Part shown: positions 1-20,090 of the stretch, in pieces | Layout of the letters: every line of letters starts with the position of its first letter | Numbering within the stretch: position 1 is the first letter of the stretch | Assembly (NCBI GenBank): GCA_030066195.1 | Contig: JASJCB010000204.1 | Coordinates: 1 to 20,090 of the forward strand | Direction: 5' to 3' | Length of the DNA stretch: 20,090 bases | Source of the DNA: Acidobacteriota bacterium | GTDB lineage: Bacteria; Acidobacteriota; Holophagae; Acanthopleuribacterales; Acanthopleuribacteraceae | Program-made: the position numbers and the translations under genes | Notes under the pieces: model-generated | The model's database searches: none | What the model was told of the DNA's origin: nothing | What the model saw: only the letters and a program-made list of their open reading frames with translations

Positions 1-1
1 G

Positions 2-859
2 GTGGGAGCTGACATGACACACCAACCCGGTCCTTCCAGTCTTGTTGAAGTGTATTATTGGACCACGCAAAAGTCTGAAGCGCACGCACACAACACACAT
101 ACCGAGCACGTGATCGCCTACCACGTCGCCGGTGAACTGCATATCGATCATGGACAACCGCTGATCGCGGGTCCCGGCATGATGACTGTTCTTCCCGCGG
201 GCGTACCGCACCGAACCTTGGGCGGAGAAGATATCGCCGTCTGGCTGGTCAGTTTCTGCGCGGTTTGTCACGGTTTGGACGAGACCCATCCCATGATGTC
301 CGCCTTCCGACGGGTCAGATCGGGCGCCCTGCCCGTGGTGCGTCTGGCCCCGGATCGGCAAATCCACATCACGCGCCTGTTGGAAGCCTTACAAGACGAG
401 ACCTCTCGACAAACCCCTGAAACCCCCGACGTCATCCGTTCCCTGCTAACGCTCATCCTGGCCGAGGCAAACCGGGCCATGCGGACGGGACCCGCACCCA
501 CCGGCCCGGAACAAGGCTCCCTGGTAGCCGAGGCCCTGGCTTTCATCCAGGCCAACTGCCTTTCCGGCATCTCGCTGAAAGATGTGGCGGCGGCCGTGCA
601 CCGCGCACCGGCCCATGTGGCGACCATGGTCAAGAAAGGCACGGGGTTCACAGTCGGAGAATGGATCAACGCGGGCCGACTGAGCGAAGCGGCGGCAAGA
701 CTGCTGCACACGGACGATTCCATGGAAACCATTGCGGAACACATCGGCGGGCAGGACGTCACCCACTTCATCCGACAATTCCGAAAAGCCCACGGCATCA
801 CCCCCGCTGCCTGGCGAGCCGAAAGAAGACGCATGCATCTGGACAACCCAAAACCCTAG
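2..859 (+). CDS. AraC-family transcriptional regulator: N-terminal cupin-like sensor domain plus C-terminal AraC-type HTH. 5' end may lie upstream of the window (GTG at 2, first ATG at 14).
   Basis: C-terminal 100 aa (ISLKDVAAAVHRAPAHVATMVKKGTGFTVGEWINAGRLSEAAARLLHTDDSMETIAEHIGGQDVTHFIRQFRKAHGITPAAWR) matches the two-HTH AraC signature. N-terminal region resembles AraC-N cupin. Long ORF with host-like GC. Confidence 0.8.
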   Translation: MGADMTHQPGPSSLVEVYYWTTQKSEAHAHNTHTEHVIAYHVAGELHIDHGQPLIAGPGMMTVLPAGVPHRTLGGEDIAVWLVSFCAVCHGLDETHPMMSAFRRVRSGALPVVRLAPDRQIHITRLLEALQDETSRQTPETPDVIRSLLTLILAEANRAMRTGPAPTGPEQGSLVAEALAFIQANCLSGISLKDVAAAVHRAPAHVATMVKKGTGFTVGEWINAGRLSEAAARLLHTDDSMETIAEHIGGQDVTHFIRQFRKAHGITPAAWRAERRRMHLDNPKP

Positions 860-1044
860 CGGATGAGGTATAACCCGCCACATATGTGTAGCATCGAAAA
901 GACCTTGAAGGCCCCAGAGACGTTATGTGCCGATGGTTACAGTCTTGAAGAAATACCCTCGGGATCACCTCAATTCATATTGATTTTTTTTAAAACTCAT
1001 GCTTTCATTACTCAGCCTTTTACATTTATCAATGGAGTATTATC

Positions 1045-1269
1045 ATGAAGAAGTTCCTCTTTACATGTACATTCCTCATCGCCGGCTTTTCTTTTTCAGA
1101 AAGGCAAACATGCTTTGATACAGGTAGTAAGATTAAAGGATGGCCTGACGGCAGTTATACCTGTAGCTATTACAGTGTTTGTTACACTGAATCTGGTGAG
1201 CGCATCGAAACGGAACAAATAACTGAATGTGAAGAAATCATCATCTCACTACTCCCGTACCTTATTTGA
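1045..1269 (+). CDS. Small secreted peptide (74 aa) with an N-terminal signal peptide and 4 Cys in the mature part. Sits in an AT-rich islet.
   Basis: GGAG RBS 7 nt upstream of ATG. MKKFLFTCTFLIAGFSFS looks like a Sec signal peptide. Mature region has Cys at spacing compatible with two disulfides. Local GC is much lower than flanks. Confidence 0.45.
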   Translation: MKKFLFTCTFLIAGFSFSERQTCFDTGSKIKGWPDGSYTCSYYSVCYTESGERIETEQITECEEIIISLLPYLI

Positions 1270-1281
1270 CCTGAGGTTTCC

Positions 1282-2238
1282 TTGGTTAATTTTATCCTTT
1301 GTTGGGTGCTAGTCAGCTCCCCCCTTGAACATTGGACGGTGAGTGCCGGCATTTCCGAAATCGAGGGGCACGGCGATGAAGTCACCTCTCCTCCCAACCA
1401 AATCATGGTCCACAACGGCATTATGGCCGTTTTGGATCGTGACCAGAAGATTTGGTTGTTTTCGATTGGGGATACGATCTCCGTTCGCACTGTCTTCGGT
1501 GGGAAAGGTAAAGCGCCGGGTCAGTTTCTTCAGGCCGAACATTTGTATGCTCAGGACGGCATCATTTGCGTCGTTCAAGATTTCGGCACTCGTGCAAGGA
1601 TAGAGAAATTCAATCTTGAAGGCGACTACCTGGGCGTGGACCATGTACAATCGGCCCAATTTATCGATGACCGTCAAAGAATTTTTATGACCCCGAAGGA
1701 GCGTCATTCCTTTTCTCCTCTTTCGATCACCTGGACCTACAAGGAAAAGGAAACGCGTTTGGAGTTAGGGGATCCGGAAGATAAAACATTCGTCAGCCGC
1801 TATCAACTGGTCAAACTGGGCTCTTTTTTCCTCATTTACAGCCGACACAGCGTGAACCGTCGAATTTACTACGCGCTTCTCAACGGTCAACGGGGCGAAG
1901 TCTGGGAACAAGGGTACCTTGTCCAAGCCGAAAAAAGACGACTGGCCGAGTTCAACCGACTACGGGACTCCCTTCAAGGGCTCAAAACCCTGCCGACTTT
2001 GGATGGATGCACGGCTAGCGAAGAGATTGGCTTTGTCTTCACGGAGTACACCGCGGCAGATGATTACCGGATGTTGCAAGTCCTGGAGCCGAATACGCGA
2101 AAAAAGCGCGTCCTGAAAATGACCTACGGCGACCACTATGGAAACCTTACCCACTTTCAACACCTCAGAGGTTCCCTCTGGGCGGCCTACAGCAGTGCTG
2201 ATCAATGGGTATTTTTCCACGTAAAGAAAGTTGATTGA
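1282..2238 (+). CDS. Hypothetical protein with about two N-terminal NHL repeats (beta-propeller blade motif). Start codon uncertain (TTG at 1282). Possibly a fragment.
   Basis: Motifs GHGDEVTSPPNQIMVHNGIMAVLDRDQKIWLF and GGKGKAPGQFLQAEHLYAQDGIICVVQDFGTRARIEKFNLEGDYLG fit the NHL consensus (GxxGxxPGQFxxPxGIAVDxxGxIxVxDxxNxRIQxF). A 6-bladed propeller would need more repeats. Confidence 0.4.
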   Translation: MVNFILCWVLVSSPLEHWTVSAGISEIEGHGDEVTSPPNQIMVHNGIMAVLDRDQKIWLFSIGDTISVRTVFGGKGKAPGQFLQAEHLYAQDGIICVVQDFGTRARIEKFNLEGDYLGVDHVQSAQFIDDRQRIFMTPKERHSFSPLSITWTYKEKETRLELGDPEDKTFVSRYQLVKLGSFFLIYSRHSVNRRIYYALLNGQRGEVWEQGYLVQAEKRRLAEFNRLRDSLQGLKTLPTLDGCTASEEIGFVFTEYTAADDYRMLQVLEPNTRKKRVLKMTYGDHYGNLTHFQHLRGSLWAAYSSADQWVFFHVKKVD

Positions 2239-2450
2239 ATCCCAAGCCGGTTCATTCCGTCCATTTCTGCTGCTAGAAGTACGACTTCCTTTTTTCCATA
2301 ACAACCCCGCCGACCCGGAAAAACGCCTCCTTGGCAGAAAAGTTTGAAAAAAGTGAGCCAAACCCCTACTCCTTATCGCTTATTGAATAAACGGGGGGGC
2401 TTGGCAACTGTCCGATGAATTGCACGTCGGTCAGGTCGAGGTCGCAAAGT

Positions 2451-2483
2451 GTTTGGAAAATTACCGTTTGGAGCTTTCCAAAC
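2451..2483. promoter_or_regulatory. 9-bp perfect inverted repeat GTTTGGAAA-N15-TTTCCAAAC, candidate operator upstream of the NfeD-flotillin-ATPase cassette.
   Basis: Direct reading of the sequence, about 110 bp upstream of the NfeD start. Contains an internal direct repeat GTTTGGA. Confidence 0.25.
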
Positions 2484-2594
2484 TACGGCCGATGCAGGGT
2501 TTCAACCTTCCTCGATTTTCCTCACCTCAGGTCGGGCAAAATCGTATAGAATCGGGCTTACAGCCTTGACGGAACCCTAAGGAGACCCGCCTTG

Positions 2595-3290
2595 ATGGAG
2601 TTATGGAATCTTGCCACCAGTCCGGTAATGTTGCCGCTAACCCTCATCTTCGGGCTTAGTATCGGCTACTGGATCGTGGTCATTGTCACCGGCATCGATT
2701 TCGATCTGGGTCTGGATGCCGACGTTGACGTGGATGTAGACGTGGATGTGGATGTAGACGTCGACGTGGACGCCGATGTTGACGCGGATGTGGATGCCCA
2801 TGCCGACCTCCACGGCGCCGCACATCAATTGGGTCCCCTGCTGTCCATGTTGGTCTTCTTCAACGTGGGAACCATACCGCTTACCTTTATCCTGGGTTTG
2901 AACGCCCTGTTCAGTTGGACCCTCGGCATGTTCGTGTTCAAAACTTTTCCGTTCAGCGGCCTGCTCGCCTATGCCCTGTACATTCCCATCTTCCTGGTGA
3001 GCGCCTTTGCCACCAAGCTGGTAACCCAACCGTTCGCCGGCATGGTGCGCCGCCACAAACAGGAAACGGCCGAGCGCCACACCGTCCTGGCCAAATTCGG
3101 CTATATGGAATCCGACAACGACGGTCAACGGCTTTCCCAATGCAAAGTACCTACCGACGGCGCCCCCTTTCTGGTCAATGTGAAGGCCCGTCCCGGCCAG
3201 GTCTTGAAACGGGGCGCCCGCGTGCTGATTATCGAGGAGGCCGAGGAAGGCAACTTCTACTACGTGGAAAATATGGATGAGAATAACTAG
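2595..3290 (+). CDS. NfeD/YqiJ-family membrane protein: N-terminal TM helices and C-terminal OB-fold-like NfeD domain. A (DV)n acidic repeat lies in the loop after TM1-2.
   Basis: AGGAG RBS about 12 nt upstream of ATG 2595 (track start 2592 is TTG). Several hydrophobic helices. C-terminal VPTDGAPFLVNVKARPGQVLKRGARVLIIEEAEEGNFYYVE resembles the NfeD beta-barrel. Sits immediately 5' of a flotillin gene, as in the yqiJ-yqiK and yuaF-floT arrangements. Confidence 0.7.
   Translation: MELWNLATSPVMLPLTLIFGLSIGYWIVVIVTGIDFDLGLDADVDVDVDVDVDVDVDVDADVDADVDAHADLHGAAHQLGPLLSMLVFFNVGTIPLTFILGLNALFSWTLGMFVFKTFPFSGLLAYALYIPIFLVSAFATKLVTQPFAGMVRRHKQETAERHTVLAKFGYMESDNDGQRLSQCKVPTDGAPFLVNVKARPGQVLKRGARVLIIEEAEEGNFYYVENMDENN
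2715..2807 (+). repeat. In-frame hexanucleotide tandem repeat (GAY GTN)x~15 encoding DADVDVDVDVDVDVDVDVDADVDADVDAHAD inside the NfeD-like gene.
   Basis: Seen directly in the sequence: alternating GAC/GAT and GTG/GTA/GTT/GTC codons with a few GCC substitutions. Confidence 0.9.
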
Positions 3291-3388
3291 GACTATTGAG
3301 AATCAAAACGTCCGTGACAAAAATCTGGTCGGTGTTTCCTATCGGGGAACCCGCATCACCGTGAAATACATTTTGGAGTGAACGACAT

Positions 3389-5770
3389 ATGGAATATTTA
3401 ATTATCGCCCTGGCGGGCCTTGTTGTCACCGTAATCGGGATTCTGTTCGTCTGGAAGAGTTTCTACCGCAAGGCCGTTCAAGGCCAGGCGCTGGTCAAAA
3501 CCGGTTTTGGGAAAACCAATGTCAGTTTCGACGCGGCCTGGGTCGTGCCGCTGTTGCACCGTTGCGAGGTAATGGACATTTCCGTCAAACGCGTCGTGTT
3601 GGAACGTAGCGGCAATGACGGCCTGGTCTGTCAGGACAATATGCGGGCCGATATCAAGGTCGCCTTCTTCGTCCGCGTCAACAACAATGTGGACGATGTC
3701 AAAAACGTTGCCACCACCATCGGGGTCACCCGTGCCTCCGATCGCCAGGCCATCAATGAGCTGTTCGATCCCAAATTCTCGGAAGCACTGAAGACAGCCG
3801 GCAAGAAGTTCGACTTCGTGGACCTCTACCAGGAACGCCGCCGCTTCAAAGAAGAGATTCTGGACGTTATCGGCACCGACCTCAACGGTTACATCTTGGA
3901 CGACTGCGCCATCGATTACCTGGAACAAACCGATATCAATAACCTCAGCGCCGACAACATTCTGGACGCAGAGGGCATCAAAAAGATCACCGAATTGACG
4001 GCCAACCAGAAGGTTCTGGCCAACCAGATCGATCGCGATCGCGAAAAGACCATCAAGCAGCAGGACGTTGAAGCGCAGGAAGCCATCCTCGAGTTGGAGC
4101 GCCAATTGGCCGAGACTCAGGAAAAGCAAAAGCGAGAGGTACTGTCCATCAAGGCCCGTGAGGCTGCCGAGGCCGCAAAGGTGCAACAGGAAGAACGCCT
4201 GAAAGCCGAAACCGCCCGCCTCCAGACCGAGGAAGAAGTTCAGGTAGCCACCCAGAACAAGGAACGCCAGGTCATCGTGGCCCAAAAGAACAAGGAACGC
4301 GCCGAGAAGATCGAGATCGAACGCATCGAGAAGGATCGTCAACTGGAAGTCATCGAGCGCGAACGCGTGGTAGAACTGACCACCATCGAAAAGGAACGGT
4401 CGGTAGAGGTAGAACGCAAGAACATCCAAGACGTGATCCGCGACCGCGTTGTGGTTGAGAAAGCGGTGGTCGAGGAAGAAGAGAAGATCAAGGACACCCG
4501 CGCCTTCGCAGAGGCGGAACGCGTCAAGCAGGTGACCGTCACCCAAGCCGCCACGGAAGCCGAAGAGGCCAAGGTCAAAGAAGTCAAGAAAGCGGAAGCC
4601 GAGAAGGAAGCGGCCGCGTTGCAGGCGGAGCAAAAGGTGATCGAAGCCGAGGCCGCGCGCAAATCGTCGGACAAAAACGCCGAGGCGCGTAAGGTTCTGG
4701 CCGAAGCCAAGGCCGCGGAAGACGCTACCATCGGCCTGGCCGAGGCCCAGGTGCAGGAAGCCAAGGCCAAGGCCGCCGAACTGGAAGGTCAGGCCCATGC
4801 CAACGTTCTGGAGAAGAAAGCCCTGGCGGAAGCAAAAGGCATCCAAGCCAAAGCCGATGCCATGGAGAAACAAGGTACGGCCGAGGCCAGTGTCATGGAG
4901 AAGAAAGCCGTCGCCGAGGCCAACGGCATCCAGGTCAAGGCCGATGCCCTGGAAAAGCAGGGCACCGTACGGGCAACCGTCCAGTTGAAGGAAATGGAAG
5001 CCAAGGCGAAGGGCACCGAAGCGCAGGGCACCGCCGAAGCCGTCGCCATGGAGAAACTGGCGTCCGCGGAAGCTTCAGGCCTGGCCATGAAGGTAGACGC
5101 CAAGGAAAAGGAAGGCTTGATGGAAGCCGCCGTCATCCAGAAGAAAGCCGAGGCCGAGGCTCGCGGCGAGGAAGCCCGCGCCGAAGCACTGGAACGCCTG
5201 GGCAGCGCCGAAGCCGCCAACCTGCTGAAGAAGTTCCAAGCCGACGCGCAGGGCATCCGCGAGAAGGCGGAAGCCATGAAGCTGTTCGATCCCGACGGCC
5301 GCAAGCACGAGGAATTCAAGCTGGAACTGGAAACGAAGCTGAAGGAAGTGCTGGCCTCGCTGGATACACAGAAGGACATCGCCAAAGCCCAGGCCGAAGT
5401 CATCGCCAAGGGCCTGGAAGCGGCCGATATCGAGATCGTGGGCGGCGAGTCCATGTTCTTCGACCGAATCGCCAACAGTATCGCCCAGGGCCGCTCGGTC
5501 GACCGTCTGCTGGAGAACAGCAAAGCCCTGACCGATGTCAAGGAGACCTTCTTCAACGGCGACCCCGAGTACTTCAAGTCGCAGCTCAAGGGTTTTGTGG
5601 ACCAGTTCGGCATGAGCAGCGCGGATCTCAAGAACCTGACGATCTCCGCGTTGATCGGCCAAATGATGAACAAAACCGACGACAGCAACACCCGCGGCCT
5701 GCTGGGCAAGCTCCTGGCCATGGCCGAAAGCGCCGGTCTGGGCAACCAATCCGCCGGCTTATTGGGTTGA
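3389..5770 (+). CDS. Flotillin-like SPFH/band-7 protein (YqiK/FloT family), 793 aa: N-terminal TM anchor, SPFH domain, and a very long E/A/K-rich coiled-coil tail with internal repeats.
   Basis: N-terminal hydrophobic helix (LIIALAGLVVTVIGILFVW). SPFH-like core (QALVKTGFG...VDISVKRVVLE...DNMRADIKVAFFVRV). EA-rich repetitive coiled coil typical of flotillins. Adjacent to an NfeD gene. GGAG RBS present. Confidence 0.9.
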   Translation: MEYLIIALAGLVVTVIGILFVWKSFYRKAVQGQALVKTGFGKTNVSFDAAWVVPLLHRCEVMDISVKRVVLERSGNDGLVCQDNMRADIKVAFFVRVNNNVDDVKNVATTIGVTRASDRQAINELFDPKFSEALKTAGKKFDFVDLYQERRRFKEEILDVIGTDLNGYILDDCAIDYLEQTDINNLSADNILDAEGIKKITELTANQKVLANQIDRDREKTIKQQDVEAQEAILELERQLAETQEKQKREVLSIKAREAAEAAKVQQEERLKAETARLQTEEEVQVATQNKERQVIVAQKNKERAEKIEIERIEKDRQLEVIERERVVELTTIEKERSVEVERKNIQDVIRDRVVVEKAVVEEEEKIKDTRAFAEAERVKQVTVTQAATEAEEAKVKEVKKAEAEKEAAALQAEQKVIEAEAARKSSDKNAEARKVLAEAKAAEDATIGLAEAQVQEAKAKAAELEGQAHANVLEKKALAEAKGIQAKADAMEKQGTAEASVMEKKAVAEANGIQVKADALEKQGTVRATVQLKEMEAKAKGTEAQGTAEAVAMEKLASAEASGLAMKVDAKEKEGLMEAAVIQKKAEAEARGEEARAEALERLGSAEAANLLKKFQADAQGIREKAEAMKLFDPDGRKHEEFKLELETKLKEVLASLDTQKDIAKAQAEVIAKGLEAADIEIVGGESMFFDRIANSIAQGRSVDRLLENSKALTDVKETFFNGDPEYFKSQLKGFVDQFGMSSADLKNLTISALIGQMMNKTDDSNTRGLLGKLLAMAESAGLGNQSAGLLG

Positions 5771-5778
5771 TCCACAAC

Positions 5779-5800
5779 GGGGGAGCCCGCGCGCTCCCCC
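5779..5800 (+). promoter_or_regulatory. GC-rich stem-loop (GGGGGAGC-ccgcgc-GCTCCCCC) between the flotillin stop and the giant ATPase start. No U-tract. Possible intra-operon attenuator or mRNA stabiliser.
   Basis: Perfect 8-bp inverted repeat read from the sequence, 9 nt after the flotillin TGA and 30 nt before the next start codon. Confidence 0.4.
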
Positions 5801-5830
5801 ACTTCATGCAAGACCGAGTATATCGATAGG

Positions 5831-8800
5831 GTGGATATGAGCGACGCTGTAGAAGAGCAAAAACAGGACGTCCAACTAGAGGGCGGCACCTACGAGATCA
5901 TCCGCAATCGACTCAACGGCCAGGCCGATGAATTGAGGGCGCGACTGAAGAAACTGAACGAAACCCGCAAGGCCACGTTCGGATCGATTGAAACCAAACT
6001 GGTGGGTAGCGAACGCATTACCACCGACAATAACTGTACGCCCAGGGACATGGTGCCCATCGGCGACAAATTTATCTTCGGCTACAATGTCCACGTGGGC
6101 TTACGCGCCGAGTTGGACCTGGACGATGTCTTCGCCGTTTACACCATCCATGACGACGGCTTCCGCCTGGAGAGCTTGGACCTGATCCGTGATCCCAAGT
6201 TCGAAAAAGATTTCCATAACTTATATAAGTATTATAAAAAAACTGTCTTTTCTACCTTTAAGGTCATCGGCCCCCACCTCTTCATGAAGTTTCGGGTGGG
6301 CGAGGCCATCAATGATTTCAAAACCTTCAAGTGGTTGATCGAGGGTGCCGGCCTTACGTATATGGACAACCGCTCCGACCACGAGTTCAAATACCCGCCC
6401 CAGCACGAATTCGAGTGGCTGCGCACTCGTCGCGACTGGTTCCGCATGGGCGCTCACCCGCATATCAGCATCGATGACCGCGTCTTTGTGGAGACCATCG
6501 GCGGCGACCTGACCATCAAGGTGGAAGACAATACCGACGTGGGCCACGGCATTCTGGACGAGCCCGTGGAAAACCCGGACCAGACCCTGGACGACGCTGA
6601 GATTTACTATGCCTCCATCGGTCCGCTGATTCTGCTGAAGATCCTGCCTTACCAGGAGAAGGAATGGCGCTACTTCGTCTTCAACGAGAAGTTGCAGGAG
6701 GCGCATCGCGTCGACGCCATTGCCGACAGTTGCGTGCTGCTGCCCGACGATCACGGCATCATCTTCCCCAAGGGTTACTACCTGCTGACGGGCGAGTTGA
6801 AAGAATTCGACAACCAGCTTTCCGACATGATCTTCGAAAGCCGCGTGCCCTCACCCAACGGCGAAGATTTCCTATACGTCTTCTACAACAGGCTGGACGG
6901 CGTCTATATCCTGCTCAGTTACAACTTGATCGAACAGAAGGTAGCCACGCCCATCATCTGCAGCGGCTTCTCGCTGTTTGAAGACGGCAAGCTGATCTAT
7001 TTCCGCGCCGACGCTCAACCCGCCAAGCACCACGCTCTGCAAATCTGGCAGACCGGCTACGTGGGACTCAACTACAAACAGGAAGACATGGCCGAAACCG
7101 CGCTCACCAAGATCGGCAACAAGGACGTGGTGCGCTGCATGGCGGAATGTCACGAGGTGCTGGTGCTCATCGGCAAGGAGGACGTCTACGCCAACCTGTA
7201 TGTGGACATCGTTCGCAAGGTCACGTCTATCGTTGACGCCTACTTCTGGCTGTCGAACGAGGGCGCCGAGAAACCACGCGAGGTGTTGGAACAGATTCGC
7301 ACCACCGCCAACGGGGCCATCGAGGAATTCGAGAAGGTCAACCGCATCAAAAAGGCCACCGCCGCCGAATTGGCGCGCGTCTCGGAAAAGGCCGATGCGC
7401 TGACTGCCGAGGTCAGCCGCACCCACTTCGAGGGCATTGGCGAATTCGTGCGCCTGCTGGCTGAACTGCGCACCCTGCGCGGCGAGATCATCGGCTGTCG
7501 TGAGCGCCGCTATATCGACCTGGAGCGCGTGGACGAATTGGAACAGCGCGCGGGCGAACAGGCCGATACGCTGTCGCAACGCTGCGTTGAGTTCCTATTG
7601 CAACCCGAAGCCTTGGAACCCTATGCCGATCGGGTAGCCGCACAGGAAACCGCGGTCGGCGACCTGGCTCGCGTCACCGCCGCCAAAGAGGTGGAAGACG
7701 CCCTGGACCAGGCCGGCAGCGACCTGGAACTGCTGATTGAAATCGTCAGCAATCTCAAGATCGACGACGCTACCGAGACCACCCGCATCATCGACAGTAT
7801 CTCGGCCATCTACGCCGACCTGAACCGGGTCAAAAGCGCGGTTAAAAACAAGAAAACCGAACTGGCCCGCGTGGAAGGCGTCGCCGAATTCAACGCCCAG
7901 ATGAAACTGGTCTCCCAAGGCCTCATCAACTACCTGGACGTCTGCGACACGCCGGATAAATGCGAGACCTACCTGACCAAGCTCACCGTGCAACTGGAAG
8001 AACTGGAAGGCAAGTTCGCCGAGTTCGACGAGTTCATCGAGCAGTTGACCGACAAACGCGAGGAAGTCTACAACGCCTTCGAGGCCAAGCGCCTGCAACT
8101 GGTAGAGGCCCGCAACAAAAAGGCAACCTCGCTGTTCGGTTCCGCCGAACGTATTCTCAAGGGTGTGCGCGGCCGCATCGCCAAATTCACCGACGTCAAC
8201 GAAATCAACGGTTACTTTGCCGGCGACCTGATGGTGGACAAGGTCCGCAACATCATGGCAAGCCTGGTGGACCTTGGTGAAACGGTGAAAGCCGACGACC
8301 TGCAAAGCCGTCTCAAGACCATCCGCGAAGAAGCCGTGCGCCAGTTGAAAGACAAGTTGGACCTGTACGAGGACGGCGGCAACCTGATCAAATTGGGCAA
8401 TCACAAATTCAGCGTCAACGCCCAGACCCTGGCTTTGACCACGGTCCTGCGCGAAGACAAACAGTACTTCCACCTCACGGGCACCAACTTCTTCGAGGAA
8501 ATCACGGACGCCGAACTCCTGGCCACCGAACCCGTCTGGGAGATGGAGGTCTCGAGTGAGAACCGCCGGGTTTACCGGGGCGAGTTCCTAGCCTACCAGA
8601 TGCTCCGCTCCCTGGAGACCGGTGAGGAACACACGGCTGCCGAAGCCCTGGCCATGGACGACGACGCCCTATTAACCTATGTCCAGCGATTCATGGGACC
8701 GCGTTTCAACGAGGGTTACGCCAAGGGCGTGCACGACCGTGACGCGGCATCGCTGCTGCGCGTGCTGCTGGAACTGCACGAAAAGCTGGGCCTGCTGGCC

Positions 8801-11248
8801 TATCCGCCGCGAACCCGCGCCTGCGCCATGGTCTTTTGGGAGCGCTTCTGTTCCGCCGGGCCTAAAGCCAACTTCCTGGCTACCTGCAAGGGCTTGCGCG
8901 CCCTGACCGAACTGTTCCCCGAGAACAAACAATCCGTTGCCTTTATCGCCGGCCTGGAGCAGTTGATCGGGCGCTTCTTGGAAACCTCCGGCCTGTTCGA
9001 GAGTCACCGCGCTCACGATGCCGCCGTCTACCTGTTCCGCGAGTTGATCCACGGCAACGGCTTCGCGATCTCCCAAGAGGCCGGCGTCATCTACCGGGAA
9101 CTGGTCGCCTACCTGAAACACCGCAACGCGCAAGACAGCTTCCGCGCCAACTTGAAGACCCTGGAAAAGGACCCGATCAAGGCATTCAACCTGTGCCGGG
9201 AGTGGGTGGCGGCCTATATCGACGCGGAAGTGAACGGCGAGGACGATTTTGAAGACGAAGTGGCGGCGCTGCTGTTCACTGAAAGCTACGATCCCGAACG
9301 GGTGGCCGAGGTTACCGTCAACCGCGACCTGACCGGGTTCAAGGGCAACCACCCGCTGCTTGAAGGCGGCAACTATCACCTGAACTACAACGCCTTCATG
9401 GAAAAGCTGGCCCAATTCCAACGGGATGTCAGCCCCAAGTACACGTGCTATCTCAGCTTGAAGAAAAAGCTCAGCGAAGAATTTGCCGTGGATTTGCGCC
9501 TGGAGGAATTCAAGCCGCGCGTGCTGACCAGTTTCGTGCGCAACAAGTTGTTGGACCAGGTCTACCTGCCGATTATCGGCGACAACCTGGCCAAGCAAAT
9601 CGGCGCCGCCGGCGCGGGCACCCGCACGGATCGCATGGGCATGCTCCTGCTCATATCACCCCCCGGCTACGGTAAAACCACCCTGATGGAGTACATCGCC
9701 AATCGCCTGGGCCTGATCTTCATGAAGATCAACGGGCCCGCCATCGGTCACGAGGCAACCAGTATCGACCCCGCCGCCGCCCCTCATTCCGCGGCTCGCG
9801 AGGAATTGAACAAGCTGAACCTGTCCTTGGAAATGGGCGATAACGTGATGATCTATCTGGACGACATCCAGCACTGTAACCCGGAACTCCTGCAAAAGTT
9901 CATCTCCCTGTGCGACGCCCAAAGGAAGATAGAGGGCGTCTACAAGGGCCGCACCCGCACCTATGACCTGCGCGGCAAGAAGGTCTGCGTGGTCATGGCG
10001 GGCAACCCCTACACCGAATCGGGCGACAAGTTCCAGATCCCCGACATGCTGGCCAACCGCGCCGACACCTACAACCTGGGCGATATCATCGGCGACCAGG
10101 CAAGCTCCTTCGAACTGAGCTATGTGGAAAACGCGCTGACCAGCAACCCGGTCCTCAATAAACTGGCGGGCCGCAGCCAGAAAGACGTCTATAGCCTGAT
10201 CAAAATCACGGAAACGGGAACCCGCGAGGGCATCGAACTCGAGGGCAATTACACCAATGAAGAAGTCAGCGAGTTCAGCAACGTCCTGGCCAAACTCTTC
10301 CGCGTGCGCGATGTCATCCTGCGCGTCAACCTGGAGTACATCCGCTCCGCGGCCATGGAAGACGCCTATCGCACCGAACCGGCCTTCAAGCTACAGGGCA
10401 GCTACCGCAATATGAATAAAATCGCCGAGAAGGTGCTGCCCATTATGAACGACGCGGAACTGGAAACCCTGATTGCCTCCCACTACGAAAACGAGGCCCA
10501 AACCCTGACCAGCGGCGCGGAAGCCAACCTGCTCAAGTTCCGCGAACTTTGCGGGACCATGACCGGGGAAGAACAAAACCGCTGGACCCAAATCAAGCGT
10601 ACCTTCCACAAAAAGCAATCCATGCACGGCGTCGATTCGGAAGACAAGGTGGGCCAGGTGATCTTGCAACTGGCCAATTTCGGCGAAGGTCTGGAGGCCA
10701 TCAAAGACACCCTGGCCAAGGTCGCGGAAAACCGCGAACCCATCGACGAAATCCAGGAAGAGGGCCCGTTGGAAACCCACACCACGCTGTCCCCGGACAC
10801 CCTCACAAACCTGGGCGGCCTGCTCCAACCCATGATGGAAACCATGGGCAAATCGTTGGCGCAAGCCACGGCCGGCCAGGAGGCAAACCGGGCGCTGGAA
10901 CAGGCAAGGGCGCAAATCCAGGCCCTGGAAGCGGCAAAAAGAGAAGCGGAAGCCAAAAAGCCGGAACCCGCACCCGCCCAACCTGCCGCACCTAAAAAAC
11001 CAACCCCGGAAATCGACCCGCGCTTCTTGATGAAGGTCATCCGCCAGCAGTTCAACGTCATGCACCACTGGCTGAAACCCCTCTACGACACGGCGGTCAA
11101 GAACGACAAAACGGTAGACGACCTGAACGCGGCGGTCAATAACCTCATGACCACCCACGGCAGCTTGCTGAACTACCTCCAGCAATTCCAGGGAACCAGG
11201 AAACCAGCTCCGAAACAACCGCCGAGAAGAAAGAAGACCGAAACTTAA
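5831..11248 (+). CDS. Giant 1805-aa protein. Residues 1 to ~1250 are unassigned, with coiled-coil segments around residues ~480-560 and ~700-780. Residues ~1260-1520 form an AAA+ ATPase core of the AAA_5/MoxR/McrB type. The tail has a Pro/Ala/Lys-rich linker and a small terminal domain. GTG at 5831 or ATG at 5837.
   Basis: Walker A LLLISPPGYGKTT (nt 9665..9682 = GYGKTT). Walker B VMIYLDDIQH (DD at 9860..9865). Sensor-1-like VVMAGNPYT. Arg motif PDMLANRADTYNL. Uninterrupted 5.4-kb ORF with host-like codon usage. AGGGTGG RBS. Only 60 bp from the flotillin gene. Confidence 0.85.
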   Translation: MDMSDAVEEQKQDVQLEGGTYEIIRNRLNGQADELRARLKKLNETRKATFGSIETKLVGSERITTDNNCTPRDMVPIGDKFIFGYNVHVGLRAELDLDDVFAVYTIHDDGFRLESLDLIRDPKFEKDFHNLYKYYKKTVFSTFKVIGPHLFMKFRVGEAINDFKTFKWLIEGAGLTYMDNRSDHEFKYPPQHEFEWLRTRRDWFRMGAHPHISIDDRVFVETIGGDLTIKVEDNTDVGHGILDEPVENPDQTLDDAEIYYASIGPLILLKILPYQEKEWRYFVFNEKLQEAHRVDAIADSCVLLPDDHGIIFPKGYYLLTGELKEFDNQLSDMIFESRVPSPNGEDFLYVFYNRLDGVYILLSYNLIEQKVATPIICSGFSLFEDGKLIYFRADAQPAKHHALQIWQTGYVGLNYKQEDMAETALTKIGNKDVVRCMAECHEVLVLIGKEDVYANLYVDIVRKVTSIVDAYFWLSNEGAEKPREVLEQIRTTANGAIEEFEKVNRIKKATAAELARVSEKADALTAEVSRTHFEGIGEFVRLLAELRTLRGEIIGCRERRYIDLERVDELEQRAGEQADTLSQRCVEFLLQPEALEPYADRVAAQETAVGDLARVTAAKEVEDALDQAGSDLELLIEIVSNLKIDDATETTRIIDSISAIYADLNRVKSAVKNKKTELARVEGVAEFNAQMKLVSQGLINYLDVCDTPDKCETYLTKLTVQLEELEGKFAEFDEFIEQLTDKREEVYNAFEAKRLQLVEARNKKATSLFGSAERILKGVRGRIAKFTDVNEINGYFAGDLMVDKVRNIMASLVDLGETVKADDLQSRLKTIREEAVRQLKDKLDLYEDGGNLIKLGNHKFSVNAQTLALTTVLREDKQYFHLTGTNFFEEITDAELLATEPVWEMEVSSENRRVYRGEFLAYQMLRSLETGEEHTAAEALAMDDDALLTYVQRFMGPRFNEGYAKGVHDRDAASLLRVLLELHEKLGLLAYPPRTRACAMVFWERFCSAGPKANFLATCKGLRALTELFPENKQSVAFIAGLEQLIGRFLETSGLFESHRAHDAAVYLFRELIHGNGFAISQEAGVIYRELVAYLKHRNAQDSFRANLKTLEKDPIKAFNLCREWVAAYIDAEVNGEDDFEDEVAALLFTESYDPERVAEVTVNRDLTGFKGNHPLLEGGNYHLNYNAFMEKLAQFQRDVSPKYTCYLSLKKKLSEEFAVDLRLEEFKPRVLTSFVRNKLLDQVYLPIIGDNLAKQIGAAGAGTRTDRMGMLLLISPPGYGKTTLMEYIANRLGLIFMKINGPAIGHEATSIDPAAAPHSAAREELNKLNLSLEMGDNVMIYLDDIQHCNPELLQKFISLCDAQRKIEGVYKGRTRTYDLRGKKVCVVMAGNPYTESGDKFQIPDMLANRADTYNLGDIIGDQASSFELSYVENALTSNPVLNKLAGRSQKDVYSLIKITETGTREGIELEGNYTNEEVSEFSNVLAKLFRVRDVILRVNLEYIRSAAMEDAYRTEPAFKLQGSYRNMNKIAEKVLPIMNDAELETLIASHYENEAQTLTSGAEANLLKFRELCGTMTGEEQNRWTQIKRTFHKKQSMHGVDSEDKVGQVILQLANFGEGLEAIKDTLAKVAENREPIDEIQEEGPLETHTTLSPDTLTNLGGLLQPMMETMGKSLAQATAGQEANRALEQARAQIQALEAAKREAEAKKPEPAPAQPAAPKKPTPEIDPRFLMKVIRQQFNVMHHWLKPLYDTAVKNDKTVDDLNAAVNNLMTTHGSLLNYLQQFQGTRKPAPKQPPRRKKTET

Positions 11249-11387
11249 ACCACATCACGGAACCTGTTTTTTTAGTGAGAAACATTGAGGAGCCCTGTCG
11301 GTTCCAGCAATTTTAGGCTATAGTTCCCGACTGCCTTACTCAGCCTTTTACTGCATTTTTCACTCAATTAAACTCAGGAGAAAGAAC

Positions 11388-12368
11388 ATGTTTCGACTTT
11401 TCGCGGCCGTCGTCCTGGCGGCCTGCATTGCCCCCGTTACCTTTGCGGCAACCCATTACGTGGCCCCCGGTCAGAATATCCAGTCGGTTCTGGACAGCTC
11501 CGGCGCCTATGACACCGTCATTCTTCAATCGGGGGATCATTACATCTCCCAAACCCTGCGCCTGCCCGCGCGCACGACTTTGAAAGGCGGCGGACCCAAC
11601 CGTAATTCGGTCAGCCTGATCGCCATGTCTTCCCTGGTCGGACCGGTGATCAAGGCTGTCAACGACTCAACCGGCAGTGACCGCAGCCACAAGATTCTGG
11701 ACATGCAAATCATCAGCAACGGAACCGCTCAATCGAGTACCGAGGCAACCGGTATCATGCTGTGGAACGTGCAGTACAGCGAAGTCAACAATGTGGTCAT
11801 CAGGAACACCTGGCGCATGAGCATTTCCATGCAGAACTCCTACCACATCTACGTCTTCAACAGCGAGTTCCGCGATATGGGTTTCGGTCCCACGGCGCTG
11901 GGCAGCTTCTGGATCAACAATTGCGATAGGGTTTGGATCGGGGACAATGTCATCTACGGCATGAACAACGGTACCAAAGGCGACGGTGGTATCGATTGCT
12001 ACGGCAGCACAATGGTGAAGATCTACCGCAATGACCTCTACGACACCGGTGAAAGCTCCATCTACGCCGCGAATGCGGGTTGTCCGGGCATCGAAGTCTG
12101 GGGCAATTACATCACCGGCAGCAATGAGTGGGGCATCGACCTGGTCAACAGTCCGGGCGCCTTCGTCTCCTCCAACGAAATCCGCAACAGCTTCCACGGG
12201 GCTATCGTCCTCTGGGACTCTCCCAACGCGGAAGTAACCTACAACGTGATGTTCAACAACAACACCGGTGGTCACGTATCCTGCAACGGTCTGAACCGCC
12301 GAGGCAACACCAGCGGTCTGACCTTCACAAACAACAGCGGTAACGGCACCCTGCTCTGCAATCGCTAA
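11388..12368 (+). CDS. Secreted right-handed parallel beta-helix (pectate-lyase-fold, PbH1-repeat) protein.
   Basis: AGGAG RBS. Signal peptide MFRLFAAVVLAACIAPVTFAA. Repetitive beta-helix rungs (NNVVIRNT, IGDNVIYG, GNYITGSNEWGIDLVNS, NSFHGAIVLWDS) rich in N/G/T/S. Confidence 0.65.
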   Translation: MFRLFAAVVLAACIAPVTFAATHYVAPGQNIQSVLDSSGAYDTVILQSGDHYISQTLRLPARTTLKGGGPNRNSVSLIAMSSLVGPVIKAVNDSTGSDRSHKILDMQIISNGTAQSSTEATGIMLWNVQYSEVNNVVIRNTWRMSISMQNSYHIYVFNSEFRDMGFGPTALGSFWINNCDRVWIGDNVIYGMNNGTKGDGGIDCYGSTMVKIYRNDLYDTGESSIYAANAGCPGIEVWGNYITGSNEWGIDLVNSPGAFVSSNEIRNSFHGAIVLWDSPNAEVTYNVMFNNNTGGHVSCNGLNRRGNTSGLTFTNNSGNGTLLCNR

Positions 12369-12382
12369 ACCAATAGAATCGA

Positions 12383-12433
12383 GCCGCGGAGTGCGCGGGG
12401 AAGATGAACATCGCTTCCTACGTACTCCGCGGC
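12383..12433 (+). terminator. 10-bp inverted repeat GCCGCGGAGT...ACTCCGCGGC enclosing a 31-nt loop with an inner 5-bp hairpin, 15 nt after the beta-helix gene stop. No clear U-tract, so possibly Rho-dependent or another structured RNA.
   Basis: Read directly from the sequence. Confidence 0.25.
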
Positions 12434-12518
12434 CGAAACAACTTGCCCCGGGCTTGGAGGCAGATTGAGTTGCGCACGAATCGATCCGAAGCATGGGTAA
12501 TGACGCCGTGATAAGATA

Positions 12519-13487
12519 ATGAAAGTTCAAGCCCGGAGGCTTTCATTGATCATGCCCCATACTTTGCTGAAGACGCTTTTGTCGATATTGTTAGGTGTAG
12601 CCTTGCTCCCGGGTTACGCCTCGGAAGACGCCTACTACGATCAAATCGCCCGTGCCCACCACTACTTCTACAACGCCGAAGACTACGTCCGAGCCGCCGA
12701 GGCCTACGACAAGGCATTTGCTCTTCAAAAAGGCCGCAACCAGGACTATCATCGCGCCGCCGTTTGCCGCGCCAGGACGGGAAATATCGCCGGAGCGCTT
12801 TCCTTTTTGGCATCGGCTGTCGAGGCCGGCTGGAGGGACTGGGAAGAAACTGAAGATGAAGAGGCTTTTGCCGTCTTGCACAAAGAACCGGAATGGGTGC
12901 GCCTATCGGAAATCCTGAAGGAAAGACACCGGACTCACCAGGCCGGCTTGAACCGGGCATTGATCGAAAAACTGGCCGCCATCCGCGAGGATGATCAAAA
13001 ACTGCGCCTGCAACTGCGAGACCTGACCAGGAAATACGGACACCAGTCGGAAGAGGTACGCGCGGCTTGGGCAAAGATCGGGGAGAAGGATAAGAAAAAC
13101 CTGGCCTTGATTGAAGCCATCCTGGCCGAACACGGCTATCCCGGTTGGAGCATGGTAGGCAACCAACGCATGACCGCGTTTCTGGTTATTCAACACGCCG
13201 CGCCGGAAATCCGCGTTAAATACCTGCCCATGCTCAAAAAAGCCGCCGCCGAGGGTGAAATGCCCAACAGATCCCTGGCTTTGGTCATCGACCGCATGCA
13301 CATGGAAAAAGGTGAAAAACAAATCTACGGTTCCCAAGTGACTCGTGATAAAGACGGCAACACTGTCGTTCACCCCATTGAAGATGAGGCGGGCGTCCAT
13401 CGTCGCCGTGCCGAGATGGATTTGTTGCCCCTGGACAAGTACCTGAAGTACCTCAAGATAGACTACCCGCCGCTGATCCGGGAATAA
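12519..13487 (+). CDS. Secreted hypothetical protein: signal peptide, N-terminal TPR-like helical region, conserved-looking C-terminal domain of unknown function.
   Basis: Signal peptide LLKTLLSILLGVALLPGYAS. Helical repeats (YDQIARAHHYFYNAEDYVRAAEAYDKAFAL...). Coding-like codon bias across the full ORF. Confidence 0.55.
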   Translation: MKVQARRLSLIMPHTLLKTLLSILLGVALLPGYASEDAYYDQIARAHHYFYNAEDYVRAAEAYDKAFALQKGRNQDYHRAAVCRARTGNIAGALSFLASAVEAGWRDWEETEDEEAFAVLHKEPEWVRLSEILKERHRTHQAGLNRALIEKLAAIREDDQKLRLQLRDLTRKYGHQSEEVRAAWAKIGEKDKKNLALIEAILAEHGYPGWSMVGNQRMTAFLVIQHAAPEIRVKYLPMLKKAAAEGEMPNRSLALVIDRMHMEKGEKQIYGSQVTRDKDGNTVVHPIEDEAGVHRRRAEMDLLPLDKYLKYLKIDYPPLIRE

Positions 13488-13553
13488 ATCGCGGCAGCTG
13501 TCATCGAGCATTGGAAACTCCGGCACATCCATATGCCGAAGTCCCCATAGCTC

Positions 13554-14348
13554 CTATTCGGGGCAGGGCTCGTTAGTGGACCGGATTAACTCTGAAATAT
13601 CGGTTTGGCCGGGCCGGACCGGCATTTTCTGCCGGAAGGTTTGGGTTGAAGTCCAGTTGCAGTAGATTCGGTACACGTCCACATGGTTGACGAAGGGGCC
13701 GCTGCCCAGTAACAGGTAATCGTCAGCCAGGGTAAGGCCCCTGCGACTGGAGCTAAAATCGGAGCTATTGCCGAAATGCCTGATAAAGACGGGTCGATCC
13801 GGGTTGCTGATGTCCAACAAATCGAGCGCCCGGTTTTGCGCAAGAGCGACCAGTAGATCCCCCGACAGAACAAGGTTTCTGTATAACCCGGTTCCTGCAA
13901 AAAGATACCGTTCCTCCGGTTGGGCGGGGTCGGTAATGTCGATGACCCGGATACCGGTGGTGGCGGAGGCGATATAGAGCCGATCGGTAATCGGGTCCAA
14001 GGCAAGGTGTTGTCCGTCCCACCCGGCAATGGTCGTCACGTGTTGCGGATCGGCCGGATCGTTGACGTCGAAGATATGCAGGCCGTTCTCACCCACCACA
14101 TAGGCATAACCCTCGGCGACTTCGATATCCAGTCCATCCCCGGCATTCATGAGTACCTGAGCCGCGAAGTCCGGTGCGCCCAGCACATCGATGGTGCTGA
14201 ATTGGTGTTCGTAGAGCATGTAGGCATAACCGCCGTCCACCGTCAATCGAGTCGGGCCGTCCAAAACCATGGGGACATCTCCCACCGGTGTGATCATGCT
14301 CGGGTCGCTGATATCGTAGGCCCGGAAACCGTGGGAAAAGTCGGCCAT
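13554..14348 (-). CDS. LVIVD-repeat beta-propeller protein, apparently truncated at its 5' end by the adjacent hairpin-repeat array. No signal peptide, and the first Met lies inside a repeat. Possible pseudogene.
   Basis: LVIVD-type repeats (GYAYVVGENGLHIFDVNDPADP; LYIASATTGIRVIDITDPAQP; LLVALAQNRALDLLDISNPDRP). The reading frame continues 5 codons (KINGI) into the first repeat unit, then hits an in-frame TAA at the unit boundary. Confidence 0.55.
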   Translation of the reverse strand: MADFSHGFRAYDISDPSMITPVGDVPMVLDGPTRLTVDGGYAYMLYEHQFSTIDVLGAPDFAAQVLMNAGDGLDIEVAEGYAYVVGENGLHIFDVNDPADPQHVTTIAGWDGQHLALDPITDRLYIASATTGIRVIDITDPAQPEERYLFAGTGLYRNLVLSGDLLVALAQNRALDLLDISNPDRPVFIRHFGNSSDFSSSRRGLTLADDYLLLGSGPFVNHVDVYRIYCNWTSTQTFRQKMPVRPGQTDISELIRSTNEPCPE

Positions 14349-14354
14349 GTAGGC

Positions 14355-14727
14355 GATACCGTTGATTTTACCCCCTATGTAATCTACATAGGGTTAGATA
14401 CCGTTGATTTTACCCCCTATGTAATCTACATAGGGTTAGATACCGTTGATTTTGGGGAGCATTAGATTACATAGGGTCTGAAACCGCTGATTTTGCCCCC
14501 TATGTAACGTGCATAGGGTTGGAAACCGTTGATTCGGCCCCCTATGGAGTTTACATAGAGGGTAAATCATCGTGACAAGACCCTCATGGGAAAAATGTCG
14601 CCCAAAATCAACGGTATCTAACCCTATGGAGATTGCATAGGGGTCAACATCAACGGTATCTAACCCTATGCACGCTACATAGGGGTCAAAATCAACGGTA
14701 TCTAACCCTATGCAGGTTAATGGGTTG
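14355..14727. repeat. Array of eight ~42-bp hairpin repeat units. Five direct units lie at 14355-14564, then a 39-bp centre, then three inverted units at 14604-14727. Consensus: GATACCGTTGATTTT-ACC-CCCTATG-[7 nt variable loop]-CATAGGG-TTA.
   Basis: Seen directly. Units 1 and 2 are identical (loop TAATCTA). Unit 3 carries the inverted loop TAGATTA with a decayed left stem arm. Unit 4 loop is TAACGTG and unit 5 GAGTTTA. Reverse-strand units carry loops related to those on the left arm. Overall the array is an imperfect ~370-bp palindrome. Confidence 0.9.
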
Positions 14728-14822
14728 TCATATCAGCACTTCACAACTATATTTTTTCAATTCGGCTTGTGGCGACCGTGTCGGGTCGGGTAGAATAAGC
14801 CTGACCACCCCAGCGGAGTTCA

Positions 14823-15824
14823 TTGTTGCGGATTCTTTTCGAATCGAACCACGTATATCCGGCCGGCGGCTCTACCGGTACCGGTTTATCTCCCAATTCC
14901 CTGGCCACCGGCGGTTCCAGCATGGTTCACGACCTCCTGGCCCGTGCCCTGGCCGAGTTGGGTCATCAGGTCTTTTATCTCTTGCCCAACAGTCGCGATC
15001 CCGACCTGCCCGATGGGGTTACGCATCTCACTCATCCCATCGTCGATGTGGATGTCTTCCATCATTACAACAGTCAGAAGCTGTTCGAATCCAAAGCCCT
15101 TGAATCAATTCAAGCAGCCGGCATACCCTGGGTGGTTACCTGTCACAACGCGCCCGGGCATTGGGGCGGCGCTCGTGGTGATGTCCGCGACAATTGGATC
15201 TTCGTTTCCAAGACCCTGGCCGAAGCCCATGGCAGCGGGCGCTACGTTTGGAACGGCGTGGACCCGGAGGCGCTTCAGTTCAGTAGGGTCAAGCAGGACT
15301 ACCTTCTGTTCATCAGCAATATGCGGAACCTGGATCAGGTTTATGCCAAAGGTCTCGATCTTGCCTTGGAAGTTTCGGCCCGGTCGGGTTGCCCGCTACG
15401 GGTTATCGGTTCCTGCCGCGACCGCGAAACTATCGACGCCGTGACCGACATGTGCCGTCGCGCCGATGCTCACTTCCTGGGGGATGTTCGCGGTATCGAG
15501 AAAGCTCGACTCCTGGCCTCGGCCAAAGCACTTTTGTTTACCTCGCGATTACATGAGGCGTTCGGGCTTCCCATCATCGAGGCCGCGGTAAGCGGGACCC
15601 CGGTTATCAGCTTGAACATCGGCGCCGCCGAAGAACTGGTTTCCGTCAGCATGGGTTTCGTTTGTGCCGATGTTCAGGAGATGGTCTGTCGCGTCGACAG
15701 GGTATCGGCTGTCGACCCTGAGACCTGTCGGGCTCACGCACTCGAACGTTTTCACTACCACCGGACGGCGCGTGAATACCTGACGCAGTACCAATTGGAG
15801 ATGGAGGGCGTGTCATGTCCCTGA
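14823..15824 (+). CDS. Glycosyltransferase family 4 (GT-B, retaining type), TTG start.
   Basis: N-terminal ILFESNHVYPAGG and C-terminal EAFGLPIIEAAVSGTPVIS (E-x7-E) motifs typical of GT4. GGAG RBS 5 nt upstream. Confidence 0.75.
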   Translation: MLRILFESNHVYPAGGSTGTGLSPNSLATGGSSMVHDLLARALAELGHQVFYLLPNSRDPDLPDGVTHLTHPIVDVDVFHHYNSQKLFESKALESIQAAGIPWVVTCHNAPGHWGGARGDVRDNWIFVSKTLAEAHGSGRYVWNGVDPEALQFSRVKQDYLLFISNMRNLDQVYAKGLDLALEVSARSGCPLRVIGSCRDRETIDAVTDMCRRADAHFLGDVRGIEKARLLASAKALLFTSRLHEAFGLPIIEAAVSGTPVISLNIGAAEELVSVSMGFVCADVQEMVCRVDRVSAVDPETCRAHALERFHYHRTAREYLTQYQLEMEGVSCP

Positions 15825-16618
15825 CCCACCTGCAACGAGACTATTTCCACGATACCGGGTACCTGGCCCCGTTGCCGCTGTTGTCTCGGGAAGAAGCGGA
15901 GGTCTACCGTCAGCGCGCCGACCGAACGCGGCAACACTTGCACGGCGAGGACCTGGTGCAGCCCCATCTGTTCTTCGATTGGGCTCGCGAACTGGCCTTA
16001 TTACCACGAGTTCTGGACGCGGTGGAAAGCCTGATCGGTGCCGATATCCTGGTCCACAGCACCTCGCTCTTCTGGAAAGCGCCGGGGGACGGCGTTTTTG
16101 TCTCCTGGCATCAGGACGGTTATTATTGGCGGTTGTCGGAGCCCGAGGTCGTCTCGGCTTGGATCGCCCTGTCCGTCAGCAACCGGGAAGCGGGCTGCCT
16201 TCAGGTGATTCCCGGCAGTCAGCGGGACGGCGTTGTTCTTCATACCGAACGCCGCGCCCCCGGGAACATGTTGCGAAGCGGGTTGACCGTCGATCTCGAT
16301 GTGGACCCTGAACGCGCTGTCGCCGTGGAACTGACGTCCGGGCAGTTTTCCCTTCACCACGTCGATCTGGTTCACGGCTCCCGACCCAATACCTCCGATC
16401 AGGCTCGGGTTGGTTTTGCGGTGCGCTATATTCCTGCCGGGGTTCGCCAGGATTTCCCGCACCATGAAGTTATTCAAGCCAGGGGCGTGGATGACGCGGG
16501 GAATTATGCACATTGGGACGCCGAATTCAACGATGAAGAAGAGGCCCTGCGCGCCCATGCCCGCTTTAAAAAACGCCTGCGCACTTTTCGATTGGGCAAC
16601 AATAAGGAGAAAGCATGA
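15815..16618 (+). CDS. Phytanoyl-CoA dioxygenase (PhyH)-family Fe(II)/2-oxoglutarate-dependent oxygenase.
   Basis: WHQDGYYW...VSAWIALS...GCLQVIPGSQ...HHVDLVHGSRPN motifs (HxD...H facial triad) match the PhyH family. 10-nt overlap with the upstream GT4 gene. Confidence 0.75.
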   Translation: MSLTHLQRDYFHDTGYLAPLPLLSREEAEVYRQRADRTRQHLHGEDLVQPHLFFDWARELALLPRVLDAVESLIGADILVHSTSLFWKAPGDGVFVSWHQDGYYWRLSEPEVVSAWIALSVSNREAGCLQVIPGSQRDGVVLHTERRAPGNMLRSGLTVDLDVDPERAVAVELTSGQFSLHHVDLVHGSRPNTSDQARVGFAVRYIPAGVRQDFPHHEVIQARGVDDAGNYAHWDAEFNDEEEALRAHARFKKRLRTFRLGNNKEKA

Positions 16619-17472
16619 ATCCCATGCTCAAGAAGCTGGGGTTCGGCCCCAAGGATCGGGTTTGCATCATCCATGCCGATGACCTGGGGATGAGCGGCCG
16701 TGAACTGCCGGCTTTTGAGGATTTGCTGGACAGCGGCCTGCCGCTTTCCGGTTCGGTGATGGCGCCCTGCTCCGGCTTTGAGGAGGTCGCCGCTTGGGCC
16801 GTCGCACATGAAGAGGCCGACTTGGGCGTCCATCTCACCTTGACCAGCGAATGGGACGATTGGCGCTGGAAACCGTTGACCGGCGGAGCAAGTCTGCTGG
16901 ATTCGGAAGCTTGTTTAGCCAAAACCGTCGCCCTGCTGAACCGACATGCGGAGCCCGAGGACGTTCGCCGTGAGCTGTCGGCCCAAATCGAACGTGTCCG
17001 AAATGCCGGTATGAAACCCACGCATCTGGATTGCCATATGTACACCAGCCTGGCCGCGCCCTTTTTCGATATCTATTTAGACCTGGCCCTGGAGTGGAAC
17101 CTGCCGTCTTTCATCCCCCGGGAAGATCCCCGCTGGACCGGCGATCCCGGGTATAGAAGGGAACGGGTGAACGTTTGGGAACAGGCGGGTCGGCCGATTT
17201 TCGACACCCTGATGACCATGAAGAACCGGCCCGGCGACCGCTTGGAACAAGCCGTATCCAATATAACCAACCTGCCTGTCGGTCTGTCCTATGTTCTGCT
17301 GCATCCCGTCAAACCCGGCGGCGAACCGCTGACCCCGGACTGGCATTACCGCGAACAGGATTATGAAGCCTTCATCAGCCCTCGCTTTCGGGATGTTTTA
17401 AGGCAATCCGATGTACAATGTATCAGCTACAAAACACTGTTGCAGGAGCTCCCTAATGCCCGCCCTGAATGA
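16615..17472 (+). CDS. ChbG/HpnK/YdjC-family carbohydrate deacetylase.
   Basis: N-terminal RVCIIHADDLGMS matches the YdjC-family metal-binding motif (xIxxADDFG). ATGA start/stop overlap with the PhyH gene. Confidence 0.65.
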   Translation: MNPMLKKLGFGPKDRVCIIHADDLGMSGRELPAFEDLLDSGLPLSGSVMAPCSGFEEVAAWAVAHEEADLGVHLTLTSEWDDWRWKPLTGGASLLDSEACLAKTVALLNRHAEPEDVRRELSAQIERVRNAGMKPTHLDCHMYTSLAAPFFDIYLDLALEWNLPSFIPREDPRWTGDPGYRRERVNVWEQAGRPIFDTLMTMKNRPGDRLEQAVSNITNLPVGLSYVLLHPVKPGGEPLTPDWHYREQDYEAFISPRFRDVLRQSDVQCISYKTLLQELPNARPE

Positions 17473-18673
17473 GATCTTTCCCCATATTCTGTGCATCAAC
17501 CTGGATCGCAGACCCGAACGCTGGTCCGCTACTCAAGAGGAATTCGACCGCTTGCAAATCACCGGCGTCACACGAATTGCGGCCGTGGATGCTCGTCAAT
17601 TGCAGATCCCCGACCGCTGGAGCGATCCGCCTGGAGCCTACGGCTGTCTGCAAAGTCACCTGAAGGCGGTGCGTCACGCCCGCGATCAGGGTTGGCCGCA
17701 CGTGCTTATCTTGGAAGACGATGTGGTCTTTGCGAACGACCTGCACGAGCGACTCGCCGAGATTGCCGGCGAGTTGCCGGAAAAATGGGCCATGCTGTCC
17801 CTGGGCGGCATCCATCGCGAGGCGCCGGGAGAATACTCGACCGGGTTGTGCCGCATGCGTCAAACCCTTTCCACTCACGCCTACGCCTTGAGCGCCTGGT
17901 TCTATGATGCCTTCATCCAGGCGCATCAGGAGGAAAACGATCCGGTGGACGTGACCAATACCTGCCTGCAACGGGACCATCCCTGTTTCTGCGCCATGCC
18001 CCATCTCGCCTGGCAGCGGGACGGCTGGTCGGATGTTCAGCTGGAGCGCGAGAGCCACTGGTCGATCCGGGAATCGCTGGTGCTGGTGGGTGATTCGATG
18101 GACCTGTTGCTGCGCCACACCACCGTGGTGATCGCCTACAACGGCTCCGGCGGACCCGCGAACCTGAGCCATGTCATGCGCTTCTACGGCGAGAACTATC
18201 CCGACATGGAGATTCTGGTTATCGGCAACCGACCCGCGCCTTGGACCAAGGAACCGCCCGTTCCCTCGCGATATTTCCAAGTTGCCGAGGATGCGGAACG
18301 CGACGAAATGCTGCGCTTCGGCTACAGCTTTGCGCGCAAACCCAACCAGATCTTCATCTTCACCGATGCCGACGTGGTGCCCACCCGCGAACGCTACATC
18401 CGGGCGGCGGTAAGGATGTGCGAAAAGGTAGACGGGGCATCGGGATTTGCCCAATTGATTACCTTGAACAAAGACGACAGCATGCGCGTGCGCCGAGGTC
18501 AACAGAAAGCGGTGGATCTTGAGTCATACGAACCTATGTCAGATCTTCCGGCGGACCGGGCCTTATGCATTGTCACTCGCGACGGATTGGATCGCCTGGG
18601 CGGCTGGTTCCCGGAAGACCTGGGGGAGTTGGACCTCTACCCGTCACCCAACCGGGCGTTGCGGTTAAGTTGA
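17456..18673 (+). CDS. Two-domain glycosyltransferase: N-terminal GT25 (Lic2B/LgtB-like LPS glycosyltransferase) fused to a C-terminal GT-A/GT2-like domain with a DxD motif. Start probably the ATG at 17456 (track ORF begins at 17411).
   Basis: ILCINLDRRPERW...AAVDARQL matches the GT25 N-terminus. The C-terminal half has VVIAYNG...FIFTDADVVP (DAD). 17-nt overlap with the upstream gene. Confidence 0.65.
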   Translation: MPALNEIFPHILCINLDRRPERWSATQEEFDRLQITGVTRIAAVDARQLQIPDRWSDPPGAYGCLQSHLKAVRHARDQGWPHVLILEDDVVFANDLHERLAEIAGELPEKWAMLSLGGIHREAPGEYSTGLCRMRQTLSTHAYALSAWFYDAFIQAHQEENDPVDVTNTCLQRDHPCFCAMPHLAWQRDGWSDVQLERESHWSIRESLVLVGDSMDLLLRHTTVVIAYNGSGGPANLSHVMRFYGENYPDMEILVIGNRPAPWTKEPPVPSRYFQVAEDAERDEMLRFGYSFARKPNQIFIFTDADVVPTRERYIRAAVRMCEKVDGASGFAQLITLNKDDSMRVRRGQQKAVDLESYEPMSDLPADRALCIVTRDGLDRLGGWFPEDLGELDLYPSPNRALRLS

Positions 18674-18700
18674 TTAAAGCAAATAGGGGGTTGCGCGGAC

Positions 18701-18719
18701 GCGGCCCTGGGAGGGCCGC
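18701..18719. terminator. Hairpin GCGGCCCT-GGG-AGGGCCGC, 28 nt after the GT operon stop. Weak U-tract on either strand, so possibly a bidirectional terminator.
   Basis: 8-bp perfect inverted repeat read from the sequence, positioned between convergent genes. Confidence 0.35.
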
Positions 18720-18866
18720 CTGCAAAATGTTGGTTTAATACCCAAAACCATCTCTGATTGTCATAACATACCTCCTTCTTTGCTGCGCTTGGAGCGCATC
18801 TCTACCATAAATATAGATCCTCCAAGCCGTCTTCGCAAGGGACATTTTGGCACTTCCCTTCTTCAC

Positions 18867-19523
18867 CTAGGCTACCAACTTACTAACATAGGCGCCCACT
18901 ACGCCGGAGGCAATAAGCCCTAGCACATACAGAATAAAACTAGCGCCCACCCGCATTCTTTTACAAATTCCCGTCACCTTTGCATGTTCAAGCGGCCGAA
19001 CCTGTCCGATTGGGAATAATAAATCTCCTGTTTCCATGATGTTATGATCTGGTTTGGGATCCAGAAGCTTCCTTCTTTTTCCCGGCGTTACAGTTATGTG
19101 CACAAGATCCGCGTGGCAATCATGAGAAACCATCGTCTGTAGGAACATATGTTCTCTGAACCAGTCTCCAATAATTCTAAAGGGCTTGGAAACCGTGTAA
19201 CTGAATGAAAAGCTAAATTCGTCATCCATTTCCAAGTCTTTCCCGTACAAAATACTTATTTTTGTACCACCTTCCACGGACTCTTTTTTTGCTTGGAGGC
19301 TGTGGTCCTCAGAGATATAAGCACTTAGGTCTTGGATTTGGTCAACACCGACTTTGTGTTGCCAGTCACGATGGACTAAATCACCGATGACCCTGATGAC
19401 ATAAGAATAGGTATACCTGACTTTGTTTTTTTCTGTTAGATCTAATCCGTATTTAAGGGATACTATTTTTATTGTTGGGTCTATCGGAGTATTTGCTCTA
19501 TAGACATCATCTTTGTAAACCAT
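18867..19523 (-). CDS. Hypothetical 218-aa protein with a single C-terminal TM helix (tail-anchored), encoded in an AT-rich (~40% GC) islet. Likely horizontally acquired. Function unknown.
   Basis: Clean ORF with AT-rich codon usage unlike its neighbours. C-terminal ASFILYVLGLIASGVVGAYVSKLVA hydrophobic segment. No recognisable motifs. Confidence 0.45.
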   Translation of the reverse strand: MVYKDDVYRANTPIDPTIKIVSLKYGLDLTEKNKVRYTYSYVIRVIGDLVHRDWQHKVGVDQIQDLSAYISEDHSLQAKKESVEGGTKISILYGKDLEMDDEFSFSFSYTVSKPFRIIGDWFREHMFLQTMVSHDCHADLVHITVTPGKRRKLLDPKPDHNIMETGDLLFPIGQVRPLEHAKVTGICKRMRVGASFILYVLGLIASGVVGAYVSKLVA

Positions 19524-19733
19524 TGTTCAATCCCCAAAGAAAGTTATTTATTTACATAAACTTAATGTGACCATTCAAGCCTACTACCCTGGAAAACCAA
19601 AGTCAAGTATAAGGAAAACGTAAAAGAGGTTAGGATTTAGTGGGTTTGCCTGAATTGCCATGCATCATGGTTGTACCATGAGGGAGCTTGCGTGTTAGGA
19701 TTTACGCGACAGAATTCACTTCAGGAGGGTCCC

Positions 19734-20090
19734 ATGCGAAAGGGTTTCCTAATTTTGCTTTGTCTATCGACCACGATTATTTTTTCAAATGATGAGGAAC
19801 GAATTTTCAAAACCGATGCCGTGGCTTTGGTTCAGGGTGAGGAAGTCAGCGGCGCGCCTTCTTTCGAGGCGAAACATCAGGGCGTTACCTATCTGTTTGC
19901 TTCCAAGGCCAATCGCGACACCTTTTTGAAGGACCCGGATCGCTATGCGCTGCAACTGGGCGGCGCTTGTGCGCGCATGGGCCCCTTGAGCGGCAAGGGC
20001 AATCCAGAAATCTTCACTGTTCATGAGGAAAAACTGTACGTGTTCGGCTCGCAGGGATGCCGTGATATCTTCCTGGAAGATCCCGCCAAA
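19734..20090 (+). CDS. Secreted protein with two tandem YHS-like (TRASH-like) domains. The 3' end lies beyond the window.
   Basis: AGGAGGG RBS. Signal peptide MRKGFLILLCLSTTIIFS. Two repeats ending ...TYLFASKANRDTFLKDPDRYA and ...LYVFGSQGCRDIFLEDPAK resemble the YHS consensus (YYFCSxxCxxxFxxNPxxY). In frame to the window end. Confidence 0.45.
   Translation, partial: MRKGFLILLCLSTTIIFSNDEERIFKTDAVALVQGEEVSGAPSFEAKHQGVTYLFASKANRDTFLKDPDRYALQLGGACARMGPLSGKGNPEIFTVHEEKLYVFGSQGCRDIFLEDPAK

Follow-up and report, generated by a model that had tools for sequence, protein, structure and literature searches.

A conserved three-gene operon couples a YqiJ-YqiK-type flotillin pair to a giant MoxR-like AAA+ ATPase, a candidate remodeller of membrane assemblies

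Introduction

Structures of SPFH cages have been solved for flotillin-1/2, HflK/C and QmcA-YbbJ, and these serve as the model for the flotillin cage considered here. In the HflK/C assembly, the cage surrounds FtsH, a membrane-anchored AAA+ protease of the classical clade whose gene, ftsH, lies outside the hflKC operon. MoxR proteins, another group of AAA+ enzymes, are typically about 250-500 aa long and have a VWA-domain partner.

Escherichia coli YqiJ-YqiK and Bacillus subtilis YuaF-FloT each represent the NfeD2-SPFH2 pair (Hinderhofer et al. 2009, PMC2636767), and in B. subtilis PspA depends on the SPFH protein YdjI for its recruitment to the membrane (PMC8581546). Closest to the locus described here, Ravi et al. 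(2024, mSystems, PMC11237479; preprint 2020) described exactly this operon type by comparative genomics, in the form CesT/Tir-PspA-YqiJ/YuaF-(band-7+flotillin)-(beta-propeller+coiled-coil+AAA+ ATPase), and mentioned shorter operons encoding only a flotillin, a YqiJ/YuaF protein and the ATPase. From this gene context they drew the same inference that we draw here, and they proposed chaperone-like assembly roles. A first-pass annotation of the present DNA could not match the ATPase architecture to any characterised system. Our literature search indeed found no experimental study of the operon or of any family member, but the association had already been described, and the operon is uncharacterised rather than undiscovered. 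Here, we analyse a three-gene cassette of this kind within a window of 20,090 nucleotides, the whole stretch of Acidobacteriota DNA under study (contig JASJCB010000204.1).

Results

ORF calling and translation of the window gave three open reading frames on the forward strand, encoding an NfeD-like protein, a flotillin and the ATPase (Table 1), with intergenic gaps of 98 bp and 60 bp. The same-strand arrangement, the 60-bp gap and the 793-aa and 1805-aa product lengths noted at first pass all agree with the coordinates obtained here. The public record for the ATPase (P0001) begins at the ATG and has 1803 aa, to which the window protein is 100% identical.

Table 1. Features of the cassette in window coordinates; ATPase residues are counted from the GTG at 5831
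Feature	Position (nt)	Strand	Residues (about)	Remarks
YqiJ/YuaF-type (NfeD2-like) inner-membrane protein	2595..3290	+	1-231	ORF 2592/2595-3290, likely start ATG 2595; 231 aa; hydropathy and profile comparison
Imperfect 6/12/18/24-bp tandem DNA repeat	2713..2802	+		Tandem Repeats Finder; encodes the acidic (Asp-Val)n loop that links TM1 to TM2
YqiK/SPFH2-type flotillin	3389..5770	+	1-793	793 aa; hhalign, hydropathy
Subfamily-specific C-terminal domain of flotillin	5306..5767	+	640-793	
Hairpin	5779..5800	+		8-bp GC-rich stem (GGGGGAGC / GCTCCCCC) in the flotillin-ATPase spacer
Giant soluble AAA+ ATPase (named "DNA repair ATPase" in databases)	5837..11248	+		ATG start, 1803 aa; 5831-11248 from GTG, 1805 aa
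Divergent beta-propeller	5996..7051	+	56-407	Within DUF3686, after a long N-terminal helix (12-50)
Spectrin-like helical-bundle repeats / coiled coil	7100..8365	+	424-845	Contains DUF7902 (593-676)
Small beta domain, all-helical domain and long connecting helix into the ATPase	8384..9505	+	852-890 (beta), 916-1150 (helical)	
MoxR-like AAA+ module	9599..10630	+	1257-1600	Pfam, Foldseek, motifs
Pro/Ala/Lys-rich linker and C-terminal helices	10733..11248	+		Conserved Q-F...W..P motif; AF2 pLDDT <60

No terminator-like site was found on the forward strand inside the cassette. The spacer hairpin had been read as attenuator-like; its stem exists, but no U tract follows it, the site was not called as a terminator, and its folding energy does not stand out (z -1.46, with 19 of 200 shuffled sequences folding equally well or better). 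It may serve to stabilise the mRNA, or act as a partial attenuator that reduces ATPase stoichiometry. Shared codon usage, also put forward at first pass, is real (GC3 of 0.72-0.79 across the cassette genes), but it is little evidence for a single unit because the neighbouring genes have a similar GC3 of 0.65-0.76.

Stronger evidence came from the comparison of 61 ATPase loci in seven or more phyla (Planctomycetota, Bacteroidota, Verrucomicrobiota, Desulfobacterota, Kiritimatiellota, Omnitrophota, Clostridia). Flotillin lies directly upstream on the same strand in 58 of them and a YqiJ-like gene is present in 55, the loci lacking flotillin being L020, L023 and L035. In the reverse direction, the ATPase follows in 59 of 62 loci of this flotillin subfamily, and the YqiJ-like gene precedes flotillin in 65 of 69 loci of the flotillin survey. 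Linkage of flotillin and ATPase is near-obligate both ways (95% in each direction), and an adjacency kept in 58/61 independent loci is far beyond chance. Replicons of Pseudomonas, Streptomyces, Deinococcus, Hymenobacter and Vibrio carry the same three-gene layout. The three proteins have correlated pairwise distances (r 0.69-0.79, Mantel p 0.001), which could partly reflect shared species phylogeny, and mean pairwise identity of the ATPase across phyla is 50%. The cassette is confirmed as a real, strongly conserved three-gene operon. The first-pass proposal of one functional unit, which would have been undercut by giant-protein homologues lying apart from SPFH and NfeD genes, is thus supported by linkage in both directions.

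The wider neighbourhood varies between clades. Of the 26 Bacteroidota loci, 20 have a CesT_Tir-PspA pair directly upstream, together with a divergent HTH-S24 regulator, and a PspA/YjfJ-type operon precedes the cassette on the Pseudomonas plasmid pQBR103. In Vibrio, a PLD-like gene directly follows the ATPase stop codon and is itself followed by a TelA gene; in Streptomyces, a TerD gene lies near the cassette. PspA is absent within 10 kb at the window and at most loci outside Bacteroidota, and the window also has no CesT/Tir or HTH-S24 gene. Because of this absence, the PspA link reaches the window cassette only by extension. No further gene is conserved across phyla in these loci, including any VWA partner, protease or other downstream handler. 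The cassette represents the short, three-gene version of a widespread module built around flotillin that probably acts beneath the membrane.

The first gene product has three hydrophobic segments (residues about 6-36, 81-115 and 117-143 by hydropathy), giving a 3-TM protein in which an acidic DxDx loop follows TM1 and an OB-like beta domain occupies the C-terminus (about 160-225). The D-x-D-x loop, of variable length, stands at the same position in all orthologues aligned. A 14-orthologue profile matched E. coli YqiJ (hhalign probability 93.9%, E 1.5e-7). The window protein itself has no Pfam match; YqiJ_N was matched by 6 of the 15 sequences scanned, one of them E. coli YqiJ, and the Hymenobacter orthologue is annotated as DUF1449 in RefSeq.

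Flotillin has an N-terminal membrane anchor (residues 1-26, hydropathy), an SPFH domain (about 27-200) and a long Glu/Lys/Ala-rich coiled coil (about 200-640). Its 25-orthologue profile aligned with E. coli YqiK over 407 columns including the SPFH domain (hhalign 99.95%, E 1.9e-37). Again the window protein has no Pfam match, and only 2 of the 25 orthologues reach Band_7. The C-terminal 163 aa show no similarity to YqiK by BLASTP, and the C-terminal domain was found in 79 of 80 loci of the subfamily. Together, these two products, one like YqiJ and the other a YqiK-type flotillin anchored at its N-terminus, make up the well-known NfeD2-SPFH2 pair.

The ATPase belongs to a family with more than 5,000 homologues at E<=1e-5, forming 752 clusters at 50% identity, and hydropathy revealed no hydrophobic or TM segment. 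Its domain order is N-terminal helix, beta-propeller, spectrin-like repeats, helical domain and MoxR-like AAA+ module. Some 1,500 aa had been thought to lack assignable motifs apart from coiled coils; Pfam assigns DUF3686 (residues 34-472, E 1.1e-184) and DUF7902 there. Nor does the N-terminal region match SbcC/SMC or a characterised MoxR partner, a match that would have explained the protein independently of flotillin; it holds the propeller and spectrin-like repeats instead. The propeller model (AF2, pLDDT 85.9) has about six or seven four-stranded blades, and its top PDB matches by Foldseek are propellers (E 1e-5 to 1e-3), including acylaminoacyl peptidase, Elp1, tricorn, prolyl oligopeptidase, paraoxonase, CyRPA, WD40 proteins and the clathrin terminal domain, all generic matches with low TM-scores. 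Among the best 150 matches listed, the propeller aligns with the N-terminal end of full-length family members (about 1,600-2,040 aa). Profile searches against PDB sequences returned nothing beyond the P-loop, and the beta/helical region, modelled mostly with pLDDT >90, could be assigned to no family. The C-terminal tail is clade-specific, occurring in Planctomycetota- and Desulfobacterota-type homologues and in only 10 of 80 loci by phmmer; the ATPases of Bacteroidota and many Verrucomicrobiota (about 1,600-1,660 aa) are too short to contain it.

The AAA_5/MoxR-type core recognised at first pass is backed both by Pfam (AAA 27.8 bits, AAA_5 25.1 bits, each above its cut-off) and by Foldseek, where the MoxR proteins CbbQ and NorQ rank first, followed by MCM, RuvB, ClpA/B and Lon. 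K1282 was correctly identified as the Walker A lysine (GYGK(1282)TT) and is invariant in sets of 16 and 98 homologues. Further elements are the Walker B motif YLDD (D1344, D1345), which is Asp-Asp and not Asp-Glu, a PS1 beta-hairpin at about 1366-1379, located after helix 3 and before the sensor-1 strand, sensor-1 AGN(1392)P, the conserved R1410 and the lid QGSYR(1526)NMN; motif residues are invariant in the 16 homologues and invariant or >=90% conserved in the 98. Invariance of the nucleotide-binding and sensor residues suggests genuine ATP turnover. The Asp-Asp Walker B could mean slow hydrolysis and a switch-like rather than motor-like role. The aromatic pore-loop motif of classical unfoldases is absent, the conserved loop after strand 2 reading NGPAIGH.

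Discussion

On balance, the cassette ATPase probably uses ATP to remodel membrane assemblies of flotillin (and PspA), and so serves membrane-stress repair or remodelling. By analogy with the solved cages, flotillin would form an oligomeric cage or patch on the cytoplasmic side of the membrane, partnered in the membrane by YqiJ. The AAA+ module would drive hexamerisation of the ATPase, whose propeller-and-rod arms may reach the flotillin lattice, and the likeliest point of contact would be the subfamily-specific C-terminal domain. ATP hydrolysis would assemble, open, disassemble or relocate the flotillin scaffold, and where PspA is present, its ESCRT-III-like polymer may also be a target. The physiological role would be protection and repair under envelope or membrane stress. 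Such logic would resemble that of Vps4 on ESCRT-III or FtsH inside HflK/C, but exercised by a non-proteolytic MoxR-type remodeller. Among the options left open at first pass, the recurrent PspA, PLD and TelA context favours membrane repair or remodelling, while defence or abortive infection gained no support.

The same linkage would be expected if the flotillin/YqiJ scaffold gathered damaged or unfolded membrane proteins and the ATPase extracted, disaggregated or handed over these clients instead of acting on the scaffold, much like HflK/C-FtsH minus the protease. Propellers and rods are typical client- or adaptor-binding modules, and the assembly roles proposed by Ravi et al. (PMC11237479) are chaperone-like. 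[quoted passage not shown] We nevertheless think a client-directed chaperone unlikely, as the unfoldase pore-loop motif is replaced by NGPAIGH, no protease or downstream handler is conserved, and the specialised C-terminal domain argues that flotillin itself is recognised.

A membrane-associated anti-phage defence or abortive-infection system would fit the patchy distribution, plasmids included, the LexA-like S24 and phage CII-like regulators adjoining in some clades, the AbiEii gene between flotillin and ATPase in one locus (L015), the PLD-like gene in Vibrio and a weak LmuB-like PADLOC match (E 7e-5, ATPase residues 497-869). That match is to coiled coil, however, and the other PADLOC matches cover only the P-loop; PADLOC found nothing in ten window neighbours, and tblastn of the ATPase against 50,697 phage records gave no match. 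With a mean identity that we judge unusually conserved for a defence gene, and with PspA, CesT and TelA, not defence genes, as conserved neighbours, this reading is distinctly improbable.

We give just as little credence to a structural membrane skeleton or coat, in which propeller and rod mainly form a scaffold akin to spectrin or a coat under patches of flotillin for membrane shaping or vesicle formation, and the AAA+ module is only an oligomerisation or switch domain. The spectrin-like rod, the clathrin terminal domain (plus linker) and nucleoporins among Foldseek matches of the N-terminal part, the Walker B Asp-Asp and the abundance of the family in Planctomycetota and Verrucomicrobiota point that way; the indicated ATP turnover, the generic nature of the propeller matches and the occurrence of the family in bacteria without complex endomembranes point against it. 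Finally, a DNA repair ATPase beside a flotillin operon by coincidence can hardly be right: it has in its favour only the NCBI/Pfam names ("DNA repair ATPase", "ATPase involved in DNA repair"), which probably stem from a coiled-coil match to SbcC-type COGs, and against it the two-way flotillin linkage, the lack of any nuclease, DNA-binding or SMC/ABC-type head domain found in the protein, and an SMC-like similarity confined to the weak LmuB match in the coiled-coil region.

The remodeller that we favour can be set beside the known systems. The operon of Ravi et al. has the same three core genes in the same order, encoding the same domain architectures, together with CesT/Tir, PspA and the HTH-S24 regulator, which the window lacks. 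A Dokdonia locus reproduces the neighbourhood string of their Table S3 with a DUF3686+DUF7902+AAA ATPase, confirming that their ATPase is the DUF3686 family; linkage statistics, AAA+ clade assignment, structure and experiment are not part of that paper (PMC11237479). E. coli YqiJ-YqiK and B. subtilis YuaF-FloT share the 3-TM OB-fold protein upstream of an N-terminally anchored flotillin, with homology detected by hhalign, but no ATPase gene follows yqiK in E. coli, and the window flotillin is 240 aa longer than YqiK, with a C-terminal domain unlike it; both window proteins fall below the thresholds of the YqiJ/YqiK Pfam families. HflK/C-FtsH is likewise a functional pairing of an SPFH scaffold and an inner-membrane AAA+ machine, whereas the window ATPase is soluble, MoxR-like, protease-free and encoded inside the operon. 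The MoxR remodellers CbbQ-CbbO, NorQ-NorD and RavA-ViaA are the nearest structural neighbours of the AAA+ module (6l1q, 9qh4-9qh8) and share Pfam AAA_5, the AGNP sensor-1 and the PS1 beta-hairpin; here the module sits in an 1,800-aa protein with propeller and rod, no VWA gene is conserved, and Walker B is DD. In comparison with Vps4/ESCRT-III and PspA-YdjGHI, the window ATPase has neither an MIT domain nor a classical Vps4-type AAA+ module, YdjI is a different, cytosolic SPFH protein, and PspA shares the operon in Bacteroidota and on pQBR103 and not in the window, but the logic is alike, with an ATPase or SPFH protein governing a membrane-remodelling polymer.

Layout and gene content of the cassette

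Three open reading frames on the plus strand of the window, a 20,090-bp contig from an Acidobacteriota MAG, lie where a first-pass annotation had placed them and encode a YqiJ-like protein, a flotillin and a giant ATPase whose residues are numbered here from a GTG codon. The intergenic gaps are 98 bp between the first and second genes and 60 bp between the second and third, and the ATPase is 100% identical to its public record (P0001). No terminator-like site was found on the plus strand inside the cassette. The first-pass annotation had also taken an attenuator-like hairpin and shared codon usage as signs of a single unit. The stem of the hairpin in the flotillin-ATPase spacer is real; however, it lacks a U tract, was not called a terminator and has a z of -1.46 versus shuffled sequences, many of which fold equally well, and its reading as an attenuator was set aside on the missing U tract and the z value. 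Codon usage is indeed shared, with a GC3 of 0.72-0.79 in all three genes, but as the GC3 of most neighbours is similar (0.65-0.76), it fails to single out the cassette and was dropped as an uninformative sign.

Coordinates of the cassette genes and of other features in the window
Feature	Coordinates	Strand	Basis or remark
318-aa ORF directly upstream of the cassette	1282-2238	+	GC 0.50 (lower)
Gene 1, YqiJ-like	2592/2595-3290	+	ORF and translation; ATG 2595 is the likely start
Gene 2, flotillin, 793 aa	3389-5770	+	ORF and translation
Spacer hairpin	5779-5800		8-bp GC stem
Gene 3, ATPase, 1805 aa from GTG	5831-11248	+	Public annotation: ATG 5837, 1803 aa
Walker B of the ATPase, residues 1344-1345	9860-9865		Asp-Asp
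Cluster of overlapping or abutting frames	14823-18673		Glycosyltransferases, dioxygenase, deacetylase
218-aa ORF	18867-19523	-	GC 0.42, GC3 0.43
Contig end	19001-20090		GC 0.44 vs ~0.58 elsewhere

The product of gene 1 contains three hydrophobic segments by hydropathy, an acidic (Asp-Val)n loop whose coding DNA is an imperfect tandem repeat, and, at the C-terminus, a beta domain. A Pfam scan of the window protein returned no match, including to YqiJ_N, YqiJ_OB and NfeD, and the same scan of 15 sequences, E. coli YqiJ itself among them, recovered YqiJ_N in 6, YqiJ_OB in 1 and NfeD in 1. BLASTP against YqiJ gave an E value of 8e-4, and a profile of 14 gene 1 orthologues (A6) aligned with E. coli YqiJ from TM2 through the OB domain (hhalign probability 93.9%, E 1.5e-7), so that hydropathy and hhalign together describe three TM segments and a C-terminal OB-fold homologous to YqiJ. 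Because this profile match is accompanied by YqiJ_N matches in orthologues and by the RefSeq label DUF1449 on the Hymenobacter orthologue, gene 1 is predicted to encode a YqiJ/YuaF-type protein, a type that Hinderhofer 2009 (PMC2636767) classes as NfeD2.

For gene 2, a profile of orthologues (A2) matched E. coli YqiK with an hhalign probability of 99.95% (E 1.9e-37, 30% identity, 407 columns) in an alignment spanning the membrane anchor, the SPFH domain and the coiled coil. The anchor is a hydrophobic segment at residues 1-26 by hydropathy, and an E/K/A-rich stretch at ~200-640 aligns with the coiled coils of QmcA and flotillin-2. The window flotillin has no Pfam match at E<=0.1 to Band_7 (PF01145) or Flot (PF15975), and among 25 orthologues two reach Band_7 and none reaches Flot; this failure of a divergent subfamily reflects model sensitivity and is not evidence against homology. 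YqiK has nothing corresponding to the last ~160 residues, yet they are kept in 79 of 80 subfamily loci. Searched against the PDB as single sequences and as profiles, the flotillin and the ATPase matched nothing but coiled coils or P-loops, and these matches were set aside; no solved relative of the ATPase was found outside its P-loop.

Architecture of the giant ATPase

Pfam recognizes DUF3686 (residues 34-472, E 1e-184), DUF7902 (593-676) and AAA/AAA_5 (1272-1395) in the ATPase, with scores of 27.8 bits for AAA (cut-off 21.2) and 25.1 bits for AAA_5 (cut-off 22). The P-loop is of the AAA+ type and belongs to a single module near the C-terminus, and hydropathy revealed no hydrophobic segment anywhere in the protein. 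Two AlphaFold2 models, built from 98-sequence alignments and covering residues 1-880 (pLDDT 85.9) and 841-1805 (pLDDT 83.3), depict a long N-terminal helix, an all-beta domain (56-407) and helical bundles (424-845), followed by a small beta domain, a helical domain (~916-1150), the AAA+ module (~1257-1600) and a low-confidence tail. Foldseek grouped the all-beta domain with beta-propellers. With the AAA+ module it ranked the MoxR proteins CbbQ and NorQ first and third, and then MCM, RuvB, ClpA/B and Lon, which are AAA+ families with a pre-sensor-1 (PS1) hairpin; a PS1 beta-hairpin is present in the model at ~1366-1379.

The Walker A lysine is K1282, as first annotated, and in homologue alignments it is invariant, as are the rest of Walker A, sensor-1 (AGNP) and the conserved arginines. 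Walker B reads Asp-Asp rather than Asp-Glu, is equally invariant in the 16- and 98-sequence alignments, and could indicate slow, switch-like hydrolysis. The modelled fold, Walker A/B, sensor-1, PS1 hairpin and MoxR structural neighbours point to a MoxR-type AAA+ motor. Whereas typical MoxR-type ATPases work with a VWA-domain partner encoded nearby, none is evident for the cassette ATPase: no VWA gene was found in the window or in the annotated example loci, and none is conserved by clustering of 80 loci.

An exhaustive HMMER search with the propeller gave 752 clusters at 50% identity. As full-length members among the best 150 matches listed share a size of ~1,600-2,040 aa and a propeller at the N-terminal end, the family architecture looks fixed. 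In two homologues, P0087 (1950 aa) and P0090 (1906 aa), Pfam detects additional HEAT-repeat or ankyrin-repeat domains, which are extra protein-binding modules on the same ATPase chassis.

Reciprocal linkage of the three genes

When a single genome of each species was scanned for the ATPase, 80 loci emerged, distributed over Planctomycetota, Bacteroidota, Verrucomicrobiota, Desulfobacterota, Kiritimatiellota, Omnitrophota and Clostridia; the 61 of them with at least 4.5 kb of upstream DNA were used for counting upstream genes. A flotillin orthologue (E about 1e-200) lies directly upstream of the ATPase on the same strand in 58/61 loci, and a YqiJ-like gene is found upstream in 55/61. In the reverse test, conducted on 80 metagenomic loci of this flotillin subfamily, the ATPase follows the flotillin in 59 of the 62 loci with enough downstream DNA and the YqiJ-like gene is present in 65/69; in these 55 and 65 loci, as in the window (98 bp), the YqiJ-like gene directly precedes its SPFH partner. 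This linkage in both directions bears out the expectation that homologues of the giant protein adjoin SPFH and NfeD-type genes, and it supports the main proposal of the first-pass annotation, namely a functional unit of flotillin and giant ATPase. Exceptions are L020, L023 and L035, three loci with ample upstream DNA and neither a flotillin nor a YqiJ-like gene in reach.

Across the trio, pairwise protein distances are correlated (r 0.69-0.79, Mantel p 0.001), and over ~1,700 residues and at least seven phyla the ATPase retains a mean pairwise identity of 50% (minimum 42%). Hosts of the ATPase family include Pseudomonas fluorescens SBW25 pQBR103, Vibrio campbellii, Proteus mirabilis, Streptomyces and flavobacteria, and the trio is carried on large plasmids or secondary replicons in P. 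fluorescens (pQBR103), Streptomyces, Deinococcus, Hymenobacter and Vibrio.

When all ORFs of the 80 loci were clustered against one another, no further gene conserved across phyla emerged. A fourth conserved gene, either downstream or in the flotillin-ATPase gap, was considered and rejected, the gap genes being variable (DMP19-like, AbiEii, DUF3592 and unknowns). Examples are an AbiEii toxin-like gene (L015 8715-9383), a DMP19-like gene (L009 8621-9250) and DUF3592 with unknowns (L073 7841-9741). As variable genes occupy it in some loci, the spacer tolerates insertions.

Gene neighborhoods in the window and in related loci

A PspA/IM30 gene precedes the trio in 20 of the 26 Bacteroidota loci with enough upstream DNA, and 18 of those 20 also encode a CesT_Tir_1 chaperone and, divergently, an HTH+S24 regulator. 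The pQBR103 trio lies downstream of a block of PspA, rhomboid, DUF2491, DUF350, DUF1190 and glutathionylspermidine-synthase genes. On chromosome 2 of V. campbellii (L167 12864-14642), the nucleotide next to the ATPase stop codon is the first of a gene for a 234-aa PLD-like protein (PLDc_2), which is followed by TelA; the association with PLD noted by Ravi et al. in Proteobacteria (PMC11237479) is confirmed by this locus, which adds TelA to it. Seven Verrucomicrobiota/Kiritimatiellota loci (L024, L034, L041, L042, L045, L056 and L067) encode a ~170-aa phage CII (CP76)-like regulator, mostly divergent, ~3.2 kb upstream of the ATPase, which may be a clade-specific regulator analogous to the Bacteroidota HTH-S24 protein. 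A weak PspA-like ORF (E 2e-4 with the Bacteroidota PspA HMM) was observed directly downstream of the ATPase in a Phycisphaerae MAG (L079 4766-5449).

None of the additional genes seen in these loci occurs in the window, where the neighbors of the cassette comprise an AraC regulator, an unknown ORF, a beta-helix protein, DUF6624, an LVIVD protein and a glycosyltransferase cluster. The 318-aa ORF directly upstream has no Pfam or PADLOC match and does not adjoin the cassette in other loci. The cluster contains a GT4 glycosyltransferase (with a secondary match to "GT4-conflict", E 4e-9), a PhyH dioxygenase, a YdjC-like deacetylase and a GT25 glycosyltransferase, and looks like a glycan-modification operon unrelated to the cassette. 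The 218-aa ORF likewise has no Pfam or PADLOC match, and its codon usage does not resemble that of the contig at large (r 0.17 with the ATPase); together with the contig end, it may be foreign DNA.

Proposed mechanism and alternative readings

A mechanism can be outlined from what is established: which proteins the genes encode and how their domains are arranged, the intact ATPase motifs, which products are soluble and which membrane-bound, the reciprocal linkage and the recurrent PspA/PLD/TelA context. By analogy with solved SPFH cages, flotillin and YqiJ would form a cage or patch on the cytoplasmic face of the membrane, and the ATPase would hexamerize via its AAA+ module, with its propeller-and-rod arms contacting the scaffold, the obvious candidate site being the subfamily-specific C-terminal domain of the flotillin. 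ATP turnover would then assemble, open or dismantle the scaffold, along with PspA polymers where present, in a membrane-stress response. We regard it as somewhat probable that the ATPase remodels the flotillin/YqiJ scaffold (and PspA where present) in this way; the specific contact of its arms with the flotillin C-terminal domain is the less secure part. The 50% mean identity of the ATPase across at least seven phyla implies a precise, selectable biochemical cycle.

The main rival starts from the same linked genes and has the ATPase act on client proteins held by the scaffold, not on the scaffold itself, which we consider unlikely. Improbable, and more so, is a passive spectrin- or coat-like skeleton of a protein that has spectrin-like models and intact ATPase motifs. 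Membrane-associated anti-phage defense, an option raised in the first-pass annotation together with a possible defense island, has a similarly low probability: PADLOC found in the cassette proteins only a coiled-coil match to LmuB (E 7e-5) and P-loop matches, PADLOC and NCBIfam gave no meaningful assignment, the ten window neighbors had no defense match in PADLOC, and no ATPase copies were found in the phage collection. Finally, neither sequence nor context supports the name "DNA repair ATPase" that thousands of sequences bear, and such a role is highly implausible, as Pfam and further profile and PDB searches found no SMC/SbcC head, AAA_23, nuclease or DNA-binding domain in the ATPase, an SbcC/SMC identity of its N-terminal region included, and its sole SMC-like similarity is the weak LmuB match, in the coiled-coil region.

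Remodeling of the scaffold by the ATPase has a bolder form, which we put forward tentatively as a possibility: flotillin, YqiJ and ATPase may be one megadalton machine in which ATP hydrolysis opens, moves or dismantles the SPFH cage, and the PspA/ESCRT-III polymer where present. If true, the machine would be the first energy-driven remodeler of SPFH cages to be known, a bacterial counterpart of Vps4/ESCRT logic, and bacterial flotillins, whose role and whose control of assembly are still unsettled, would gain a defined biochemical cycle. This flotillin subfamily has a dedicated, extremely conserved ATPase partner, and the recurrent fusion with PspA operons ties flotillin biology to ESCRT-III-like membrane repair. 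As the family occurs in tractable organisms, the question is directly testable.

Relation to described systems

Ravi et al. 2024 (mSystems, PMC11237479; preprint 2020) described operons that join CesT/Tir-PspA with three further genes, including a 3TM YqiJ/YuaF protein, and reported that abbreviated operons (flotillin, YqiJ/YuaF and sometimes the ATPase) are widespread and may work with a PspA encoded elsewhere. A precedent for SPFH-PspA coupling is B. subtilis YdjI, which brings PspA to the membrane (PMC8581546). Because the Table S3 neighborhood of Ravi et al. (Dokdonia donghaensis) is matched gene for gene by a Dokdonia sp. locus whose ATPase is DUF3686+DUF7902+AAA, the flotillin-ATPase association is already published, as a comparative-genomics prediction. 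Full-text literature searches found no experimental paper on the system, and the ATPase is not mentioned in Hinderhofer 2009 (PMC2636767) or in the P. aeruginosa SPFH paper. To the published description we add the reciprocal linkage statistics, the MoxR-like motor assignment, the propeller and spectrin-like models, the fixed family architecture, the invariant Asp-Asp Walker B, the private C-terminal domain of the flotillin and the finding that nothing supports the "DNA repair" name.

The cassette belongs to an operon type already described computationally. Very widespread, unusually conserved and untouched by experiment, it is a good experimental target rather than a new discovery. Since HMMs for PspA, CesT and HTH-S24 find nothing in the six-frame translated window at E<=10, the window carries the "abbreviated" form of the operon of Ravi et al.; the CesT/Tir-PspA dyad of the full form is absent, while the genes and their domain architectures agree with the published description.

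Follow-up and report, generated by a model that had tools for sequence, protein, structure and literature searches.

The 20,090-nucleotide stretch of Acidobacteriota DNA analysed here (the window) contains a very long open reading frame on the + strand that encodes a giant ATPase, which raises the question of what this protein does and which partners it serves. The frame ends at position 11248 and can begin at GTG 5831 or ATG 5837; the public gene model places the start at ATG 5837, giving a product of 1803 aa, and GTG 5831 is an alternative start. Sequence P0001 is 100% identical to the window ATPase over 100% of its length. The positions of the ORF and of all the motifs quoted in the original prediction were confirmed. 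The partners sought there (VWA, McrC and RADAR-like genes) were, however, the wrong ones, and the flotillin and YqiJ/NfeD2-like genes lying directly upstream had been overlooked. The region 2592-11248 is best explained as a three-gene operon, read in the order YqiJ/YuaF-like, flotillin, ATPase on one strand:

2592 to 3290, + strand: first gene, YqiJ/YuaF (NfeD2)-like protein, 232 aa
3389 to 5770, + strand: second gene, giant flotillin (SPFH2-type), 793 aa
5837 to 11248, + strand: third gene, cytoplasmic AAA+ ATPase (DUF3686, DUF7902 and AAA domains), 1803 aa

Within the ATPase gene the following features were distinguished:

5930 to 7246, + strand: DUF3686 domain (aa 32-470; Pfam PF12458, E 1.1e-184)
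7094 to 8371, + strand: long-helix region with spectrin-like helical bundles (aa 420-845)
7607 to 7858, + strand: DUF7902 (PF25472) inside the helical region (aa 591-674)
8384 to 9286, + strand: small beta unit (aa 850-890) and all-alpha domain (aa ~914-1149)
9629 to 10072, + strand: AAA+ alpha/beta core (aa ~1265-1412)
9665 to 9682, + strand: Walker A, GYGKTT (aa 1277-1282)
9848 to 9865, + strand: Walker B, with IYLDD at nt 9851-9865 (D1342/D1343)
9926 to 9967, + strand: pre-sensor-1 beta-hairpin predicted by AF2 (aa 1364-1377)
9998 to 10015, + strand: AGNPYT, with sensor-1 N1390 (nt 10004-10006)
10046 to 10066, + strand: MLANRAD, with R1408 (nt 10058-10060)
10073 to 10636, + strand: lid and helical extension (aa 1413-1600; AF2 pLDDT ~85-95)
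10637 to 11245, + strand: C-terminal tail, low-confidence helical, with PAK-rich linker and terminal helix (aa 1601-1803)

A motif scan of the whole protein detected one P-loop and one hhhhD[DE] motif only, and the segments SPPGYGKTT, DDIQH, GNPYT, PDMLANR and QGSYRNM (the last within the lid/helical extension) are all present in the window ATPase. Of 65 diverse full-length sequences, at least 63 keep the ATPase motifs, which, QGSYRNM included, are invariant in alignments A2 and A5; the Walker A and B, sensor-1 Asn and Arg motifs hardly vary among 64 relatives with identities as low as 30%, and the ATPase core is the most conserved part of the protein (column conservation 0.67-0.77). The motifs are thus not degenerate in orthologues, a check that had been named at the outset, and the claim of a single intact, probably active AAA+ module stands. 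Judged by these motifs, the protein is probably an active single-module AAA+ motor. As in other AAA+ proteins, the module is presumably ring-forming; R1524 (nt 10406-10408) is a candidate sensor-2 arginine.

The type of AAA+ module was assessed by profile and structure comparison. Three Pfam AAA models matched the core (PF00004 with 27.8 bits, AAA_5 with 25.1 against a cut-off of 22, and RuvB_N with 25.1) and AAA_3 gave no match in the ATPase. MoxR-type AAA+ proteins (NorQ, CbbQ; Pfam AAA_3/AAA_5), together with the midasin and dynein AAA modules, are among the closest known systems. The AF2 model, in which pLDDT of the core is only 60-85, places a hairpin (aa 1364-1377) after the Walker B helix and before the sensor-1 strand and predicts no beta-hairpin at the helix-2 position. 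A classic-clade AAA (Cdc48/p97, Vps4, FtsH) was rejected: the PF00004 match is limited to profile positions 1-90 of 131, PDB sequence and profile searches with the ATPase gave matches confined to the P-loop segment, and the pre-sensor-1 hairpin is predicted. An SMC/RecN/Rad50 type was likewise rejected, given that the sole P-loop at aa 1277-1282 is followed 60 residues later by Walker B and that no SMC_N or ABC Pfam matches were obtained. The equivalent of pore loop 1 reads GHxVTSLDP, without the aromatic residue that threading AAA+ unfoldases typically have there, which makes the translocation mechanism uncertain.

That no VWA partner gene and no McrC-like gene lie near the ATPase proved correct among the window neighbours, which also include no RdrB-like or deaminase gene. 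The adjacent VWA gene of a MoxR system is absent, the conserved neighbours being flotillin and YqiJ only; for an McrB-type ATPase with McrC, neither the McrC partner nor a match to an McrB-specific profile was found. The suggested comparison with RADAR RdrA yielded no RdrA match in PADLOC, which reported only weak matches to LmuB and IetA, and no adjacent RdrB deaminase.

The N-terminal ~1250 aa, which had been described as a long region of unknown fold, match two Pfam families and have been described by Ravi et al. 2024; the further claim that they hold no catalytic motif was borne out. The DUF3686 match (614.5 bits against a cut-off of 25) covers profile positions 1-448 in full, and that to DUF7902 reaches 88.4 bits against a cut-off of 26 (E 3.7e-25). 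AF2 models the N-terminal region as a beta-rich domain and helical bundles (pLDDT 84.5); the DUF3686 domain (pLDDT ~85-94) consists in the model of an N-terminal helix (aa 16-48) followed by ~27 beta-strands (aa 54-405). In Foldseek searches of the PDB, the beta part matched seven-bladed propellers with E values of 5e-6 to 1e-4 (acylaminoacyl and prolyl oligopeptidases, Elp1, clathrin heavy chain, PON1), albeit with low TM-scores (<=0.16 by query length) and as matches of a kind that is generic for propellers. DUF3686 therefore models as a divergent beta-propeller. Because the helical part forms bundles instead of a solenoid and because the TM-scores are low, a clathrin-like ‘protocoatomer’ reading of the ATPase was dropped. 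No recognisable relative was found for the all-alpha domain (aa ~914-1149).

Conservation falls off sharply past ~aa 1600. The PAK-rich linker KKPEPAPAQPAAPKKPTP (nt 10955-11008) is where it had been reported, but it and the small C-terminal domain are not features of the family: column conservation in the tail is 0.04-0.21 (AF2 pLDDT 36-65), homologues from Bacteroidota, Proteobacteria and Actinobacteria align only up to ~aa 1620-1670, and many homologues end near this point or bear HEAT or ankyrin repeats instead. The PAK linker and C-terminal helix are lineage-specific.

The products of the two upstream genes both went unrecognised by Pfam and NCBIfam and were identified from homologue names, a few PF01145 matches, an orthologue annotated DUF1449 and the literature. 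Translation and a hydropathy scan of the YqiJ-like protein revealed ~3 TM segments, an acidic (DV)n loop and a soluble C-terminal domain; no protease domain was found in it. It corresponds to the ‘3TM protein prototyped by YqiJ/YuaF’ of Ravi et al. 2024 (PMC11237479), its Hymenobacter orthologue is the one annotated DUF1449, and the family profile A4 gave a weak C-terminal match to the OB domain of B. subtilis YuaF (2k14; E 0.13). The flotillin comprises an N-terminal membrane anchor (one TM), an SPFH region and a long E/K/A-rich coiled coil; ‘Giant SPFH2b’ proteins of 800-1000 aa have been described (PMC2636767). Its homologues are named ‘flotillin family protein / YqiK / PHB domain’ in the sources and a few carry PF01145, and sequence and profile searches against the PDB returned only a weak QmcA coiled-coil match. 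As the hydropathy scan of the whole ATPase detected no hydrophobic or TM segment, the ATPase is cytoplasmic and, flotillin having its anchor at the N-terminus, both proteins face the cytoplasm. Scans for promoters and terminators between the three genes gave results at chance level, and the flotillin-ATPase intergenic hairpin showed no significant excess of stability over shuffled sequence (z -1.8).

A scan of 185,579 species-representative genomes found the ATPase family in at least 566; it is abundant in Planctomycetota, and its hosts include Pseudomonas fluorescens (pQBR103), Proteus mirabilis, Vibrio campbellii, Streptomyces and Pontibacter. Of the 71 loci with enough upstream sequence to be informative, 69 have a flotillin gene immediately before that of the ATPase and on its strand; they span at least 8 phyla (Planctomycetota, Bacteroidota, Verrucomicrobiota, Calditrichota, Desulfobacterota, Hydrogenedentota and others). 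Flotillin is in turn preceded by a YqiJ-like gene in 58 or more related loci. Pseudomonas pQBR103, Streptomyces and Deinococcus carry the triad as well, with identities of 37-41%. In the reverse direction, both of two randomly sampled flotillin homologues precede a DUF3686 ATPase. Besides flotillin and YqiJ the related loci have no conserved neighbour and no conserved fourth gene downstream. In 8 Bacteroidota loci the cassette is preceded by a CesT/Tir-PspA dyad, and in pQBR103 by a PspA/yjfIJKLMC-like cluster. Two exceptions, L028 and L049, have the ATPase without adjacent flotillin, and the linkage is therefore near-obligate rather than absolute; in the L028 MAG, a flotillin of 64% identity (P0187) is encoded elsewhere, on a contig of 219 kb. 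In one family representative an NfeD1b protease-type N-domain is fused to DUF3686 and DUF7902. This gene linkage shows functional coupling and does not tell which partner is the substrate.

The family has been described before. By comparative genomics, Ravi et al. 2024 (mSystems, PMC11237479) reported the architecture “beta-propeller + coiled-coil + AAA-ATPase”, a full CesT/Tir-PspA-YqiJ-flotillin-AAA+ operon associated with envelope stress and a widely distributed ‘abbreviated operon’, and discussed the pairing of ESCRT-III/PspA with Vps4-type AAA+ proteins. Their ATPase equals the Pfam DUF3686 + DUF7902 + AAA combination and the NCBI ‘DNA repair ATPase’. The window ATPase has the same domain order (propeller, helical region, one AAA+ module) and differs in its PAK-rich C-terminal tail, whereas the locus differs from the full operon in lacking the CesT/Tir-PspA dyad, no PspA gene being present in the window; it corresponds to the ‘abbreviated’ form of this envelope-stress operon. 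Since family, architecture and operon were thus already known in 2024, the window locus adds no new principle. Our literature search found no experimental paper on the ATPase family and nothing under the Pfam names or pairing flotillin, YqiK or SPFH proteins with such an ATPase, which also goes unmentioned in a P. aeruginosa SPFH paper.

Because the ATPase gene almost always follows that of flotillin, its product most likely works at the membrane and not in DNA repair. We lean towards a three-gene operon in which a cytoplasmic AAA+ remodelling motor serves a flotillin/YqiJ envelope-stress module. We infer physical interaction, ring formation, the identity of the substrate and a remodelling activity as follows: the N-terminal propeller, carried at the tip of a long stalk of helical bundles, would attach the motor to the flotillin scaffold in the cytoplasm, or to PspA or client proteins that this scaffold holds; ATP hydrolysis would drive remodelling, disassembly or extraction of proteins from the membrane assembly; and the variable C-terminal tail may act as a lineage-specific adaptor. 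Pairing of an SPFH cage with an AAA+ machine is a known theme, exemplified by HflK/C-FtsH, and NfeD-type partners occur in related SPFH operons. In contrast to FtsH, a membrane-embedded protein of the classic AAA clade that has a protease domain and works with the periplasm-facing HflK/C, the window ATPase is soluble, has no protease domain and a predicted pre-sensor-1 hairpin, and is paired with a flotillin-type (SPFH2) protein. Vps4/ESCRT-III and the PspA-associated AAA+ proteins offer a functional analogy, in that an AAA+ motor is encoded with a membrane-remodelling or -stabilising polymer, and PspA is indeed present in some operons of the ATPase family. A more specific and tentative possibility is that the ATPase serves bacterial flotillin cages as a dedicated motor for assembly, disassembly or extraction, powered by ATP. 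Its propeller would recognise the C-terminal region of flotillin, and its helical stalk would span the dome. The ATPase would then be the flotillin counterpart of Vps4 (ESCRT-III) or FtsH (HflK/C), and flotillin microdomains in many phyla would be actively remodelled and not passive scaffolds. The role of bacterial flotillins is still debated, and a near-obligate, highly conserved ATPase partner provides a concrete mechanistic handle.

Other roles were weighed against the same evidence. The ATPase could be a protein-quality-control unfoldase at flotillin microdomains that unfolds damaged membrane-associated proteins and passes them to a protease (NfeD-type ClpP-like or FtsH), flotillin itself not being remodelled. 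The NfeD1b fusion, the AF2-predicted pre-sensor-1 hairpin without a helix-2 hairpin, as in the HCLR clade, and the finding, reported in PMC11222466, that flotillin microdomains confine and stabilise unfolded proteins are consistent with this. However, we consider it unlikely, as the aromatic pore loop is absent, the window’s YqiJ-like partner has no protease domain, the neighbourhood has no conserved protease gene and the fusion, found in a single representative, could be a gene-calling artefact. A mainly structural or mechanical role, in which propeller and stalk join flotillin in a lattice or coat-like layer beneath the membrane and the AAA+ module does no more than regulate assembly, is improbable: the conservation of ~1250 non-catalytic residues (40-60% column identity) and the abundance in Planctomycetota would suit it, but the helical part forms bundles and no alpha-solenoid, the propeller matches are generic with the low TM-scores given above, and conservation is strongest in the ATPase core.

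PADLOC gave no credible match for an anti-phage or conflict ATPase of RADAR RdrA-like or McrB-like type, only LmuB (E 7e-5, helical region) and IetA (E 2e-3, P-loop); there is no effector domain or partner (deaminase, nuclease, McrC), and the very high conservation and stable neighbourhood across phyla are not those of a variable island. We judge such a role highly improbable, even though the ATPase is giant, homologues occur on megaplasmids, an AbiEii fragment adjoins the ATPase gene in L049 and PspA is historically a ‘phage shock’ protein. Finally, a DNA repair ATPase is what the databases name (Pfam DUF3686 ‘ATPase involved in DNA repair’, NCBI ‘DNA repair ATPase’), and the helical region is weakly similar to the SMC-like LmuB, with RuvB_N matches confined to the P-loop. 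Yet the protein has no DNA-binding or nuclease domain and no SMC/ABC-type head, its ATPase fold is AAA+ and not ABC, RuvB scores 24.9 bits against a family cut-off of 282, the conserved partners are membrane proteins and no paper using the Pfam names was found. We regard this reading as extremely improbable; the name is probably misleading and should not be propagated.

The AT-rich patch noticed earlier at 6205-6260 is real (20% GC) and codes for FHNLYKYYKKTVFSTFK (aa 126-142); the family consensus across it is LYKYYKxTVFAKF, and the patch is explained by the conservation of the amino acids encoded there.

The gene context provides the decisive evidence on the giant ATPase. Directly upstream of it, on the same strand, lie genes encoding a YqiJ-like protein and a flotillin, both overlooked in the original prediction, which correctly stated that no VWA or McrC partner is nearby:

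2592-3290, + strand: YqiJ-like protein gene (232 aa; ~3 TM segments, acidic (DV)n loop, C-terminal part soluble)
3389-5770, + strand: flotillin gene (793 aa; anchor at the N-terminus, very long coiled coil rich in E/K/A)
5831 (GTG) or 5837 (ATG) to 11248, + strand: ATPase ORF (5.4 kb)

The public gene model of the ATPase starts at ATG 5837 and names the 1803-aa product 'DNA repair ATPase'. Homologues of the 793-aa protein are named 'flotillin family protein / YqiK / PHB domain' by their sources, and PF01145 is present in a few of them. The profile of the 232-aa protein weakly matched the OB domain of B. subtilis YuaF, and its Hymenobacter orthologue is annotated as DUF1449, i.e. the YqiJ family. 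SPFH2b flotillins of giant size (800-1000 aa) that have NfeD2 partners were described previously (Hinderhofer et al. 2009, PMC2636767).

Of 80 related loci taken from species-representative genomes, 71 contained enough upstream sequence. The flotillin gene was directly upstream of the ATPase in 69/71 informative loci, and the YqiJ-like gene was found in at least 58 loci. In the reverse direction, two independently looked-up flotillin homologues were each followed by a DUF3686 ATPase (2/2). Clustering of all neighbouring ORFs revealed no further conserved gene beside the cassette, either up- or downstream. The triad also occurs in Pseudomonas pQBR103, Streptomyces, Deinococcus and Hymenobacter. 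The two exceptions lacking the flotillin before the ATPase were L028 (Cloacimonetes), where a CHASE2-adenylate/guanylate cyclase is upstream and a 64%-identical flotillin (P0187) sits on another contig of the same MAG, and L049 (Cytophagales), where unassigned ORFs and an AbiEii fragment are upstream. A CesT/Tir-PspA dyad precedes the cassette in 8 Bacteroidota loci, and a PspA/yjfIJKLMC-like cluster precedes the triad in pQBR103, its gene set resembling the yjfIJKLMC cluster of E. coli. Two plasmid loci carry such extended operons:

L081 (pQBR103), 1-6830: PspA/IM30, rhomboid, DUF2491, DUF350, DUF1190 and a glutathionylspermidine-synthase-like gene, directly 5' of YqiJ-SPFH-ATPase
L084 (Hymenobacter plasmid), 2586-6799: Tir chaperone, PspA and DUF1449, upstream of flotillin-ATPase

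Comparative genomics has already covered both this operon and this domain architecture: abbreviated operons without PspA are more widely distributed, and 'Betapropeller+Coiled-coil+AAA-ATPase' is an entry in a supplementary table of the same study (Ravi et al. 2024, PMC11237479). Our literature search found neither an experimental study of the ATPase family nor any paper with its Pfam names. The locus is a new member of an already known family.

Homologues of the ATPase form more than 5600 clusters (90% identity) with E below 1e-10, the best 120 of which share 53-70% identity along their full length; the family extends to Proteobacteria, Actinobacteria and Deinococcota at 37-42% identity. DUF3686 (aa 32-470, E 1e-184) and DUF7902 (aa 591-674, E 4e-25) were matched in Pfam, and an NCBIfam search gave no match above any cut-off. 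The DUF3686 family comprises 751 representatives at 50% clustering, in proteins of ~1550-1930 aa where the domain is always N-terminal, and at least 566 species-representative genomes encode a member. We located the following elements, and every coordinate originally quoted was correct:

6205-6260, + strand: AT-rich patch (20% GC), coding for FHNLYKYYKKTVFSTFK
9665-9682, + strand: Walker A, GYGKTT
9851-9865, + strand: Walker B, IYLDD
9998-10015, + strand: AGNPYT (sensor-1 region)
10046-10066, + strand: MLANRAD
10955-11008, + strand: PAK-rich linker

The AT-rich patch is explained by amino-acid conservation, the family consensus there being LYKYYKxTVFAKF. The window protein was aligned with 64 full-length representatives at global identities as low as 30% (n = 65): G1277, G1279, K1280 and T1281 of Walker A, D1342/D1343 of Walker B with I-Q-H, G-N1390-P of sensor 1, and R1408 are each kept in at least 63/65 sequences. 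Two alignments show no variation in the QGSYRNM motif, which includes R1524 as the candidate sensor-2 residue, and column conservation is highest in the AAA core (0.67-0.77). The AAA motifs are therefore not degenerate in orthologues. The protein has a single P-loop and a single Walker B and is, as proposed, probably an active ATPase with one AAA+ module. Weak, near-equal Pfam matches around aa 1255-1393 (AAA, 27.8 bits; AAA_5, 25.1; RuvB_N, 25.1) do not establish the 'AAA_5-type' label. At the equivalent of pore loop 1 the protein carries no aromatic residue, which makes a classical threading mechanism uncertain.

The structure was predicted as two overlapping halves, using alignments of 52 sequences (pLDDT 84.5 for the N-terminal and 78 for the C-terminal half):

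aa 16-48: helix
aa 54-405: ~27 beta-strands
aa 420-845: long helices
aa 850-890: small beta unit
aa ~914-1149: confident all-alpha domain, then long helices (C-terminal half)
C-terminal half: AAA alpha/beta core (pLDDT 60-85)
to aa ~1600: confident lid and helical extension
after aa ~1600: C-terminal tail, low confidence

The fold of the N-terminal region, supposed to be unknown, is not: the region matches two Pfam families and is modelled as beta-rich, then helical. No recognisable relative of the all-alpha domain was found. A pre-sensor-1 beta-hairpin is predicted after the Walker B helix and before the sensor-1 strand (aa 1364-1377), and the predicted secondary structure contains none at the helix-2 position. 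The PAK-rich linker and small C-terminal domain do not stand as family architecture: column conservation falls to 0.04-0.21 past aa ~1600 (65 sequences), alignment of Bacteroidota, Proteobacteria and Actinobacteria homologues stops at aa ~1620-1670, and other members end in HEAT or ankyrin repeats. Both the linker and the terminal helix are additions specific to the lineage. A hydropathy scan of the whole protein found no hydrophobic or TM segment.

For the ATPase, the analysis demonstrates the architecture, the conservation of the motifs, the lack of TM segments and the linkage of the genes. The best-supported interpretation is a cytoplasmic AAA+ motor that acts together with the membrane scaffold of flotillin and YqiJ in maintaining the envelope or in envelope stress. 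Such a motor would form a ring, dock via its propeller and stalk, and use ATP to remodel or extract flotillin, PspA or client proteins. It could alternatively be a scaffold-tethered unfoldase passing substrates to a protease, as Clp/Lon neighbours suggest, together with P0249, a 1345-aa homologue in which an NfeD1b-type (ClpP-like protease) domain (aa 74-215) is fused ahead of DUF3686 (aa 498-970) and DUF7902. That fusion is possibly a Rosetta-stone link between NfeD proteases and the ATPase, or a gene-calling artefact. The unfoldase interpretation is weakened in that no protease gene is conserved.

A structural, coat-like element is a further alternative to the scaffold-associated motor. A role in defence is opposed by a PADLOC search without credible match, the lack of an effector and the stable gene context. 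DNA repair is favoured by names only. The ATPase lacks both an ABC head and any DNA-related domain; the name likely stems from a spurious resemblance between its helical region and SMC-like proteins (cf. the PADLOC LmuB match).

Within the YqiJ-like gene of the cassette, a (GACGTG)n hexanucleotide tandem repeat (~12 copies, 2713-2802) codes for the acidic loop, DADVDVDVDVDVDVDVDADVDADVDA. The alternating D-x-D pattern is family-wide (profile consensus LDxDxLDxDxDxDxD, with D42, D44 and D46 nearly invariant), and the loop may bind cations or vary in length. Between the flotillin stop and the ATPase start, a GC-rich hairpin with a perfect 8-bp stem, GGGGGAGC-N6-GCUCCCCC, occupies 5779-5800 and lacks a U-tract. 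The MFE fold additionally joins GAUCCAC (5769-5775) to GUGGAU (5831-5836), just 5' of the ATPase ATG. Compared with shuffled sequence, this fold has no significant advantage (z -1.8); it could tune translation of the ATPase relative to flotillin.

Other genes of the window flank the cassette:

2-859: AraC/cupin regulator
1282-2238, + strand: putative gene (318-aa ORF)
11388-12368: right-handed beta-helix protein
12519-13487: TPR + DUF6624 protein
13554-14348, - strand: LVIVD-repeat protein
14823-15824: GT4 glycosyltransferase (also a weak 'GT4-conflict' match)
15815-16618: PhyH dioxygenase
16615-17472: YdjC

The 318-aa ORF had no match in Pfam, NCBIfam or PADLOC, and none of the 80 related loci contains a counterpart; the downstream genes (11388-19523) are not conserved with the cassette. 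Beyond ~18500, the GC content of the window falls to 44-47%.

Follow-up and report, generated by a model that had tools for sequence, protein, structure and literature searches.

What is the array of short hairpin-forming repeats that separates two divergent genes in the window, the 20,090-nt stretch of DNA analyzed here? The original prediction described a mirror-image array of hairpin repeats, and this array was found where it had been reported: five direct and three inverted units of 41-42 nt occupy positions 14355-14702, and the element to which they belong reaches ~14760. We put at roughly 0.72 the probability that the array represents a single copy of an interspersed composite repeat, non-coding and lineage-specific, probably mobile and non-autonomous, which was dispersed and then locally altered.

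Organization of the array

The features of the element and of its neighbours (U1 to U5 are the direct units; H and C are unit subtypes) are as follows.

13554-14348, minus strand: LVIVD-repeat ORF of 264 aa, NCBI QNK37_30735
14355-14396 and 14397-14438, plus strand: U1 and U2, H-type, 42 nt each, mutually identical; 15-mer GATACCGTTGATTTT followed by ACC-CCCTATGTA-ATC-TACATAGGG-TTA
14439-14479, plus strand: U3, 41 nt, 5′ stem arm replaced by GGGGAGCAT, flipped loop TAGATTA
14480-14521 and 14522-14563, plus strand: U4 and U5, with the GAAACC variant of the 15-mer
14564-14576, minus strand: degenerate 15-mer GTCACGATGATTT, head of the unit bearing the central palindrome
14577-14618, minus strand: C1-type unit GATACCGTTGATTTT-GGGCGACATTTTTCCCATGAGGGTCTT, the innermost inverted unit, without a hairpin
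14619-14660 and 14661-14702, minus strand: inverted H-type units, loops CAATCTC and TAGCGTG
14703-14760, minus strand: End-A module, made of the 27-mer GACAACCCATTAACCTGCATAGGGTTA, the 15-mer-like box GTGAAGTGCTGATAT and the C3-module remnant TTGAAAAAATATAGTT
14725-14753, plus strand, within End-A: sigma-70-like TTGTCA-17 nt-TATATT, 10 of 12 consensus matches
14823-15824, plus strand: GT4 glycosyltransferase, which heads a GT4-PhyH-YdjC-GT25 cluster and points away from the array

The module of the family, 41-42 bp long, joins a 15-mer head (GAWACCGTTGATTTT) to one of several bodies of 26-27 nt, the commonest of which has the 21-bp palindrome CCCTATGYA-NNN-TRCATAGGG. With up to three mismatches GATACCGTTGATTTT occurs eight times in the array, against 0.49 occurrences expected in the whole window, and CCCTATG-N7-CATAGGG occurs six times, against 0.05 expected; TRF reported a period of 42 in both arms. 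U1 and U2 are the sole identical pair of units within the window, and their identity points to a recent tandem duplication. A conserved stem, formerly ascribed to every unit, is present in most of them; U3, which has no intact stem, appears to be a chimera that joins a C-type head to an H-type tail. The orientation of the array switches at the U5 palindrome (14540-14560). Over 109 nt the arms (14355-14463 and 14594-14702) show 87% complementarity, and as single-stranded DNA the region is predicted to fold into a single long foldback of -125.8 kcal/mol (z = -18.7).

Two parts of the region had been described as lying outside the repeats. The 39-bp core, taken to be unique, is the C1 unit, which reads ...CATTTTTCCCATGAGGGTCTT, together with the degenerate 15-mer, and it recurs at no fewer than eight other loci. 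The AT-rich stretch after the array is End-A, a conserved module of the family: its 27-mer lies at 14703-14729, and the 15-mer-like box and the partial module carry the element on to ~14760, beyond the end at 14727 given originally. All-vs-all blastn placed the shared repeat at 14354-14756.

The LVIVD ORF, whose best homologue is 29% identical, has its ATG 6 nt from the array. The protein starts within an LVIVD repeat, and the frame extends into U1 as far as a stop codon; we infer that the 5′ part of the gene was probably removed by the cluster. A weak LmuB-like match was the only link of the upstream genes to defence systems. As a minor point, the TTGTCA-17 nt-TATATT sequence in End-A is a promoter-like site by consensus match, with hexamers that point outward from the element toward the glycosyltransferase gene. 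Hexamers and spacing are alike in two other copies of the family (L007 and L009). An outward promoter was rejected as a general feature of the family: the -10 hexamer is degenerate in the remaining copies, and the orientation of the neighbouring gene would suit it at some loci only.

Copies elsewhere in the genome

A check for other loci, proposed with the original prediction, recovered the same modules at nine further loci of one metagenome and MAG, all in unrelated gene contexts. With the strict unit pattern at least nine further clusters were found, all in a single metagenome assembly (JAAUYB01), which with the window gives at least ten intergenic clusters in one uncultured bacterial genome; the strict single pattern counts at least ~90 units in ten clusters, with contigs that break at the arrays. 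The flanking proteins of L005, L008 and L010 carry the MAG name 'Acidobacteriota bacterium', as does the LVIVD ORF of the window, and the QNK37 locus tag is shared by L005, L010 and the window. All clusters sit between ORFs, the flanking genes are ordinary, unrelated genes that differ at every cluster, and similarity between loci is limited to a 290-600-bp repeat region. The copies thus occupy unrelated intergenic sites of one genome. Since the pattern occurs in nine further stretches, with sharing limited to the repeat and with unrelated flanks, the repeat was probably dispersed.

The order of modules is recurrent: the End-A 27-mer, H units (two to six per arm), a C1 unit and the inversion point. 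The clusters (0.3-0.6 kb) consist of two facing tandem arrays that make an imperfect foldback, and the arrangement is convergent in all eight clusters having both orientations, with patterns such as +++++--- or ++++++----, i.e., direct tandem units and one switch per foldback. At the inversion points, a 15-mer, the palindrome and an inverted 15-mer make up long perfect hairpins (for example, 3548-3604 of L008). L003, L004, L005, L007, L009, L010 and the window together contain twelve C-type units; the GTCACGATGATTT sequence also follows C1 units in L004, L009 and L010, and the C1/central module of L007 lies in the opposite arm from that of the window. Three copies have a sharp left end, and the similarity among L004, L006 and L008, which share further outer modules, begins abruptly at GTTGTGYCCGGTTGTCAAAT, with unrelated DNA upstream. 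A B-side module of ~100 nt is common to L005, L006 and L008, and outer modules are inverted between the arms of L008 (45 nt at 80%) and of L006 (39 nt at 85%). The End-A module of the window is shorter than its copies in L003, L004 and L006-L009, and the copy in the window is best read as truncated at both ends.

Three pairs of identical neighbouring units were observed, all within loci; none of 1768 between-locus pairs was identical. The mean similarity of adjacent units (0.627) is not significantly above that of units taken from different loci (0.616, p = 0.33), and recent local amplification is therefore occasional and not dominant. Loop classes occur in both orientations, and chimeric units such as U3 are present. 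The clusters precede and follow genes with about equal frequency, and several of the neighbours are of secreted or surface type (LVIVD, beta-helix, FG-GAP and hemopexin proteins, glycosyltransferases).

The repeat had no match in 185,579 species genomes (two patterns) or in viral contigs, and no similarity was found to 72,556 plasmids or 50,697 phages. A literature search with the sample, accession and run identifiers returned nothing relevant. No orthologous empty site was obtained, because the databases hold no close relative: the best match of PurL is 71% identical and that of the LVIVD protein 29%.

Two coding origins were considered and rejected. Weak 16-nt similarities (families D3-D5) link the unit to the LVIVD gene, yet the unit is found genome-wide. 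The period of 14 codons, the open frame DTVDFxPYxxxIGL and a codon-aligned GGG-to-CCC variant would fit a coding minisatellite; however, units lie in both orientations, the other frames contain stops, a 14-codon frame is open about half the time by chance, and the frame has no start codon or protein match.

The palindrome and the case for selection on structure

The unit was originally described as a 7-bp stem with a variable 7-nt loop. Loop positions 2 and 6 (A...T) are nearly invariant and pair with each other, and the palindrome is therefore one of 9 bp + 3 nt + 9 bp, the apparent loop being a 3-nt centre within it. Loop classes are few (TAATCTA in 13 units, TAGCGTG in 10 and its flipped form CACGCTA in 5), and at most 3-7 nt vary per 42-nt unit. 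These values uphold the earlier statement that the array is not a CRISPR: unique spacers of ~25-40 bp are absent, the variants fall into few classes, and no cas domains were detected in the window.

Conserved stems with variable loops had been read as a sign of selection on structure. We analyzed the 46 units in which both arms are readable. The stem is mostly invariant, and as such is uninformative on structural selection, either way. The three outer pairs are broken in 9-12 of the 46 units (about a quarter), mostly by CATACCC in place of CATAGGG, a change carried by 11 units. No compensatory stem changes were observed among the 46 units, and covariation did not exceed that of shuffled controls by any measure (score 0.072 against 0.071). 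Since about a quarter of the units break three pairs and covariation is not above shuffles, selection on structure is not demonstrated, and the loops, which fall into few classes, are not free to vary.

The same results bear on the idea that the units are structured small RNAs, or hairpins that stabilize or terminate transcripts, selected at the RNA level. The H unit can form a 9-bp hairpin, the region folds strongly, and REP and BOX repeats are often transcribed (PMC3733652, PMC3049150). Against this, Rfam 15 gave only chance-level matches in the window (best E = 0.43) and none in the 45 kb of related loci (L003-L011), no terminator-like site was found, and both unit orientations occur at the loci, which lie before or after genes with similar frequency. 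Together with the many broken stems and the flat covariation, this makes selection at the RNA level very unlikely.

Reliability of the assembly

The data derive from a single sample, and short-read metagenome assembly could in principle have created the mirror-image arrangement or the entire junction. Two other assemblies of the same sample (Logan and ENA) break inside the array, at 14387, 14519 and 14708, and 14388-14518 is spanned by the MAG contig only; the number of units and the join across 14388-14518 thus rest on one short-read assembly. Breaks inside arrays are, on the other hand, as expected for multi-copy DNA. An ENA scaffold independently covers the array from 14519, including U5, the C1 unit and the complete right arm (one mismatch in 5572 bases), and the same convergent architecture lies inside the long contigs of L005, L008 and L010. 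L008 is identical in the independent ENA assembly, and its second 'strain' copy, L012, is identical across the cluster. The two arms of the window differ (87%), unlike those of a hairpin chimera. We consider it highly improbable that the arrangement is an artefact.

Origin and possible roles of the family

The favoured reading, a dispersed composite repeat, would be accounted for if an enzyme encoded at another locus had spread multi-module blocks whole, as non-autonomous, MITE-like DNA; our best guess for this enzyme is a RAYT/TIRYT-type Y1/HUH transposase or a site-specific recombinase. At each site, slippage or unequal exchange between units would then alter the copies, recombination between the inverted arms could produce the flipped loops and the inverted centre, and deletions would add further changes. 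Any host function of the clusters would be secondary, and is unproven. Two observations speak against mobility: nothing convincing was found as a target-site duplication at the cluster ends, of which those on the B side (right) are ragged, and no transposase or RAYT gene was seen in ~70 kb of flanks, nor beside or between the arms at any cluster.

How far the family is a REP/BIME cluster in the strict sense, with the 21-bp palindromes as REPs spread as single-stranded hairpins by a RAYT or TIRYT and the inversion point as a REPIN-like doublet, can be judged from several features. The palindromes are short, extragenic (21 bp, within the 20-40 bp of an imperfect REP palindrome, and always between ORFs), multi-copy and clustered, and the inversion points form long perfect hairpins. 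Acidobacteria encode a distinct group of RAYT-like transposases, the TIRYTs, and in some surveyed species TIRs belong to repeated families and occur as dimers or clusters; the GGGGTSAA of the inverted units matches seven of the eight positions of GGGGWSAS, a motif of some TIRYT TIRs (PMC3733652). However, the palindrome of a REP has an unpaired tag, GTAG or CGTC, on one side (PMC3733652), and in 53 H units GTAG, CTAC, CGTC and GACG were not adjacent to the palindrome: the 5′ flank reads xACC and the 3′ flank TTAG/GGTA, with GTAG only within some loops. BIMEs contain regularly spaced REPs in alternating orientation (PMC2817692), whereas here the units are direct tandems of period 41-42 with one switch. 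The uncompensated CATACCC variant destroys three stem pairs, and the flanks examined contain no Y1 transposase gene. A strict REP/BIME identity is accordingly a tentative proposal that we think doubtful. REP copy number usually exceeds 100 per genome; at least ~90 units were counted here, in ten clusters. The likeness to REP/BIME drawn originally stands in that the family belongs with interspersed repeats at many loci, and fails on the tag and the alternation; the refuting outcome named originally came about in part, the unit being found at many loci without being a catalogued REP family or in typical BIME arrangement.

The array might alternatively be a phased set of binding sites, for a dimer (on the 9+3+9 palindrome), for an IHF- or HU-like protein (on the 15-mer) or for a site-specific recombinase, which would build a nucleoprotein structure or a recombination hotspot beside genes for surface functions and polysaccharides. 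Four helical turns span 42 bp, the length of the period, and conserved half-sites flanking a variable centre are typical of a dimer operator, for which no hairpin is needed. The complement of the 15-mer, AAAATCAACGGTTTC, matches eight of the nine specified positions of the IHF consensus, WATCAANNNNTTR, in its GAAACC form and seven of nine in its GATACC form; the exact consensus, which IHF-binding BIME-1 (RIB/RIP) repeats carry between their palindromes, is absent from both strands of 14355-14760. Arrays of the same logic are known for dRS3 (PMC1797815), and several neighbours are secreted or surface-type genes. On the other side, a quarter of the units keep only one intact half-site, the decayed and chimeric units look like neutral decay and not like maintained sites, and no gene for a candidate protein is linked to any cluster. 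This reading appears unlikely, and it and the mobile-repeat reading are not mutually exclusive. An iteron origin, a sopC- or parS-like centromere, or stacked ends of an autonomous transposon would each explain direct and inverted repeats beside an AT-richer stretch, and sopC-like centromeres have ~43-bp units with short inverted repeats. Yet the clusters lie in at least ten ordinary chromosomal contexts of one genome, rep, par, dnaA and transposase genes are absent from the window and its flanks, plasmids and phages offer no similarity, and the AT-rich stretch is a conserved repeat module. The likenesses to an iteron origin and to transposon ends, both drawn in the original prediction, are thus abandoned, and we regard the probability of any of the three as close to negligible.

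A bolder version of the mobile-repeat reading would make the family an undescribed foldback element, whose convergent arms of 42-bp modules (15-mer plus 9+3+9 palindrome) are read by a dedicated TIRYT-type HUH transposase or recombinase. The arrays might then act as recombination or cruciform hotspots that remodel nearby genes for surface proteins, secreted proteins and polysaccharides, and the mid-repeat start of the LVIVD protein could be one such event. We offer this as a speculation with a low chance of being right.

Repeats such as REP/BIME, BOX, NIME and MITEs shape transcription, recombination and genome assembly, and they have been characterized in few well-studied phyla. The composite repeat described here, a clear example from a lineage that is uncultured and probably acidobacterial, is notable for its strict 42-bp phasing, for the several bodies behind one 15-mer head and for its convergent arms. 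Its clusters break short-read assemblies of the host organism and may cause unreliable joins. Should a cognate transposase or recombinase come to light, the family would lend itself to studies of the spread and growth of composite repeats; as it stands, it is a descriptive addition and sets out no new principle.

Comparison with known repeat elements

The FB (foldback) transposons of eukaryotes have long inverted arms of short tandem sub-repeats. The likeness is a formal analogy only: FB elements are much larger, and some have coding DNA between the arms. We know of no cognate recombinase or phage for the present family. In Neisseria, the inverted repeat dRS3 (ATTCCC-N8-GGGAAT) occurs in NIME arrays, and a site-specific recombinase has been proposed to act there (PMC1797815). 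Conserved arms around a variable centre are common to dRS3 and CCCTATG-N7-CATAGGG, and in both cases the repeats are interleaved with other modules in dynamic arrays beside surface-related genes, NIME being genus-specific. In contrast, NIME spacers belong to more than 100 families of 50-150-bp RS elements, whereas here the spacer is the conserved 15-mer plus 6 nt, and each cluster has a foldback polarity.

REP/BIME/REPIN elements, mobilized by RAYTs in Gammaproteobacteria, and the TIR families of acidobacterial TIRYTs resemble our repeat as species-specific families of short, extragenic, clustered palindromes (PMC2817692, PMC3733652). REP/BIME/REPIN elements also form inverted doublets able to fold into long hairpins, and for the present family, too, the transposase would be encoded elsewhere in the genome. 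The palindrome described here differs in being AT-rich in the middle, with only three G:C pairs at each end, and its units keep an exact direct register of 41-42 bp without a GTAG/CGTC head.

The BOX elements of Streptococcus pneumoniae and S. suis (boxA-boxB(n)-boxC) are composites of the form A-Bn-C with variable tandem modules, 67-637 bp long (PMC3049150). Like them, the present family is interspersed, intergenic and non-coding, has distinct terminal modules (the End-A 27-mer and C1/C2/C3) around a variable number of tandem internal modules (of ~45 nt in BOX), ranges from tens to ~600 bp, forms a foldback, changes its number of modules locally and has frames open on both strands. It has no sequence relationship to BOX and belongs to another phylum, its tandem modules form both convergent arms and do not lie between two short TIR modules, and several body subtypes stand behind one 15-mer head. 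Target-site duplications are reported for BOX (PMC3049150), whereas here inverted outer modules are present and duplications were not seen. In architecture, the family is best read as closest to pneumococcal BOX, with BIME and NIME as looser likenesses: the sequence family is new, and the kind of small bacterial interspersed repeat that it represents is familiar.

Units and palindrome of the array

The array and the genes beside it are laid out as follows.

13554-14348, minus strand: LVIVD-repeat ORF, left of the element
14355-14563, plus strand: five direct units, U1-U5, read from the sequence
14564-14576: degenerate 15-mer, adjoining the C1 unit
14577-14702, minus strand: three inverted units, read from the sequence
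14577-14618, minus strand: innermost inverted unit, of subtype C1, GATACCGTTGATTTT-GGGCGACATTTTTCCCATGAGGGTCTT
14703-14729: conserved 27-mer GACAACCCATTAACCTGCATAGGGTTA, with which the element continues past 14702
up to about 14760: 15-mer-like box, then the remnant of a further module
14725-14753, plus strand: TTGTCA-17 nt-TATATT, in the End-A module, facing the glycosyltransferase gene
from 14823: GT4 glycosyltransferase, right of the element, first gene of a GT4-PhyH-YdjC-GT25 cluster

The five direct and three inverted units of the original prediction were found where it had placed them. The 15-mer GATACCGTTGATTTT, with at most three mismatches, occurs 8 times in the array (0.49 expected across the whole 20-kb window), and CCCTATG-N7-CATAGGG occurs 6 times (0.05 expected); the repeats are far above chance. 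TRF reported a period of 42 for both arms. U1 and U2 share one 42-nt sequence. The 41-nt U3 has no intact stem and appears to combine two unit subtypes in a chimera. Complementarity between the arms (14355-14463 and 14594-14702) is 87%, and as ssDNA the array forms one long foldback (-125.8 kcal/mol, z = -18.7). The G+C content of the element is 0.43, versus 0.56 for the window.

Each unit had been described as a conserved stem with a variable 7-nt loop. The alignment of 46 hairpin-type units from the window and the related loci upheld the palindrome but redrew its anatomy: "loop" positions 2 and 6 hold a paired A and T almost without exception, and at 1 and 7 the usual combinations are T-A, T-G or C-G. 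The palindrome is therefore CCCTATGYA-NNN-TRCATAGGG, with nine pairs around a 3-nt centre. Nor does the loop vary freely, as a few classes dominate (TAATCTA, 13; TAGCGTG, 10; the flipped form CACGCTA, 5), a pattern consistent with exchange between the stem arms that flips the centre. The supposedly unique 39-bp core consists of the C1 unit and the degenerate 15-mer at 14564-14576, and the AT-rich stretch thought to follow the array is the element's own conserved module beyond 14702. Since the window copy lacks outer modules on either side, it is truncated.

Selection on structure, which the original prediction had argued for, was not borne out by the alignment. Pairing (89.6% of stem cells) equals the shuffled expectation (89.6%), and the covariation score is 0.072 versus 0.071 for shuffles. 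Changes on both sides occur at the loop-closing pair alone, and the three outer stem pairs are broken in 9-12 of the 46 units. A dimeric DNA-binding protein would equally leave the palindrome conserved and its centre variable. The 15-mer agrees with the IHF consensus at 8 of 9 positions, with no exact match; neither an Rfam match nor a terminator-like site was found.

The repeat is dispersed in one genome

To look for other loci, as had been proposed, metagenome contigs were scanned with the pattern CCCTATG-N7-CATAGGG-N3-GAWACCGYTGAT. Nine further stretches were obtained, all in assembly JAAUYB01 and with 4-10 units each. At three of them (L005, L008 and L010) the proteins adjoining the cluster carry the same MAG names as those of the window, and the further clusters and the window are from one organism. 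In an all-against-all blastn comparison the loci had only the repeat in common (290-600 bp each; 14354-14756 in the window). The genes nearby are of ordinary kinds and unrelated to one another (beta-helix, MAPEG, LanC-like, Ser/Thr kinase, GGDEF, M20 peptidase, injection-system tube, hemopexin and others), the clusters lie upstream and downstream of genes about equally often, and no transposase adjoins a cluster at any locus. Two unit patterns had no match among 185,579 species (one genome each), the repeat had none in viral contigs, and in the metagenome collection the family is limited to one assembly; it is thus an uncatalogued, lineage-specific family.

All modules keep a 41-42-nt register, and each consists of the 15-mer head GAWACCGTTGATTTT, or a decayed form of it, followed by one of several bodies.

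Body H: the palindrome
Body H': CATACCC for CATAGGG, 11 of the 46 units with both arms readable
Body S: CCCTCTCAG..., 41 nt
Bodies C1, C2, C3 and A: further subtypes behind the 15-mer head
P-module hairpin: L004 about 690-640; L006 about 5150-5100; L008 3232-3300
B-side module: L005 6290-6400; L006 about 4700-4600; L008 3645-3760; begins AAAATGG

Module order is kept between loci: a C3-A block, H units, the inversion point, then the inverted units of the other arm. The inversion point is centred on one palindrome, with a C1 unit adjoining it, on one side or the other, in most copies, and all eight clusters with both orientations are convergent. Extra outer modules are present in L004, L006 and L008, where the likeness starts sharply at GTTGTGYCCGGTTGTCAAAT and the DNA upstream is unrelated. 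The B-side module (roughly 100 nt) is common to L005, L006 and L008, and in L006 and L008 one arm's outer modules repeat those of the other arm in inverted form.

At L011 6727-6975 and L003 215-437 a higher-order period of 83-84 nt was seen, in which H and S units alternate; unit pairs were therefore duplicated, not single units only. The outer P module of longer family members carries a perfect hairpin, ATTCCTC-ATTT-GAGGAAT, similar in form to Neisseria dRS3 (ATTCCC-N8-GGGAAT), and on the opposite strand a perfect TTGACA; this is probably coincidence. Copies of the B-side module are two indels apart, each of 3 nt. They contain short ORFs of differing length (18-35+ aa) whose first residues follow a loose consensus, M(D/G)(V/L)...A(L/V)R(L/F)R; the case for a gene is too weak.

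Neighbouring genes and other features of the window

Two divergent genes flank the element, which takes up most of the space between them. The LVIVD ORF is 100% identical to QNK37_30735 of the MAG named "Acidobacteriota bacterium" at NCBI, in which the window forms one complete contig. Its start, midway through an LVIVD repeat (MADFSHGFRAYDISDPS...), is 6 nt away from U1, and the frame stays open into U1 (…YVDYIGGKINGI-AYMADFSHGFRAYDISDPS) up to a TAA (region 13554-14396, minus strand). It has no signal peptide and only two homologues, both distant (27-29% identical). We infer that the ORF is 5'-truncated at the edge of the repeat cluster. The promoter-like TTGTCA-17 nt-TATATT is a match to consensus only.

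An apparent three-gene operon lies at 2592-11248 on the plus strand. The first gene encodes a membrane protein with an acidic (DV)n repeat, the source of the tandem 6/12/18/24-nt repeats at 2713-2802. The product of the second, 793 aa long, matched no Pfam family at E 0.001 or better. Its N-terminus is hydrophobic, and a very long stretch rich in Ala, Glu and Lys, coiled-coil in appearance, accounts for the AT skew of about 0.5 at 4000-5200. By eye, the protein looks flotillin-like. The third product (1805 aa) is a DUF3686 + DUF7902 + AAA ATPase with a weak LmuB-like match. A low-G+C patch at 18800-19600 (0.375-0.46 versus 0.56) contains an orphan 218-aa minus-strand ORF with no Pfam or PADLOC match.

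Assembly and host

Contig ends inside a repeat are the usual signature of multi-copy DNA. In other assemblies of the same sample (Logan and ENA), contigs stop within the array of the window, at 14387, 14519 and 14708, and L001, the ENA scaffold overlapping the window, has a run of N (about 5604) directly after the end point of the window contig. The join across 14388-14518, like the linkage to purL downstream, thus comes from single assemblies or from scaffolding. An independent ENA assembly reproduces the L008 cluster without a single base difference. A single sample is the source of all the evidence, and a single short-read assembly that of the window array's interior. The phylum label Acidobacteriota is the MAG's own. 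PurL, beyond the gap (L001 6313-10203), is most similar to gammaproteobacterial proteins (65-71% identity; best named matches 65-67%, best overall 71%). The host taxonomy, or else the binning or scaffolding, is not certain.

Nature and origin of the element

The element is a multi-copy, non-coding, modular foldback repeat at unrelated intergenic sites of one genome. A CRISPR had been dismissed from the start, and we agree, as there are no spacers. Likenesses to an iteron-type origin and to transposon ends had also been noted; the iteron or centromere reading and the transposon-end reading both fail, given the number of copies, the settings in which they lie and the absence of similarity to plasmids or phages. 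The resemblance to REP/BIME clusters holds for the palindrome and the clustering, but not for two defining features: no GTAG or CGTC tag, part of the REP definition used here (PMC3733652), lies beside the palindrome, and unit orientation lacks the alternation that the BIME definition used here requires (PMC2817692).

Three pairs of units are identical, all of them neighbours within a locus, versus 0 of 1768 pairs taken from different loci. Average similarity is no higher for adjacent units than for distant ones (p = 0.33), so the arrays are old mosaics, not the product of recent amplification. The family contains chimeric units and flipped centres, and C1, the central module, lies in opposite arms in the window and in L007. 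Multi-module blocks probably spread as non-autonomous mobile DNA, moved by an enzyme whose gene lies elsewhere, and the copies would then have been reshaped by slippage or unequal exchange, arm-to-arm recombination and deletion; the LVIVD gene probably lost its 5' end in one such event. Acidobacteria have their own RAYT-like transposase group, "TIRYT", and in some surveyed genomes the TIRs are repeated, clustered families (PMC3733652); a Y1/HUH enzyme is on these grounds the leading candidate mobiliser. The weak points of the mobility claim are that no target-site duplication was found, that the B-side ends are ragged and that an empty site is absent.

Comparison with known elements

In architecture the pneumococcal BOX element is the closest. 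BOX, 67-637 bp in length, is built of terminal modules and a variable number of tandem copies of a roughly 45-nt module; it folds back on itself and has frames open on both strands (PMC3049150). NIME arrays are also alike in design, in that a short inverted repeat, its arms conserved and its centre variable, recurs between other modules; the likeness includes location beside surface genes, which NIME arrays adjoin (PMC1797815). REP, BIME and REPIN elements are alike in palindrome and clustering, but differ in defining tag and arrangement. Distinct here are the strict 42-bp phasing (four helical turns), the many bodies that share a single head, and the building of the arms from convergent tandem arrays. 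The family is thus a lineage-specific addition to an already known kind of element, and of modest interest.
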